A DNA stretch of 64,000 nt from NCBI GenBank assembly GCA_028825265.1, contig JAPKAM010000001.1, forward strand, positions 386 to 64,385, written 5' to 3'. The DNA comes from Planctomycetota bacterium. Lineage in GTDB: Bacteria > Planctomycetota > UBA8108 > UBA1146. Positions 1 through 64,000 of this stretch are shown here, one piece after another; within the stretch, counting starts at the first letter, position 1, and each line of letters opens with the position of its first letter. The notes beneath the pieces are model-generated. The model had not been told where the DNA came from. It saw nothing but the letters and a program-made list of their open reading frames with translations, and did not search any database. A program made the translations under genes and the position numbers.

Positions 1-893
1 TCAATCCACCTTCGAGGACCCCTGAAGCGACCGCCGCTTCGATGGAACCCTGCTCGCGAATCCGATTGATGGCTCTCATGTGGTGGGAATGGCCATGCTC
101 GACGACACTTCCATCGGTCACCGATACGCCGAGACTGGTTCCATGCAGTTGTGATTCGATGTCATGGACCGCCAGTGCATTGCCGCTCAGTACCGCATCG
201 ACCCAGCCGGCAGCGACCAGTTGAGCCAGATCATTCGCGGCTCCGGTATGAACCACCACTGGACCCGGTACCCAGACGATTTTCTTGCCATTTTCCCTGG
301 CGGCTCTAGCCAGTTCAACCACCGCCCGGATTTGAACTTCGGCTCGCCGCTCGGACGAAACATCGTTGGACATGAAAGCGAATGCAGGACGAGACTCATC
401 GGCGACCTCGGCACGGATGCGCACACCATCCATTCCGATCGCCACCTCATCCCCGACCTGCACGTCGCGCAACTTGGTGCAAGCCAGGAGTCCTTCGCGG
501 CGCGTGATGCAGCCGTCCATTCGCTGCTGTGGGATGACTTGCCAGTCCGCTCCGTCGAAAACTTCAGTGTGGTGGTGAGTCGTGCTGTAGAAACCCTCGG
601 GAGCGACTCCAGCGGCGCTGGCTGGCTGCCATTTCACCGGATCTTCACTATGCTCCCCCGAATTACCGCGTTCCTCGAATCCGAGGGCGATCAGGGCGTC
701 GACCAGGGCGTTCCCGTCGGCCACATCCGTGGCGGTCACCAGAATCTGTAGATCCTCGTCGGTCAGTCGACGCACCTCGACATCGCCAGGATGCTGCCCT
801 GCGGCCTGAAAGGCAGCCGTCATCAATGAGCGGAAATCTTTTCCCGCTGCGGCGAACAGGTTCTTTTCGAAAGTAGCGGACATCGTGAGACTA
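1..893 (-). CDS. Partial CDS whose C-terminal part lies beyond the left edge. Conserved hypothetical enzyme, possibly LOR/SDH-type (TIGR00300-like). N-terminus reads MSATFEKNLFAAAGKDFRSLM...
   Basis: Reverse-complement frame is open from the ATG (complement of 891-893) to the window edge with no stops. It contains a conserved-looking block ...ENGKKIVWVPGPVVVHTGAANDLAQLVAAGWVDAVLSGNALAVHDIE. The + strand ORF 164..751 is its antisense shadow. Confidence 0.45.
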
Positions 894-1003
894 TTCCCTG
901 TGCTTCCGACCCGAGTCCCGTCACCCTGTCGGGACCGCAGGATAGCACGACTACTTGCTCAGGCGAGAAGTCCCCGCAGGTTCGCGCAGGAAAGGTAGCT
1001 CAC

Positions 1004-2797
1004 TTGCTTCCCAGTCGAAGGCACTCCCCCGGCGACACCACCGATGCGGGGAGTTCACACGACGAGACCCGGCCGTTGAAGGTTCCTCGCCTCGACCAGA
1101 TCGGTTCCTTCTCCATCGAGGAGAAGATCGGTGAGGGCGGAATGGGCGTGGTCTATCGTGCCCGCGATCCGCGGTTGCAGCGAACCGTCGCCATCAAGCG
1201 GATCCATCCTCGCTTGCAAGAGAGCGTCGACATCCGAGAGCGGTTTCTGACCGAGGCTCGAGCCATCGCTGCCGTCAGTCACCCGAACATCGGCCAGATT
1301 CACGCCATCCACGAGGATGAAGATCCTCCCTATCTGGTGATGGAATTCCTCGAGGGGCCCAGCTTCGAGATCCAGGTCGAAAAACACGGCCCCCTGTCAT
1401 CTGCGGAAACGATCCGCATCGCCATCTCTGCCGCTCATGCGCTACGTGCTGCAGTCAGAAGCGGCATCATTCACAGAGACGTGAAACCATCGAACCTGCT
1501 GCAAGATGCTCGGGGAGTCGTCAAACTGGTGGACTTCGGGCTGGCCGGAAACCTCGGCGAAAATCCTCAAGACGATCCAGAATTATTGTGCACTCCCCAG
1601 TACGGATCTCCCGAACAGATCCAGGGTTGGGCTCTCGACGAGCGCTCGGACATCTACAGTCTCGGTGCCACGATGTTTCACTTGCTCACCGGGAAGCCGC
1701 CCTTTGAACGAGAATCTCGGGTCGATTTGATGGTCGCCCAGGTCAACGAACCCGCCAAGTTTCCTTCGTCCCTTCGTTCAGACATCCATCCGGAACTGGC
1801 ACTGCTGATCCTTCGGATGCTGGAGAAGCGTCCGGAAGATCGACCCCATGACCATGGTGAACTACTGACGGAGTTGGAGCAGTTACAGCGGAAGATCGCC
1901 CCCCCCGCCAGAACTCGTCTGACCGTTAGGCAGATCTCGCTGGCAGTGACACTGCTCCTCGGCGCCATCCTGCTGGGGACCTTCTGGCCCGAACCTCGAT
2001 CAGAAACCGGGATCCAGGTCGATGGCACCCTGCGGGGGATCCTCTCCAGTGCGGCCCCCTACGAACTACTCTCCTACGATTTCGATGGGGGCGGAGATCG
2101 CATCGAACGTTTCTTCAGATTTCCCGCCCTCCCCGAGAATGCCGGGGGGCATGTCCAGATCGCTCCCGTGGTCCGCGACGGCACATTACTGTGGGCTAAT
2201 GATCCACGTGCGATCTCCTTTCCTTACCTGAAGGAACTACGCAGGTGGCGCATCGATGGACTACGTTGCCTCGGCACTCCCGATCTGGAACTGAGAACGG
2301 CTCAGGATCCGGAACGACCCGGAGATCGACTGCGGATCGGTCTGGCGGTGGGACGCGGTGTCGCTCCGCGCATCGAGGTACTTCAAGGTGGAATACCCGT
2401 TCCCATCGAGGTGGAACAGCAATCGCAACTGACATTCATCCGGGAGGGTGTCGATCATTCCATCACCCTCGATCGAAGACCCTCCGAGGACCCTACGCGG
2501 GCCAGATACCGCCTCCAGATCTCGCGTCAGGACGGTTCCACAGATCTCGAATCCGCCAATCTCAACTCCGCCAATCTCGACTCCGCCAATCTCAATCCCA
2601 CCGATCTCAATCCGACCGGACTCATTTCGACCGTGACCTTCACTTTGCCAGTCGATGCGATTCCACGGGGAGCTCCTGCGATTCGTTGTGAAGGAGATCT
2701 GGCACGCTGGAATACTCGCATCGGCAGGGTACAAATTCTTGGTCTCCTCGACCGGGATCGCATCATGCGTAGCTGGATCCTGGAGGGCGGACCTTGA
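1004..2797 (+). CDS. Membrane Ser/Thr protein kinase (Hanks type) with one TM segment and C-terminal pentapeptide repeats
   Basis: Kinase motifs are present: GEGGMGVVYRARD (Gly-rich loop), AIKRI (Lys), HRDVKPSNLL (catalytic loop), DFGLA, SPEQ. TM segment ISLAVTLLLGAILLGTFW. Pentapeptide repeats ANLNSANLDSANLNPTDLNP are encoded by 15-bp DNA tandem repeats near 2530-2620. The start (TTG at 1004) is uncertain. Confidence 0.85.
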   Translation: MLPSRRHSPGDTTDAGSSHDETRPLKVPRLDQIGSFSIEEKIGEGGMGVVYRARDPRLQRTVAIKRIHPRLQESVDIRERFLTEARAIAAVSHPNIGQIHAIHEDEDPPYLVMEFLEGPSFEIQVEKHGPLSSAETIRIAISAAHALRAAVRSGIIHRDVKPSNLLQDARGVVKLVDFGLAGNLGENPQDDPELLCTPQYGSPEQIQGWALDERSDIYSLGATMFHLLTGKPPFERESRVDLMVAQVNEPAKFPSSLRSDIHPELALLILRMLEKRPEDRPHDHGELLTELEQLQRKIAPPARTRLTVRQISLAVTLLLGAILLGTFWPEPRSETGIQVDGTLRGILSSAAPYELLSYDFDGGGDRIERFFRFPALPENAGGHVQIAPVVRDGTLLWANDPRAISFPYLKELRRWRIDGLRCLGTPDLELRTAQDPERPGDRLRIGLAVGRGVAPRIEVLQGGIPVPIEVEQQSQLTFIREGVDHSITLDRRPSEDPTRARYRLQISRQDGSTDLESANLNSANLDSANLNPTDLNPTGLISTVTFTLPVDAIPRGAPAIRCEGDLARWNTRIGRVQILGLLDRDRIMRSWILEGGP

Positions 2798-4665
2798 GCA
2801 CTAGCCTCCACATCTGTACTCCTTCCGGCGGTTTTTATGTCGTCGAGATCTCGGTCGAACAAGCGATGAATGATGGACTGGTCATCGGCCGGGATCCCGG
2901 TGCTGACGTGACCATCGACGATGACGCTGCGAGTCGCTTTCACGCCCGCTTGAGTTGTAAGGACCAACGCTGGTACATAGTCGACCTGGAGTCATCCAAC
3001 GGCACCTATCTCAACAATGATCCTGTCCGACAATCGGAACTCGCACCTGGCGACTTGCTCGCCATCGGAGATAGCGAGATCCGACTCGAAGCGGCGATCT
3101 CAACCGCCTCGGAATCCCTTTCCAGAACCCAGGTAGTGCACCGAATCGATGTCGCTCCCGAGGAGTTGGACGGCAAACGAGCCGCCCAGGTGCTGGGAGC
3201 CCTGCACTCCTGCGCCCCGCTGTTGGGTCGCTCAGCCGAGGAGAACTCAGCGCGCCTGGAGAAAGGTCTACGGCTGCTGGTCGAAGGCACGAATGCGGAT
3301 CGGGGGGCCATCTTGATCAGTGAAAAAGAAGGTTGGCTCTGTCGCTCTGCATGGTCGCGTAGCGGAACCCCGATGCATGGATTCGTTCTGAGCCACACGA
3401 TTCACAGCGAGGTGATGCAATCCCGGCGAGCCGTGATCTCGCGTGACACCACCGAAGATCTCCGATTTGCGGACCGCCGGAGCGTCGTCGGAGATGAAAT
3501 TCGCTCGGTGATCGCGGCTCCGATCCCGGTCCACGATGGAATCGGAGGGATTCTTTACCTCGACCGCCTCGACGGAGACCAAAGACCCTTCGGCGACGAG
3601 GAATTGTGGGGCTCTGGAGTCGCTGCAGGAATCATCGGAGCGGGCTTCTCGGTCGGTGAAGAATTGATCGAGTTGTCCAGCGATCGTAAAGAACTGGTTC
3701 GAACCGTGATCGACTCGATGCCCATCATCGGGAACTCGCCGCAAATCGATCAAGTTCGCAACTTCATAAGAAAAACAGCTCCGACTGAAGGCACCGTGCT
3801 GATCCGGGGAGAAACCGGCACCGGTAAGGAACTGGTCGCCAGGGCGATCCACTACCAGGGCAGTCGTGCTGCGGCTCCCTTCATCGCGATGAACTGTGCC
3901 GCAATTCCTGAAAACCTGGTCGAGAGTGAACTGTTCGGCCACGAGAAAGGTGCCTTCACCGGTGCCGATCAGCGAAAGGCTGGCAAGTTCGAGGCCGGAT
4001 CGGGAGGAACAGTCTTCCTCGATGAAATCGGGGAACTGCCCACCTCTGCACAGTCTAAGATGCTCAGGTTACTCGAGGAAAAAAGATTCGAACGAGTCGG
4101 TGGCAACAACTCCGTCGAGGTCGATGTGAGAATCGTCGCCGCCACCCACCGTGACCTGCAAGAAGAGGTCGCACAGGGTCGCTTTCGTGAAGACCTGTAC
4201 TATCGACTTGCGGTGCTCGAAGTGGTGGTGCCGCCGCTCCGTGATCGACCCGGTGACATCGACTTGCTGGCAGAACACTTTCTCGATCTCTGCTGTGGGA
4301 GAAGTCGCCAGCGCAAGCAACTTTCTCGCAATGCCATGACTGCGATGCGGTTGCATTCGTGGCCTGGCAATGTTCGCCAGTTGAGAAATGTCATCGAGAG
4401 TGCCGTGATCCTGTCTCCCTCAACATTACTGGAAGTGGATGATCTTCGTCTCGATCACACCGCCAGCCGAAAGCCAAATCCATCGCCGACCCCGGAGTGG
4501 CAACCGGTCTCGATGAAGGAACTGGAGAGAGAGCACATCGCTCGGGTGCTCAATCATGTGAACTGGAACAAGAAGCGCGCGGCAGAAATTCTTGGAATCG
4601 AACGCTCCACGCTGTACTCGAGAATTCGCAACCTGGATCTGGAGCCGAGTAAGGGTCCCTCATGA
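2794..4665 (+). CDS. Sigma-54-dependent transcriptional activator with FHA, GAF, AAA+ (sigma54 interaction) and Fis-type HTH domains
   Basis: FHA motif VIGRDPGADVTIDD...SRFHARL...SSNGTYLN. Walker A GETGTGKE. Intact GAFTGA (GHEKGAFTGA). ESELFGHEKG. C-terminal HTH AAEILGIERSTLYSRI. Its ATG overlaps the kinase stop (ATGA at 2794-2797). Confidence 0.9.
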   Translation: MSTSLHICTPSGGFYVVEISVEQAMNDGLVIGRDPGADVTIDDDAASRFHARLSCKDQRWYIVDLESSNGTYLNNDPVRQSELAPGDLLAIGDSEIRLEAAISTASESLSRTQVVHRIDVAPEELDGKRAAQVLGALHSCAPLLGRSAEENSARLEKGLRLLVEGTNADRGAILISEKEGWLCRSAWSRSGTPMHGFVLSHTIHSEVMQSRRAVISRDTTEDLRFADRRSVVGDEIRSVIAAPIPVHDGIGGILYLDRLDGDQRPFGDEELWGSGVAAGIIGAGFSVGEELIELSSDRKELVRTVIDSMPIIGNSPQIDQVRNFIRKTAPTEGTVLIRGETGTGKELVARAIHYQGSRAAAPFIAMNCAAIPENLVESELFGHEKGAFTGADQRKAGKFEAGSGGTVFLDEIGELPTSAQSKMLRLLEEKRFERVGGNNSVEVDVRIVAATHRDLQEEVAQGRFREDLYYRLAVLEVVVPPLRDRPGDIDLLAEHFLDLCCGRSRQRKQLSRNAMTAMRLHSWPGNVRQLRNVIESAVILSPSTLLEVDDLRLDHTASRKPNPSPTPEWQPVSMKELEREHIARVLNHVNWNKKRAAEILGIERSTLYSRIRNLDLEPSKGPS

Positions 4666-5435
4666 TTCCCGTGATGCTCGCCTCCTGGATCGGATTGTTG
4701 CTGCCATTGCCGCAATCCGATCAGTCGATGATTCCCGCCGGACAGATCCCGGTAGGCATCTTGCTTCAGGGCTGGAGCCTGGCCACCGATCAGCAGGTGA
4801 TCTCGGAGAGTTCAATCCTGGGCCATCGATCGATCCTGTTATTGCGACCGCTGGCCCTTTCCACCTCGACCAGCACCATGCTCCTGAGAGCACAACTGAA
4901 GCAAGCGGGCATCGAACTGAAGCCGATCCGCCGCGGACTGGTTCGTGGTCCCCACTGGGCCACCACCGATCCTGACGCAGAGCCGCCGCTGGCTCGCTAT
5001 CAGATCCGGGTGATCCCGCTCCAGCACCTGGATCCGGAACCGATCTGCCAATTACTACGAGAAGACGCTCGCAAGCGCGAGCAAGAGATCGGACCGCTCG
5101 ATCGGTACAGTCGCTTTGTTGCCGATCCTCGGACCGGCTCGGTCATCATCTCCTGTACCTCTGCTCGGCGTCTCGAACAGTACCTGAAACTGCTCTCCGC
5201 GGCAGACTGTCCACCGGTGGCGGGGACCCAAAGGCCCGTGCTCCGCAACTGGTCCACCCGCTTTGGCCGCGCCAAGGAACTGGCCCTGGAACTGGATCGA
5301 GCCTGGAAAGAGCGCGGCGGACGGCCGATTCACGTGGTCGCCCATCGAGCCTCCAATAGCCTCATGATCCGGCTGCCCAAGCACCTCTGGCCCGCCGTCG
5401 AGAAGCTCCTCGATCAACTGGATCGCCCTTCCTGA
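4662..5435 (+). CDS. Hypothetical exported protein with one Secretin_N (NolW-like) type domain; possible T2SS accessory protein
   Basis: N-terminal hydrophobic signal or anchor MIPVMLASWIGLLLPLP. The segment YQIRVIPLQHLDPEPICQLLRE...DPRTGSVIISCTSARRLEQYLKLLSAAD follows the secretin-N domain pattern. Its start overlaps the activator stop by 4 bp. Confidence 0.45.
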   Translation: MIPVMLASWIGLLLPLPQSDQSMIPAGQIPVGILLQGWSLATDQQVISESSILGHRSILLLRPLALSTSTSTMLLRAQLKQAGIELKPIRRGLVRGPHWATTDPDAEPPLARYQIRVIPLQHLDPEPICQLLREDARKREQEIGPLDRYSRFVADPRTGSVIISCTSARRLEQYLKLLSAADCPPVAGTQRPVLRNWSTRFGRAKELALELDRAWKERGGRPIHVVAHRASNSLMIRLPKHLWPAVEKLLDQLDRPS

Positions 5436-5570
5436 GAGCCACTCTTGCCGGCTCCGTTGTGTTCGATTATCAAACACTCTCCACCCCAGATCAGTCAGAA
5501 GATCTCTCGTGATGGTTACCGGAATATGCATAACTCCTTTAATAAAATAAAGTTGTGGAACTTGCCCGGT

Positions 5571-5597
5571 TGGCATGGACGGGCATTTCATTTGCGT
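5571..5597 (+). promoter_or_regulatory. Candidate sigma-54 promoter (-24 GG / -12 GC) upstream of gspD
   Basis: Sequence TTGGCATGGACGGGCATTTCATTTGCG. GG at 5582-5583 and GC at 5594-5595 are 10 nt apart (GGGCAT-N5-TTGC), and an overlapping TGGCAT lies at 5572-5577. An AT-rich tract (TTTAATAAAATAAAG) lies just upstream. The site is ~150 nt 5' of the secretin ORF. Confidence 0.35.
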
Positions 5598-5745
5598 AAT
5601 GATGCTCAGACCAGTGTTTCCTCGCACTTGAGGAACCCAGAGGTCGACAGCGCGGCCTCGTGTTGGATCTTTCCCGCCAGAGGAATCCTGGATCTCCCCG
5701 AAAGAGATTTCCCGATCCAGCCGATCAAAGGAAACAAGAGTCGCC

Positions 5746-8100
5746 ATGAACCCGACGACGGAAGGGTGTGTCATAATGGCCCGCAATTCGAAGGTCTCCA
5801 CAAGCGAGACCCTGATCTTTACCTCCTGGATGGCCCCATTGGCCCTTCTGGTACTGTTCATCACCCTCAGCATCGTACTTCCAACTGCCATGCTGGCTCA
5901 GGATCCTCCCGATCCCGTCTCCGAAGAAGAGACGAGCGAGGAAACGGCCCGCGAAGGAGCCGCCACTGCTGCCGGAGCGAACGATTCGGATGTCTCCAAC
6001 CCGGCCATGTACCGAATGGAAGAAGGCAAGTTCCCCGTTCTGAGCCTGATGCGCTTCATCCAGCGCACCTCTGGCAAGTTCGTGAACTATCCCTCCGCTG
6101 GCAAAGATCCTGCATTTGCAGAGGAAACATTTGTCGATGTGGTGGGCGATGTCGATCCGCTGACCTATCCCATCGTCCAGGCGATTCTCGAGACCAACGG
6201 TTACGAGTTGTGGGAAAGCACACTCGATGACGGCACCGTGGTGATCAACGTCCGAGCAACCACCGCACGGACCCAGCCGCCCTCTGATCCGGTCAGCCCC
6301 ATCATCGAGGCGGGTTCCGATCAGGTCTCCGAGTCCGGCGATGAACTAGCAACGCTGGTCCTGCAACTGAAGCATGTCGAGACTGCAGTGGTTCGTCAGG
6401 CTCTCCAAGAGTTGCTCGGAATCCAGGGTGCCGGAAGTCAGAGTGGCAGTCTCAAGATTGTGACCGTGACCAATAACGAAACCCTCATCATCAAGGCCAA
6501 GATGCGCGTTCTCGATCACATCCAACGACTGGTCGAATACATCGATGTCGAGGTCCGTGGTCCCGAAGAGTTGCTCGTCATTCGCGAACTTTTTTACGCC
6601 GATGCCCAAGATATCGTGAGCATTGTCCAGGAAGCACTGAGTGACACATCATCCGCTGGATCCACGGGTCGTAGGACCTCAACTCCAACCTCCCAGGCAG
6701 GACGTGGCGGCAGCACCGCCAACCGGGGTTCAGTCGGTCGCGGAACTGGGCAAGTGGGAGAATCGACCCGCTTGATCGCTGACAATCGCACCCAAAAGAT
6801 TCTGATCCAGTCCTCGGACCCGGCAGAACTCGATCTGGTTCACCAGTTGATCGACGAACTCGACACCAAGGTGAGAAACATCCGCAACACAACCTGGATC
6901 TACAAGGTCAACTACCTCAAGGCAGAGGAACTGGCGGATAACATCCGGCAATTGGTCGAAGGATCGGAAGGATCCCTGCGCCGTGGATCCTCCAGCCGTG
7001 GCGGCACGAGCCGAACCTCCGGCCGAGGAACCACTGGTGGAGCCGGCGGAGTGCAGCAACAACAACAGTTCACTCCAACGCGGATCGTGCCCCACGAACA
7101 AACCAACTCGTTGATCATCCAGGCCGAGCCGGAAGAGTACGAACAGATCGAGGCCATCCTGAAACAGATCGACAAGCGTCGTCGTCAGGTATTCCTCGAG
7201 GTCGCCCTGGTGCAGGTGAAGGACAGTTCCAGTCTCAACTACACCCTCGAATTCCTCGCCGGAAACCTCGATGACCAGGCACTGACCGGCATCCTCTTGA
7301 GCTCCTTCGGTGCCAGTGAGGTCATCCCCAATGTCGATCCCAATGGCGTGATCACTGGAGTCAACAGAATCCCCGGCATCGGCGGGGCAGGACTCAACGC
7401 AATACTCCAGCAGGACGGTCAGTTCCCGTTGATCATGAGTGCCTTGAAGTCCGATGAGGATTCCAACATCCTCGCCACGCCGTTCATCCTGGCGGACGAC
7501 AATCAGGAGAACTCGATCTCGGTTCAAAACGAGATCTTCTACACCAGTTCTAACACCACCAACGTCAACACCACCACTTCTCAGCAATCAGAAAGTGCCG
7601 GAATCACTCTGTCACTGATCCCCACCATTTCCAGTGAGGTCGTACTGCTGGAGCTAGAGTTGGAAGTGTCTTCCTTCTCAGGGGTCTCCAACTCAACCGG
7701 CGCCCTCCCCGATCGATCGACGAATATCATCAGTTCAAAGGTGACGATTCCAGACGGCGGAATGTTCATCATCGGTGGATTGGCTCAAATGGCCGAATCG
7801 GAGGTCAAGAGCAAGGTACCCCTGCTGGGAGATCTTCCCTTCATCGGCACCCTGTTCCAGTCGAGTGGCTCTAACTCTACACGTGACAACCTGTACGTGT
7901 TCCTGAGTGCACACATCCTCGATGATGATCACTTCAATAATCTCGGCGACTTCACCAAGGACGCGATCCACGGGGTCCGTTCCTTCCAGGATGATCTGAG
8001 ACTTCAGCAGTTCACCGATCCAAATAACAAACGCGACCAGCAACTCGCTCCCTTGATCCGGCCAGGACTGACAGCCACCGAGGCGGAGAAAACACCATGA
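5746..8100 (+). CDS. gspD: Type II secretion system secretin GspD (N0-N3 domains plus secretin domain)
   Basis: Signal-like N-terminus. Repeated secretin-N modules (e.g. TWIYKVNYLKAEELADNIRQL). Canonical secretin motif VPLLGDLPFIGTLFQ and ...NLYVFLSAHIL. Confidence 0.9.
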   Translation: MNPTTEGCVIMARNSKVSTSETLIFTSWMAPLALLVLFITLSIVLPTAMLAQDPPDPVSEEETSEETAREGAATAAGANDSDVSNPAMYRMEEGKFPVLSLMRFIQRTSGKFVNYPSAGKDPAFAEETFVDVVGDVDPLTYPIVQAILETNGYELWESTLDDGTVVINVRATTARTQPPSDPVSPIIEAGSDQVSESGDELATLVLQLKHVETAVVRQALQELLGIQGAGSQSGSLKIVTVTNNETLIIKAKMRVLDHIQRLVEYIDVEVRGPEELLVIRELFYADAQDIVSIVQEALSDTSSAGSTGRRTSTPTSQAGRGGSTANRGSVGRGTGQVGESTRLIADNRTQKILIQSSDPAELDLVHQLIDELDTKVRNIRNTTWIYKVNYLKAEELADNIRQLVEGSEGSLRRGSSSRGGTSRTSGRGTTGGAGGVQQQQQFTPTRIVPHEQTNSLIIQAEPEEYEQIEAILKQIDKRRRQVFLEVALVQVKDSSSLNYTLEFLAGNLDDQALTGILLSSFGASEVIPNVDPNGVITGVNRIPGIGGAGLNAILQQDGQFPLIMSALKSDEDSNILATPFILADDNQENSISVQNEIFYTSSNTTNVNTTTSQQSESAGITLSLIPTISSEVVLLELELEVSSFSGVSNSTGALPDRSTNIISSKVTIPDGGMFIIGGLAQMAESEVKSKVPLLGDLPFIGTLFQSSGSNSTRDNLYVFLSAHILDDDHFNNLGDFTKDAIHGVRSFQDDLRLQQFTDPNNKRDQQLAPLIRPGLTATEAEKTP

Positions 8101-9800
8101 GACTCTCCCTCTTCAGCGACCTGATCGAAGAAGGACTCCTCAGCGAGGATCAATTGAACGAGTGCCAGCAGGAGGAACGCTCCACCGGCAAGGCACTCGA
8201 CAAGATCCTGCGTGAGAAGGGCTATGTCACCGAGGTGGCTCTGCTGGAGGCGCTGTCGAAGAGGCTACGCATCCCGTACCTCGCTGATCTCAGCGATTGC
8301 ACTGTACCTACAGAATTCACCCACATGGTGCCGCCACAGTTTGCGCGCACCTACAACCTGGTCGCCGTCAGCGAGACCCCGGGAGTGATTCATATCGCCA
8401 CCTGTGATCCGCTCGATGTCCAACCGATGGATGACCTCGCTGCAATGGTCGGAAGAGTCATCGAGCCGGTGATCTCCCCTCGCGCGGAAATCATCGCATT
8501 GATCAACCGAGCGTTCCAAAAATCGAGTGCAGATGTGGACGAACTTCTCGAGGGTCTCGACGAAGACGACCTGATCGGAATCGCCGCAGAAATCGACGAG
8601 ACTGAAGACGTACTCGATATCGCCAACAAGGCTCCGATCATCAAACTGATGAACACGATCATGTTCGAGGCGCAAAAGAACCGAGCATCCGACATTCACC
8701 TGCAGCCTTTTTCCGATCGGCTCCAGGTCAGGTATCGCATCGATGGAATTCTTTACGACACCAAGGTTATTCCCAAGAAGATCCAGGACGCACTCGTTTC
8801 CAGGGTCAAGGTGATGGGAAAGATGGATATCGCAGAGCGAAGGCTCCCTCAGGATGGTCGAACCTCACTCAGGGTCGGAGACGGCGAACTGGACGTGAGG
8901 ATTTCCTCGGTGCCAACCAGTTACGGCGAGAGAATCGTGTTCCGCCTTCTCGACAAGACGGCACGCCTCTACGAACTTGAAGAGATCGGACTCGATCGAG
9001 AGAACTACCTGATACTCGAAAAACTGATCAACTCTTCCCACGGAATCTTGCTGGTCACAGGACCAACCGGTTCTGGAAAGACCACGACCCTCTATGCCGG
9101 CCTGGCCGAGATGGACTCGCAAGAACTGAACATCATCACCATCGAAGATCCCATCGAATACAACCTCGATACCATCAGCCAGATTCAGGTTTCGACCAAG
9201 AAGGGTCTCACCTTCGCCTCCGGACTTCGATCGCTGATGCGTCAGGATCCGGATGTGATGATGGTGGGAGAGATTCGAGACGAGGAAACAGCCGGAATCG
9301 CTGTACAGGCATCGAATACCGGACACCTAGTCTTCTCTACCCTACACACCAATGATTCCGCCGGTGCGGTGACTCGAATGATCGATCTCGGAGTCGAACC
9401 TTATCTGGTTTCATCTTCGCTGATTGGCGTGGTTGCCCAGCGACTGGTGAGAGTGATCTGTCAACGTTGCAAGGAATCCTATGAGCCAGAAGCTAGCGAG
9501 CTCGCGAATCTTGGGCTAACCCGAGATGAACTGCTCGAAGGCATGCTCTATCGCGGTCGAGGCTGTGAAAATTGCCTGGGTAGAGGCTACTACGACCGGA
9601 CCGCCATCTACGAGATCCTGACCATCAATGAAACCATTCGAGATCAGATCATCGCACGCACCAGTGCCTCGGTGATCAAGCAGGTCGCCGTCGAATCCGG
9701 TCACCTGAAAACCTTACGTATGGACGGAGCCAAGAAAGTGGCTCTGGGAATCACCACGACCGATGAAGTTTTTCGAGTCACCCAGATGGATGTCTTCTAG
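8097..9800 (+). CDS. gspE: Type II secretion ATPase GspE (GspE_N domain plus secretion NTPase)
   Basis: Walker A GPTGSGKTTTLYA. Asp/His boxes; TGHLVFSTLHTNDSAGAVTRMIDLGVEPYLV. Tetracysteine motif CQRC...CENC. ATGA overlap with gspD. Confidence 0.92.
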   Translation: MRLSLFSDLIEEGLLSEDQLNECQQEERSTGKALDKILREKGYVTEVALLEALSKRLRIPYLADLSDCTVPTEFTHMVPPQFARTYNLVAVSETPGVIHIATCDPLDVQPMDDLAAMVGRVIEPVISPRAEIIALINRAFQKSSADVDELLEGLDEDDLIGIAAEIDETEDVLDIANKAPIIKLMNTIMFEAQKNRASDIHLQPFSDRLQVRYRIDGILYDTKVIPKKIQDALVSRVKVMGKMDIAERRLPQDGRTSLRVGDGELDVRISSVPTSYGERIVFRLLDKTARLYELEEIGLDRENYLILEKLINSSHGILLVTGPTGSGKTTTLYAGLAEMDSQELNIITIEDPIEYNLDTISQIQVSTKKGLTFASGLRSLMRQDPDVMMVGEIRDEETAGIAVQASNTGHLVFSTLHTNDSAGAVTRMIDLGVEPYLVSSSLIGVVAQRLVRVICQRCKESYEPEASELANLGLTRDELLEGMLYRGRGCENCLGRGYYDRTAIYEILTINETIRDQIIARTSASVIKQVAVESGHLKTLRMDGAKKVALGITTTDEVFRVTQMDVF

Positions 9801-9819
9801 AAGTTAGCCAGGAGCGCGG

Positions 9820-11034
9820 ATGCCAATCTACTCCTACCAGGCCGTCGATAGCCGTGGTCGCAACAAGAAGGGTACCATCGATGCCGATACGGCACGCGAT
9901 GGCCGCGACAAGTTGCGTCATCAGAAACTCCGCGTCACGAAGATGCAGAGGATCGATGCCATCGCTCGTGGAGGTGGGACTGCCGGCCGCTTCCAATTGC
10001 AGCGCAAGGCCAATATTCGTGACCTGGCCATCCTGACGCGACAGTTTTCCACTCTTCTCGCTTCCGGAGTTCACCTCTCGGAAGCGTTGACAGTTCTGGT
10101 GGAGCAGATCGAGGATCGAAGGATGGAAGTAATCTTTCGCGACATTCGCGAGAAGATCACTTCGGGAACGGGACTGGCGGATGCATTTTCACTGCACCCT
10201 GCATACTTCAGTGATCTCTACATCAACATGGTCCGGGCCGGTGAGGCGAGCGGGAACCTCGATGAGGTGCTATTGAGTCTCGCGAACTACCTGCAAAAAC
10301 AAGCATCCATCCGTGGGAAGATCTCCGCAGCACTGACCTACCCAGCGATCATGGTGATGGTCGGAATCATGGTCGTGTCCTTCTTGATGACCTTCGTTGT
10401 GCCAAAGATCACCGAGATGCTGCTCAAGAAGGGCAATGTCTTGCCCCGCCCCACCGAGATCCTGATCTTCATCAGTGACATGTTCAAGGCGTACTGGTTG
10501 CCGGGAATGATCTTCGCCCTGATTGCGATGGTCTTCTTCAGGGCCTTGATCGCTACCGAGAAGGGGCGGTTGATGTACGACACCTTCCTGCTGAAAATCC
10601 CGGTCATCGGATCCCTCTTGCAACGATCCGCCATCTCTAGATTTACAGTAACCCTGTCCATTCTGCTCAAGAGTGGACTGCCGGCCCTCGACGCCCTGAA
10701 CATCGTTGGAAAGGTCGTCAACAACGCACTGATGGCCAAGACCCTCGCTCAGGTTGCAGACCGAATCGTTGAAGGTGCTGACATCTCCACGCCACTCAAG
10801 AAATCCAAGATGTTTCCGCCCATGGTAGGCTACATGATCGCCGTTGGAGAGCAGAGTGGAGAACTCGAAAGCGTACTCGATCGGATCTCAGAGGCTTACG
10901 AGGAAGAGATCGATCTCTCCATACAGCGTCTGACAGCCATGGTCGAGCCGGTCATCATCGTACTACTCGCGGTGGCCGTTGGATTCATCGTCATGGCCGT
11001 ACTGTTACCACTATTGCAGTTCAACAACCTGTAA
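9820..11034 (+). CDS. gspF: Type II secretion inner-membrane platform protein GspF
   Basis: Two GspF/PilC-type repeats with three TM segments. Typical segments EALTVLVEQIED..., GEASGNLDEVL, and C-terminal VEPVIIVLLAVAVGFIVMAVLLPLLQF. Confidence 0.9.
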   Translation: MPIYSYQAVDSRGRNKKGTIDADTARDGRDKLRHQKLRVTKMQRIDAIARGGGTAGRFQLQRKANIRDLAILTRQFSTLLASGVHLSEALTVLVEQIEDRRMEVIFRDIREKITSGTGLADAFSLHPAYFSDLYINMVRAGEASGNLDEVLLSLANYLQKQASIRGKISAALTYPAIMVMVGIMVVSFLMTFVVPKITEMLLKKGNVLPRPTEILIFISDMFKAYWLPGMIFALIAMVFFRALIATEKGRLMYDTFLLKIPVIGSLLQRSAISRFTVTLSILLKSGLPALDALNIVGKVVNNALMAKTLAQVADRIVEGADISTPLKKSKMFPPMVGYMIAVGEQSGELESVLDRISEAYEEEIDLSIQRLTAMVEPVIIVLLAVAVGFIVMAVLLPLLQFNNL

Positions 11035-11081
11035 AACCTTCCCGGCAATTCCGGGATGAAATTAATGATTAGGAGGCGGCC

Positions 11082-11501
11082 ATGAACCGTCGAGAGCACA
11101 AACCGACAGCGGGATTTTCGCTGATCGAATTGATTGTCGTTATCACGATTCTAGGAATCCTTGCCAGCACCGTGGTAGTGAGCGTGTTCGGCCGATCGGA
11201 CCAGGCGAGAGTCGCCGCCGTTCGCGCAGACTTCAGCAGCATCATGACCGCTTCACGATTGTTCAGGGAAGACCACAAGCGTTGGCCTGACAACATCGAG
11301 GAATTGCTTTCTCCGCCAGCCACTCAAAACGGTTCCAATATCGATTACCTCTCTTCAGAGCCTCTCGATCCATGGACCCTCGAGTACTACTACTACGAGT
11401 TGGGTGATCGGGGTCCGCTTCTCATCTCCTTCGGAGCCGATGGCATCGAAGGTGGTGATGAGTACAACACCGATATCTACTCCGATGAGAGTGGACGCTG
11501 A
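11082..11501 (+). CDS. gspG: Major pseudopilin GspG
   Basis: Prepilin signal ...TAGFSLIELIVVITILGIL (G|F cleavage site, Glu+5). GspG hallmark ...DPWTLEYYYYELGDRGP...SFGADG. Confidence 0.9.
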   Translation: MNRREHKPTAGFSLIELIVVITILGILASTVVVSVFGRSDQARVAAVRADFSSIMTASRLFREDHKRWPDNIEELLSPPATQNGSNIDYLSSEPLDPWTLEYYYYELGDRGPLLISFGADGIEGGDEYNTDIYSDESGR

Positions 11502-11505
11502 GCTC

Positions 11506-12036
11506 ATGACTCGGCAAGCCACGACTGCAGGTTTCACCATGATCGAGTTGATCGTCGTCGTGACGATCCTCGGCCTGCTTGCATCGGTTGTGGCCCCGAG
11601 GCTTGACGGACTTTCACCCAAGTACCGCCTCCGATCCGGAGCCCGTACTGTCGGCCAGAATATCAGCTGGGCGCGAAGTCTCGGCGGCGGTGTCGGTGAA
11701 GAATACGTGATCCAGTACGATCTGGCCCAAAATTCCTTCACCATCGTCTTGCCTCCACAAGAAGATGAAGACCCCGAACTCGAGATCGACATGCGTCAGA
11801 CGATGGGAATTCTAACGCTTCCTGATGGGATCGAGATCAGCAAGATCATGCACCCCGATGGTGGATCCGATGCGTACGGAATTGTCGACATCACTCTCGA
11901 TGAGTACGGCACAACTGGATCTCACATCGTGATTCTGACCAATGAAAATAACCAATCGATTGCGGTCCACTTCGAGGCGATCATCGGCAGTATCCAGTAC
12001 AAGCCCGGCGACGAGGCGGAGTTCCCTCGATGGTAA
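11506..12036 (+). CDS. Minor pseudopilin (GspH-like by position)
   Basis: MTRQATTAGFTMIELIVVVTILGLLAS prepilin N-terminus. I place the start at ATG 11506; the track ORF 11404 would overlap gspG. Confidence 0.7.
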   Translation: MTRQATTAGFTMIELIVVVTILGLLASVVAPRLDGLSPKYRLRSGARTVGQNISWARSLGGGVGEEYVIQYDLAQNSFTIVLPPQEDEDPELEIDMRQTMGILTLPDGIEISKIMHPDGGSDAYGIVDITLDEYGTTGSHIVILTNENNQSIAVHFEAIIGSIQYKPGDEAEFPRW

Positions 12037-12503
12037 ATCATGACTCCAGGATGCTGAGCGCTCGGGATGGATTCACTCTCATCGAACTGGTGATGGCGTT
12101 GGCCATCATCGGCGGATCCTTCCTCACCCTGCTATACATGCGAACCGATGCCGTGGATCGAGCCTTCAACTACAATCATCAACGGTTGGTCGAACGTGTT
12201 GCGAGAGAATTACTGGATGAGGCGGCTTTTGGCATCTCGGAAGGGTTGGACGGAACGGCACAACTTCCTGGCAGCGACAGTTCTTCAACTGGCTGGCCCT
12301 GGTCCGCCATTGTGACGGATCTCTCCACCGAAGAGACCGGCCCACGACTGCTCGAGATCACCTTAACCCTCGAGTATCCGGGGCCCGATCTGATCAGTTC
12401 GGAAGAGTACGTCTTGACGACTCGAGTCTTAGTCGATGCCGATGATCCACTCGCCACCAATGCCCAGACTCTGAACTCTTATGATAATGGAGCGGGATTC
12501 TGA
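12030..12503 (+). CDS. Minor pseudopilin (GspI-like by position)
   Basis: ...SARDGFTLIELVMALAIIGGSFL prepilin N-terminus. Small size (157 aa). Confidence 0.65.
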   Translation: MVNHDSRMLSARDGFTLIELVMALAIIGGSFLTLLYMRTDAVDRAFNYNHQRLVERVARELLDEAAFGISEGLDGTAQLPGSDSSSTGWPWSAIVTDLSTEETGPRLLEITLTLEYPGPDLISSEEYVLTTRVLVDADDPLATNAQTLNSYDNGAGF

Positions 12504-13420
12504 TGTCACAAAAAGGATTCACCCTCATCGAACTGATCGTGGTACTGGGGATGTTCACCATCGTGATGTCGATGTGCTACACGATCCTCGACACCACCCT
12601 TGAGGCGGATCGAAGAATCCAGAAGGCCACTCTCACCGGCAAGGTTGGAGAGGCGATTCTCGGCCAGATGAGACGCGATCTTCAGGGCGTCGCCTGGCGT
12701 GGTCTCGGAACAGATGTTTTCCGTGGTGAAGATCGTGGCCAGGATGAGAATGCCGAGGACTCGATCGATTTCATCACCACTTCACCGGTGGCTGAGCCCT
12801 CAGAGGACACCCCCAACTGGACCGGAGAACTCAGTTCCATCGGCTACGCACTGCGACCAGGAAAAGATGGAGACAGCGTGCTGTTTCGCAGGATCTCGTG
12901 GGATCTGACCGAGGATTCTTTCGATTCCGGCGAGCGAAGTGCCATCTACGACCGAGTGATGGCTCTCAACTTCGAGTTCCTCGGAGAGGAGGGCGAGTGG
13001 CTCCAGGAGTGGGACGCCTCGACCTTGCTGCCGGACCAGAATCTGACCGACTTCCCCTACCTCGATGAGAGGGCGGCCATCGCAGCGATGGAAGCGGAGG
13101 AAGCGAGTGGGTCAGGCGGCGCGACCGGCGCATCGGGCACGGAGACCGGCACGGCGCCAGGATCGGTCCTGCAGCCGGGTGATATCGACCCCGCAACTGG
13201 CGAGGAGATCGTCGAGGAGCCGCTCCCACGACCTCTCCCCAGGGCTGTCCGCATCGTTCTTTACCTGCACTACAGCAATGAACAGGGACAGATCCTCAAC
13301 AACGATGGAACCCCGTTTGAGGAAGTTTTTTCGACCATCATCCCCTTGCTCTCTGCGGAGCAGATCCTGGTCGAGGATCCTGCATCCTTGCTGCTCGAGG
13401 GGAGCAACAGCAGCTTCTGA
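12503..13420 (+). CDS. Minor pseudopilin (GspJ-like by position) with acidic low-complexity C-terminal region
   Basis: MSQKGFTLIELIVVLGMFTIV prepilin N-terminus. Follows the GspI-like gene with a 1-nt overlap. Confidence 0.65.
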   Translation: MSQKGFTLIELIVVLGMFTIVMSMCYTILDTTLEADRRIQKATLTGKVGEAILGQMRRDLQGVAWRGLGTDVFRGEDRGQDENAEDSIDFITTSPVAEPSEDTPNWTGELSSIGYALRPGKDGDSVLFRRISWDLTEDSFDSGERSAIYDRVMALNFEFLGEEGEWLQEWDASTLLPDQNLTDFPYLDERAAIAAMEAEEASGSGGATGASGTETGTAPGSVLQPGDIDPATGEEIVEEPLPRPLPRAVRIVLYLHYSNEQGQILNNDGTPFEEVFSTIIPLLSAEQILVEDPASLLLEGSNSSF

Positions 13421-13451
13421 CAACACGACCCCACCGAATGCATCAATGGAG

Positions 13452-13530
13452 GGGCCTCCGGAAGGATATGGCAAGAACTCGGATTGCGTGATCCCCAGGT
13501 TCGAGCCCCGGAGGCCCTACTTTTCTTCTC
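13452..13530 (+). terminator. Candidate complex terminator or structured RNA downstream of the gspD-J operon
   Basis: 10-bp perfect inverted repeat GGGCCTCCGG (13452-13461) / CCGGAGGCCC (13508-13517) encloses ~46 nt. It is followed by TACTTTTCTTCTCC (U-rich). Confidence 0.35.
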
Positions 13531-13653
13531 CAGATGCTCCTAGACGTACCTACAGCGGTAGAAGAGTATTTGACAGAGGGCCCTGCAACTGTGCCAAAAT
13601 CGCACATGCCCCCTCCCTAGGGCCCCATTCAAGCCTCTCCAGAGGCCCCTTTT

Positions 13654-13670
13654 TGGCACTGATGATGCTC
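13654..13670 (+). promoter_or_regulatory. Candidate sigma-54 promoter (TGGCAC-N5-ATGCT)
   Basis: TGGCACTGATGATGCTC. Perfect -24 hexamer TGGCAC at 13654-13659. GC at 13667-13668 is 10 nt after the GG. It is oriented toward the Kelch lipoprotein gene, ~450-530 nt away. Confidence 0.3.
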
Positions 13671-13730
13671 TCTATCAACTGGAGAGGGTCTTGCCGAGAG
13701 ATCGATTTGGAAATCGACTTTAGACAGCCT

Positions 13731-13870
13731 TCATCGACCTAGCAGCCATCGACCTAGCAGCCATCGACCTGGCGGCGACGGTGGACAGGGTTGCGCCGGA
13801 GAACTACAATCCGCCACTTGAGGAGAAGGTACTCCTGGAACTGAAGATACTCCTGGAACTAACGAGGAAC
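13731..13870. repeat. Short tandem repeats in an intergenic region
   Basis: AGCAGCCATCGACCT occurs in ~2.5 copies at 13735-13775. TACTCCTGGAACT x2 and GAACTAACG x2 occur at 13822-13870. Confidence 0.7.
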
Positions 13871-14116
13871 TAACGGGCCTAGGGCATCGAGCCTCGGGCG
13901 CGGTTACGGGAAATCGTGTATCGCTGGTCTGATTCGTGGTCTGCGGGGTTCCTGCCCCGACCGTTACCCGTGAAATCGCGGGCGGTCTGCAGGACAGGAC
14001 CAGATCAGATTTTACATTCTCGTCGATGAGCATCGGCAAACGATGGCGTCAAACTGAGCCCCACTTCGTATTGAGTTTGGCGACCGTCGGTCGCCACTTG
14101 GAAAGAGCAGAAACGC

Positions 14117-16018
14117 ATGAGCCCCCACGTCAGATCTCATCCGGAGTTTCACGGCTTCACCGATCGTCAAACCTCTCACTTCAGATGGATGGGTCTACTC
14201 ACCATCTGCCTTCCTATGCTGCTGGGATTCGTCGGATGTCACGGAGACATCAGCTCGGTTCCAAACATCAACAACGCTGCTGCGTTCCTCGAAGATAATG
14301 CGACATACATCGGCCCTTCGATGGTTTCTCCGCGTTATGGACACACGGCGACCACTCTTGAAGACGGAACCGTACTGGTGGTCGGTGGAAGTGATGAGAG
14401 ATTCCTCACCTCCCTCGATGTTTCAGAGATTTTTGACCAAGGAGCCAGTGTCGGTCTCAACCAAGCGATTCCCGACACGGTTTCCGGAGACTTCATCGAT
14501 ACCGATGTCGAGGGCAATCTGATGCTGCTCGCCCAAGGTGGCCGAGTCTTCCATACCTCCACCCTGCTACCCAACGGCAATGTGTTTATCTGCGGTGGAA
14601 CCGGAGATGCCCTGTTTGCCCAGGCCACCGAGGTGTCCGAGATCTACGACATCAGCAGTCGTGAATTTGCCCCGGATTTCCTCCAGTTGAACCAGGACAT
14701 GTCCATTCCGCGATTCCGCCACAGCGCCACTCTCCTGCCCAACGGCCGAGTTCTGATCGCTGGAGGCCAGGAATCAAGGTCAGAGACGATCATCGATCCG
14801 AATTTCGCACCGGGCCAACCCGGTTTCCAGGTCGATATCAACGTCTTCCCCTCTCTCAAGTCGATGGAGATTTTCGATCCCGGAGCCCTCGCCTTCATCC
14901 CCGCCATCTCGGCCAACGGTGACGATGCCGAATTCCTCAGTGCACGCGGTCGGGCGGGACACAGCATGCAAGGATTGGCTGGATTTGATGGGCTTCTGGG
15001 AACCACCGATGACATCCTCCTCAGTGCCGGGGGATTCCAGACTCTCTCGACCATCTTCGCTCCACAGTTCAAGATGCCATGGCAGCAGGACACCAGTAAC
15101 TCGGCCAATTTCGAGTACTTCGATGCCACCACAGGAGATAACCGGATCGCCGCGGGCATCGTCGCCGCTGAACGTGTCAACCAACCACAAATCATCAACC
15201 TGGGTATCCATCGCAGGTCGACCCTGGAGTTCGACTTTGATCCCGAGGATGGAATTATCGACATCCCCTCGATCGATGGATTGAACAATATCGTCCTGAT
15301 TGCAAATGGTGACAACGACGATCCTGCTTGCCCCACTGGTAGTGGAAGCAACGATCTACTGGTCGCCACTTTCAGCAATTTCGGACCTTCCAACGGACTG
15401 ACCTTTTCCCTCTTTGGCGGTGAGGCCACACTCTTCAACAACATCGAGTTGATCGTCTTCGACCCGATGAACTGTGCGTCCTTCTCTCGTAGTGAGGCAG
15501 ACCTGGTTCAGGTGCAAACTCGTCGGACTTACAATGGAGTAACGATCGCCACGACCGTTGGATTGAGCGCCGGCGGAGCCTTCGAACTTCCCACGCCCAA
15601 TGGTTGTGTCGAGTTGATGCAGGGTACCTGCGCCAACGGAATCGTCGGCGTGAGCATTTACGATCCGTTCTACAATGCGGCGAATGACCCCCCCTGGGAT
15701 CCGACCGACAACATCAATCCGATCACGCACCCGACTGGTATCTTCGGCACCTTCATCAACGTCGATGGAGTGATCGCGGATGACACCTTCGATGGGTTCG
15801 CCGACGGAAGCCTCCTGATCGCTCTGGCGCAGGCAAAGGTGCTTCACACTTTGAGTGTGGTTCCAGGTGAAGATGGCGTCCTCAACAGTGTCGATGACCG
15901 GGTCGTGTCGATCGGGGGCGGCGTCAGCTACTTCCCGAACTTTGGCGATGAACCGGCCACCATCAACTGCGAAGTGATCATGCTGCCAGGAACCAATGCG
16001 ACGAATCCGACTCCGTAA
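14117..16018 (+). CDS. Kelch-repeat beta-propeller lipoprotein
   Basis: The probable true start is M at 14189 (MGLLTICLPMLLGFVGC, lipobox LGFVGC). Kelch-type repeats: RYGHTATTLEDGTVLVVGG, FHTSTLLPNGNVFICGG, RFRHSATLLPNGRVLIAGG. Confidence 0.75.
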   Translation: MSPHVRSHPEFHGFTDRQTSHFRWMGLLTICLPMLLGFVGCHGDISSVPNINNAAAFLEDNATYIGPSMVSPRYGHTATTLEDGTVLVVGGSDERFLTSLDVSEIFDQGASVGLNQAIPDTVSGDFIDTDVEGNLMLLAQGGRVFHTSTLLPNGNVFICGGTGDALFAQATEVSEIYDISSREFAPDFLQLNQDMSIPRFRHSATLLPNGRVLIAGGQESRSETIIDPNFAPGQPGFQVDINVFPSLKSMEIFDPGALAFIPAISANGDDAEFLSARGRAGHSMQGLAGFDGLLGTTDDILLSAGGFQTLSTIFAPQFKMPWQQDTSNSANFEYFDATTGDNRIAAGIVAAERVNQPQIINLGIHRRSTLEFDFDPEDGIIDIPSIDGLNNIVLIANGDNDDPACPTGSGSNDLLVATFSNFGPSNGLTFSLFGGEATLFNNIELIVFDPMNCASFSRSEADLVQVQTRRTYNGVTIATTVGLSAGGAFELPTPNGCVELMQGTCANGIVGVSIYDPFYNAANDPPWDPTDNINPITHPTGIFGTFINVDGVIADDTFDGFADGSLLIALAQAKVLHTLSVVPGEDGVLNSVDDRVVSIGGGVSYFPNFGDEPATINCEVIMLPGTNATNPTP

Positions 16019-17141
16019 CTCGAAGCTGATCGACCGCTCACCTCATCGGCTTCCGGTGAAGTCCACCTCGAGGATTCGAGGATGGGGTCAATCGGGTCGC
16101 GTCCACAGCGCCATCCCCACCGTGCTCGCTCTGGTGGCTCTCGGCTGGGTGCTGGCGTACCTGTGGATCCCGACCCGATCACCTCAAACCAGCAGTCCCC
16201 AGACTGGGGTCACAGAAGTGATCCAGAAGAATCGATCGGGATCCCCGGCCACCGACTCCACCGGAACCACAGCTTCGGAAGCCCTCTCCCCACTCGACTC
16301 CCTCTCGCCGCAGATGAGAACCATTCGCGAGCAGTTGGACCGCTTGTTTCTTAAGACACAATGGAATCAAGCGATGGACGCGTCCACCGCTCACAGGGTG
16401 GCTCGAGCTCGTGAAGACCTGGAATCCTATCTCGATTCGCTCGCAGAAGAACATGTCCCGCTGCTGCTGGGCTTGCTGGCAGAAGAACCCGATTTCATCA
16501 ACCGCCGCTTCTTGCTTCGAGCGCTCGGGAAGATCGGGAACGATGAAGCTCTCGCAGGACTGCTGGATCATTTCAACTGGGCTGCAGGAAACTCCAAGGA
16601 AAGCGAAGTCAAGCACACCGTGGCGGCCCTCGCGGCAGCCAACAATGACCGATCTTTCCAGATTCTGAGCGACTACGCTGTCGCGGAGGAGACCGAAACC
16701 CACCGCTATCGATTTGTCGGTGCTCTCACCCAGCACTCGAGATCCGCCGATGCGATCGGGATCTACTCGGAGTTACTGACCGATTCTTCGCACTTCAGAG
16801 TGCGCCAGCGAGCCGCTTTTGGGATGAAGATCTCGGGCGGGATCGCACAGGCTCATGAGGTAGAAACAGCCCTTGTGGATGAGGGCAATCCATACGTTCG
16901 ACAATCATTCCTGGGGGCTCTCGGAGGCATACGAGATGTACGATCGGTTCCCCTGGTTAGCCGTATCCTGCAAGGGGATGAGGTTCTGGCCACCCGCGTC
17001 TCTGCAGTCAGGGCCTTGCTTCGCATCGAGGGAGATGCGGTGGTAGACGCCTTGAGGGCTGCCCGCGATGACATTTCTCAGCCACAGAGGGTCCACGAAG
17101 AAGTGCTCCGAGCCCTCGATTCGTTGGGAATCTCTGGCTAA
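15996..17141 (+). CDS. HEAT/PBS-lyase-type repeat protein with N-terminal membrane anchor
   Basis: TM segment IPTVLALVALGWVLAYLWI. Repeated ...RxxAxxALGxIG... units: RRFLLRALGKIGNDEAL, VRQRAAFGMKI, VRQSFLGALGGIRDVRSVPLVSRIL, RVSAVRALLRI. The start is uncertain (ATG 15996 overlaps the upstream gene; GTG 16057 is an alternative). Confidence 0.65.
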   Translation: MRRIRLRNSKLIDRSPHRLPVKSTSRIRGWGQSGRVHSAIPTVLALVALGWVLAYLWIPTRSPQTSSPQTGVTEVIQKNRSGSPATDSTGTTASEALSPLDSLSPQMRTIREQLDRLFLKTQWNQAMDASTAHRVARAREDLESYLDSLAEEHVPLLLGLLAEEPDFINRRFLLRALGKIGNDEALAGLLDHFNWAAGNSKESEVKHTVAALAAANNDRSFQILSDYAVAEETETHRYRFVGALTQHSRSADAIGIYSELLTDSSHFRVRQRAAFGMKISGGIAQAHEVETALVDEGNPYVRQSFLGALGGIRDVRSVPLVSRILQGDEVLATRVSAVRALLRIEGDAVVDALRAARDDISQPQRVHEEVLRALDSLGISG

Positions 17142-17256
17142 CGGGTCCGAGGCACTCTTGAGAATCGGCCGCTGCGATGTCACGATCCTACTCATGGCAG
17201 GACCCCGGTGCCTTCAGCACTGGATCACATCCCCAGAAGATGCAAGGAGAGGCTCG

Positions 17257-19401
17257 ATGATCTGGCAACTTTGGAAGCCACCATCATCTCCATCTCCGAT
17301 CGGACTGCTGCTGCCCCCGCTGCTTCTCCTGCTGCTGCTCGGTGTCATCGGCTGTCAACCGACCTCTCATCCGGCACTGATCTCGGCACGGATCGACGGC
17401 CTTCTCGAAGACGGGCTGGGTGAAGGAGATCAGATCATCCTGGTCCTCGATGCTGCGCTGGAACTGACTGCAAGCCCCCGCGTCGGTCTGATGATCGAGG
17501 GCGCCACGGGCTCGGAACAGTACTCGTTTCACAGTACAGAGGACCACAATGTACTCATCGTCGAACTCGAATCGGGGTTTGACCATCTCGACCTGATCAA
17601 TTCCGATCGCTCCGTGCTGGTCTCCCTGGACCTTGGCTTGCTGGGTCTCAAGGACGACCTTGGACAACCCCTCGAAGGTGTGGTGGGACCGGCGATTCTG
17701 CAACTCCCTGTGGCAGAACCGGCGATTCTTGAGGATGCCCGCTGGATCGATTCCGATCGCAGCTCCACCGTCAATCGGGAAGACTTGCTAGTGCTTCGCT
17801 GGAATCAACCGGTCCACTTCTCGCAGACCCTACGAGATCGCAAACTCCAGATCTCACCCAGTCTGATTCGACTTTCGGTAAAAGGGGATCAGCTGGGATC
17901 TAGCAGGATTCCTGCTCGTTTCCTCGATGGTCCTTCCTCCAGAGAAACCAGCATCCTGCTGGGAGAACTTCCCTTTCTCACGATCGATGGGATGCACGAG
18001 CACAGTCGATCGAGATTTGAAGGCTCCCCCAGTGCCATCGCCGTGACGGGCACCACCATCTTACCCTCGCTGGATCTGGTCACCGATCAGGGAGGAGGGG
18101 TGGCTTCGCCGGTAGTGGTGGATCTGGAGGGAGAATGTGCACCCTGGCAAGACCTCGAATTACCTCCGGGGTTACCGGCGCTTGCGGGGCACTCTCTGAC
18201 TCGATTGCCAGGCGGCAAGGTACTGATCGCTGGTGGCCGAGCGCTGATGGCAGGATCCTCCGGAAGGGCGCTGGCCAGCGCCTGGATCATCGATCCACTA
18301 GGAAATCACCAGGGGCCCATCTCGATGCAAGCGGCGCGTGCCGACCACTGCGCGACTTTGCTCCCCGGAGTCGACGGGTTGCTGGAAACCAATGACGATC
18401 TGGTTCTGATCACCGGCGGCTGGGATGGATCTCGGGCTCGTGATGACGCCGAAGTACTGCTTTTTTCCGCTGAAAATAGCCACTTCATTCCGGTCGAAAC
18501 CAGTGCCCCTTCCAGTGCAAGATTCGATCACTCGGCCCATCCGATTGCTCAGTTGAACACCGTGATCCTGGTGGCTGGTCGCCTCGATGGAACTTTGAAC
18601 GGACTCATCGAACAGGTCGAGATTGAAATCCTCGACAGTGACACTGGACCGAAGGCGATCAGCACGACCTACCAGATCGGTGAGTTGCGCTATCCAAGGC
18701 ACCAGCATGGTTCGATTCTGTTCGAAGATTCCGAACAACCGCTGCTGCTACTCTATGGTGGCTACGGTGGATCCCTCGGTACTCCACACGTCCAGTTTGA
18801 TACGGAGCACTGCCGGGTCCTCGACAATCCTGAAGCATTTCGGATCCGTGCCGACTCCAGGACCACTCGTGCCCTCCTGATCGATGAGCCCGAGTTAAAC
18901 TTGCCGGGACCTCGTCGCGGCTTGCGGCTCCATTCGATTGGAGATAGTTCCTCCCAGGGAAACCGGGCCTTGCTGATCGCGGGAACACGCAGAGAACCCA
19001 ATCCGGATGCGTTGACCCCATTTCAACCGACCGAATGCAGGACCAGTTATCTTCTCGAGCAACAGGATACGAAATTCGGTCGCATCCGGTTGCGTTGGAT
19101 TCCAGCGGGCAGACTTCCGGTCGAACTCTACCAGCCCAGCATCGTGGGACTTCCTGGTGGCAGGATCCTGATCGCTGGTGGCTATGACCGCGGTGGACTT
19201 CCAACATCGGAAGCGGCGATCTACGACCCCTTCTCGGGAGTTGTGGAGCGGGTGTGCAAACCTCTCAGCAGAGAATCCGCCCAGGGCGAAGAATTGCTGC
19301 TAGCACCGCAGTCCGTCGCATTGTGGGGGGGAGCACTGATTATAGCCGCTTCGCCGGAAAGCCGCACCAGTCGGGCATTGCTGTTCAAGTCAGGAAACTG
19401 A
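17257..19401 (+). CDS. Kelch-repeat beta-propeller lipoprotein, paralog of the 14189 gene
   Basis: Start M at 17257 (MIWQLWKPP...LLLLLLLGVIGCQ, lipobox). Kelch-like repeats: LTRLPGGKVLIAGG, HCATLLPG..VLITGGWDG, RHQHGSILFEDSEQPLLLLYGGYGG, LPGGRILIAGGYD. Confidence 0.75.
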   Translation: MIWQLWKPPSSPSPIGLLLPPLLLLLLLGVIGCQPTSHPALISARIDGLLEDGLGEGDQIILVLDAALELTASPRVGLMIEGATGSEQYSFHSTEDHNVLIVELESGFDHLDLINSDRSVLVSLDLGLLGLKDDLGQPLEGVVGPAILQLPVAEPAILEDARWIDSDRSSTVNREDLLVLRWNQPVHFSQTLRDRKLQISPSLIRLSVKGDQLGSSRIPARFLDGPSSRETSILLGELPFLTIDGMHEHSRSRFEGSPSAIAVTGTTILPSLDLVTDQGGGVASPVVVDLEGECAPWQDLELPPGLPALAGHSLTRLPGGKVLIAGGRALMAGSSGRALASAWIIDPLGNHQGPISMQAARADHCATLLPGVDGLLETNDDLVLITGGWDGSRARDDAEVLLFSAENSHFIPVETSAPSSARFDHSAHPIAQLNTVILVAGRLDGTLNGLIEQVEIEILDSDTGPKAISTTYQIGELRYPRHQHGSILFEDSEQPLLLLYGGYGGSLGTPHVQFDTEHCRVLDNPEAFRIRADSRTTRALLIDEPELNLPGPRRGLRLHSIGDSSSQGNRALLIAGTRREPNPDALTPFQPTECRTSYLLEQQDTKFGRIRLRWIPAGRLPVELYQPSIVGLPGGRILIAGGYDRGGLPTSEAAIYDPFSGVVERVCKPLSRESAQGEELLLAPQSVALWGGALIIAASPESRTSRALLFKSGN

Positions 19402-19432
19402 TCGGCATCAATTTCAGCGACCGTTCCTCAAC

Positions 19433-19570
19433 CACACCGTTCCTCAATCGCACAGTTCCTCAATCGCACAGTTCCTCAACCACACCGTTCCTCAATCGCA
19501 CAGTTCCTCAATCGCACAGTTCCTCAACCACACAGTGCCTCAATCGCAGCGCTCCAACTCAGCACTGATC
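19433..19570. repeat. Tandem array of ~9 copies of a 16-bp unit GTTCCTCAAYCRCACA (higher-order 48-bp period)
   Basis: Directly visible: CGTTCCTCAACCACAC / CGTTCCTCAATCGCACA / GTTCCTCAATCGCACA repeated. It lies between convergent gene ends (Kelch-2 stop 19401, GspM-like stop 19572). Confidence 0.85.
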
Positions 19571-19571
19571 T

Positions 19572-20120
19572 CTATCGCGCGGCCGTCTCACCGCTGTAAT
19601 TCACAAGCACCAGGTAGAGTTCCCATGACTCCGCCTCGGTCTCATTCTTGGCCCTGTTGGTGAGTTTCACCTTTTCGAATCCGAGGTGAGGTGCCCGCGA
19701 CTGAATATGAGCCAAAAATGTGATCTGTTCACGTAAGGGTCTATTTTCAAAGGTCGCCGCATAACTGTGCTTGGTGATGCCAGCGGTGACATCCGCATCA
19801 TTGCTTTGACTCTTGATCTCTGGCTTCGAAGAACTATTTTTCATCGATTCGATGATCTCGGCGATGGTGGTACTGATCTTGCCAGAGTTTTTCTTGCTCT
19901 CCTCGCGACGTAAATGCTCAAGAACCACCTCTTTACTCTCAGCGCTATTGAGCAAATCCTTCAGGTTCATCAGATTCTGGCTCTCTCTTACGGTAGCAGC
20001 ACGGTACTTTTCAGCACTGGTGTGAAGCCAGTACCCCCAGCCACCGAATACCGCTGAGCAAAGAAACAGGGTCAGGAGTATGATCTGCGTCAGATCACTG
20101 GTTTTTCCACGGTCTGTCAT
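19572..20120 (-). CDS. GspM/PilO-like bitopic membrane protein (putative T2SS GspM)
   Basis: 182 aa. N-terminal TM LTQIILLTLFLCSAVFGGWGYWL, then coiled-coil and periplasmic domain. Positioned immediately downstream of the GspL-like gene. Confidence 0.5.
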   Translation of the reverse strand: MTDRGKTSDLTQIILLTLFLCSAVFGGWGYWLHTSAEKYRAATVRESQNLMNLKDLLNSAESKEVVLEHLRREESKKNSGKISTTIAEIIESMKNSSSKPEIKSQSNDADVTAGITKHSYAATFENRPLREQITFLAHIQSRAPHLGFEKVKLTNRAKNETEAESWELYLVLVNYSGETAAR

Positions 20121-20122
20121 CG

Positions 20123-21865
20123 TTAGTTCCTCCCGCCAGTTCCAGTGATCGATTCCTTCAACTTCAACTTCAGGGTGACCTTTTTTCGATCTCCCGCAGG
20201 CTTGATGTCATCTTCGATGTTGAAGTATTTGGACTTCTGCTCCAGAGCCGTGATCACTCGCTCTCCGGCAGCGGCATCGGGAACCTCGAAGATCACGGTG
20301 GAGGTTCCGCCTCGTTTCTTGGCGCTATTGATCTCGATCGATTTCCAGGTCGGATAGACCTTGGGATTCGCTGCGGAGATCCCACCGGTCACATCCTTGA
20401 TCAGGTCCATTCCTGGTAAGTACTGCACAAGCCTTGCACGCTTATTGGCTCCCGTCCCGCCCTTCAATTCTGCGATCTTCAGTTCTGCACTTCGGACAAA
20501 TACAGGAGAAGAGCCCTTTGGAGCCTCTCCAAATCTAGCCATGAAGACGTCGCGTTCGTTGGCTCTCACCGTTTCAAACTCTGCTCGGCGGAGTTGCTTA
20601 CCTCGATGGCTATCGATCAACCAAGTCACGGACATGAAGCACAGGATCAAGCCCATCAACATCAGCCCCGGGAGCAACTTTGAAAATCTGCGCTCATACC
20701 GGTGCTCTTCTTTGCGTAAATCAAATCGAACTAATCCTTGCCCTGCAGACTGAAGCGCGAGTCCTACAGCCACACCTCCCGATAGGTTACAGCGATCGAC
20801 GAGATCCAGGGGCAATCCCGTTTCGATGCCGTCACAGACACGTAACTGCTGTGCGGGCACTTCATATTCCTCTGCCAAGCGATCTGCAATCCCCAGTTCA
20901 CAAGCGGCACCTCCGGCAACAACAATTCGATCGAGAGGCGATCTCATCAGGATTCCTGCAAAGGTCCGCTCGATCTCGGTGAATAATCGACCGATCACCT
21001 CATCGGGATCCGCTGGAGGAAGGGTTGGAGACGATGAGAGTTCCGCATTCAACCGCTCGAACTCTTCATCCGAAACCACCGCAATTGCGAGTTCATCTTC
21101 GGCGGCAGTTTCAGCAGCGACTCCTCCGCCTTGCATCAGATCTGCAAACTCCATCGCAGTCTCTGACTGGGCGCTGTCGGAACCACTAGCAGTCGCTCCG
21201 GCACTCCCGGTCGATGCAGTCGTCAGCGTCGGAATCGCGGAACGTTGGAGATGATTCGAGGTCGATCGAATCTTCGTGACCCTTCCTTCCTCTAGTAGGA
21301 CGAAGGTCGTATGGCCCGCTTCCATACCGATCAGAAGGGTCCTTCCGCCTCGCAGATCTGGCCTGGCTACATGAAGGGAAGTCGCCAGGGCCGTGGCATC
21401 GATCTCGATCTGGACCGGATCCACCCCACCTTCGCGAAGCATCTCCAGATGAGCTCCGACCAGTTGTTTCTGCACCGCACTGATCAGGAGCCGGCTCGAA
21501 TCTTCAGTTTCCGAACACTTGATGTATTCGATGACCAGATCATCGATGGAAGCCGAAGGAAGGTGCCCCTCGCTCTCGTACCGGATCGTCTTGGAAATGA
21601 CATCGTCATTTGTGAATGGAACCGATATCTCCCTCAAGGTAGACATACGGGTTGGGATGGAACTGACGACATCGATCGTCTTGCTTCCGTGACTATCTAG
21701 TGCACTACGAAGGATCGCTCGCAGAGACACGAGGCGCTCCTCGCTATTGTCTCCGACAATCTTTCCCTCGATGTAGTCGATGATGACGGTCTGTTTCGAA
21801 GTGGCTTCCACCACTGCGATCGAGACGTCAGGACCATCGATCTCTATTCCTGCGTGCAGGGCCAC
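20123..21865 (-). CDS. GspL-like protein (PilM-like cytoplasmic actin-fold domain + TM + PilN-like periplasmic domain)
   Basis: N-terminus MALHAGIEIDGPDVSIAVVE... (PilM/GspL cytoplasmic domain style). Internal TM LLPGLMLMGLILCFMSVTWLI. Gene order is gspK, (C-like), L-like, M-like. Confidence 0.6.
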   Translation of the reverse strand: MALHAGIEIDGPDVSIAVVEATSKQTVIIDYIEGKIVGDNSEERLVSLRAILRSALDSHGSKTIDVVSSIPTRMSTLREISVPFTNDDVISKTIRYESEGHLPSASIDDLVIEYIKCSETEDSSRLLISAVQKQLVGAHLEMLREGGVDPVQIEIDATALATSLHVARPDLRGGRTLLIGMEAGHTTFVLLEEGRVTKIRSTSNHLQRSAIPTLTTASTGSAGATASGSDSAQSETAMEFADLMQGGGVAAETAAEDELAIAVVSDEEFERLNAELSSSPTLPPADPDEVIGRLFTEIERTFAGILMRSPLDRIVVAGGAACELGIADRLAEEYEVPAQQLRVCDGIETGLPLDLVDRCNLSGGVAVGLALQSAGQGLVRFDLRKEEHRYERRFSKLLPGLMLMGLILCFMSVTWLIDSHRGKQLRRAEFETVRANERDVFMARFGEAPKGSSPVFVRSAELKIAELKGGTGANKRARLVQYLPGMDLIKDVTGGISAANPKVYPTWKSIEINSAKKRGGTSTVIFEVPDAAAGERVITALEQKSKYFNIEDDIKPAGDRKKVTLKLKLKESITGTGGRN

Positions 21866-21907
21866 GACAGGGCTCCTCTCGAATCATCCTCGGGATGGGA
21901 ATCATGA

Positions 21908-23071
21908 CTAATTTGGCTGATTTTGTTGACGGGCTCTCTGAAGTTCCTTGAGACGACGAATCGCTTCCTGAGGGTTGGACTCGACATCCACGCCGAGTGC
22001 CCCTTCCAAGGTCGTCTGCCTCACTGTTGGTTTGGGAGTCTTGGTGGATGTTCCGCCACGAAGTTTTGGCTTGACCGGATTCGGAGGGACTTGCGCTCCC
22101 CTCCTTTGGGACCTGGGATCACCTACATTTCGATTGTTACTTCTGGGATTCACCGCAGCCTTGTTGGTGGGAGACCTGGTCGCAGCGCCTCGGGGTGGAG
22201 TACCTCCGGAGGGAGGCTTGGATGCAGCGGTTCCCCGCATCTCTTTGCCGTCATTACCACGAATCCAGCCTCTCTCATCTCCGGGGATCGCTCCCACCCG
22301 ACCGGCAGCACTGACTCCGGCCCCGGAACCCGAGAGGAGTTCCATTTCCTCCGGGCTGAAGCCCCGGAGCACCAGCGTCTGGCCTTCTTCATGGATCACC
22401 GGATCGGTGATCGATTCCTGCCGAAGGGTGTAACTGCGACCGTTGTGCTCGTAAATCACCTGCTTGGGTTGGTCCTGAATTTCGACCACCATGTAGCGGT
22501 TCTCATCAATTCGAAACTCTTTCCCCTGTTCCAGGTATCGCACCCGTTGGTTCGAGACCTGGCTGCGATTCGTTCTGGAGTTGTTCAGCCGACTGGTCGG
22601 GGAAGCTCCACCACCTCTGGGGGCCCGACCACGAACACGGGTAGTTGTGGTGGCACGCCCGTTACGGCTATTCGATTTGAGGACGTTGGTTTGCCCCTTC
22701 TCCTGGATGGATGCGAATCGCTGTCCCTCAGCAGAAAAGATGACTCCAACGATCTCCCATTCTCCGATGGGGCCAGTATCGAGTGACGGAAGCGTCGACT
22801 CGACTGGTTTGACCACAGCCACAGGAGCCTGTGGTGCAGAGCGGTAAAGTTCGCCAATGATATCCCGATACTGGTTTGGAACCGGGCGAGCCGCCTGCTC
22901 CTTCAATTCAAAATCTTGCGGATTGACCAGGCGTACCTTGACCCCCTGTGGAGATTCGAGCAGCAGATCGAACAATACGAATCCGAGCAGGGTCATCGCT
23001 GAAATGTTGAAGAGCAGAATTCCGCCCCGAAGTAATTGGATGCTTACTTTTGGCATCGTCTGATCCTCCAC
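21908..23071 (-). CDS. Bitopic membrane protein with Arg/Pro/Gly-rich C-terminus; possible GspC/PilP-like T2SS component
   Basis: N-terminal TM ILLFNISAMTLLGFVLFDLLL. Lies between gspK and the gspL-like gene. I do not recognise a PDZ domain; this is a context-based call. Confidence 0.4.
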   Translation of the reverse strand: MEDQTMPKVSIQLLRGGILLFNISAMTLLGFVLFDLLLESPQGVKVRLVNPQDFELKEQAARPVPNQYRDIIGELYRSAPQAPVAVVKPVESTLPSLDTGPIGEWEIVGVIFSAEGQRFASIQEKGQTNVLKSNSRNGRATTTTRVRGRAPRGGGASPTSRLNNSRTNRSQVSNQRVRYLEQGKEFRIDENRYMVVEIQDQPKQVIYEHNGRSYTLRQESITDPVIHEEGQTLVLRGFSPEEMELLSGSGAGVSAAGRVGAIPGDERGWIRGNDGKEMRGTAASKPPSGGTPPRGAATRSPTNKAAVNPRSNNRNVGDPRSQRRGAQVPPNPVKPKLRGGTSTKTPKPTVRQTTLEGALGVDVESNPQEAIRRLKELQRARQQNQPN

Positions 23072-23078
23072 GAAATCT

Positions 23079-24674
23079 TCATCGTCGTACTTCCTTCCAG
23101 GAAATCACAACAACATGCTGGCCTTTCCTAGCGCACACCATTCTACCCGAGAGAGAGCGATCCTCGCTCGTACCTTCGATGGTAGTGGTGAAAAAACTGC
23201 TAGAAAAGACAATATGATCCTCAAGGTCTTGCTGCAGAAGTGCGAATACTGACTCGTCTGAGCCACTGTCGTCTTGCCAAGTCTCATCGACCTGCTTTAG
23301 TTGCTCGAATCGGGAGAAATACTCGAATTGCTGCACTTCCTCCTCATCCACACCGAATTCGCTGAGGAGATCCTCGAGGATTTCCCCAGTCACGTCATCG
23401 ATCTCCTGCTGGTAACTATTGCAATGATCTCGAATCTGCCAGGCGATTTCCTTGGCCTCATCGAAGTCCTCGAAAGATCGAAGCATGGCCATCAGCACCT
23501 CAGGCCTGGCGGTATTGAGGTTGATCTTGCCCGATGAGTTTGCGGTCATGACATGTCGAAGACCGATGGGAGTCGGAATTTGATCCACTCCGCCATCGAG
23601 TAACTCGAACCCGGATGACTCCAGATCGTCGAATGATCCGGGAATCAGCGACTGTAAATCTTCCATCATTCCGGGGGAATCTTCCTGGTCGTATTGGTCC
23701 TCTTCTTCCAGCGTCGCCGGATCGATGGGGCCGTAGAACAGTTCCCAGGTGACTTCTTCCAGCTGACGGATCGTATCGAGACTGCGAATTCTACGCAGAT
23801 TTTCATCGAGAACCCGCTGGTGAACCATCGAGACGATCGCCTCTGCTGTGCCCCCTGGATCAGGAGTGTCGATGTAATCGAATCCATTTTCAGTGTTGAA
23901 ATCGATGACCGCCTCGATCAACCGCTCGAGAATCACTTGGGCCTCGTCCACTTCTTCTTGCTCGGGAGGCACGAACTCTTCTAGCAGCCCCGCTTCCTGC
24001 AGTAGCCCATCAATTGCAGCGTTGCCAGCGGCCGCTTCTTCGAGGGCATCGAGATCGCTGTCCTCTTCCTCGGGCAAGGCCGCGAGCGAGAAGATGTGAT
24101 TGAGATCGATACAGGATTCTCCGTCGACCACCACTCCAACGACCTGGACGCCATTGATGGTTTCCTGGATCGGATGAGCCCAGTTATCATGGTGGGTATC
24201 CACCGGGTCATCGTCAGATGGGTTTTCACCCGTACCACCCTGGCCTCCTCCTCCACCCGATCCGGGGAGAGTGAGTCCTCCGGGAAGTTGGGTTCCGACC
24301 CCTTCCCCTGCGGTATCCATTCCAGCCAGAGCATCCTCCTCGAGATCATCCTCGAGGTAACCAAGATCTTCCATCAGGTCGGTGGAGAGTTTCAGCAGCA
24401 CCTGGCGCCCCGAGGCCTGCAAGGCATAGGAAAGAGCCGTTCTTCCCTGCCGATTGCGCGAGATCCGTTCCTCGATTTTTGTGACGAAGATCAACTGGGT
24501 GATGACGACCGTCAGGACCAGCACCAGGATCAGCACCACGAACAACGCAATCCCCCCCTCGGGGGATCGTGTCGCATTCTCGCTGGCTCGCGGCGGCTGA
24601 ATCATCAGATCTCCGGTCATCGGTTCAATTTCAAACGGGTCCAATTCAAACGAGTCGACGAAGAGTTCCCTCAT
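23079..24674 (-). CDS. gspK: Minor pseudopilin GspK (long form with acidic insertion)
   Basis: Prepilin-like N-terminus without Glu+5 (GGIALFVVLILVLVLTVVITQLIFV). GspK hallmark INLNTARPEVLMAMLRSF (helix-hairpin-helix). 531 aa with a long D/E-rich insertion. Confidence 0.7.
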   Translation of the reverse strand: MRELFVDSFELDPFEIEPMTGDLMIQPPRASENATRSPEGGIALFVVLILVLVLTVVITQLIFVTKIEERISRNRQGRTALSYALQASGRQVLLKLSTDLMEDLGYLEDDLEEDALAGMDTAGEGVGTQLPGGLTLPGSGGGGGQGGTGENPSDDDPVDTHHDNWAHPIQETINGVQVVGVVVDGESCIDLNHIFSLAALPEEEDSDLDALEEAAAGNAAIDGLLQEAGLLEEFVPPEQEEVDEAQVILERLIEAVIDFNTENGFDYIDTPDPGGTAEAIVSMVHQRVLDENLRRIRSLDTIRQLEEVTWELFYGPIDPATLEEEDQYDQEDSPGMMEDLQSLIPGSFDDLESSGFELLDGGVDQIPTPIGLRHVMTANSSGKINLNTARPEVLMAMLRSFEDFDEAKEIAWQIRDHCNSYQQEIDDVTGEILEDLLSEFGVDEEEVQQFEYFSRFEQLKQVDETWQDDSGSDESVFALLQQDLEDHIVFSSSFFTTTIEGTSEDRSLSGRMVCARKGQHVVVISWKEVRR

Positions 24675-24699
24675 CGGGAGGGCTCACTGCCCTATTGAT

Positions 24700-24716
24700 C
24701 GGCAGATCTCATGCCA
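24700..24716 (-). promoter_or_regulatory. Candidate sigma-54 promoter upstream of the gspK operon
   Basis: Minus-strand reading TGGCATGAGATCTGCCG: GG-N10-GC spacing, -24 TGGCAT, -12 CTGCC. The -12 element is ~27 nt 5' of the gspK start codon. Confidence 0.3.
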
Positions 24717-24861
24717 TTCTATAGCCCGCAGAGCCTTCCTCTGAGAACTACGATGATCCTATAAGCCTTTTCATCACAATAGTTTATGGCCATGGTCCGA
24801 AAATCTCAAATGAGGTCCGCCGGCACTCTACCCGTTTTCGAGTAATGAGTGTTCGGAATCA

Positions 24862-27800
24862 CTACATCGGAGACGATTCGGCAGCCGCTGGCGCCGGCAG
24901 ATCTGGCTTTTTCGCCTTCAGGATGAAGGAGAGCACCACCGGTAACACGATCAGGGTCAGCACGGTCGATACGGACAGCCCGCCAACGATCGCCTTCCCC
25001 AGCGTATTGAACTGGGGCCCAGTCAACATCTGGGTTCCATAGGCCATAGGAATCAATCCCAGCACCGTGGTCAGTGCGGTGATCAGAATCGGGCGCAAAC
25101 GATCACTCGCTCCCTTGCGGATCGCAAGGATGGGATCGATGCCTTCATCGAGTCGTCGACGCACCTGATCGATCAATACGATGCCGTTATTGACCACGAT
25201 ACCGCAAAGCAAGATCAAGCCGACCGCAGCCGGAGTATCGAGCGAGTCACCCTGCAGCCAGAGGGTCCAGATCACTCCAGGAATCGCCAGTAACACCGTG
25301 ACCATCAACACCAACGGCGTCCGGAGAGACTCAAACAGACAGGCGAGAACCAGGTAAACCAGGAACACCGACAGGTACAGCCCCTCGCCAAAGGAACTGC
25401 GATTCCTCCAGCGACCAGACCAGCCCTCTCCCAAGTCCCAGCTATACCCCACCGGCCAGGGATATTCAGAAAGTGCCATCTCTAGCCTCTGTTGGATCTG
25501 ATCCTTACTACTTGGATCGTACTGCGCCGACACCGTCAGGTTGGCGAGGCGCTGATCACGACGTCGTCGATTGGGAGCCTCGACCTGCTCGACCTTTCCG
25601 ATCTCCTGGATGGGAAGTTCAAGAGTATCGGTCAGAGGAAATCTCATGAAGTTCAGTTCCTGGACTGAATCGGTCTCATCCTCGTCGAGTCCGAGAGTGA
25701 TGTCGAAGTCACCAGACTGGGTTCGAAGTTGACTGAGGCGATTTCCCGCAAAGGCTGAACTGATGCTACGAGCGACCGTATCCCCCGACACCTGCAAACG
25801 ACCGAGCAGATCTTCATCGGGTTCCAGTCGCAGTTCATCGACCTCATCTTCCCCTGCAACTTCTGCTTCGATGATGCCCTCGACTCCCCTCAGGTAAGTG
25901 GCCACCTCGATTCCCAATTCATCGAGGAATGAGCTGGAATCACCGGCCAGTCGAATTCGAAAGGAACCAGCGGAAGATCGCGAGCCAGCGCCGTGGCCTC
26001 GACCGCCCCAGCCCCAACCATCGTCGGTACGGATCCTAAAGCCGGGAACCTTCGGAAGAACCTCATCGATGCGACCTCTCAACTCGGCGATGTAATCCTC
26101 CGTCGCAATCTCGGGCGGTGGATAAATCCTCGTCAGAGCGTAGCCATCTTTGTACCAGGAATAGATGTCGCCTTCCCCGATGACATCTCTACGACTCGCC
26201 AGAAGATTCTCGATATCGGTGACCGTTTTTTCCATCTCCCTGTAGTCGAGACCCTCGACCGGGCGGTATGAGATGTTCGCGTAATTGGATTTCCAGTCCG
26301 CATCGGACATGTCCATCCTGAATCCATTCTCGAATGGGATCACGACACTCAGGGTTGCTGCCACCGCTACGGTCAAAGTCGCCCTTCGATGTGTCAGCGC
26401 GGATTTCAGCAGTTTCTCGTAACCAAGACTGACCTTCTTGAACCAGGAGGATTTTCCGGGGTCGCCACCGCTATAAATTCTTGCGGCCACCATCGGTACG
26501 AGGGTCAAGGAGACAAACAAACTCGCTGCGATGGTCAGAGAGATCACCAGACCGACGCTGGCCAGGGCATCCGAGAATCCATTTCTCTCCGAAATGAAGA
26601 CCGGTAAGAACACCACCATCGTCGTCAGTGTGGCTGCGAACACGGGAGTTGCGACTTCCAGCGTTCCAGTGGTCGCTGCCGTCACCGGGTCATCTCCGAG
26701 GCCTGCACGTCGGACAATCGACTCCACCACCACAACCGCGGTATCGACCAGCATCCCGACTCCGAGCATCAATGCCATGATGGTGATGATGTTCAGTTCC
26801 TGGTCGAGAAAGTGAAGTACCGCCAGTGCAGCCAGCACCGAGATCGGGATGGTCATACCCACCAACACCGTGGCAGAAATTCGCCGCAAGAAGATCAGCA
26901 GGATCATCAGGGCCAAGCCGCCACCGATGAAGCCGGCATCTCGCAGGCGCGCCAGTGAACTGACGATCATCTGACCCTGATCCTGCCAGACCAGAAGGTT
27001 GATTCCTGCCAGTTGAGGATCCTGAGAGATCCTCTCCACTTCGGCTCTGACATTCTTGCAAACCTCGACCGTATTGGCACCGGCCTCCTGAGAGATCTCG
27101 AGGGAGACTGCATAGGAGCCATTAAGATGGCGTCCCCAGCGCAATTCTCCTTCCTTCTTCTCTATGGTCGCCACCTGCCCCAGCCGCAATCCATTCCGAT
27201 TGATCGGCAACTGGCGCATCGCTTCTATATCGGGAAGGGCATTGATCAGCCGAAGGCGACGAGTCTTCCCATCGCTCCAGACTCTTCCGATGGTGGCGTC
27301 GACATTCGAGTTTCGTATCGCCTGGGCGACCCGACCGAGTGTCAGGCCATGTCTTTCCAGGTCACCCTTGGTAAAGGAGATCCGTACCTCCTTGGGCGTC
27401 ACACCATCGAGTGCCACCTGCCCGACACCATCGAGTCGCTCAAGAGGACGCTGGATCCGATTGACCAACAGGTCGTAATTTTCTGACAGGTTGATTCCCA
27501 CCGCACTGATGCGAGCCTCCATGATGGCATCTGCATCTGCACCCCAGCCTCCGGTGCTCAATCGGATCCGATCCAGATCTTCCAATGGAAGTTGTTCCTT
27601 CGCCCGTGCCAGTCGCTCTCGTATCTCGACCTTGACCTGATCGAGGTCCTCTCCGTAATCAAAACGAAGAGTGACCCGTCCATTTCCCTCCCTCGACTCG
27701 CTGTTGAATCCACGCACCCTCCGGAGCGTAGCTAGGGCTTCCTCGAGCGGCCTCACCACCTCATTTTCAACCTGTATCGGAGAGGCATTGGGATAGGGAA

Positions 27801-27948
27801 TGTTGATATTGATGCTCATGCTGCCGAGATCTGCAGTGGCACTGAGAGGAATCCTATTGATGGAAAGGATCCCGCCGAGCACCAGCAGGATGTGCAAGGT
27901 CAGGGTGGTGATGGGTCGCTCAAGACAGAAGCGGACAAAGGTTTTCAT
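24862..27948 (-). CDS. RND family efflux permease (AcrB/MdtC-like), second of a tandem pair
   Basis: 1028 aa with 12-TM RND architecture and conserved stretches (e.g. ...LLCGIVVNNGIVLIDQ..., AIRKGASDRLRPILITALTTVLGLIPMA). Confidence 0.9.
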   Translation of the reverse strand: MKTFVRFCLERPITTLTLHILLVLGGILSINRIPLSATADLGSMSININIPYPNASPIQVENEVVRPLEEALATLRRVRGFNSESREGNGRVTLRFDYGEDLDQVKVEIRERLARAKEQLPLEDLDRIRLSTGGWGADADAIMEARISAVGINLSENYDLLVNRIQRPLERLDGVGQVALDGVTPKEVRISFTKGDLERHGLTLGRVAQAIRNSNVDATIGRVWSDGKTRRLRLINALPDIEAMRQLPINRNGLRLGQVATIEKKEGELRWGRHLNGSYAVSLEISQEAGANTVEVCKNVRAEVERISQDPQLAGINLLVWQDQGQMIVSSLARLRDAGFIGGGLALMILLIFLRRISATVLVGMTIPISVLAALAVLHFLDQELNIITIMALMLGVGMLVDTAVVVVESIVRRAGLGDDPVTAATTGTLEVATPVFAATLTTMVVFLPVFISERNGFSDALASVGLVISLTIAASLFVSLTLVPMVAARIYSGGDPGKSSWFKKVSLGYEKLLKSALTHRRATLTVAVAATLSVVIPFENGFRMDMSDADWKSNYANISYRPVEGLDYREMEKTVTDIENLLASRRDVIGEGDIYSWYKDGYALTRIYPPPEIATEDYIAELRGRIDEVLPKVPGFRIRTDDGWGWGGRGHGAGSRSSAGSFRIRLAGDSSSFLDELGIEVATYLRGVEGIIEAEVAGEDEVDELRLEPDEDLLGRLQVSGDTVARSISSAFAGNRLSQLRTQSGDFDITLGLDEDETDSVQELNFMRFPLTDTLELPIQEIGKVEQVEAPNRRRRDQRLANLTVSAQYDPSSKDQIQQRLEMALSEYPWPVGYSWDLGEGWSGRWRNRSSFGEGLYLSVFLVYLVLACLFESLRTPLVLMVTVLLAIPGVIWTLWLQGDSLDTPAAVGLILLCGIVVNNGIVLIDQVRRRLDEGIDPILAIRKGASDRLRPILITALTTVLGLIPMAYGTQMLTGPQFNTLGKAIVGGLSVSTVLTLIVLPVVLSFILKAKKPDLPAPAAAESSPM

Positions 27949-30900
27949 GAGGGATCTCCGGCGCGGATCGATCTTTGAAGTAATCGGTAGCCGGTAGGAA
28001 TCACGGCCAGCGTCATCACCGTGGCCACAGCAAGGCCCCAGACGACGGTGATCGCCAGCGGCTTGCGAAGTTCCGCCCCAGGGCCCAGGCCAAGCGCCAA
28101 CGGCATCAAACCAAGAATCGTGGTCGCGCTGGTGATGAGGATCGGACGTAATCTCTCGACCCCAGCGGTTTTTGCGGCACTGGACGGGTCATGACCCTGC
28201 TGGCTCAACTGCTGGATCCGAGCGACGAAGATGATGCCATTGTTGACCACGATTCCACACAGCAGGATCACTCCGATCATCGAAAGCACCCCGAGGGGAA
28301 TCCCAGTGAGGAACATCGCGATGACCGCTCCACAGATTCCGAGAGGTACGGTAAAGATGACGATGAACGGCAGAAGCAAGGATTCAAAGGTGCTGGCGAG
28401 CACCAGGTAAACCACGAACACAGCCAGCACCAGTGCCTCAGTAAGACTGGAGAGGGACTCCTTCATCTCCTGGTTCTGACCCGACATCTGAGCAGACGAA
28501 GTCGGCGGCAGGTAATCACCATGGATGACTGATTCCGCCCTCTCGGTGGCAGTTCCAAGATCGATACCATCGGTTCTCGCGGTGACCAGAACGGATCGCT
28601 CTCCACCGACCCGGCGAATCTCCACCGGTCCCAGCGCCTGCTCCAGTCGACCAAGAGAAGCGACCCTCAGAGGTGCGACGACTCCATCTCCTGCTAGTGT
28701 TACCGAGTCCATCTCGACATCGGAAAGGGTCTTATCCAAAGCCCCCCTCATCCGCACACGGATATCGATCGGCTTCTCGGCGTATCGATACTGCGTGGCG
28801 ACTTCTCCGATTCCCTTGGCCCTAAGGCTGTTGGCAATCTGTTCCAGGGAGAGGCCGTATGCAGCAATTCGCACCGGATCCAGCCGAACATGAACCTCCG
28901 GCACCTGATCAGAAACCTGTGCCTTGACATCGAGAAGTCCCGGAACCAATTCCAGCCGATCCTCGATGGCGAAGGCAGATGACCTCAACAGATCCAGATC
29001 TTCATCGTAAACCTCAATCTCGATGGGATCCCTGAAGGTGAACAGCGATGGTCTGCCGAGGGTATATGGACAATCAGGTACCTTATTAAACTCTCCTACG
29101 ATGCGATCGATGACCCGTTCCTCATCCGCACGGTTAGCCTCGGGGGTCAGCGTGACTGAAACCCTGGCAACATGTTCTCTTCGATCTCCCGATTGCACTT
29201 CACCCAGGACCGGAGCATCGCCGACAATCGAGGTGGTCATCGCAATCGGTAATCCCTCTTCACGGAGCCTGTCGATGGCATGTTCTAGTGCAGCCACCTT
29301 GCGATCGGTCTCCTCGAGGGGGGTCCCTTCCGCCAGTTCAACATCAAAGTGAAACTGGCCCTGAAAAAGATCCGGTACCAGTTCTGAACCGAGGTCGGTG
29401 GCCCGCGGTAGAATCGCAAAGCACAGCCCAAGAGCGAGAACAGGTGGCACCCAGGAGACCTCAAGGATTCGGTCCAGCACCCTCGCGTAGGCCTTTTGGG
29501 CCGCTTTCATGGCGACCGTAAAAACGTTGGAGAGTGGACTCAGCAACCGATCGAGCAGTTGAAACAACTTGGACAACCACCCACTACCCGAACCGGAGCC
29601 ATTGGCAATGATGGTGGGAATCACGGTGATGGCGACAAACAAACTTGCCAGTAGCGAATAGGTCACCGTCAGTGCCTGATCCCGGAAGATTTCTCCTCCG
29701 ATGCCCTGGACGAAGATCAGCGGCAAGAAGACTGCGATGGTGGTAAGGGTCGAGGCGATGATTCCCCCCATCACCTGAGCGGTTCCCTGCGTCACGGCAG
29801 TTCGCATCTCCACGCCATCGTCTCGCAAGCGCTGGATCGATTCCAGGACCACCACGCTGTTGTCCACCAGCATTCCGATTCCCAGCGCCAGTCCTCCCAG
29901 AGACAGAACATTGATGCTGACTCCGGTCAATTCCATCAGCAGAAAGGTGACCGCCACGGAGATCGGAATGGAGAGTGCAATGGTCAGGGTGCTGATTATG
30001 TTTCGAAGAAACAAGAACAGCACCAGTGCCGCCAACATCGCTCCCACCATGGCGGTGGACTCGACACTGGCGATCGATTCCTCGATGAATCGAGCCTGGT
30101 CGGCAAGGATTTCAATTTCACAGCCATTTAGACTTCGATCTTTCTCCAACGTTTCTAGCCGCGCACGAACGCCCTTGGCCACAGACACCGCGTTGGCATC
30201 GCCCTCCTTGTAGAGGTCGATCTGAACCGCCGGTTTTCCATTGACGCGCACGAGGATTTCTTCGTCCTTTGGAACGATCTCGGCAGAACCGATGTCCCTC
30301 ACCCGTACGGTTCCCGCTTCACCATGGCGGATGATGACATCTTCAATGTCCTCGAGAGATTGGAATTCCCGGACGGTCCTCAACCGGTATGCCGTCTGCT
30401 GATCCCGGATCTCTCCGCCAGAGCGATTGACATTTTCCTGTGCCAGACGCTGGGCCACTTCCGGAACCGAAATCCGCAGCACATCGAGGCGTTTGGGATC
30501 GAGTTCGACCAGCACTTCGTCCTCGGCCCCACCGATGACCCTTGCTGCAGCCACTCCATCGAGAGTCTCTAACGAACGCTTAACCCGTAATTCTGCCAGT
30601 TTTCTCAGGTCAGCGACGGAGCGTGACCCGGTCAGTGCCAATCGCATCATCGGATCGAGAGAAGGATCGAAACGGAACACCAGCGGCGCACGGGCATCAT
30701 CCGGCAGGTTGATGAGATCGAGTTTCTCTCTCACATCGAGGCTGGCCCGCTGCATATCGGTATCCCAGCTGAACTCCAGAACCACCTCTGAAACACCTGC
30801 ACGAGAATCACTGATGTACCTGCGCAAGCCCTGAACCACACCGACCACTTCTTCGATCGGCTCGGTAACCAGTTGTTCCACTTCTTGGGGGGACGCATCC

Positions 30901-31058
30901 GGCAATTCGGTCTGAACCGTCAGCGTCGGGTAGGTGATATCTGGAAGCAACTCGATGGGAAGACGTCCGAGCGAAAGAGCACCGAAGGTAAATGCGGCGA
31001 TGGTGATCATTCCCACCGTCACTGGTCTTCGGATGATTCCCTTCAGCCAGTTCTCCAT
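27945..31058 (-). CDS. RND family efflux permease (AcrB/MdtB-like), first of a tandem pair
   Basis: 1037 aa. RND motifs (GIVVNNGIIFV, AAKTAGVERLRPILITSATTILGLMPLA). Its stop overlaps the downstream RND gene start by 4 bp. Confidence 0.9.
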   Translation of the reverse strand: MENWLKGIIRRPVTVGMITIAAFTFGALSLGRLPIELLPDITYPTLTVQTELPDASPQEVEQLVTEPIEEVVGVVQGLRRYISDSRAGVSEVVLEFSWDTDMQRASLDVREKLDLINLPDDARAPLVFRFDPSLDPMMRLALTGSRSVADLRKLAELRVKRSLETLDGVAAARVIGGAEDEVLVELDPKRLDVLRISVPEVAQRLAQENVNRSGGEIRDQQTAYRLRTVREFQSLEDIEDVIIRHGEAGTVRVRDIGSAEIVPKDEEILVRVNGKPAVQIDLYKEGDANAVSVAKGVRARLETLEKDRSLNGCEIEILADQARFIEESIASVESTAMVGAMLAALVLFLFLRNIISTLTIALSIPISVAVTFLLMELTGVSINVLSLGGLALGIGMLVDNSVVVLESIQRLRDDGVEMRTAVTQGTAQVMGGIIASTLTTIAVFLPLIFVQGIGGEIFRDQALTVTYSLLASLFVAITVIPTIIANGSGSGSGWLSKLFQLLDRLLSPLSNVFTVAMKAAQKAYARVLDRILEVSWVPPVLALGLCFAILPRATDLGSELVPDLFQGQFHFDVELAEGTPLEETDRKVAALEHAIDRLREEGLPIAMTTSIVGDAPVLGEVQSGDRREHVARVSVTLTPEANRADEERVIDRIVGEFNKVPDCPYTLGRPSLFTFRDPIEIEVYDEDLDLLRSSAFAIEDRLELVPGLLDVKAQVSDQVPEVHVRLDPVRIAAYGLSLEQIANSLRAKGIGEVATQYRYAEKPIDIRVRMRGALDKTLSDVEMDSVTLAGDGVVAPLRVASLGRLEQALGPVEIRRVGGERSVLVTARTDGIDLGTATERAESVIHGDYLPPTSSAQMSGQNQEMKESLSSLTEALVLAVFVVYLVLASTFESLLLPFIVIFTVPLGICGAVIAMFLTGIPLGVLSMIGVILLCGIVVNNGIIFVARIQQLSQQGHDPSSAAKTAGVERLRPILITSATTILGLMPLALGLGPGAELRKPLAITVVWGLAVATVMTLAVIPTGYRLLQRSIRAGDPS

Positions 31059-31082
31059 CGATTCCTCCTCAGCAACGGTAAA

Positions 31083-32507
31083 TCATCCGCCGGAGCTGTT
31101 GGTTCCGCTCGCTTCGCTGGTCTTCTGAATTTGAGTCTCGACCTGCGTCGATCCTGCAGGATCGACGGCAGTGTTACCCGTAGGGATGGCTACCGATGGC
31201 GAGCGTGAGTCTTTACCCGGACGCCGGCCGGTGGACTTCCCCGCTCGGCGATCACCACGAGTCTCACCAGAGGTACCGGTCGGACCTGTCCGTGATTCCT
31301 TTATTGGATTCGGCTGCCGATCTGCGGAACCACCATCCATCCTCTCGACGGTGATGGAGTCGACTTCGACTGGAATTTCTCGGTAGACGCTAACCCGATC
31401 ACGATCGGAAAGATCGTCCAGCCCCTGGACCACGACCCGGTCACCCAGGCCCAGTCCTTCCTCGCAGACGATGATCGTCTCGTTCTCGTAACCGGTCACC
31501 ACATCGATCTCCTGAACAGTTTCACCATCTTCGAGCAGGCGAAAGATGCGTGATCGTCCTTCACCTTTCAGCACCGCCTTGCGCGGCACCACGATGCAGT
31601 TCTTCAGGGTCCTGGTGATGATGTCTATGTGGGCAAATGAACCGGGTCGTAACGTCACTCCCGCATCTGGAAATGTGGTCAACACCTCGACGGTCAAACT
31701 CTCGCGATCGACCACCGGACTGATTCGTTCGACGGTGCCTTCGGAAAGCACCGGGCCGTCGCTTTCAGAGCGCAGCACACAGCGTTGACCCAGTTCGACA
31801 TCACCCACTTCGCTCTCGGGGAGGTACAGCCGAACTCGAAGCGGCTCAAAGTCGGCGAAGGCAAATAATTCATCGCCAACTCGAACGTATTGCCCCGATT
31901 CCACCCGGCGACGAATGATGATGCCGTCGAATAAAGCCTCGGGCTGAGAATGCCCCAGGTCGATCAGGGAACGAGCATGATTCGCTTCAGTTTTCTGCAG
32001 AGTAAATCGGGAGTCTTCTAGTTCTTGATTGGTGACGCCGCGAATTTCAGACAAACCCTCGAGTCGTTCGAAACTCGCCTTGGCCTGCTCCATCTCAATT
32101 CGAGCGAGTTGTTCTGAGATCCGCAACTCCTCCTGATCGATGGTGCAGAGGGTCATCCCCTTGCTCACCTGCTGGCCCTCGACCACGTGAACGTCGTCGA
32201 CACTTCCTTCGACCCTGGAGAGGAGCGAGACCTGTCTCTCGGGCTCCAGGATTCCACTGCCGCGGACTCGTTCTCGAATCACTGCCAACATCGAGGAGGT
32301 CACTTCTACTGGCACCACTTCTTGTCGGTTGCTGGTCGCCGATGTTCCGTATTGAAATCCACCGGAACTTCGACCTCCCGAGGATCCAGGCCGTCCCATC
32401 GAACCGGCTCCAGGTGCAGAGTTTCCACCAGGAATGGCACCGTGAGAGAACCAGCCGATGGCCACCAGGGCGATCGCAGTGATCAACTGCGGCATCCATC
32501 GTTTCAT
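31083..32507 (-). CDS. RND efflux membrane fusion protein (HlyD/MdtA-like) with long Gly/Ser/Arg-rich C-terminal tail
   Basis: Lipoyl, beta-barrel and hairpin pattern (coiled-coil ...ISEQLARIEMEQAKASFERLEGL...). The C-terminal ~100 aa are low-complexity (GPTGTSGETRGDRRAGKSTGRRPGKDSRSPS...). Confidence 0.85.
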   Translation of the reverse strand: MKRWMPQLITAIALVAIGWFSHGAIPGGNSAPGAGSMGRPGSSGGRSSGGFQYGTSATSNRQEVVPVEVTSSMLAVIRERVRGSGILEPERQVSLLSRVEGSVDDVHVVEGQQVSKGMTLCTIDQEELRISEQLARIEMEQAKASFERLEGLSEIRGVTNQELEDSRFTLQKTEANHARSLIDLGHSQPEALFDGIIIRRRVESGQYVRVGDELFAFADFEPLRVRLYLPESEVGDVELGQRCVLRSESDGPVLSEGTVERISPVVDRESLTVEVLTTFPDAGVTLRPGSFAHIDIITRTLKNCIVVPRKAVLKGEGRSRIFRLLEDGETVQEIDVVTGYENETIIVCEEGLGLGDRVVVQGLDDLSDRDRVSVYREIPVEVDSITVERMDGGSADRQPNPIKESRTGPTGTSGETRGDRRAGKSTGRRPGKDSRSPSVAIPTGNTAVDPAGSTQVETQIQKTSEASGTNSSGG

Positions 32508-32836
32508 GTGCGACTCTCTTCACATTCCGGACAGGGGCATGCAGCTCTCAGCCGATCCAGCGACCAGATGCCGGTGCCATGACCGTCGGAAAAAGTCAGG
32601 TTCAATCCGTACCTGCCGGTTCGTTCAAATGAGGTGCAATGGAGATCGACAGGAAGGGATTTAGGATCGAGAATTGGCTTCCTCGACCACTCATCGATAC
32701 AGGCGGCGCATTCACAGCTCTCCCGCAGCGGTCGATGGGGAAAAAGGCTCTCATGCCCGTCTCCCCAAACGATCAGTAGCATCGCCGGCTTCAAGAGTTC
32801 GACGACATCGGCTCGAATCCTGGTGGAGAGTTCCAT
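32504..32836 (-). CDS. DUF971 (gamma-butyrobetaine hydroxylase-like N-terminal domain) family protein
   Basis: The Cys-rich motif PLRESCECAACIDEWS...CPCPECEE is typical of DUF971. It overlaps the membrane fusion protein start by 4 bp, so it is the first gene of the efflux operon. Confidence 0.65.
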   Translation of the reverse strand: MELSTRIRADVVELLKPAMLLIVWGDGHESLFPHRPLRESCECAACIDEWSRKPILDPKSLPVDLHCTSFERTGRYGLNLTFSDGHGTGIWSLDRLRAACPCPECEESRT

Positions 32837-33284
32837 GGGGTCCCTTCAGGATCCGCAAACGGCCATCATTGTACCTATGAAGAGGATATCCCTCACTCGA
32901 ATCTGGTCAGGATCCAACCGAGTCAGGGACCAGAGGTGAAGGAGTGAGCCCCCTCCGGAATTGGGTCGATCCCGGAGAGGGCCGATTTGGAAGGCAAATT
33001 CGGCTGTTCTTTCCCTCCGTGGGGCAGGAAAGAGAAAAAGGTGGGCCGGAGAGAGGTACGCCGCGTCAACTTCGGGGAAAAACCACTCCACGGGTTCGAC
33101 AACTCCCCAACTCTCTCCGGCCGTCGAACCGCCGCCAAATATACTTTGCACAATGTAAAATGTAAAGTGCATTTTCAACCTTTCTCGTAACCCCCTCGCG
33201 CTGAAGTGATTAGCAGCGTCAAAATCCTCCAGCGCAGTTCTTGCCAGGGCTGAAACGCTGCTAGAGACTCTTTCCGGAGGCTCG

Positions 33285-34208
33285 ATGAACGACCATCACC
33301 CTGCGATCTTTCAAGACTGGCTGCTTCAACTGCAACAACGGATCTGTTCCACCCTCGAGCAGCTGGAGAACGGCGCACGTTTTGATTCCACCTCCTGGGA
33401 GCGACCAGAGGGAGGAGGAGGCGAGAGTCGACTGCTTCGTGATGGGGAGTTGTTCGAGCAAGCGGGAGTCAACATCTCGATGATCGAGGGGGACTCTCTT
33501 CCGGCCAGTGCCAGTGCGGCGAGACCTCAACTCGCGGGTCGTAGTTTCAAAGCGATGGGGCTCTCTCTGGTGATCCATCCACGCAACCCATTCGTCCCCA
33601 CCACTCACATGAACGTACGGTTATTTCACGCCGAAGCGGCAGGGGAAGAACCGATCTGGTGGTTCGGAGGCGGCTACGACTTGACCCCTTACTACCCTTT
33701 CCTCGAGGACGCTCAGCACTGGCATCGCAACGCCCAGGCTGCGCTGGACCGCCATGACCCCGACTATTACCCGCGCTTCAAGGAATGGTGCGACCGTTAC
33801 TTTTTTCTTCCGCACCGAGATGAAACCCGAGGGGTCGGGGGCATCTTCTTTGATGACCTGGAGGACGGCGGCTTTACCGATGCGATGTCCATCACGCAAT
33901 CGGTCGGAGATTCTTTTCTCGCTGGTTACCTACCGATCATCGAGCGCCGTCGACATCTTCCCCACGGCGATCGAGAACGTCAGTTCCAGCTCTATCGCCG
34001 CGGCCGTTACGTCGAGTTCAACCTGTTATTCGATCGGGGCACCCTGTTCGGAATCCAGAGTGGCGGGCGGACCGAAGCGATCCTCATGTCGCTGCCGCCA
34101 GTGGTTCGCTGGCAGAGTGGCTGGAGTCCCCAGGCCGATTCCGAAGAGGCCAAACTGACCGATTTCCTCAAACCTAGAGATTGGCTGGACCTCACGGATA
34201 AGCCGTAA
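33285..34208 (+). CDS. hemF: Oxygen-dependent coproporphyrinogen III oxidase
   Basis: Matches HemF throughout: ...[22 protein letters not shown]..., [73 protein letters not shown] before the ATG. Confidence 0.9.
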
Positions 34209-34325
34209 GATCTTCTATTAAAGCAGGTTAACTCTGCCGAGTTGTTTCACCGCATCTCCCGATTGCCATTTTGGCAACCGGAGACTTGCCAAACTGACAA
34301 CTACGGTTATTCTCGTAAGTGAGGC

Positions 34326-35939
34326 ATGCTGAATGCCATCGAGATCCAGATCTGGGAACGGAGAGGTCGCCCCTTGAACCAGCAATACGAAGACGAATCG
34401 TTTGAAGAACAAGAAGAGGAAAATGATGTTGGTGGCTGGCTCACCAACACACCGTACTGGCTCATCTCCATCGCCCTTCACGTGATTGTTCTGTTCATCC
34501 TCGGCAGTGTTGTCGTTCTCGAAATTGTTGAGGAAGAGGAACAGCGCCGGACCGTGGTCAAGAAAGAGATCAAGCCACCAAAGTACGATCCGACCAAGAA
34601 GCGAGACATCGAGCGCAAGCCAGAGATCCTCGAGAAGCAAAAGAAGGATCCGGTCAAGATTCTCAAACCCGACAAGATCAGCCGGACTCCCAAGGGAACC
34701 AGCAAGAACAACAAGACCAACAAGAACATCAAGAACCAGCTCAATGATGCCTTCGGAATGACTGGCGCGGGAGCCGGTGCCTACGGAGATCGTTTCGGAA
34801 GAGGATCCCTCTCTCGTGAAGGAGGCTCCGAGGCCACCGAGAGCGCCGTGCTCGCGGCGCTCAAGTGGCTCGAACGGCATCAGCACCCCGACGGCCACTG
34901 GTCCTCGAATGGCTTCCTCCGTCCCGATGGGTGTGAAAAAGAAGATGGCGATGGATGGGATGGCTACGATGTCGGCTGCACTGCCATGGCGATGCTGGCC
35001 TACCTCGGATTTGGCCATACACACGAGAGTGGCGAGTTCCCTGAATTCGTAGTGGTGATGCGTAAAGCGATGGACTGGATGCTCAAACAGCAGGTCAAAG
35101 ACGCGGATCCCAAGATCAAAGGCTTGTTCGGATTGCCCCTCGATAATGCCGACGAGTGGATCTACAACCACGCCATCGCGACGATGGCGATGAGTGAGTT
35201 ATTGCTGCTCTCCCATGACAAGATCAAGTTGGCCAAACCGGTTGAAAATGCCACAAAATGGTGCCTGCGGGCACAGAATCCCGGATACGGGTGGAAGTAC
35301 GGTTACCAGGCAGGCCGCAACGATACCTCTGTCACCGGCTGGATGGTGCTGGCTCTGAAGACCTCCAAGGTCTGTGCCCTGTCCCGCTACATCAAGATCA
35401 AATCAAAGGACTTCCAGCCCGCCTTTGACGGTGCGCTCAAGTGGTTCGAATCCTGTACTTCTGAGCGAAGTGGAATCTGCGGCTACGAGACTCCGGGAGA
35501 CGAGGGCTCCCGTCTGCAGGCCCATGTCGAACCCTATCCGTACTCCAAGGATCTCTCCTGTATGACCGCAGTTTCGGTGCTGTGCCGCATCTTCGCCGGC
35601 GAAAAAACCAGTTCCGATGCGATCAAGTCTGGAGCTGCCGTTTTGATGGAGGAAATTCCCCGCTGGCGTGCCCAGCAGGGCAAGCGTAAGTCGAAGATCA
35701 ACCTCTACTACTGGTACTACGCCACCTACGCGATGTTCCAGATCGGCGGAAGTAAGTGGCGCGAGTGGAATGAAGCGATGATCGAAGCGCTGGTTAAAAA
35801 CCAGCGAGTCGGCGGTTGTGAAGATGGATCCTGGGATCCGGTCGGAGAATGGGGCATCGCTGGTGGACGCGTCTACAACACGGCCATCGGTGCGATGACC
35901 CTCGAAGTCTACTACCGCTTCGCCAGAGCCGGAAATTGA
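34326..35939 (+). CDS. Membrane-anchored prenyltransferase/squalene-oxidase-repeat (alpha/alpha-toroid) protein with Lys-rich linker
   Basis: TM YWLISIALHVIVLFILGSVVVL. K/E-rich linker. Repeated toroid motifs (AVLAALKWLERHQHPDGHW, GWKYGYQAGRNDTSVTGWMVLAL, YWYYATYAMFQIGG). Confidence 0.6.
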   Translation: MLNAIEIQIWERRGRPLNQQYEDESFEEQEEENDVGGWLTNTPYWLISIALHVIVLFILGSVVVLEIVEEEEQRRTVVKKEIKPPKYDPTKKRDIERKPEILEKQKKDPVKILKPDKISRTPKGTSKNNKTNKNIKNQLNDAFGMTGAGAGAYGDRFGRGSLSREGGSEATESAVLAALKWLERHQHPDGHWSSNGFLRPDGCEKEDGDGWDGYDVGCTAMAMLAYLGFGHTHESGEFPEFVVVMRKAMDWMLKQQVKDADPKIKGLFGLPLDNADEWIYNHAIATMAMSELLLLSHDKIKLAKPVENATKWCLRAQNPGYGWKYGYQAGRNDTSVTGWMVLALKTSKVCALSRYIKIKSKDFQPAFDGALKWFESCTSERSGICGYETPGDEGSRLQAHVEPYPYSKDLSCMTAVSVLCRIFAGEKTSSDAIKSGAAVLMEEIPRWRAQQGKRKSKINLYYWYYATYAMFQIGGSKWREWNEAMIEALVKNQRVGGCEDGSWDPVGEWGIAGGRVYNTAIGAMTLEVYYRFARAGN

Positions 35940-35980
35940 TGGGCGACTGCTCGATGAATGAATCCGCCGCTTCGCCATCG

Positions 35981-36184
35981 ATGATCGAGGTACGACTCAA
36001 TGGCGAGTCGCACCCCGTTCATCCGGGAACCACAGTCGCAGCACTCATCGAGGGTCTCGCCATCGAAACGACTGCGGTTGCAGTCGAACGCAATCGCAAG
36101 ATCGTTCCTCGTTCACTTCATCCCTCGACCGTCGTCGAGGCCGGAGATGAACTAGAAGTGGTCACCATCGTCGGAGGAGGTTGA
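35981..36184 (+). CDS. thiS: Thiamine biosynthesis sulfur-carrier protein ThiS
   Basis: MIEVRLNGESHPV...ELEVVTIVGGG (67 aa ending in Gly-Gly). The frame is open from 35939, so upstream in-frame ATGs (35939, 35954) are alternative starts. Confidence 0.75.
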   Translation: MIEVRLNGESHPVHPGTTVAALIEGLAIETTAVAVERNRKIVPRSLHPSTVVEAGDELEVVTIVGGG

Positions 36185-36187
36185 TCT

Positions 36188-36991
36188 TTGAATTTGGAAC
36201 TGACCCGTGTCACCGAAACAAAGCCCAAACCGCTCGAACTGGGTGGTCGTACCTTCCGCTCACGACTGCTGGTGGGAACTGGCAAGTACTCTGATCACGA
36301 GACGATGAATGCCGCTCTCGAAGCATCTGGCTGTGAGATGGTCACGGTGGCGATTCGACGTGTCGATCTCTCGAGTTCCGACAACCTGCTCTCCCACCTC
36401 GATCGGGAACGCTACTTCTTGCTCCCCAACACCGCCGGCTGTTTCAATGCCGAGGACGCCATCCGGGTTTGCCACCTGTCACGAGAATTGGGTCTAGGAG
36501 ACTGGGTAAAACTAGAGGTTCTGGGTGACAAAAAGACGCTGCTCCCCGATCCGATCGGGACTCTCGAGGCGTGCCGATCCCTCGTCTCTGAAGGTTTCAA
36601 GGTGATGGTCTACACCAGTGATGATCCTGTGCTGGCACTTCGGTTGCAAGATGCCGGAGCGACCTCGGTGATGCCCGCGGGTTCTCCCATCGGCAGCGGC
36701 CAAGGAATCCTCAATCCAAACAACATCTCCATCATCCTCGAGCAACTCGAGGTTCCTGTGATCATCGATGCCGGCGTCGGAACCGCCAGCGACGTCACCA
36801 TCGCGATGGAACTGGGAGCCGAGGGCGTGCTACTCAACACCGGCATCGCTGGAGCCCGCGATCCCGTGGCGATGGCCCATGCGATGCGAAACGCGCTCGA
36901 TGCCGGTTGGTTCGCTGCCCGAGCCGGGCGGATCCCCAAGCGTAGATATGCCCAGGCGTCCAGTCCCACCGAGGGTGTGCTGGGCGAGTGA
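36188..36991 (+). CDS. thiG: Thiazole synthase ThiG
   Basis: [36 protein letters not shown]...; ...[14 protein letters not shown]...; ThiG throughout. Apparent TTG start. Confidence 0.9.
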
Positions 36992-37944
36992 TGTTTCAGG
37001 CTGCGTTAGGAACCGAAAGTGAAGAGCGACCATTGGGGTTCGATCCGCTGGGGTCCGATCCGATGGGATCCGATCTGATCGACTCTGATCTGGTCGATTC
37101 CGCTGCTTCCGTGCCAGCGGCCAGCGAACCCGACAGCTGGATCCTCTACATGGTAGCCATTGCCATGATCTACATCTCGCTGGTCGCGCTGCGCAAGTTG
37201 GCCTCTCATTTCTTCGCTAAATCTGCTCCGCAAACAAACGTACCCCTCTTCAAGATCGAAGATCTGCTGATCATCTTTGGCCTGTGGATCTTCTCCACCA
37301 CAGCGGTGGTCTCTTTGATCCTGACTCTGTTTGACGACCGATTCCTGGCCATCCCCAGTTCGGCCATCATCAGCATCCTGATGATGGTCATGACCATCAC
37401 TGTGCACCGAAAACGATGTGTCGAGCAGAATCGGCCTACGGACTTCTTCATCGTAGACGGAACATCTGCGGGAAAATTGGTAGGTGTCGCACTGTTGGCA
37501 CTGCTTTGCTACTTGCCCGCCCACCTCGGTGTCTCCTGGTTCTGGGACTCACTCTTGCGCGTGTTCGATTTTGACAATGATGTACAGCAAGGGGTCGTCG
37601 TGATTCGTGACGCGATCCAGCAACAGAACTGGGGACTGCTGCTCTCGATGGCCTTGATGGCGGTGGTGATCGCTCCCTGCATTGAGGAAGTTCTGTTTCG
37701 TGGATTACTGTTTCGATTCCTGCGCGATCAGAATGGCTTCTTTCCTGCGGCGCTGATTTCATCGATGTTATTTGGCCTGATGCATGACGCCAGCTGGGGC
37801 CCACTGGTCGTACTTGGTTTCCTGCTCGCCTGGCTCTATCAACGAAGCGGCAATCTACTGGTCAGCATCATCTTTCATGCCACGTTCAATTCGGTGACGA
37901 TTGGCCTCCTGTTCCTGGTCGAGTACATGGGCTGGGGTGCCTGA
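36988..37944 (+). CDS. CPBP (CAAX) family intramembrane metalloprotease
   Basis: Motif 1 [10 protein letters not shown], motif 2 FGLMHD, motif 3 IFHATFN. Multiple TM segments. Confidence 0.8.
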
Positions 37945-37945
37945 G

Positions 37946-38908
37946 ATGGCGAAGATCGGAACTCTGATCCGCACCCTTCGCGAGGAGAAGGGGATCGCGG
38001 CCAAAGACCTGGCCGAACAGATCGGGCTCTCCGCATCCCAGATGAGCCGACTCGAAAGTGGCCAGCGCCGCGTCAATAGCGAGGTTCTGGCTCGGATCGC
38101 CAGGGCGCTACAGGTGACCCCTTCCGAGTTCTTCGAGGAAGGAGCGATCGCTCCCGTTCGCCCCCTCTCCAATTCATCGGCGACCCCCCTGCGAGAGGCG
38201 ATCGGCAAGGTGATCCGTTCCGCCCGTCGCCAGAAGCACTGGACCGTCGAGGACCTGGCACGAAAGACCTTCACCTCCCGGGCCTTTTGCCTATCGGTCG
38301 AGGAGGGACGAAGAAGCGGGATCGAGAACGACTTCATCAAGAAGGCCTGCCGCCTGCTCGGCTTCACGGCCATCGATCTGCTGGCCGCTGCTGAAGAGAA
38401 ATTGGACGTCACCGAACCGGAATCGATGCCCGTCGCCCATCGCACCTCCAGCGAAGGCCACGGGACCCCACTGCTGGTGGCAGAGATGAGCGCATACCCG
38501 GAAGAACTGGATGAAGAGGGAAAGCCGGCGGGAGTGGTCGAGCAGTGGCTGCAACTTCCCGGAATCCATCCGGATCGGACCTTCGCAGTTCGAGTCGACG
38601 GGGATGCGATGACCGGTCCTGGAGAGAACTGCTTTCGAAGAGGCGATGTGATCGTGCTAGGCCTCGACGAGGAGGTGACCAGCGGCTCCTATGCGTTGGT
38701 GAGAACATTGTGGAAAACTGAACAAGAGCCGCATGAAACCTCCCGGACCCTGTTCTGTCGCTACTTCGATGACGATGCGGAAGCGATCCGTTTACAGTTC
38801 TTGCGCTCCGAGTTTCCCCCCTACATACTTCCCACCGCAGAGGTGGAACGCGCCTGGAAGGTGCTCTTACACCTCCGAGATCCTGCTGGCGCTGGGTTTC
38901 GTCCCTGA
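37946..38908 (+). CDS. Transcriptional regulator with two XRE-type HTH domains and a C-terminal S24 (LexA-like) peptidase-fold domain
   Basis: HTH1 IRTLREEKGIAAKDLAEQIGLSASQMSRLESGQRRV. HTH2 IRSARRQKHWTVEDLARKT. C-terminal VRVDGDAMTGPG...GDVIVL resembles the S24 GDSM region but with Ala in place of Ser. Start taken at ATG 37946. Confidence 0.7.
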   Translation: MAKIGTLIRTLREEKGIAAKDLAEQIGLSASQMSRLESGQRRVNSEVLARIARALQVTPSEFFEEGAIAPVRPLSNSSATPLREAIGKVIRSARRQKHWTVEDLARKTFTSRAFCLSVEEGRRSGIENDFIKKACRLLGFTAIDLLAAAEEKLDVTEPESMPVAHRTSSEGHGTPLLVAEMSAYPEELDEEGKPAGVVEQWLQLPGIHPDRTFAVRVDGDAMTGPGENCFRRGDVIVLGLDEEVTSGSYALVRTLWKTEQEPHETSRTLFCRYFDDDAEAIRLQFLRSEFPPYILPTAEVERAWKVLLHLRDPAGAGFRP

Positions 38909-39027
38909 ACCTGCCCGCTCAAGATCGCAGTACCAAAGAAGTTACAACAGTTTTGGCTTTTTTTGAGTGCACCGGGAACAGATCCAGTGCCTGGGCCGTT
39001 AATTCAGCAGACACACCTCCTCACGGG

Positions 39028-39062
39028 TCGGAGGGAATTCGTTCCCTCCGGCTCTATTTCAA
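39028..39062 (+). terminator. Candidate rho-independent terminator or sRNA 3' hairpin
   Basis: Perfect 8-bp inverted repeat GGAGGGAA-TTCG-TTCCCTCC flanked by G·C pairs, followed by GGCTCTATTTC. ~120 nt after the regulator stop. Confidence 0.4.
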
Positions 39063-39081
39063 TTCCAGAGCGTCTCGTATA

Positions 39082-39130
39082 TCTATCCGCTTCATATTTC
39101 TATCCGCTTCATATTTCTTTACGCTTCAAC
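39082..39130. repeat. 18-bp direct repeat, ~2.7 copies (TCTATCCGCTTCATATTT)
   Basis: TCTATCCGCTTCATATTT CTATCCGCTTCATATTT CTTTACGCTTCAA, directly visible in a 475-bp convergent intergenic region. Confidence 0.8.
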
Positions 39131-39383
39131 AGATTCAATTCCACCGAGTTCAATCTTTGTGGGTGGAGGCGATCTTCTCCGCACTCTGGCACTTCCCTCC
39201 CCAGGAAACCAAGACAAAACCGGTGACCACCGAATCCTTGTGCAACTCCGCTTCCTTGCACAATTTTCTTGCACAACTCCTCGATGCACAAGTGCGGACG
39301 CGGGTCTTCCGGATGTGGAATTAGAATCGGCGGAGGCACGGTGATAAAAACCGAACCTCCGCCGAAGAAGAGAGGGCAAGTGC

Positions 39384-40088
39384 TCAGCGGATGTCGTGAA
39401 TCCGCAGATCGGGCTGCAACGCCTGCAAGGTTTTCATCACTTCCTTGTAGCGCTGCTGGCCTCCGATTCGAATGTAACGCTCGAAGCTAAGAATCGCTTC
39501 CTTGCGATCCTTGTGCATCATTTGCACCCGACCAATCCAGTAATGAGGTTCCGGGAAGGTCGGATCCGCTTCGAGGGCGTTCTTGAAGCAAGTGAAGGCC
39601 TTATCACTGCGCTCCATCTGCATGTAAAGCAGACCCAGTTGCATCGAGGGTCCAGAGTATTCTGTTCCGCTTGAAGTGGCCTCGATGACCGCCAGGTAGG
39701 CCTTTTCAGCAGCAGAGTAGCTGCCGATGCCCTCAAAAACCTGCGCTTCAAGGTAGTTGTAGCGTGGATTATCGGGATCCAGTTTCTTGGCGCGGGCCAG
39801 CGCCTTCAGCGACATCTTGTGGTCATTTTTTTCCCAGTGCAGGCGAGCCAGTTTCTCCTGGTATCTCGCTTCCTTGGGAAAGTCCTTCGCCAGTTCAGTG
39901 TATTTCGCCAGTTTCACATCGATGATGGTGGAACGATTTTCCTCGTCCTCGATGATCACTTGCTGGGAGATGGGGCGAATCGTCTGGGTGGTACAACCCG
40001 AGACCAGAAAAAGAATGGGCAATGTGAGAATAGCCCCGAAGATACGATGGTTCATGTTTTCAAATCCTCTCGACGAAGCGGCTCCCAC
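39384..40088 (-). CDS. TPR-repeat lipoprotein
   Basis: Signal + lipobox ...LPILFLVSGCTTQ. TPR-like helices (YQEKLARLHWEKNDHKMSLKALARAKKLDPDNP..., AEKAYLAVIEAT..., KAFTCFKNALEADPTFPEPHYWIGRV). Confidence 0.75.
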   Translation of the reverse strand: MGAASSRGFENMNHRIFGAILTLPILFLVSGCTTQTIRPISQQVIIEDEENRSTIIDVKLAKYTELAKDFPKEARYQEKLARLHWEKNDHKMSLKALARAKKLDPDNPRYNYLEAQVFEGIGSYSAAEKAYLAVIEATSSGTEYSGPSMQLGLLYMQMERSDKAFTCFKNALEADPTFPEPHYWIGRVQMMHKDRKEAILSFERYIRIGGQQRYKEVMKTLQALQPDLRIHDIR

Positions 40089-40319
40089 AGGGGTGACCTC
40101 TCTCCGTGAGGAATTGATCGGATCTTCGGCAGTGACTCTTGAGGAAATTGCCTGAATTTAGCGATTTGATCGCATTCCTCGACGGTTCCGGGCGGTTCCG
40201 GAAAAAACCTCTGCTCTCCAGCCCCCCCTGGCGAGTCCTCCAGCCCACTCGTCAGGAGCCACCACGGCTCGAGTTCTAGCGAACCAGAAGAAATCACGCG
40301 AGCCCGCCGTTTCGACCGA

Positions 40320-41630
40320 TCAGAATCGATCAAAGGGGGCCGGGTAACGGACCTCTCCCTGCCACCCCTTCAATCCTCCCGCGCTCAACTCGAGCACCTG
40401 GAAATTTGTCCCCGAATTTGGCCACTGACAATGAAGTTGCCTCTGCTGCGCCAACCGCCAACCAAAACGGCAGTAATACCCTGCATCTCCCAGGACAAAA
40501 GCCGCACCGATCCCCTGCTGCCGGCATCGATCGAGTCCGTCCCGGATCAAGGCACTACCGCATCCTTGTCGCTGCTGGGATGGACGCACTGCGATCGGCC
40601 CCAGAGCCACCGCTGGCGGGCAGTTCGATTCAGCAGTGGAACGGGTGACCGGGATGAACAAGGCATGCCCGAGGATCGAACCCGCCCTGACCGCCACCAG
40701 CGACAGCACCCCCGGCTGCCCCCGCATCTGATCGATCAGTTGTGCTTCCTCCACGCCCTCAAAGGCGGCCTGCACCAGCGATCGCACCTCGGCGTGATCC
40801 GCCGCCACTTCCTGGCGAACGACCATCGAATCCCCTCCCAGCAACAGCGCCCGCTGGATGGTGTCCATCTCGAATCCCAGTCGCCGATACAACCCCAGTG
40901 CAGGTCCCTCCCCATCGGCCATCAGCAGCAGCGCGCGGCATCCTCCTCGGCCCAGTGCGTCCTGGCCCACCGTCGACACTAGGGCCGAGCAAACCCCGCG
41001 CCGCCGAAAATCAGGATGAGTCTCGACCGCCTGGTATCTTCCCAGTCGGTCGCAACAGGAGACCCATCCGCACTGCCCCACCAATTGTTCATCGAGGAAT
41101 GCCCCCCACCAGGTGGCCATTCCCGCCCGCACTCGCCGACGCCACGATTGACGGATTCGTTCCTTGAAGAGTTTGTACTGCGAGGAACCGCTGCTCTCGT
41201 TGGGATCACACTGCTGGCTAAGTTGCTCGAACCGATCGAACTCGACCTCGAAATCCAGGGGCCGGACCTCTACATCCAGATTCTCGGGATCGATCAGTTG
41301 GGTTGCGATCATCGCGGGCGCGGAATCCTCGATCATGCCGAGGGCGCTCGCTTGCGCCTGTGCCTGCGGCGTCAGTGCGACTCCGTCCCAGCGCAGGAGT
41401 ACATGCTCCACTTCGGAATCCGACTGGAACTGCTCGCGAAACCGATCGATCCAGGATTCCAGTTGCTGCGCCTCGGGCACTGCGGGTAACAGTAGGTAGT
41501 TGCCCCAATAATAGCCGGGGTTCTGTGGAGATCTGACCTGGATCCACGACTCCAGTGATTCCACCACACCATCGACGGCCGCCATCTCGAGGTCGGTCCG
41601 AGTCAGCAATGAGTATTCTGGTCGAGGCAA
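40320..41630 (-). CDS. GNAT-family N-acetyltransferase with two tandem acyl-CoA N-acyltransferase domains
   Basis: Two GNAT core regions: ...RRGVCSALVSTVGQDALGRGGCRALLLMADGEGPALGLYRRLGFE and ...RQGCGSALIRDGLDRCRQQGIGAAFVLGD. Confidence 0.6.
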   Translation of the reverse strand: MPRPEYSLLTRTDLEMAAVDGVVESLESWIQVRSPQNPGYYWGNYLLLPAVPEAQQLESWIDRFREQFQSDSEVEHVLLRWDGVALTPQAQAQASALGMIEDSAPAMIATQLIDPENLDVEVRPLDFEVEFDRFEQLSQQCDPNESSGSSQYKLFKERIRQSWRRRVRAGMATWWGAFLDEQLVGQCGWVSCCDRLGRYQAVETHPDFRRRGVCSALVSTVGQDALGRGGCRALLLMADGEGPALGLYRRLGFEMDTIQRALLLGGDSMVVRQEVAADHAEVRSLVQAAFEGVEEAQLIDQMRGQPGVLSLVAVRAGSILGHALFIPVTRSTAESNCPPAVALGPIAVRPSQQRQGCGSALIRDGLDRCRQQGIGAAFVLGDAGYYCRFGWRLAQQRQLHCQWPNSGTNFQVLELSAGGLKGWQGEVRYPAPFDRF

Positions 41631-41714
41631 CGGTTCTCCTTCTCGGTTCCAGCGAAGCCGCGTGCCTACTGCAAGGTGCCTACTGCAAGACGGTCAGGAT
41701 GCGACTCCCCCGTG

Positions 41715-43796
41715 TCAGAAAGCGACACGCTTGCGGAAGCGACTTTCATCGACGGTGATCTTCACGATTCGGCTACCCACCTCGATCTGATCGAGGAACT
41801 GCAACCCTTCCACCACCTGACCAAACACCGTGTAACGGCCATCGAGATGGGGAGTCGGGAGGTGAGTGATGAAGATCTGAGAACCACCGGTGTCATCCCC
41901 GGCCTTCGGCATGCCGATGGTGCCGCGTCGATAGGTTCGTGGGTGGATCTCGTCGATCAGGTGCCAGCCCTCATCTCCCCAGCCGTCACCGCGGGGTCCA
42001 CCGCCCTGGGCGACAAAGGACGCGACCACCCTGTGGAAGATTCGACCGTCATAAAATTTGCGCCTGACCCCGTCGATGAAGGCGCTGACATGGCGCGGTG
42101 CCGCTGCCAGATCGAGTTCGATCACCATCGTTCCCGACTCCAGTTGGAGAAACACTCGTGGTGGTCCTTCTCCGGTCAATTGGCGAGGGGTGATCCGCTC
42201 GGCGGGACAGCGCCCCGCGAGGGGAGGAGTCGGAATCTGCAGCAGCGTTGCGGCGGCACTCCTGACGGTCCGAAACGGATCATCGAGCGCCTGACGTGCC
42301 AGCAACTCGCCGACATTGGTCTCGCCGAGATGGCCGAGCAGTTGCACTCGCAACTCCCAGCTCTCGGCATCGAGAGATCTCGCCCACAACCTCTTCAGTT
42401 GCTGCTGCCAGTTTTTGATCTTCCGGCTGGCGGCCAGTTGGGCCGCGGGCATCTTCACCGACACATCGGCGTCACGCAGTGCCCTCAGAATCAAGGCTTC
42501 AACCGCAGGATCCTCGATCGATTGCAGCGCCGAGACTGCTGCCGCACGAACACGCCGATCGGGATCGATCAGGAACCCCTCGAGGGAAGGGATGCCCACC
42601 ACTCCCAGGCTCGCGATGGCCACCGCCGAAGCACTCCGGATCCAGGGTGAATCTTCACGACTGAACTCCGCCAGAATCTCTGCACAGCGAATCGGAGTCA
42701 CCAACCCCGCTTTCGCTGCAGCGGCGAGCGCGCCGACCGCTGCCGAGCGAACCGCTTCCGAGCGCTCCCGATCGAGCGATCCGATGATGAAGGGTAACTC
42801 GACTGAGGTCGCTCCGATGCCAAGACTCTCCACCACCACCGGAGCCACCAGCGGATGTTGCTCCTGGATCAGGTGACGCAACAATACATCTCTCACCTGA
42901 TCGGCTCGCTCCCACTCCAGTTCCCGCAACTTGCCGAAGGTACGCAACGCTTCGACCCGAGCGGTCCAGGGGCTGACCGGATCGAGGAGCAAGGCATCGA
43001 GCCCGTCCACAGACCGCGGGTCGAGCGGTTGTCGACAGCCCCACGCCGCATAGGTACGGACCAGTCCCGAGCGATGGGCCAGGGCCCGTCGCAGCGGTGC
43101 CGAGGTCTCGAGATGATCAATCTTCATCAGGGCATAGGCGTAGGGCCATGGATCGGCGGAGTGCTCCTCTTCGAGTCGGCGAGCTAGCACCGAGATCCCC
43201 GCCACTGAATCGGCTCCATAGCGCCACAACGCCAGGGCTGCCTCATGGCTGAGGGTTTCTTCCGTCTCGATTTCAAGGATCTCGATCAACCTCGAAACGG
43301 CGACCGGGGCTTTACTCGCTCGGTCATCATCGCTGAAGACGATCCTCCCCAGCGCCGTGATGGCCGCCTTGCGCACCGCGATCGGCCACGGTGGAGCACT
43401 CCATTGCACCAGCGAGTCGAGCGCCCGAGAGTCGCCCAACTGGCCCAGTGAGAATGCGATGGAAGCCATCACTTGGGGATCTTGTTCCCTTCGTCCCGCC
43501 TCGATCAATGCAGCAGCGCCCTCCTTGAACCTCGATCTTCCCGCCACCTCCGCAGCCTTCTGACGAACTGCAGGGGATGGTTTTCTCAGCATCCGTTCCA
43601 GGAACACCCGTTCGAGACTGCGCTCATCCTCGGCCTTGTCGAGCAACTCGATCGACAGCGTCTCGGCTGCCCCTCTGACCCGCTCTGCGCCAGACCAACT
43701 GTTCGCTCGATCGCTAGGCCCCTGACAGGAACTCAGCAGCCATGGCAACATCAGCAGGACAGCGAATAAAATCGAAGTGAACTTCATCTGAATCAT
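41715..43796 (-). CDS. Secreted HEAT-repeat protein fused to a C-terminal cyclophilin-type peptidyl-prolyl cis-trans isomerase
   Basis: N-terminal signal MIQMKFTSILFAVLLMLPWLLSSCQG. Many HEAT-like repeats (...VRQKAAEVAGR..., VRKAAITALGRI, VRAAAVSALQSI, VRSAAATLL). C-terminal cyclophilin: FHRVVASFVAQGGGPRGDGWGDEG...GTIGMPKAGDDTGGSQIFITHLPTPHLDGRYTVFGQVVEG. Confidence 0.8.
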   Translation of the reverse strand: MIQMKFTSILFAVLLMLPWLLSSCQGPSDRANSWSGAERVRGAAETLSIELLDKAEDERSLERVFLERMLRKPSPAVRQKAAEVAGRSRFKEGAAALIEAGRREQDPQVMASIAFSLGQLGDSRALDSLVQWSAPPWPIAVRKAAITALGRIVFSDDDRASKAPVAVSRLIEILEIETEETLSHEAALALWRYGADSVAGISVLARRLEEEHSADPWPYAYALMKIDHLETSAPLRRALAHRSGLVRTYAAWGCRQPLDPRSVDGLDALLLDPVSPWTARVEALRTFGKLRELEWERADQVRDVLLRHLIQEQHPLVAPVVVESLGIGATSVELPFIIGSLDRERSEAVRSAAVGALAAAAKAGLVTPIRCAEILAEFSREDSPWIRSASAVAIASLGVVGIPSLEGFLIDPDRRVRAAAVSALQSIEDPAVEALILRALRDADVSVKMPAAQLAASRKIKNWQQQLKRLWARSLDAESWELRVQLLGHLGETNVGELLARQALDDPFRTVRSAAATLLQIPTPPLAGRCPAERITPRQLTGEGPPRVFLQLESGTMVIELDLAAAPRHVSAFIDGVRRKFYDGRIFHRVVASFVAQGGGPRGDGWGDEGWHLIDEIHPRTYRRGTIGMPKAGDDTGGSQIFITHLPTPHLDGRYTVFGQVVEGLQFLDQIEVGSRIVKITVDESRFRKRVAF

Positions 43797-44209
43797 TCCT
43801 TCTTGTTAGTCTCGCCGTGACCCAGGAGCAACTTCTGAATCTCTTCCTTCGAGTAGACCACTCCGGTTCCAGTTCCTGGACAATCCTCGACCACCTCCTG
43901 CCACTCGTCGACCGACGAGAGGTTCTGGTGCCAGAAAGGAAACGTCTTGCACTGTGGAGGGCGGACCGGATAGACGGTGCAGCCGTTATCCCAAAAGATG
44001 CACTCCAGATTTGGCTTCTCGATCAGGCTGCGCTGGCGACCCACGGTCCGGACATACTTCTTCTCGAACTCTGCCGGGGTGATGTCGAGAAACTCTGCCA
44101 TCTTGCGGATATCTTCACTTCGTACCCAGACATAGCCCTCAATCTTGCAGCATTTGCCACACTGAGTGCACTGGAAGGGCAAACCTTCATCCCACCACTT
44201 TCGTTCCAT
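43793..44209 (-). CDS. YkgJ/UPF0153 family Cys-rich (CxxCxxCC) zinc/iron-chelating domain protein
   Basis: FQCTQCGKCCKIEGYVWV...FWDNGCTVYPVRPPQCKTFPFW. Start taken at M (complement of 44207-44209) with GAAAGG RBS. Its stop overlaps the HEAT-cyclophilin start (ATGA). Confidence 0.65.
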   Translation of the reverse strand: MERKWWDEGLPFQCTQCGKCCKIEGYVWVRSEDIRKMAEFLDITPAEFEKKYVRTVGRQRSLIEKPNLECIFWDNGCTVYPVRPPQCKTFPFWHQNLSSVDEWQEVVEDCPGTGTGVVYSKEEIQKLLLGHGETNKKE

Positions 44210-44330
44210 GACACGACCTTTCTGCTGGAAACCGTAACCCGGAAGGCGGCAGGAGGGAATGGCGACGCTTCCTGTCAGTGCCCGTGGCGGTGCTGACGCA
44301 GGCTGGTTACGATCCGTTCGGAGGAAAACG

Positions 44331-44804
44331 ATGCCCCTAAAATCTGCGCTTCCGATGTTTCGACCGACGATTTTCCTGCTGCTCTGCTCGGCTCTCTTCA
44401 TCTTGCCTGGCTGCGTCGAACGATCCCTTTCGATCCGGACCGATCCGCCTGGGGCGCGGGTGTTTGTCGATGGAGTCGATGTCGGCGAAGCGCCAGTCTC
44501 CCTACCCTTCTCCCATTACGGAACCAGAGATGTCCTGGTCCGGATGGAAGAGGATGACCAGCGAGGAGTCCGATCACTCGCACCCCAACAGCGCCGGGTC
44601 CACCTCTCACCTCCCTGGTATCAAAGATTTCCCATCGACATCGTCTCCGAAGTGCTGTGGCCAGGAACCATTCAGATTGCCTACGATGAGTTGTTCGTGC
44701 TGGAGCCGCAGGACCTCGACGCATTGTCAGAGAGATTCCGGGCCACTGCCCGCGAACACGGTGTCATCGGTCCCCTCGACGATTCGGATCATGATCAGAG
44801 ATGA
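44331..44804 (+). CDS. PEGA-domain lipoprotein (putative)
   Basis: MPLKSALPMFRPTIFLLLCSALFILPGCVE (lipobox). Then SIRTDPPGARVFVDGVDVGEAPVSLPFSHYGTRDVLV, which matches a PEGA motif. Confidence 0.55.
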   Translation: MPLKSALPMFRPTIFLLLCSALFILPGCVERSLSIRTDPPGARVFVDGVDVGEAPVSLPFSHYGTRDVLVRMEEDDQRGVRSLAPQQRRVHLSPPWYQRFPIDIVSEVLWPGTIQIAYDELFVLEPQDLDALSERFRATAREHGVIGPLDDSDHDQR

Positions 44805-46263
44805 GCCTACTGTGAGCACGGAATTGGTGACTGACCTTCAATTTCAGCCGCCAGACCGGGAACCCCATCAACTCGAAGGGTTGCGGGTACTGGTACTGGG
44901 CCTCGGAAGGCATCGAGGCGGCACCGATCTGGTTCATTTCCTCCACAACCGAGGAGCCCAGGTTTCCATCTCGGATCCGGCTTCCCCAGATGAACTGGGT
45001 CCATCGCTCGATTCGATCAAGGGGATGGTTTCAGGTCCGTCTCGGATCGGAGAACCCCATCATCCGGGCGATCTCGATGAGTGCGACTGGGTGGTGGTGA
45101 ATCCTGCCATCCGACCGGGATCCCCGATCCTTGATGAGATCGCCGCAAGAAACATCTTGCCGGTCACCGAACTGGGTTTGGCTCTCTCCTGGTTACCCAG
45201 CAGCCAGATGGCTCTGGTGAGCGGAACTCACGGCAAGAGCACCACCTGCCAACTCGCCAGCCAGATGTTGACGGCATCGGGCATAAAAGCGGTGGCTGGC
45301 GGCAATCTGGGCGGCAGTTTGCTCTCAAAACTAGACGATGAAGACCTGGGACAGTTACGCCTGGTGGTCGAGATTTCTTCCTTTCAGGCGCAAAGACTAG
45401 CCAACTGCGGAGCCGGAGCGGCGGTGGTGGCCATCACCAATCTGAATGATGATCACCTCGATTGGCATGGCAGCCGCGAGGCGTACCACGAGGCCAAATT
45501 GAGTCTGCTCCGAACCTCTGGAGGGCGTGACTCCGTGGCGATTCTTCCCGACTGCGGCCCCCTCGCACAAGCAGAAACTGGCACCGAGCGGCAGGTGATT
45601 CGCTGTCGCAGCGATGGAACCGAGCCGCATTCTCGCAGAGTCGGAGATCAACTCGAGATCCGTACTCGAGATGGCGCGACGCTGACGGTCCGTTATGCAC
45701 CGACTGTTGCGCTGGAGGGTCCGACCGGGCTCGACAACGCTCTTCATTCCGCCACCGTTGCGGCGGCACTGGGGGCCACAGAGGAGGGCATCGCAAAGGC
45801 GATCGGTCTCTACGCAGGCCTTCCCCACCGCTATCAGCCTGTCGGTGAACACGACCGAGTTCAATTCATCGACGATTCCAAGGCGACCACTCTCGATGCC
45901 GTGGCATCGGCACTTGAACGCAGCGACGTCGCCGTCCACTGGCTCTGTGGTGGAAGGCCGAAGAGCGATCCGAAGTGCAATTCCCTGCAGGTCGACATGC
46001 TGTTGCAACCGCTGCAAGATCGGCAGTGCCAGATCTATTGCTTCGGTGAAGCGGCTTCACGGTGGCAACAGGCCCTCTCCTCGTTGGGGACTGCACCCAT
46101 CGAGTGTCACGAGAAGTTGGACGATGCCTTTGCCAGTGCTGTAGACCATGCCAGGCCTGGAGAAACTGTTCTTCTGAGCCCTGGCGGCACTTCCCTTGAT
46201 CACTTTCAGTCGGCAGAAGAGCGAGGAGAACATTTCCAGCGGTTGATTCAGCAGTTGAAGTGA
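44791..46263 (+). CDS. murD: UDP-N-acetylmuramoyl-L-alanine--D-glutamate ligase (MurD)
   Basis: Mur ligase motifs: VLVLGLGRHRGG, DWVVVNPAIRPGSPIL, VSGTHGKSTTCQLASQML, GGNLGGSLL, and the MurD-typical VVEISSFQ. Start at ATG 44791 or GTG 44812 (overlaps the PEGA stop by 14 nt if 44791). Confidence 0.8.
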   Translation: MIRDEPTVSTELVTDLQFQPPDREPHQLEGLRVLVLGLGRHRGGTDLVHFLHNRGAQVSISDPASPDELGPSLDSIKGMVSGPSRIGEPHHPGDLDECDWVVVNPAIRPGSPILDEIAARNILPVTELGLALSWLPSSQMALVSGTHGKSTTCQLASQMLTASGIKAVAGGNLGGSLLSKLDDEDLGQLRLVVEISSFQAQRLANCGAGAAVVAITNLNDDHLDWHGSREAYHEAKLSLLRTSGGRDSVAILPDCGPLAQAETGTERQVIRCRSDGTEPHSRRVGDQLEIRTRDGATLTVRYAPTVALEGPTGLDNALHSATVAAALGATEEGIAKAIGLYAGLPHRYQPVGEHDRVQFIDDSKATTLDAVASALERSDVAVHWLCGGRPKSDPKCNSLQVDMLLQPLQDRQCQIYCFGEAASRWQQALSSLGTAPIECHEKLDDAFASAVDHARPGETVLLSPGGTSLDHFQSAEERGEHFQRLIQQLK

Positions 46264-46349
46264 CTTACACAGCAGGGTGAGACTGTTGGCCGTCTCGGTC
46301 CGGTCTAATTTTTCTGAAATCTCTGGATCCCGGTACCTGCGATGTCACG

Positions 46350-47756
46350 ATGAACCAGGTCACTGCGGCAATGCCCACCCATACCGGAGGATTCTTGGCG
46401 AAAACTAGAACTCAATTCATGTGTCTCGAATGTGGTACCTCTCACGAACGCCACATGGGTCGCTGCCCCGATTGCGGCACCTATAACTCGCTGAAAGAAC
46501 ACCGACTCGCCCCAGAGCCGCGCCAACCACGAACTCGGCAACAGAACTCCCCAGCCGTGGCGGTACCCATCGATCAGGTCGAGGCGAACGAAGGGGATCG
46601 AATCTCCACCGGCCTCTCCGAAGTCGATCGAGTGCTCGGGGGAGGATTGGTTCCCGGCTGTGGAATGTTGCTCTCCGGTGAGCCGGGGATCGGCAAGTCG
46701 ACCTTGCTGCTCCAGATCGCCCAGGCCATCTCTCGCCAGGGGAAGAGATTTCTCTACGTCACCGGAGAGGAATCCGCAGCACAGGTTCGGCTTCGCTCCG
46801 ATCGAATCGGTACGGCAGGTTCAGAACTATGGCTGCACTCTGGTTGTGATCTCGCATCCATCGAGGATCTGATCGGGCAGCATGAACCGGTAGTGGTGGG
46901 AATCGACAGCATCCAGACCATCTGCTGGGACGAGATCCCAGCCGGTGCAGGAGGGGTGACCCAAGTCCGGGAAGTGGCTTCCCGCCTGCTGGCACTGGCC
47001 CGCAGTGTAGGATTCCCCCTCTTGCTGGTGGGGCATGTCACCAAGGACGGAACCGTCGCCGGGCCTCGAACCCTCGAACACATGGTCGATGCGGTGCTCC
47101 AATTTGAAGGGGAACGTGGTCACAGCCTCAGAATCCTGCGCGGGCTGAAGAACCGCTTCGGTTCGACCGAGGAGGTGGGAATCTTCGAGATGACATCCGA
47201 TGGTCTGAAAGAAGTGGACAACCCATCCGGACTACTTCTCTCCAACCGTCACGGCGCATCTCCCGGTTCAGCCACCGCTGCGATTCTCGAGGGAACCCGA
47301 CCGTTGCTGGTAGAAATCCAGGCGCTGGTCACCCCTGCCGCTCACGGAGCTCCCGCTCGTAAGCCATCAGGCATCGATTCCGGTCGGTTGTCGATGCTCG
47401 CCGCGGTCCTCGAAAAACGTCTCGGGATTCCTCTCGGAGGTTGCGACATTCACGCCAATGTCGTCGGCGGAGTGAAACTGAAGGGGACCGCCGCAGATCT
47501 GGCGCTCGCCGCCGCCATCCTGTCCTCCTTCCATGACCGAGCATTGCCCAAGGATGTGATCTTTACCGGCGAAGTGGGACTGCTCGGTGAAGTGCGACAG
47601 GTTCCTGGAACCCGGCAACGACTGGAAGAAGCCAGTCGCCTCGGCTTTCACTCGGCCTGTGTCGCCCCCGGAAGCCTCGATGGCCCGGGTCCTGAAGGAA
47701 TGCGAATTCATGAAACCGCCGAACTCCAGACACTGGCGGCCAGGTTCGTCCAGTGA
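46350..47756 (+). CDS. radA: DNA repair protein RadA (Sms)
   Basis: Zinc finger CLECGTSHERHMGRCPDCG. Walker A GEPGIGKSTLLLQ. KNRFG motif (LKNRFGSTEE). Lon-like C-terminal domain. Confidence 0.92.
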   Translation: MNQVTAAMPTHTGGFLAKTRTQFMCLECGTSHERHMGRCPDCGTYNSLKEHRLAPEPRQPRTRQQNSPAVAVPIDQVEANEGDRISTGLSEVDRVLGGGLVPGCGMLLSGEPGIGKSTLLLQIAQAISRQGKRFLYVTGEESAAQVRLRSDRIGTAGSELWLHSGCDLASIEDLIGQHEPVVVGIDSIQTICWDEIPAGAGGVTQVREVASRLLALARSVGFPLLLVGHVTKDGTVAGPRTLEHMVDAVLQFEGERGHSLRILRGLKNRFGSTEEVGIFEMTSDGLKEVDNPSGLLLSNRHGASPGSATAAILEGTRPLLVEIQALVTPAAHGAPARKPSGIDSGRLSMLAAVLEKRLGIPLGGCDIHANVVGGVKLKGTAADLALAAAILSSFHDRALPKDVIFTGEVGLLGEVRQVPGTRQRLEEASRLGFHSACVAPGSLDGPGPEGMRIHETAELQTLAARFVQ

Positions 47757-48589
47757 ACTCCCCCACAAGCATCCCCCAGAGTTTCGATCTGCTCGACTCC
47801 AAGGGTCAAGTCACCTGGGCATCACTGGCGCTCCTGACACTACTGCTGGTCTGCGTCGGAACTCTCTGGCCCATCTATCCCGCCGCTGACAATCCCGCTC
47901 TGGAATCACTTCTCCAGTCAGAGGACTCCCTCGACTCCACGCGCCAGTTGCCGTGGCTTCGACCCACTGACCAAAACCAGCGGCTCCCCTTCGATATCCA
48001 GGCGTTGCTATACGTCCACCAGATTCGAGGAACCCGCGCCATCTCGACCCACAATCTCTCGCCACAAGAGTGGGTCAGGACTCTGATGCTGATCTCGAAG
48101 TACACGACCGATCTCGCCAAGGGCGAGGTGGTACTGGCACTGATGCTGCTGGCGGCACTCTGGGCAAAACTGAAGCGATTTTCAGACGAGGTCCAGATGA
48201 AGATCAACAGCGGATTTGCAGGGATGGTGGTGGGCGCCATCTTGACCTGGGTGATCAAGATTGGGGTCGGTCGTGCCAGGCCCAACGGACTGTTCTATCA
48301 AGGAGATATGGACTGGAGTCCCGTCTCGCTGGAAAACTTACATCACAGTTTTCCATCGGGCCACTCCACTGCAGCGGGTGCAATGATGATGCTTCTCATC
48401 TTCCATTTCCCTCGATTCCGGTTTCTGTGGTTCGGAGCAGCGCTGTGGATCTGCGCCACTCGCGTGCTGACCGCCAACCATTGGCCCACCGATACTTTGG
48501 CCGGGCTACTGGTCGGAGCCTTCAGCGTTGCGTGGCTCAGTTCGGTCACCAGGTCGAGGATGAAGGCTCGGGTTCAAGAGCCGGCGTGA
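47753..48589 (+). CDS. PAP2 superfamily phosphatase (membrane-bound)
   Basis: PAP2 motifs KIGVGRARP, PSGHS, ATRVLTANHWPTD. Multiple TM segments. 4-bp overlap with radA. Confidence 0.8.
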   Translation: MNSPTSIPQSFDLLDSKGQVTWASLALLTLLLVCVGTLWPIYPAADNPALESLLQSEDSLDSTRQLPWLRPTDQNQRLPFDIQALLYVHQIRGTRAISTHNLSPQEWVRTLMLISKYTTDLAKGEVVLALMLLAALWAKLKRFSDEVQMKINSGFAGMVVGAILTWVIKIGVGRARPNGLFYQGDMDWSPVSLENLHHSFPSGHSTAAGAMMMLLIFHFPRFRFLWFGAALWICATRVLTANHWPTDTLAGLLVGAFSVAWLSSVTRSRMKARVQEPA

Positions 48590-50265
48590 TACCAGAGTTC
48601 GAGGGAAATCATCTCGCCTGTTGAATAGTTGAGAGTTCCCGCAGAGCCGTTGGTCCACACCTTCATGCAACCAGAGTTGTGGGGATCCAATCCGTCTCGC
48701 TCTCGCGCCCGGCGTGAAAGGAGCAGCCATGCGGGTCCGCCAGTCTGAAGCCACTGCGAGAATCCCTGTGGGTATTGATCGTGGAGTGACGGGAGTGTTT
48801 TTTGCCCCGCAACAGGATCTCGATCGAGGGCGAACACCAGGGAAGGCTCGTTGTATCCATGAACCACCAATGGCGCATCCGGCGCGTCACTCTCTGCGAT
48901 GGCTTTGACGATCTGTGGAGCCAGTTGCAAGCGTCTCTGAACTTCCCCAAGGCCGACGAAGATCAGTAGCAGGCTGATCCAGGTCGTGACCATCACAAAT
49001 CCTGGACCTTGCCAGCCCCAAAAATAAGACCCAGGCCTCATCTTCAACACCAGGATCGAAGTCGCGAGAAGTGCTGCCGTGGCCATCCACATCACCCAAA
49101 CACTGCCACCCTGATGATTCATCGATACGACCAAGCCGATCGCCAGCAGCAACAGTATCAGCATAGAAAAGCAACGACCGACGGTTCCGGCGATGCCGCC
49201 GAGTAGCCTCGATTCCACCTCGCCTTTCTCGACTCGAGTGCAAACCACGACCACCATTACGGCAATGCCGGGAAAGGCCCCAAGGATGTAATGGGGCAAC
49301 TTGGTGGCCACCACGGTCATCAACAGTAGTACCGGAAGGATCAATGCCGCCAGCAGGACTCCCTTTCCTTCACCGCCAAATAGTTGACGCCGATGGACCA
49401 CGATCGGAAATAGCAGTGCAGAGAGCGGCGCCGCCCCCAACAAGATCACCGGCAAGTAGAAAGGCAGTCCCAGGATCCAGCCGAGCCAACCGCTGGCACC
49501 ATGGCTCTCGAGTGCCGAGGTGGTTCTTTCGATCAGGTGGCGTTCGATGCCGATCTTTGCCAGTTGTCCATCGGTCGCATCATTGGCCGGGATCCCCCAG
49601 CCGAGAAAAATCACCAGCGCGAGCAAAGAAGCGATGGCCACCGTCCGCCACCACTTCCGACCCAGATCGAGGTGGTTGTTGCCGCCGATCGATGCCCAAG
49701 TCGATGCCAGCAAAAAGATGAGAGGCGCCACCGGCCCCTTGGCCAGCCACGCCCAGGCGAGAGCCAGGGTCAAGATGGGGAGGTGAGCCGGACGCCCGCC
49801 ACCGATCGCACGATCGACCAGAATGGCCAGCGAGACGGTGAGCCCTGCCATCATCGTGGCATCCGCCGTGGCCGCGCTTCCCAGCAGCAACGGCAGCGGC
49901 ATCCACGCCCCCACCAGCGCCGCCTTCCATCCAACATCACTGCCAGCGAAATTCCTTCCGATGTGGAAGGTCGCCAGTGCAGTGATGAGAGTGGCCAGGA
50001 TCGATGGGATTCGAACCGCCAGATCGGTCGCTCCCAGCCAGCCGATCCAGGGCATCATCAGCCAATAGACCAGTGGAGGCTTGTCGGGGCGAAGTTGGCC
50101 ATCGAATCGAGGGACCAGAAAATCTCCGGTCCTGACCATCTCCACCGCCGCCCGAGCAAAACGAGGCTCGTCTCGATCGAACAACTGGGTCGATGACGCC
50201 AGTTGGATGCCGCTGCCACACAACACGATCAATAACAGAGACAAGCGGAAGCCCTGCGACTTCAT
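48574..50265 (-). CDS. ArnT/PMT (GT39/GT83)-like membrane glycosyltransferase
   Basis: N-terminal FDRDEPRFARAAVEMVRTGDFLVPRFDGQLRPDKPPLVYWLM is the typical ArnT/PMT family loop. Many TM segments. 563 aa. Confidence 0.75.
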   Translation of the reverse strand: MKSQGFRLSLLLIVLCGSGIQLASSTQLFDRDEPRFARAAVEMVRTGDFLVPRFDGQLRPDKPPLVYWLMMPWIGWLGATDLAVRIPSILATLITALATFHIGRNFAGSDVGWKAALVGAWMPLPLLLGSAATADATMMAGLTVSLAILVDRAIGGGRPAHLPILTLALAWAWLAKGPVAPLIFLLASTWASIGGNNHLDLGRKWWRTVAIASLLALVIFLGWGIPANDATDGQLAKIGIERHLIERTTSALESHGASGWLGWILGLPFYLPVILLGAAPLSALLFPIVVHRRQLFGGEGKGVLLAALILPVLLLMTVVATKLPHYILGAFPGIAVMVVVVCTRVEKGEVESRLLGGIAGTVGRCFSMLILLLLAIGLVVSMNHQGGSVWVMWMATAALLATSILVLKMRPGSYFWGWQGPGFVMVTTWISLLLIFVGLGEVQRRLQLAPQIVKAIAESDAPDAPLVVHGYNEPSLVFALDRDPVAGQKTLPSLHDQYPQGFSQWLQTGGPAWLLLSRRARERDGLDPHNSGCMKVWTNGSAGTLNYSTGEMISLELWYHAGS

Positions 50266-50290
50266 CTGCGGTTGACTCCATCCGAGAGCA

Positions 50291-51394
50291 TCATGGCTGA
50301 AGAGCTGCTTTTAGCTGATCCCAGTCGATCTGAGGGACCTGTCTGGAACTGGATGGGGCCCGCTGAAGTTGCTCCCGAATCGAGTCTGCCCTGCTGCCCG
50401 GATCCGGATGGGAAGAAAGCCACGCCGGCACCGAAGATTGCAGATCTTCCGCTGCCAGTTTCTCGAAGAAGGTCGCCATCGATGAGCCATCCCAACCCGC
50501 CGATTGAACCATCCTGAGCCCGACTTGATCCGCCTCGGTTTCGTGATCCCTGCTGTATCCCTGCTGAATCAGGTACTCCAACCCACCCCCCAGAGCCGCC
50601 GTCCCGGATACATCCCCCAGGCCCGCCTGGACCAGCGCCGCCAACGAAACCGTCTGGATCAACTGGCGTACTCCATGGCGCCCAGTGGCATGAGCCAGTT
50701 CATGTGCGATCACTCCTGCCACCTCATCGGCGTTGTCAGCGGCCAGCAGTAGGCCGGTGAAGACGGTGACATAACCACCCGGAAGGCAGTAGGCATTGAC
50801 CAGTTCGCTCTCCACCACCACCAGTTCAGGCTCGATCCCTTCGACACCGAGATGGGGCCGGAGGGAATCGAGAATTCGAGTCATCGCTGAATTGACCACT
50901 TCGTCGGTACAGATGGTTTGATCGGCAAGCATCGTTTGGTGGGTTGCTTTCCCGAGACTCTGGTCGAGGGAAATGGGAACCAGATGGATCAGCATTCCGA
51001 CCGCTAGAACGACGCCAAAATAGAGCAGGGCTGCCACGCTGGAGAGGACCAGCAGAGAGACCCACAAGATCTTGCCGGCTCCCCAGCTTCGCTTGCGCAG
51101 ATTCGTGGCCATTTCATCCAGTTGATCGGAGAGTTCCAGCGGCGCGCAGGATCTCACCTCCGCGAACACAGCGGAGTCCCTCATCGAAAAGGCGAGATCT
51201 CCCTGCGATGCACGAACGCTAATACAACTGCCAAGAATCTCAGCGCGAGCAGAATTCAGATCGATGGTCGCTCGCTGGCCATCGGGCCCGTTCAAGAGCG
51301 CCCGACCCTCCTTGATCTGGAGATCTGCAGAGCCACTGACACCGAACTCACCCCCATGTGCGGTGACTGAAAGCCCGGCGGAGGCGTCGTCCAT
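50291..51394 (-). CDS. M48-family zinc metallopeptidase with N-terminal non-catalytic domain and TM segment
   Basis: HEXXH: VIAHELAHATGRHGV. Downstream Glu: ETEADQVGLRM. TM ILWVSLLVLSSVAALLYFGVVLAVGMLI. Confidence 0.8.
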   Translation of the reverse strand: MDDASAGLSVTAHGGEFGVSGSADLQIKEGRALLNGPDGQRATIDLNSARAEILGSCISVRASQGDLAFSMRDSAVFAEVRSCAPLELSDQLDEMATNLRKRSWGAGKILWVSLLVLSSVAALLYFGVVLAVGMLIHLVPISLDQSLGKATHQTMLADQTICTDEVVNSAMTRILDSLRPHLGVEGIEPELVVVESELVNAYCLPGGYVTVFTGLLLAADNADEVAGVIAHELAHATGRHGVRQLIQTVSLAALVQAGLGDVSGTAALGGGLEYLIQQGYSRDHETEADQVGLRMVQSAGWDGSSMATFFEKLAAEDLQSSVPAWLSSHPDPGSRADSIREQLQRAPSSSRQVPQIDWDQLKAALQP

Positions 51395-51397
51395 CGC

Positions 51398-54144
51398 CTA
51401 GTGATCCCGTCCGGGGCTGGCTCTCAATGCTGGCTCTGCCGCGAATCCAGTCGGCGATTCGATACGAGTCACTTCCACCGCAGCCACTTTGAACTCGGGG
51501 GTTTCCGTGATGGGATCCACATCTGGATTGGTGATGTCGTTGGTCATCGTTTCCTCAGGAAAGGCGAAACTCATGAACATGGTCCCGCGAGGGGATGTCT
51601 TTGTGACGGTCACCCGAGTCATCACCTCGCCACGACGGGAGCGGATTTTTGCCCAGTCGCCATCTTCGAGTTTCAACTTCTCGGCATCCGCTGGATGAAC
51701 TTCGAGCCATTCATTGGGAACCAGGATCCGAAATCCGCTCGACCGCCCAGTCATGGTGTTGGTGTGATAGGTCGGCAAACGACGTCCTGTGGTCAGGTAG
51801 TAGGGATACTCATCGTCTGGATTCTCCGAAGGAGGGACATACTCCAGTAACTGCAACTTGCCCTTACCATTGACGAACTCATCCTCGTGCAACACGGGAG
51901 TTCCAGGGTGGTCGAGGTGAGGAACTGGCCATGCCAGATCTCCCGATTCGATCCGATCGTAATTGAGCCCCGCATAGATGGGAGACAAGGATGCCAGTTC
52001 ATCGAAGACCTCTTCGCTACTGGAATAGTCGAAATGAACTCCGCTTTCCATCCGCTTGGCGACTTCCGCAATGATCCACCAGTCCGCCTTTGCTTCTCCC
52101 GGCGGTACAGCCGCCTGCCTCAGGCGTTGCACACGACGATCCGAATTGGTGAAGAAGCCATCGACCTCAGTGAACGCTGCCGCAGGAAAGATCACATCTG
52201 CTTTTTCCGCCGTGTCAGTGAGAAACATGTCCTGAACAACGAGGAAATCCAGAGCTTCGAGAGCCTTGGTTGTGTGCTTGACATCAGGATCGGTGACCAG
52301 TGTGTTTTCGCCGACAATCCACATCGATTTGACTCGACCATCGACTGCATGATCGAGGGCTGCGATTTTTGTGATTCCATTTTTTGGGTCCATCGGAACA
52401 CCATAGGCCTTCTCGAATTTCAGCTGGCTCGCAGGATCATCGACCGCCTGGAATCCGGGGTAGTTGTTGGGCAATGCGCCGCAATCACCGGCTCCCTGGA
52501 TGTTGTTCTGGCCACGCAAGGGATTGACTCCAGCACTGCTCTTCCCCAGGTTTCCTGTGATCAGTGCTAGATTACAGAGGCTCTGTACATTTGAGACTCC
52601 GCAGATGTGCTCCGTGATTCCAAGGGTGTAATAAATTCCAGCTCGCTCTGCTGAACCATACGCGATGGCACATTCACGAATCAAATCTGCAGGAACCCCG
52701 GTGACTCCCTCGGCATATTCGGGCGTGAAGGGCACCAAGTGATCCTTCAATTGCTCGAATCCTTCGGTACGATTCTCGATGTAATCCAGATCTGCGAGCC
52801 CTTCCTGGATGATCACATTGGCCATCGCATTGAAGAGCGCGACATCGGAACCCAGTTTCAATGGCAAGTGCCCGGTGGCGTATTGTGTCAGCGGTATCTT
52901 TCGTGGATCGACCACGTAAAGCTTGGCACCCTTTCGAACCGCCTTCTTCACACGCACCGCGATGATCGGATGGCATTCGGTCATGTTGGTACCGACACAC
53001 AGCATCATCGGGCAATCCTCGATCTCGGGGATCGAGTTCGACATCGCTCCGCGTCCAATCGAGGCCGCCAGACCGGCGACCGTTGGACTGTGTCAGCCAC
53101 GCGAACAGTTGTCGATTTGATTCGAGTTCATCACTGCTCGAGTGAACTTCTGTAACATGTAGGCACTTTCGCCAGGAGCTCTACCACTGGCGATGGCGTA
53201 AAAGGCCTTGGGGCCATGGTCCGCCTTGATGCTCTTAAGGCGTGAAGCAGTATAGTCGAGCGCCTCGTTCCAGGAGACTGGAGTCAACTTCCCCTGCTTG
53301 CGAATCAGTGGCCTGGTCAGTCGGTCATCCGAGTTGACGAAATCAAACCCAAACTGTCCCTTCACGCACAACGCTCCGGCATTGACCGGGCCGCCGAGAA
53401 CCGGCGTGACTCCGATCATCTTTCCATCCCTTGAATGGAGATTGATGGAACAACCGGTACCACAATAGGGACACACACTTCGAGTGACTTCGATCTCACC
53501 AGGAACAGATCCCTGATTGACCATCTTCTTGTCAGCAAGAGCTCCGGTGGGACAGGTGTAGATGCATTGCCCGCAGAGCGTACAGTCGCTACCCATCAAG
53601 AGACCATCAAACGCGGTGGCGATGCCCTTGTTCCAACCACGGCCAGTCATGGTGATGGCATGATCCGCTTCCACTTCATCGCAGATTCGGACACATCGAT
53701 AGCAGGAGATGCATCGGTCGTAGTCTCGCAGCAGGAAGGGATTGGAATCATCCATCGAGGCGTTGCTGGTCGCTCCCAGGAAGCGATTGCGTCCAACCTT
53801 GAATTCTGTAGCCAGGTCGTGAACTTCACAACTTCCGAGATCCCTGCACCTCGGACACTCATCACCCGGGTTTTCCGAAAGCACCATCTCGACCAAGGTA
53901 CTCTGCATCTTCCGCAGTTTGTCACTGCCAGTGCGCACCACCATGCCTTCTGCGGCCCCCAGAGTGCAGGAAGAAGCGGGCATCCGATGGCCTTCCACTT
54001 CCACCACGCACAATCGACAGGAGCCAAAGGGCTCGAGCCGTTCATCCCAACAAAGGGTCGGAACAAAGGTCCCCAGACGCCGTGCCACTTCGAGCACCGT
54101 CTCGCCCTCCTGGAAGGTCACATCTTGACCATCGAGATTCATCT
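51398..54144 (-). CDS. fdhA: Selenocysteine-containing formate dehydrogenase catalytic subunit (FdhF/FdsA-like). N-terminal NuoG-like 2Fe-2S plus 4Fe-4S domains are fused to a Mo-bisPGD domain. The in-frame TGA (complement of 53093-53095) is read as Sec.
   Basis: The two track ORFs (53093..54217 and 51398..53044) are in the same frame, separated only by TGA. The translation across the junction is ...YMLQKFTRAVMNSNQIDNCSRG-U-HSPTVAGLAASIGRGAMSNSIPEIEDCPMMLCVGTNMTECHP... It aligns with E. coli FdhF ...VDCCARV-U-HGPSVAGL...GAMSNAINEID... N-terminus CRLCVVEV (2Fe-2S), CISCYRCVRICDE and CTLCGQCIYTCP (4Fe-4S), CPYCGTGCSINL (MopB 4Fe-4S). Start at ATG (complement of 54142-54144) with AAGGAG RBS. Confidence 0.85.
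53063..53092 (-). promoter_or_regulatory. Putative bacterial SECIS element immediately 3' of the UGA-Sec codon of fdhA
   Basis: mRNA: UGA-CACAGUCCAAC-GGUCGCC-GGUCU-GGCGGCC. 7-bp stem (with one G·U pair) and GGUCU apical loop begin 11 nt after UGA. This closely mirrors the E. coli fdhF SECIS (GGUUGCAGGUCUGCACC). Confidence 0.5.
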
Positions 54145-54149
54145 TCGAC

Positions 54150-55910
54150 TCACTCAACTGAATCTCCTTTTCCTGGGTTCTTCGCACTCTGCCCGTCGAT
54201 GTAGTCTTGCACGACATCCGGCCAGTACTTCTTCATCGTCCTGGTGATGAAGGGTGCAGCCAATCCAAGTCCACAGGCGCTGGTTTCTCCCAGCACCTCT
54301 TCCAAGTCTGCCAGTTCCTCCAGTGGATTGTCGCGAATCACCGGGTTCCCAGCGGAATGCTCGATCAATTCATCGAGCAACTCGGTAACCCTGACAGTAC
54401 CGATTCGGCAGGGAAAACACTTCCCGCACGATTCCTGCGCAAGGAAGTGCATACTCTCGCGCGCCGCTTGGATCATGCACCGAGTTTCATCGTGCACGAT
54501 GATCCCTCCGGCTCCGAGCATTGCGCCGAGTTCCGTCAAGGAACCTGGATCGAGCGCCACGTCGAGATCCGCGGCTCCGACGAACCCGCCGCTGATTCCC
54601 GCCATCGTCACACCCTGGATCGCTTTTCCATCGGGTGTTCCACCGGCGTAAGTTTGCAGGAGTTCTCGCAGCGAAGTCCCCACCGGGACCTCGTAATTTC
54701 CGGGGTGGGAGATATCTCCCGAAACGCTGAAGACTCGGGTTCCGGCATTTTCTCCCAACCCGAGTGCCTGGAACCAGGCTCCCCCTTTTTCAAGGATGGC
54801 AGGGACTGCACAGAAGGTCTCGACATTGTTGACCACTGTCGGCAGATCGAACAGTCCATGAGTGGTGGGGAAAGGAGGCTTCTCCCTCGGGAATGGGTGC
54901 TTGCCCTCCAGAGAGTTCAACAGTGAGGTCTCTTCACCACAGATGTAGGCTCCGGCTCCCCGACGGATGACAATCCGAAATGGCCGACCCGTTCCACAGA
55001 CATCATCTCCCAGCAGACCCGCCTGAGTGGCTTCGTCGATGGCGACCTGCAGTGATTCAAGGATTTCAGGGTATTCCCACCGAAGATATACGATGCCAAT
55101 CTTGGCACCGGTCACCAGGCCTGCACAGGCCATTCCCTCGAGCATTGCATGGGGACTATGAGCCATCAGAAGTCGATCCTTGAAACAACCGACCTCACTC
55201 TCGTCCGCGTTGCAAATGATGTACTTCGGCCCGCGGGTCTCGCTACGAACCGCTTCCCACTTCACGCCGGTGGGAAATCCTGCCCCCCCCCTGCCAGTGA
55301 GGCCGCTTTCATTCATCTGGGCGAGCACTTCCTGAGGATCGGAGGCGGCCAGTTTGGGGCTCTCCCAGGCTCCGTGGGAAAGCGCTCCAGCGAGGGTGTC
55401 GATTCCATCTCGAATGTCTCGGAAGAGACACTCTTCCAGACCTGTTTCGGGGGGAAGCGGCATCGTCGCAGCAGTCATATTTTCGACGGCACCGGCCCGG
55501 GCACCGTGGAAAAACTTCTCGCCGATCAGAATCGGAACCGGCATATCACATCGCCCCGGGCAGGAGATCTTCTCGACCTGGCCCGAATGTGCGACTCCCA
55601 GATCCACATCGACCACCTCCCTGGAAATGGCATCCAGATCATGAAGGCAGCAAGCCGAGTTCTCACAGATACGAATATCGGGGATCGGTTTCGGCTCCAG
55701 CTGGAAGTAGTGGTAGAAGGTGACGGTGCCATAGAGGTCGCTGATGGGGATCTTGAATCGCTCAGCCACCTGTCGGAGAGCAGGTTCTGGCAGATAACCA
55801 TGATGATCCTGGATCGCATGAAGCACCTCCAGGAACGGAGCCGGCTGCTCCATCAGGCGATCGAGAATCCCATCGGTGACCGGATCCTTGACCTCGATTC
55901 CCGTCTTCAT
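54150..55910 (-). CDS. Fused NuoE-like (2Fe-2S) / NuoF-like (FMN, NADH-binding, 4Fe-4S) diaphorase subunit of NAD(P)-linked formate dehydrogenase
   Basis: NuoE part: HAIQDHHGYLPEPALRQVAERFKIPISDLYGTVTFYHYF...ICENSACCLHD. NuoF part: GRGGAGFPTGVKWE, ESCGKCFPCRIGT. Immediately upstream of fdhA (5-nt gap). Confidence 0.85.
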   Translation of the reverse strand: MKTGIEVKDPVTDGILDRLMEQPAPFLEVLHAIQDHHGYLPEPALRQVAERFKIPISDLYGTVTFYHYFQLEPKPIPDIRICENSACCLHDLDAISREVVDVDLGVAHSGQVEKISCPGRCDMPVPILIGEKFFHGARAGAVENMTAATMPLPPETGLEECLFRDIRDGIDTLAGALSHGAWESPKLAASDPQEVLAQMNESGLTGRGGAGFPTGVKWEAVRSETRGPKYIICNADESEVGCFKDRLLMAHSPHAMLEGMACAGLVTGAKIGIVYLRWEYPEILESLQVAIDEATQAGLLGDDVCGTGRPFRIVIRRGAGAYICGEETSLLNSLEGKHPFPREKPPFPTTHGLFDLPTVVNNVETFCAVPAILEKGGAWFQALGLGENAGTRVFSVSGDISHPGNYEVPVGTSLRELLQTYAGGTPDGKAIQGVTMAGISGGFVGAADLDVALDPGSLTELGAMLGAGGIIVHDETRCMIQAARESMHFLAQESCGKCFPCRIGTVRVTELLDELIEHSAGNPVIRDNPLEELADLEEVLGETSACGLGLAAPFITRTMKKYWPDVVQDYIDGQSAKNPGKGDSVE

Positions 55911-56056
55911 CAGGCTCCTCTTCCAGGATAGTGGCTCATGGTGACTCCGAACCAGGAGCCGCGACCATCACCAAGGTATCTGGAACCGACAACTTCAACA
56001 AGGCGAGGGTTCTTCAGATTACCCCCCTCCATAGAAAAGAAGGCATCCGTACGACT

Positions 56057-56092
56057 AAAAAAGCGGCCCCGCTGCGTGTACAGCGGGGCCGC
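56057..56092 (-). terminator. Rho-independent terminator downstream of the S8-PKD protease gene
   Basis: 12-bp perfect inverted repeat GCGGCCCCGCTG / CAGCGGGGCCGC with a 6-nt loop. It is followed on the - strand by TTTTTT (AAAAAA at 56057-56062 on +). Confidence 0.6.
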
Positions 56093-56118
56093 AATCCAAC
56101 GAAACGATCGAGTCGATG

Positions 56119-59100
56119 TCAGCGAATCGAGAGTCCGTCGATATCCTCACTGGCGTTGATCCCGAGTGCACTCATATCGAGAATCAACTCTGCAAGCCCC
56201 GATGTCGCGCTTCCAAAACTACCGGTGAATCGCGAGACATCCTCGTCCGCACCGGCCGATCCCGAGGCGGAGTAAGATCCCTGGGTCGAGAAGAGCAAGG
56301 ATCCATCAAAATCGAGACTGATGGCATTGAGATCTTCACCACCGCTGTTGGAAAAACCAACATCACTCCCATCGAAGAAAGTGGTCCAGGAACCACCGCT
56401 GGCAGAGCCTACGGATGTGGGGGTGAAGAGCATCACATCTTCATCGCGGTTGGTCGGCCCACCGCCACGAGCCGTGCCCAGCGTCGACATCAACAAGGTG
56501 CCATCATCTAGATAACAAACCCCATCGATATCCTCACCGTTGGTCGTGAGTGCACAGTCCGAACCATCGAGGTAGAAGGACCATGAGCCCGCGCTGCTGG
56601 AGCCGGTCATGGTGGGCGTGAACAGAACCAGGTCACTATCTTCCACCGTGTTTCCGGAGGGCCCACCTATGAGTCCCGACAATGAGAACGAGCCGGAGTT
56701 AAAGGAAACCAGCACGCTACCATCCGCAAGGACGCTGAGAGCATTGATGTCGGTACTACCGATACCGACATCGCTACCGTCCAAATACCAGTCCCAGGAA
56801 TCGGTCGCTGGATCGTAGGTCACGATGTCTTCATCCCGAACCGTTCCCAGTCCAGGTACCGTGGTGGTCGACAGGAATGAGATGTAGTACAGCGTTGACG
56901 AAGGAGGCGGTGGGGGCGGCGGAGGAGGATCGGTCACAACGATGCAAGAGTTGCAAGTGACGGTGTCAGAGCCCCCCGGTCCGGTCACCGTCAAACTCAC
57001 GGTGTAGGTCCCGGCACTGGTATAGGTGTGCGACGGGTTCAGTGCCGACGATCCATTTCCATCACCAAAGTCCCACGAGTAACCGGTGATGTCTCCGATC
57101 GACGAATTACTGAAGGAGACGGTCACCGGCGCTTCGCCCCCCGATGAATCGTGGATGAAGCCAGCCACCGGAGCGGGTGGCGGCGGCGGCGGATCGGTCA
57201 CCACGATGCACGAGTTACAGGTCGCGGTGTCCGAGCCCCCCGGTCCAGTCGCCGTCAGGGTCACGGTGTAGGTGCCTGCACTGGTATAGGTGTGCGATGG
57301 GTTCTGCGCGGTCGAGGCGCCGCCATCGCCAAAGGTCCACGAGTATCCACTGATATCTCCCGTCGACGAATTGCTGAAGGAGACGGTCACCGGTGCTTCA
57401 CCACCGGAGGAATCGGCCGAGAAACCGGCCACCGGAGCGGTCGGCGGGGGTGGCGGCGGATCGGTCACCACGATGCACGAGCCACAAGTTGCCGTGTCGG
57501 AGCCCCCCGCGCCGGTGGCGGTCAAGGTCACGGTGTAGGTGCCAGCACTGGTGTAGGTGTGCGACGGGTTCAGTGCCGTCGAGCCCCCTCCATCGCCAAA
57601 GTCCCACGAGTATCCGCTGATGTCTCCGGTCGACGAATTATTGAAGGAGACGGTCACCGGTGCTTCACCACCGGATGAACTGGGCGTGAAGCCCGCCGCC
57701 GGTGGTGGCGGTGGCGGATCGGTCACCACGATGCACGAGCCACAAGTTGCCGTGTCCGAACCCCCCGGACCGGTCACCGTCAAGATCACGGTGTAGGTGC
57801 CAGCACTGCTATAGGTGTGCGACGGATTCTGCGCCGTCGATGCGCCACCATCGCCAAAGGTCCACGAGAATCCACTGATGTCTCCGGTCGACGAATTGCT
57901 GAAGGAGACGCTCACCGGCGCTTCTCCGCCGGATGAACTGGGCGTGAAGCCCGCCACCGGTGGTGGCGGCGGCGGATCGGTCACCACGATGCACGAGTTA
58001 CAGGTTGCGGTGTTGGAGCCCCCCGGTCCAGTTGCGGTCAAGGTCACCGTGTAGGTGCCCGCACTGGTGTAACTGTGGGACGGGTTCAGTGCCGTCGATC
58101 CACCCCCGTCGCCGAAGTTCCACAAATAGCCGGTGATGTCTCCGGTCGACGAATTACTGAAGGAAACAGTCACCGGCGCTTCACCACTGGTCGGCGATGG
58201 CACGAAGCCGGCTACCGGTGCGGGAGGAGGGGGCGGGGGTGATCCGATGAAGCAATTGAGGATCGCACCGACCAGACCTGCCCGGGTCGATGCGCCATCG
58301 ACGAGCCCACCGATCTCGAATGAAGTTCCGAAGGTACGATAGGTGCCGGCATCATTGAACACCCCGACATCGTAGGCTGCAGTCGGATTGGTCAGGGTGA
58401 CCACTGCACTGCCCGTCGTTCCGAGACGATCGATCCAACTGTTCTCACCGCTATAGCTCCAACTACTGCCCACAAGGCTGCAGCCGGCTCCGGCGGCTCC
58501 GTTAACGGTCGAAAGGTCACTGGTTCCATCGGACAGTCCGCTGATCCCAAAGTGCGAATGAACCGCGGTCGCACTGTCGTAGGCCCAGGTATCGCCTCCC
58601 TCCATGTAGAGGAAGGATCCACCGACACCATTGGTCAGGTAGGTCTCGAGAGTGGTGCCCTCTGCGGCCGACAGTACATGGCCCGATGGGTAAATGCCCA
58701 GATTGACCCAGACCGTCTCGAAGGCGTCGAGACTCGCGACGGCATCGAGGGTGGTGACCACCAGTGGCGAACGACCATTGGCGGTGAGTGCCGCAGAGAT
58801 GGCACTTCCCCCCGCCACGGCACCGCCCGCTGCCGATGGAGCCCAGACCAGATCGGTCGCTCCTCCGGTGAGGAAAATGGAGCAACTGACCTGAGGACTT
58901 TGGTCCGAGCCGACGAAGCCTCGAACTCCGTAGGAGATGTTTCCCACTCCTGCGGCGGAATCGGTGTACGAGGTGGCAGATCCGGAAAGAGTGGCGATGA
59001 CGCTACCGCCGCGGCTCACCTGTACCTGTGAATAACTCTCGCCATTGGTCCAAGAGAGGAGCGCATCGGCACCGGAGCTGCTACAGCTGAGATTGGTCGG

Positions 59101-60720
59101 CGCGCTCACGGAACTCGCCACCGTCAGCAGCAACGCCTCGCAGTTGATCCGTCCGTAGCCCATGTATTGATCAAAACCGGCCGTATCTTCCGAGGGCGGC
59201 CCAACTTGGTCATCAGCGGTCTGTCGCATGTAAGTTCGAACTTGATCGTGGGTCAAGCCCGGCGCCACCGCCAGCAACAGTGCTCCAGCACCCGCAGCGT
59301 GAGGGGTGGCCGAAGATGTACCGTTGAAACTGGAAGTGTAGTCGGTTGAAGAGTAGCCACCGCTGCCGGAGATATCGACGGTGGTCGTCAACGGACCCGG
59401 TGCGACAAAGTCGAGAGCAGATCCGTAGTTACTGCCCCACCAGGTTTCTCCATCGCAAGACGATGGACTCTTGCGTTCATCACAGGGGCTGGAAGCACCC
59501 ACGGCGATCGCTTCTGGATAGAGTGCCGGATAAGAGACCGCAGAGTTGTCATTCCCTGAAGCGAAGAAAACCGGGCAACCCAGTCCCCCTCTTCCGTTGG
59601 TGTTGCCGTAAGCGACCGCATTCTGGATGGCGCTACTGGCCGATCCTCCCCCCCAGCTATTGGAGAGAACATCCGCACCATGGTCGACCGGCCAGGTCAG
59701 TCCATCGACGAGCCAATCGGTCTGAGTCCAGAAACTTCCGAATCCGATGCGCACCGGCATGATCTTGCTGTTCCACGTGACACCCGTGACACCGATTCCG
59801 TTGTTTCCCACCGCTGCGATGATGCCTGCACAGCAGGTTCCATGGCCGTCTGTGGAGTTGGCATTTCCGGGGATCCCTCCCGGTGTGGGGTCAGCAGTGA
59901 CGGCATCGTAGCCCGCCACCATGTTGGCTTGCAGGTCCGCATGATTCACATCGACACCTTCGTCGATGACCGCCACCACGATGCTCGAAGAACCGGTCGA
60001 GATGTCCCAGGCGGCGGCGGCTTTCATGTCCGCACCGATGGTGCCGCCGGTTTGTCCGGTATTCTGCATGTCCCACTGATCTGGGAAGAGCGGATCGTTA
60101 GGAGTCGCCATTTCTGGCAAATCGTGGATAAAATTGGGCTCCGCAACCCAGACTTCCTCCAGTTGCGTCAGGGCGTCAGAGATTTCGAAACCGAGCGATG
60201 TGGGTCCATCGAAACCCAGCATGTAGGTCGGATCGATGGCCGGAAACTCCCTGAGAAAGCGCAGTCCTGACTGTCGAATCACGCTTCGGATCTCATCAGC
60301 GTCGACCGAACCATCGAAAGTCACGATGACTTCCGGCCGTGGAATCATGACCGCTTCTTGGTACCCGAGGACCGGGCCGGCAAACTCGACGACGGCCGCA
60401 CTCGATAGTTGTGCGAGGATCTCTTGCTGCATCCTTGCATCGACTCGCTTCTCGAGAGGGACGTACCACAGTCCAGGGTACTCCTGCAGGTCCTTTTCAC
60501 TGACCTTGCCGACTCCTCGGATCGATCGCAGTTCGGCCCGCAGGGAACCCAACTCATCTTCCAGTCCGTCGATCATCTTGACCGCAACGATCCCATCCAC
60601 CTGAACCAGGGATGCTCGTCCTTCTCCGTAGGGATAGGACCACTTCTGCCCTGTCTCCTGAGCGCTGGAAAGAAGGGGGGAAAACAGCACAAAGAGCAGT
60701 GCCGGGAAAATTCGAAGCAT
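56119..60720 (-). CDS. Giant secreted subtilisin-like serine protease (S8) with 5 tandem PKD domains and a C-terminal triple-repeat domain of unknown function
   Basis: Signal peptide MLRIFPALLFVLFSPLLSSAQE (start at complement of 60718-60720, AGGAGG RBS 5 nt upstream; an in-frame ATG 15 nt further upstream is an alternative). S8 triad regions VAVIDEGVDVNHADL (Asp), HGTCCAGIIAA (His), GTSSATPHAAGAGALL (Ser). Five ~88-aa PKD repeats (...EAPVTVSFSNSSTGDISGYSWTFGDGG.STA.NPSHTY.SAGTYTVTLTATGPGGSDTATC.SCIVVT) are separated by poly-Pro linkers. Confidence 0.85.
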   Translation of the reverse strand: MLRIFPALLFVLFSPLLSSAQETGQKWSYPYGEGRASLVQVDGIVAVKMIDGLEDELGSLRAELRSIRGVGKVSEKDLQEYPGLWYVPLEKRVDARMQQEILAQLSSAAVVEFAGPVLGYQEAVMIPRPEVIVTFDGSVDADEIRSVIRQSGLRFLREFPAIDPTYMLGFDGPTSLGFEISDALTQLEEVWVAEPNFIHDLPEMATPNDPLFPDQWDMQNTGQTGGTIGADMKAAAAWDISTGSSSIVVAVIDEGVDVNHADLQANMVAGYDAVTADPTPGGIPGNANSTDGHGTCCAGIIAAVGNNGIGVTGVTWNSKIMPVRIGFGSFWTQTDWLVDGLTWPVDHGADVLSNSWGGGSASSAIQNAVAYGNTNGRGGLGCPVFFASGNDNSAVSYPALYPEAIAVGASSPCDERKSPSSCDGETWWGSNYGSALDFVAPGPLTTTVDISGSGGYSSTDYTSSFNGTSSATPHAAGAGALLLAVAPGLTHDQVRTYMRQTADDQVGPPSEDTAGFDQYMGYGRINCEALLLTVASSVSAPTNLSCSSSGADALLSWTNGESYSQVQVSRGGSVIATLSGSATSYTDSAAGVGNISYGVRGFVGSDQSPQVSCSIFLTGGATDLVWAPSAAGGAVAGGSAISAALTANGRSPLVVTTLDAVASLDAFETVWVNLGIYPSGHVLSAAEGTTLETYLTNGVGGSFLYMEGGDTWAYDSATAVHSHFGISGLSDGTSDLSTVNGAAGAGCSLVGSSWSYSGENSWIDRLGTTGSAVVTLTNPTAAYDVGVFNDAGTYRTFGTSFEIGGLVDGASTRAGLVGAILNCFIGSPPPPPPAPVAGFVPSPTSGEAPVTVSFSNSSTGDITGYLWNFGDGGGSTALNPSHSYTSAGTYTVTLTATGPGGSNTATCNSCIVVTDPPPPPPVAGFTPSSSGGEAPVSVSFSNSSTGDISGFSWTFGDGGASTAQNPSHTYSSAGTYTVILTVTGPGGSDTATCGSCIVVTDPPPPPPAAGFTPSSSGGEAPVTVSFNNSSTGDISGYSWDFGDGGGSTALNPSHTYTSAGTYTVTLTATGAGGSDTATCGSCIVVTDPPPPPPTAPVAGFSADSSGGEAPVTVSFSNSSTGDISGYSWTFGDGGASTAQNPSHTYTSAGTYTVTLTATGPGGSDTATCNSCIVVTDPPPPPPAPVAGFIHDSSGGEAPVTVSFSNSSIGDITGYSWDFGDGNGSSALNPSHTYTSAGTYTVSLTVTGPGGSDTVTCNSCIVVTDPPPPPPPPPSSTLYYISFLSTTTVPGLGTVRDEDIVTYDPATDSWDWYLDGSDVGIGSTDINALSVLADGSVLVSFNSGSFSLSGLIGGPSGNTVEDSDLVLFTPTMTGSSSAGSWSFYLDGSDCALTTNGEDIDGVCYLDDGTLLMSTLGTARGGGPTNRDEDVMLFTPTSVGSASGGSWTTFFDGSDVGFSNSGGEDLNAISLDFDGSLLFSTQGSYSASGSAGADEDVSRFTGSFGSATSGLAELILDMSALGINASEDIDGLSIR
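56930..58250. repeat. Five near-identical ~264-bp tandem DNA repeats (encoding PKD domains plus PPPPPP linkers)
   Basis: Strong DNA periodicity. The + strand shadow ORFs at 57086, 57290, 57557, 57815 and 58133 have near-identical sequences (…SPVDELLKETVTGASPP…GGGGGG…). Confidence 0.85.
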
Positions 60721-60955
60721 AAGTTCCTCCTGCATTCGGCGATGCCGAAAACCAACTCGGGAGTCCCGAGTCATGACATGACGGGGCAAATCAAAAGAAC
60801 CCAATCTCGCAGGCGGGAGCGAGGAACGAGCAGTTTGATCGAGAGAATCGACCACATCAACCATGTGCCTTCCTCCTCGAGGATGGGCTATCCTGCCACA
60901 GTGAATTCTGTAGGACTCTTTGGAAACAACCCAACATCTCGATGAAGGAGCACTG

Positions 60956-61996
60956 ATGAATACCCTGATCGTATTGATCACAATTATGGCCACGGCTGTC
61001 CCGACAATGGACGATTCATCTCCATGGCTCACCTTCAATGGCACCAAGGGCGCGGGAGTGGGAAAGCACATCGTATTGATCACGGGCGATGAGGAGTACC
61101 GATCGGAACAAGGGATGCCCCAGATGGCTCAGGTCCTCGCCAAGCACCACGGCTTCCGCTGCACGGTCCTCTTTTCCATCGATCCCGAAACCGGTTGTAT
61201 AGATCCGCAGGTCAATGACAACATTCCCGGAATGGAGCTCATCGATGGAGCCGACCTGGTGATTCTCTTCACCCGCTTCCGAAATCTTCCAGACGAACAG
61301 ATGAAACACTTCGTCAATTTCGTCAATTCGGGCAAACCTGTGATCGGACTACGAACATCGACTCACGCCTTCGATATCCCGGGTGACCGGGAGTATCACC
61401 GCTGGTCGTGGCGGAATGGCCAGTGGGACGGCGGGTTTGGACGCCAGGTGATGGGTGAGACATGGATCGATCATCATGGAGGCCATGGCTGGCAAAGTAG
61501 TAGCGGCATCATCGTCGAAGGGGCCAGCGATCATCCGATCCTCCAGGGGATCAAGAACGGCGATGTCTGGGACCCTTCCGATGTCTACACGGTACGGTTA
61601 CCACTCCCCAAGGGCTGCACCCCTCTATTGAACGGTCGAGTGCTGTCGGGGATGGACCCCGATGACGGACCCTGTGAGGTGGAGAAGAAAGACGACCAGA
61701 CCACATTCGACAAGAACGATCCGATGATGCCGATCGCCTGGACCCATGTACGCCGATCTGAAAGCGGCAAGAAGCAGCGGGTCTTCTCCTCGACCTTTGG
61801 AGCATCGCGTTCCTTTACCCGGGAAGGCTCGAGAAGGCTGCTGGTCAACGCCTGCTACTGGTGCCTCGGCATGCAGGGGCAGATCAAACCGAACTTGACG
61901 GTCGATCTGGTCGGCGACTATCAACCGACCCAGTTCGGATTCGGCAAGCACACCCCCGATCTGAAGCCAGCGGACATGGTCAAGACGGCTCAATGA
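60956..61996 (+). CDS. ThuA-like (trehalose-utilisation / class-I glutamine amidotransferase-like) protein
   Basis: HIVLITGDEEYRSEQGMPQMAQVLAKHHGFRCTVLFS...ELIDGADLVILFTRFRNLPDEQMKHFVNFVNSGKPVIGLRTSTHAF is the ThuA family pattern. AAGGAG RBS before ATG 60956. Confidence 0.75.
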   Translation: MNTLIVLITIMATAVPTMDDSSPWLTFNGTKGAGVGKHIVLITGDEEYRSEQGMPQMAQVLAKHHGFRCTVLFSIDPETGCIDPQVNDNIPGMELIDGADLVILFTRFRNLPDEQMKHFVNFVNSGKPVIGLRTSTHAFDIPGDREYHRWSWRNGQWDGGFGRQVMGETWIDHHGGHGWQSSSGIIVEGASDHPILQGIKNGDVWDPSDVYTVRLPLPKGCTPLLNGRVLSGMDPDDGPCEVEKKDDQTTFDKNDPMMPIAWTHVRRSESGKKQRVFSSTFGASRSFTREGSRRLLVNACYWCLGMQGQIKPNLTVDLVGDYQPTQFGFGKHTPDLKPADMVKTAQ

Positions 61997-64000
61997 TTGC
62001 AGCGATCTTCTTGCTGACATCCTTCGCCGGGGAGATCACCGGATCGGATCAAGAGCCGCCCTTCATCGGCGCCTACTCCACCGAGTACCGCAATGGAACC
62101 TCTCCATCGATCTCTGGCGGATTGCTGCTGCTGGGTGAACTGGGTTGCACGGCGTGTCACTCGACCACGGATGGTTCTTCTCGCTGGATCCTCCCGAGGC
62201 AGGCACCTCGCCTCGAGCGTATCGCCCAGCGGGTCGATCCGAAGCACCTGCACCAGTTGATCCTCGATCCCGCCACGACCCATCCGGGCACCGTGATGCC
62301 GTCGCTGCTGGATGACCACCCCGAGCGGCAGCAAGCGGCCTTCGATCTGGTCGAGTACCTGCTCTCGCGATCGCCCGCCGATTCGCACTGGCAACCGACA
62401 GCACCGGATCAGGTGGCCATCGATGAAGGCGAGCGCCTCTACCATCAGGTCGGTTGCGTCAGCTGTCATGAACCGCTTCGCGAGGGAGCGATCCAGCCAC
62501 TCCACTCGAATCGGCTCGCCGGCCGGGTCGAACACTGGTCGCAACCACAGTTGACAAAATTCCTGAAGGATCCGCATCAGGTCAGGCCCTCCGGGCGGAT
62601 GCCCTCCCTTGGGCTTCAGCACGGTGAAGCCAATGCCCTCGCACACTACCTGCTGCGCAGCACCAGAGTTGCCGCCCCGCTCGACCTCGCCATCGATTGG
62701 GGACATCGAAAAGGCCTCGACGATTCCTCTCGTTCACGACCGAGAAACACGACGATCACCGGTAGTTTCTCGCTACCCGATCAGCAGCGCAGAAACGATG
62801 TCACCACTCACTTCTCTGGCTGGCTTCGCATCGAACAAGCGGGAGATTACCAGTTCTTCCTGAAGGTCGATGACATCGGCAGGTTACGGATCGACGAGAA
62901 GGATGTCATCGATCTGGGAGGCAAGAAAAATTATCAGCGTAAGAAGGTGATGGAGAGCCAAGCCTCCATCGATCTTGAATCGGGGTTGCATCGCATCGAG
63001 GTGTCTCACTTCCAGTGGGTCGATGATGCCATCCTGGAACTGGAGTGGCTCGGCCCCGGGATCGATCGTGGACCGATCGACTCCAGCTTATTGACCAACT
63101 CCAGGGAACCCCTGCCGCCGGTTCTCAGCTGGAATCACCAGCGTGGCGATGCCAAGCGGGGCGAGGACCTCTACCTGAAGCTGGGCTGTGCTCAGTGCCA
63201 CGAAGATGGGAACGCAGCCACCGTAGACAGCGTAAATACCTTAGAGCAGTTGTCTGGTCCACTTCCTGGCCACCATCATCCTCGTTATCCCCTCTCTGCA
63301 CGGCAAACCGCTGACCTCGAGGCCGCTCTCCACTTTCTGCAGGATCGTCCAGAGGCACCCGCTGCGCAGCAGCGAGTCGATCACACTCTTCGCTCCTTTC
63401 GATGCACCGCCTGCCATTCAAGGGGAGACCTCGGTGGCGTCGCACAAGATCGAAACGATTTTTTCACCGGTACCGAGCCGCTGCTCGGTGACGAAGGGCG
63501 TCTTCCCCCACCGCTAGCGGGAGTGGGTGACAAACTGGTGCTCGATTGGCTCGATGCAGTGATTCGATCGGGGCGTAGCTTGCGAAGTTACTTCCACACT
63601 CGCATGCCGACCTTCGATCACCCACAAACCCGGTCCCTCGCGGCAGATCTGATCGCTGTGGATCGTCATGTCACAGGCGTGCCTCGCATGATCCATGACG
63701 ATGATGCCATGAAGGCCGCAGGGCATCAGATGGCGGGCAGCAACATGCTGCAGTGTGTTCTCTGTCACGACTTCAATCAGAAACATTCGGTGGGGATGCG
63801 AGCGATGGATCTGGTCACCACCACCGAACGACTCAACCGAGACTGGTTTCATCGCTACATGCTCGACCCGGAATCGCTTCGCCCCGGCACCCAGATGCTG
63901 GCCTTCTGGCCTGAAGGCCGCAGCATGGTTCCAGAACTACTCGGCGGAGATGCCGGACAGCAGGTGCAGGCTCTCTGGCGCTATCTCGAAGATGGTGATC
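61993..64000 (+). CDS. Partial (3'-truncated) c-type cytochrome / PA14-domain protein, of the Planctomycete PSCyt type
   Basis: Haem-binding CxxCH motifs: LGCTACHST, LGCAQCHED, FRCTACHSR, LQCVLCHDF. PA14-like segment GDYQFFLKVDDIGRLRIDEKDVIDLGG...HFQWVDDAILELEW. Its ATG overlaps the ThuA stop (ATGA). The frame is open to the window end. Confidence 0.7.
   Translation, partial: MIAAIFLLTSFAGEITGSDQEPPFIGAYSTEYRNGTSPSISGGLLLLGELGCTACHSTTDGSSRWILPRQAPRLERIAQRVDPKHLHQLILDPATTHPGTVMPSLLDDHPERQQAAFDLVEYLLSRSPADSHWQPTAPDQVAIDEGERLYHQVGCVSCHEPLREGAIQPLHSNRLAGRVEHWSQPQLTKFLKDPHQVRPSGRMPSLGLQHGEANALAHYLLRSTRVAAPLDLAIDWGHRKGLDDSSRSRPRNTTITGSFSLPDQQRRNDVTTHFSGWLRIEQAGDYQFFLKVDDIGRLRIDEKDVIDLGGKKNYQRKKVMESQASIDLESGLHRIEVSHFQWVDDAILELEWLGPGIDRGPIDSSLLTNSREPLPPVLSWNHQRGDAKRGEDLYLKLGCAQCHEDGNAATVDSVNTLEQLSGPLPGHHHPRYPLSARQTADLEAALHFLQDRPEAPAAQQRVDHTLRSFRCTACHSRGDLGGVAQDRNDFFTGTEPLLGDEGRLPPPLAGVGDKLVLDWLDAVIRSGRSLRSYFHTRMPTFDHPQTRSLAADLIAVDRHVTGVPRMIHDDDAMKAAGHQMAGSNMLQCVLCHDFNQKHSVGMRAMDLVTTTERLNRDWFHRYMLDPESLRPGTQMLAFWPEGRSMVPELLGGDAGQQVQALWRYLEDGD

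What the first reader, a model, noticed from the sequence alone, without database searches (positions are those of the whole stretch)
56119..60720. 1500+-aa secreted subtilisin with five near-identical PKD domains
An S8 protease (Asp/His/Ser triad regions intact, signal peptide) is fused to 5 PKD repeats. The repeats are >85% identical at protein level and highly similar in DNA, and are separated by poly-proline hinges. This pattern is typical of surface or secreted degradative enzymes and is a plausible T2SS substrate. The near-identical 264-bp DNA repeats risk assembly collapse, so the true copy number may differ.
Basis: partly seen in the sequence, partly recalled or inferred. Interest (0 to 1): 0.55.

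Follow-up and report, generated by a model that had tools for sequence, protein, structure and literature searches.

The report
Secreted planctomycete subtilase with PKD stalk

Summary
The gene is real: window 56119..60720, minus strand, 1533 aa. It has a Shine-Dalgarno site, a Sec-type signal peptide and its own terminator. An S8 catalytic domain (D253/H293/N390/S469; closest solved relative mirolase) and five PKD domains separated by Pro6-9 linkers are confirmed.

Two details are overstated. The PKD units are 79-87% identical as protein (mean 84%) and 78-89% as DNA (mean 82%). Their period is 258-267 bp, and the longest exact run shared by any two units is 39 nt. Three related MAG assemblies are colinear with five copies, so collapse here is unlikely. 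Orthologues in other clades carry 1-7 copies, and some contigs break at the array.

- a 185-aa pro-region;
- a disulphide-bearing beta-sandwich;
- a GATase1-like domain with no invariant Cys, so no candidate nucleophile;

Most likely this is an extracellular degradative protease on a long stalk tipped by a binding module. Type II secretion is possible but untestable here. It is a new member of a known kind, of modest interest.

The parts
56119..60720 (-). Complete coding sequence, 1533 aa plus stop codon (56119-56121)
   Evidence: ORF list. Start chosen from the candidate list. Orthologues start at the equivalent Met.
60726..60731 (-). Shine-Dalgarno AGGAGG, 5 nt before the ATG
   Evidence: Upstream sequence GCAGGAGGAACTT-ATG.
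60661..60720 (-). Signal peptide, aa 1-20 (MLRIFPALLFVLFSPLLSSA | QE)
   Evidence: Read directly from the sequence. The A|Q(E/D) site is conserved in orthologues. No predictor was run.
60106..60660 (-). N-terminal pro-region, aa 21-205; presumed propeptide, fold not identified
   Evidence: Conserved across the family at 23-92% identity. No Pfam hit at E<=10. No PDB hit by sequence or by profile.
59119..60105 (-). S8 (subtilase) catalytic domain, aa 206-534. Catalytic codons: D253 (59962-59964), H293 (59842-59844), oxyanion N390 (59551-59553), S469 (59314-59316).
   Evidence: Pfam PF00082, 173.6 bits. Alignment to mirolase 8ehe (E 3e-50), thermitase and subtilisins. Residue positions.
58873..59118 (-). 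Beta-sandwich domain, aa 535-616 ('SWTNG..Y' type), with invariant C546 and C613
   Evidence: No Pfam hit. A profile search of the PDB gives only weak Fn3-like and YesW matches (E 0.0015-0.05). The same unit recurs 264 times in 65 family proteins. Two Cys and one Trp are invariant.
58240..58872 (-). GATase1-like (ThuA / GH42-M-like) alpha/beta domain, aa 617-827, with no invariant Cys to serve as nucleophile
56929..58239 (-). Five [Pro6 linker + PKD] units: aa 828-915 (57976-58239), 916-1001 (57718-57975), 1002-1087 (57460-57717), 1088-1176 (57193-57459), 1177-1264 (56929-57192)
   Evidence: Pfam PKD_4 and PKD, five stretches each. TRF array. Unit boundaries and identities.
56902..56928 (-). 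Pro9 linker, aa 1265-1273
56122..56901 (-). C-terminal four-bladed beta-propeller, aa 1274-1533. Blades at about 1294-1358, 1359-1424, 1425-1490 and 1491-1533; the last blade is closed by the N-terminal strand 1274-1293.
56063..56092 (-). Intrinsic-terminator-like hairpin (13 bp, 11 G-C) followed by T6, 27 nt after the stop codon
   Evidence: The overall count of terminator-like sites is no higher than in shuffles, but this is by far the strongest site and is correctly placed.

Best explanation
The gene encodes a pre-pro subtilase (peptidase family S8, subtilisin-type, not kexin-type) of an uncultured marine Planctomycetota lineage (the 'UBA1146' group).

Shown:
- It is a monocistronic gene with a ribosome-binding site and a terminator.
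- It has an intact Asp-His-Ser triad and oxyanion Asn.
- The modules run in this order: signal peptide, 185-aa pro-region, S8 domain, beta-sandwich, GATase1-like domain, five PKD domains each preceded by a Pro6 run, a Pro9 run, and a terminal four-bladed beta-propeller.

Inferred:
- The protein is exported by Sec and the pro-region is removed.
- The beta-sandwich and the GATase1-like domain always accompany this catalytic domain. They probably form a rigid non-catalytic 'head' with it.
- The PKD/polyproline array acts as an extended, semi-rigid stalk. From standard dimensions of PKD domains and polyproline-II helices it would be very roughly 30 nm long. Its length is tuned by gain and loss of units (1-7 in orthologues).
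- The terminal propeller is a binding module, probably Ca2+-stabilised given its repeated DxD and DGSD motifs. It would hold the enzyme on a particulate or polymeric substrate, or on the cell's own surface.
- The job is extracellular breakdown of proteinaceous organic matter for uptake.
For: - Gene structure.
- S8 domain and catalytic residues. The best solved relatives are secreted degradative subtilases: mirolase, thermitase and deseasin MCP-01.
- PKD array and linkers.
- GATase1-like fold at high model confidence, with no invariant Cys inside the domain. This domain is found only behind this S8 lineage among the retrieved homologues.
- Propeller.
- The propeller family occurs in 1-5 copies per protein, at C-terminal, internal and N-terminal positions. 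It sits next to PKD, cadherin-like, Ig-like and CBM modules, in proteins attributed to Planctomycetota, Chloroflexota, Acidimicrobiia, cyanobacteria and one haloarchaeal MAG. That pattern fits a binding module rather than a sorting signal.
- Invariant Cys pairs in the accessory domains fit an oxidising, extracellular location.
- Orthologues keep the architecture and the neighbouring genes while varying only the PKD number.
- In MCP-01 the PKD domain binds and swells collagen and raises the efficiency of the catalytic domain (PMC11294657, read).
Against: - Nothing here is experimental. Activity, substrate, export route and processing are all inferred.
- The pro-region matches no known propeptide family.
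- The signal peptide was judged by eye.
- The roles of the GATase1-like domain and of the propeller are guesses from fold and context. Some PKD and PPC domains of other proteases do not bind substrate at all (PMC11294657).
Confidence: 0.7

Rival explanations
1. Cell-surface-tethered protease. The terminal propeller binds the cell's own envelope (glycan or protein), and the PKD/polyproline stalk holds the catalytic head away from the surface. The enzyme is not released.
For: - A paralogous S8 family in the same MAGs keeps the same catalytic core but ends in a dockerin-like Ca-binding module instead of the propeller. Such modules typically dock enzymes onto cell-bound scaffolds, which suggests that the C-terminal position is used for attachment.
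- In most hits the propeller is the last domain and stops within a few residues of the C-terminus.
Against: - The propeller family also occurs internally, N-terminally and in up to five copies per protein.
- It occurs in organisms with very different envelopes. A dedicated self-envelope anchor would be hard to reconcile with that spread.
- No transmembrane segment, lipobox, LPXTG, PEP-CTERM or T9SS C-terminal domain is present.
Confidence: 0.3
2. The protein crosses the outer membrane through the type II secretion-like system encoded at 4.6-13.7 kb of the same window.
For: - The protein has a Sec signal peptide.
- The window encodes a Secretin_N protein, a secretin, a GspE-type ATPase, a GspF-type platform protein and three N-methyl pilin-like proteins.
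- Large folded multi-domain hydrolases are typical T2SS cargo (established knowledge).
Against: - The cluster is about 45 kb away, separated by unrelated genes.
- It cannot be told apart from a type IV pilus system with the data in hand. PilM-like and PilX-like ORFs lie nearby.
- T2SS cargo carries no recognisable sequence signal.
Confidence: 0.3
3. A specific processing protease that matures a defined partner, in the manner of mycosins or site-1 protease, rather than a broad degradative enzyme.
For: - The best NCBIfam hit is the mycosin model (135.8 bits).
Against: - The mycosin score is far below that model's cut-off of 278.75.
- The neighbours are a ThuA-like gene and a formate dehydrogenase/NuoF operon. 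No candidate substrate or secretion partner is adjacent.
- The gene is monocistronic.
- The closest solved relatives are broad-specificity secreted proteases.
Confidence: 0.1
4. The five-copy array is an assembly artefact, either collapsed or expanded.
For: Tandem repeats are a known assembly hazard. Related contigs L003, L005, L008 and L015 end at or within the array.
Against: - Units are only 78-89% identical in DNA, and the longest shared exact run is 39 nt.
- The reading frame is intact through all units.
- L001, L002 and L004 come from three other assemblies and are colinear with the window across the array. L001 and L002 read five PKD units.
- The P0002 cluster (1534 aa, five PKD) is recorded on 41 contigs.
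Confidence: 0.05

Closest known systems
Mirolase (Tannerella forsythia subtilase, PDB 8ehe) and thermitase-type S8A subtilases
   Same: Closest solved catalytic domains (E 3e-50 and 5e-31). The Asp, His, Ser and oxyanion-Asn motifs are the same, and the 'DPLFPDQW' N-terminal segment of the mature enzyme is shared. These are secreted degradative enzymes.
   Different: None of these carries the beta-sandwich plus GATase1-like pair, a five-PKD stalk or a terminal propeller. From my own knowledge, mirolase is exported by a type IX C-terminal domain, and no such domain is present here.
Deseasin MCP-01 (Pseudoalteromonas sp. SM9913; PDB 3vv3), a marine collagenolytic S8 protease with a C-terminal PKD domain
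   Same: An S8 catalytic domain (E 1.9e-29) followed by PKD, from a marine bacterium. It has a proposed role in degrading particulate organic nitrogen, and its PKD domain helps with insoluble substrate (PMC11294657).
   Different: MCP-01 has a P-proprotein-convertase domain and a single PKD domain. This protein has no P-domain hit, five PKD domains separated by polyproline linkers, and two further modules. Collagenolysis is untested here.
Matrix metalloproteinases (catalytic domain, linker, hemopexin domain)
   Different: - The catalytic class is unrelated (zinc metalloprotease versus serine protease).
- The blades here are about 65 aa and look Kelch-like to Foldseek.
- This is a resemblance of architecture, not evidence of common descent.
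GATase1-like non-catalytic domains (GH42 beta-galactosidase middle domain, ThuA-like proteins, Planctomyces limnophilus 3rht)
   Different: No sequence-level relationship is detectable: no Pfam hit, and hhalign against the neighbouring ThuA-like gene gives a probability of 0.5%. No Cys inside the domain is invariant, so glutaminase chemistry is not expected.
Paralogous planctomycete S8 family (for example P0022-P0058, L023-L031)
   Same: Shares the pro-region, S8 domain, beta-sandwich and GATase1-like domain at 42-54% identity in the latter. It is present in the same MAGs.
   Different: After the core it carries 7-13 copies of the beta-sandwich, few or no PKD domains, and a dockerin-like cysteine-rich C-terminus in place of the propeller.

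Membership tests
Peptidase family S8 (subtilases), subtilisin-type | Match to the family profile above the curated threshold | tested here: met
   PF00082: 173.6 bits against a cut-off of 21.8, covering profile positions 2-288 of 288.
Peptidase family S8 (subtilases), subtilisin-type | Catalytic triad in the order Asp-His-Ser within the conserved motifs, plus the oxyanion-hole Asn | tested here: met
   D253 (VIDEG), H293 (GHGTCCAG), N390 (FASGND) and S469 (NGTSSATP) align column for column with mirolase 8ehe.
Peptidase family S8 (subtilases), subtilisin-type | Not kexin-type: no P-domain after the catalytic domain, and closer to subtilisins than to furin | tested here: met
   No P_proprotein hit. 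Mirolase, thermitase and subtilisins score E 1e-50 to 1e-27, against about 4e-19 for furin. A MEROPS subfamily assignment was not run.
Peptidase family S8 (subtilases), subtilisin-type | N-terminal propeptide of the I9 type acting as folding chaperone and inhibitor | tested here: inconclusive
   A conserved 185-aa N-terminal region exists. It matches no Pfam family at E<=10 and no PDB chain by sequence or by profile.
Peptidase family S8 (subtilases), subtilisin-type | Proteolytic activity | not testable with these tools
   Requires expression and an enzyme assay.
PKD domain (PF00801 / PF18911) | Profile match above threshold, counted per repeat | tested here: met
   Five stretches for each model, E 1.1e-94 and 4.9e-68. 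The WxFGDG motif is present in all five units.
Hemopexin-like repeat family (PF00045; MMP, hemopexin and vitronectin propellers) | Sequence match to the hemopexin repeat profile | tested here: not met
Hemopexin-like repeat family (PF00045; MMP, hemopexin and vitronectin propellers) | Four-bladed beta-propeller fold | tested here: inconclusive
   - There are four sequence repeats with circular closure, and the AF2 model is confident.
- Foldseek instead ranks six-bladed Kelch propellers first, with TM 0.3-0.4.
- The topology is similar, but membership is not shown.
Class I glutamine amidotransferase (GATase1) superfamily | GATase1 alpha/beta fold | tested here: met
Class I glutamine amidotransferase (GATase1) superfamily | Conserved nucleophilic Cys of the Cys-His-Glu triad | tested here: not met
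   Alignment A2 has no invariant or nearly invariant Cys inside the domain. The only such Cys, C613, belongs to the preceding beta-sandwich. I read the strongly conserved segment LYxEGGDTW (E, G and W invariant; Y, D and T nearly so) as a possible counterpart of the nucleophile elbow, but no structural superposition was inspected.
Type II secretion substrates | Sec or Tat signal peptide, and a T2SS in the same genome | tested here: met
   Signal peptide by inspection. Secretin, GspE-like, GspF-like and pilin-like genes lie at 4.6-13.7 kb, although these could equally encode a type IV pilus system.
Type II secretion substrates | Secretion that depends on the T2SS | not testable with these tools
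   No sequence signature exists. This needs genetics and exoproteomics.

The most novel reading that the evidence does not exclude
The C-terminal 260-aa module may define a previously undescribed, widespread domain family.
- A profile search found about 4,460 representatives (clusters at 50% identity) at E<=1e-3, and about 2,000 at E<=1e-30.
- No Pfam or NCBIfam model covers it.
- The model is a four-bladed propeller with hemopexin-like topology and a conserved acidic motif in each blade.
- It would serve as a terminal or repeated binding module on extracellular multi-domain proteins of Planctomycetota, Chloroflexota, Actinomycetota, cyanobacteria and possibly archaea.

On this reading the subtilase is a bacterial serine-protease analogue of the matrix-metalloproteinase design: a catalytic head, a linker and a four-bladed propeller exosite.
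Probability: 0.4. Interest if true: 0.5.

Novelty: new member of a known kind. Interest (0 to 1): 0.3.

Why it matters
Large secreted subtilases with PKD arrays are a common tool of marine heterotrophs for attacking particulate protein, so the gene itself does not change any picture.

Three things are worth keeping:
1. This is a worked example showing that a tandem array at 82% DNA identity is not an assembly-collapse problem. Copy number nevertheless varies from 1 to 7 between related lineages, and the array does break contigs.
2. About half of this protein, and of dozens of relatives, consists of conserved domains that current profile libraries do not name.
3. One of those domains, the four-bladed propeller, belongs to a family of thousands of extracellular proteins. 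It would merit a curated family model and a binding study.

Tried and rejected
I therefore could not see how UniProt entries carrying the propeller are annotated.
- Foldseek against the PDB gave only blade-level matches to six-bladed Kelch and designer propellers (TM 0.3-0.4). This does not identify the domain.
- Sequence and profile searches of the PDB for the pro-region found nothing.
- For the beta-sandwich, the single-sequence search gave only non-significant nanobody matches. The profile search gave weak Fn3-like and YesW matches (E 0.0015-0.05), plus spurious short matches to designer WD40 proteins. It is therefore labelled 'beta-sandwich, Fn3-like at best'.
- I tested whether the adjacent, divergently transcribed ThuA-like gene (60920..61996) is related to the internal GATase1-like domain. 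It is not: hhalign probability 0.5%.
- No second copy of the propeller, the GATase1-like domain or the beta-sandwich exists elsewhere in the window.
- The sigma-70 promoter scan was uninformative: one weak site, on the wrong strand.
- Literature searches found no description of this architecture or of the propeller family. The S1P/SPRING structure paper did not say which S1P domain has the GATase1-like fold.
- I considered that the + strand ORFs inside the array (for example 57151..57678) might be genes. I rejected this: they lie antisense to a strongly supported coding region and have no support of their own.
Full report
**The gene.** A single long ORF lies on the minus strand and ends at 56119. 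The mechanical ORF starts at a GTG at 61083, but several lines point to ATG 60720 as the real start:
- It is preceded by AGGAGG with a 5-nt spacer.
- It opens directly onto a signal-peptide-like sequence.
- Orthologues in other assemblies start at this position.
- The upstream extension would overlap the divergently oriented ThuA-like gene at 60920..61996.

The product is 1533 aa. A strong hairpin of 13 bp (11 G-C) followed by T6 sits 27 nt after the stop codon, at 56063-56092. The next gene downstream is a NuoF-like subunit of a formate dehydrogenase operon. The protease gene is therefore its own transcription unit.

**Checking the observation.** Most of it holds.
- Pfam finds Peptidase_S8 at aa 245-523 (173.6 bits). 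It finds five copies each of PKD_4 (E 1e-94) and PKD (E 5e-68).
- Against solved structures the catalytic region is closest to mirolase 8ehe (E 3e-50), then thermitase (5e-31), deseasin MCP-01 (2e-29) and the subtilisins. Furin is much weaker, at about 4e-19.
- In the printed alignment the motifs around D253, H293, N390 and S469 match mirolase column for column.
- No NCBIfam equivalog is reached. The best, mycosin, scores 135.8 bits against a cut-off of 278.75.
- The N-terminus MLRIFPALLFVLFSPLLSSA|QE has a basic n-region, a 14-residue hydrophobic core and small residues at -3 and -1. The A|Q(E/D) junction is conserved in orthologues. This was judged by eye.
- Six proline runs (five of six residues, one of nine) lie exactly at the borders of the PKD units.

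**What was overstated.**
- The five units (86-89 aa) are 79-87% identical as protein (mean 84%). Only four of ten pairs reach 85%.
- They are 78-89% identical as DNA (mean 82%), with lengths of 258, 258, 258, 264 and 267 bp.
- TRF agrees: period 258, 4.9 copies, 82% matches.
- The longest exact run shared by any two units is 39 nt. Differences are spread over both synonymous and non-synonymous codons: 13-26 and 9-17 of 80 codons per pair.

These are clearly diverged copies, not near-identical ones.

**Copy number.**
- The closest public relatives are about 85% identical in DNA and 91-94% in protein. They come from MAGs of the Planctomycetota 'UBA1146' lineage.
- L001, L002 and L004 come from three different assemblies and align colinearly with the window through the whole array. 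L001 and L002 read five PKD units, and L002 gives a complete 1534-aa protein. The L004 reading frame is interrupted upstream of the array at aa 797.
- The P0002 cluster (1534 aa, five PKD) is recorded on 41 contigs.
- Collapse in this window is therefore very unlikely.

Two qualifications apply.
- More distant orthologues with the same overall architecture and the same neighbours have 1, 3, 4, 5, 6 or 7 PKD units.
- Several related contigs end at the start of, or inside, the array (L003, L005, L008, L015).

A unit in the window is no closer to the unit at the same position in P0001 or P0002 (82-90%) than to units at other positions (73-88%). The rest of the protein is 91-92% identical. This suggests homogenisation or turnover within arrays.

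Four stretches, about 740 aa in total, have no Pfam hit even at E<=10.

1. *Pro-region, aa 21-205.* It is conserved across the family. It matches nothing in the PDB by sequence or by profile. I call it a presumed propeptide from its position only.

2. *Beta-sandwich, aa 535-616.* This is an approximately 80-aa unit with an invariant Trp and two invariant Cys, C546 and C613. The same unit recurs 264 times in 65 family proteins, up to 13 times in one protein. A profile search of the PDB gives only weak Fn3-like and YesW matches (E 0.0015-0.05).

3. *GATase1-like domain, aa 617-827.*
   - With an alignment of 31 family sequences, AlphaFold2 gives pLDDT 91.6 and pTM 0.90.
   - The family alignment has no invariant or nearly invariant Cys inside the domain. 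The defining nucleophile is therefore absent, and I treat the domain as non-catalytic.
   - Among the retrieved homologues this domain occurs only behind this S8 lineage.

4. *C-terminal propeller, aa 1274-1533.*
   - With 49 sequences, AlphaFold2 gives an all-beta model with pLDDT 94.8 and pTM 0.92.
   - The sequence contains four repeats of about 65 aa, 29-51% identical. Each begins with D-(E/S)-D and, in the first three repeats, carries a DGSD motif. The fourth repeat is completed by the N-terminal strand, the usual 'velcro' closure of propellers.
   - Foldseek instead ranks six-bladed Kelch and designer propellers, with poor global scores (TM 0.3-0.4). I read this as Kelch-like blades arranged in a four-bladed ring that no solved structure reproduces well.
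   - The family is large. A profile search of 1.84 billion representatives finds 4,462 proteins at E<=1e-3 and 2,015 at E<=1e-30. Proteins carry one to five copies, at C-terminal, internal or N-terminal positions.
   - Named hits come from Planctomycetota, Phycisphaerales, Chloroflexota, Acidimicrobiia, a cyanobacterium and one Halobacteriales MAG. Partner domains include PKD, cadherin-like, Ig-like, CBM and ASPIC/UnbV.
   - Eight further members scanned against Pfam have no family over this region.
   - P0060 joins the same propeller and five PKD domains to a different S8 catalytic domain. The module is therefore mobile.

**Context.**
- The neighbours are conserved in related MAGs at 70-85% DNA identity. 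They are a ThuA-like gene on one side and, on the other, a NuoF-like gene followed by a formate dehydrogenase alpha subunit.
- Neither neighbour suggests a functional partner.
- A secretin/GspE/GspF/pilin-like cluster lies at 4.6-13.7 kb, about 45 kb from the protease.
- The same MAGs also carry a paralogous S8 (44-49% identity). It has the same core followed by arrays of the beta-sandwich and a dockerin-like C-terminus.

**How it most likely works.**

*Shown:* an intact subtilisin-type active site; a signal peptide-like N-terminus; the module order; paired cysteines in the accessory domains; variation of stalk length between orthologues.

*Inferred:*
- Export is by Sec and the pro-region is removed.
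- The catalytic domain, beta-sandwich and GATase1-like domain form a compact head.
- The five PKD domains and their polyproline linkers form a stalk, very roughly 30 nm long from standard domain and PPII dimensions.
- The terminal propeller is a binding module, probably stabilised by Ca2+ at its repeated acidic motifs.

The best-studied analogue is deseasin MCP-01. Its single PKD domain binds and swells collagen and makes the catalytic domain more efficient. However, PKD and PPC domains of some other proteases do not bind substrate (PMC11294657).

I cannot decide whether the propeller binds substrate or the cell's own surface. The distribution of the domain favours a general binding module: many positions, many copies and very different cell envelopes. 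The dockerin-like ending of the paralogues keeps tethering alive as a rival.

Secretion through the T2SS-like system is possible but untestable here.

**Verdict.** The finding is real and correctly located. Its biological reading is broadly right. The 'near-identical repeats / assembly collapse' concern does not hold for this window. The gene is a new member of a well-known kind, with orthologues already in public databases under generic names ('PKD domain-containing protein', 'S8 family serine peptidase'). The only part with some novelty is the unannotated four-bladed propeller family, which gives an MMP-like 'protease plus propeller' layout in a bacterial serine protease.

Noticed in passing
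window 51398..54217 (-), TGA at 53093-53095: The formate dehydrogenase alpha subunit (2Fe-2S, 4Fe-4S, molybdopterin domains) is one reading frame interrupted by a single in-frame TGA, inside the motif NCSRG-[TGA]-HSPTVAGL. From my own recollection this is where formate dehydrogenases carry selenocysteine or Cys, so a selenocysteine codon is likely. A hairpin starts 8 nt downstream but folds no better than shuffled sequence (z -0.54). There is no tRNA gene in the window.
   Followed up: partly
window 4662..13742 (+); also 20123..21865 (-) and 23079..24674 (-): A type II secretion / type IV pilus-like cluster. It comprises a Secretin_N protein, a secretin, a GspE/PilB-type ATPase, a GspF/PilC-type platform protein and three ORFs with N-terminal methylation motifs. 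PilM_2-like and PilX_N-like ORFs lie nearby on the other strand. I did not resolve whether it is a T2SS or a pilus system.
   Followed up: partly
L003, L005, L008, L015 (related MAG contigs): These contigs end at the start of, or inside, the PKD array of the orthologous gene. The array breaks assemblies even though it is resolved in this window.
   Followed up: partly
L004, around locus 12267-12275 (window 58454-58511): The orthologue in MAG 'bin110s' (93% identical) has its reading frame stopped at aa 797, with an alignment break at this point. This is a frameshift or pseudogene, or an assembly error. The same MAG also has a separate 3-kb contig (L003) carrying a second copy of the 5' part of the gene.
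   Followed up: no
L023-L031; proteins P0022-P0058: The same MAGs carry a paralogous S8 family. After the shared core (pro-region, S8, beta-sandwich, GATase1-like domain) it has 7-13 copies of an unannotated 'SWTNG..Y' beta-sandwich. It ends in a dockerin-like module, F(I/V)RGDxNxDG ... CGxDPTxDxLxC. In P0019 and P0020 that module sits at the N-terminus instead.
   Followed up: partly
P0009 / L016 ('Proteobacteria bacterium'); L008 and L023 ('Bacillota bacterium MAG 7'): Orthologues 70-83% identical to the Planctomycetota copies sit in bins labelled as other phyla. These are most likely binning or labelling errors rather than horizontal transfer.
   Followed up: no
window 14117..19401 (+): Two large Kelch-repeat ORFs (633 and 777 aa) flank a HEAT-repeat ORF. 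This is another set of propeller proteins, unrelated in sequence to the C-terminal propeller of the protease.
   Followed up: no
window 56018-56058 versus L002 14666-15566: The closest complete relative has about 900 bp of extra sequence between the protease terminator region and the NuoF-like gene. This sequence is absent from the window.
   Followed up: no
window 60920..61996 (+): The divergently transcribed neighbour is a ThuA-like protein (PF06283, just above the cut-off). It has the same broad fold class as the protease's internal GATase1-like domain, but no detectable sequence relationship to it (hhalign probability 0.5%).
   Followed up: yes
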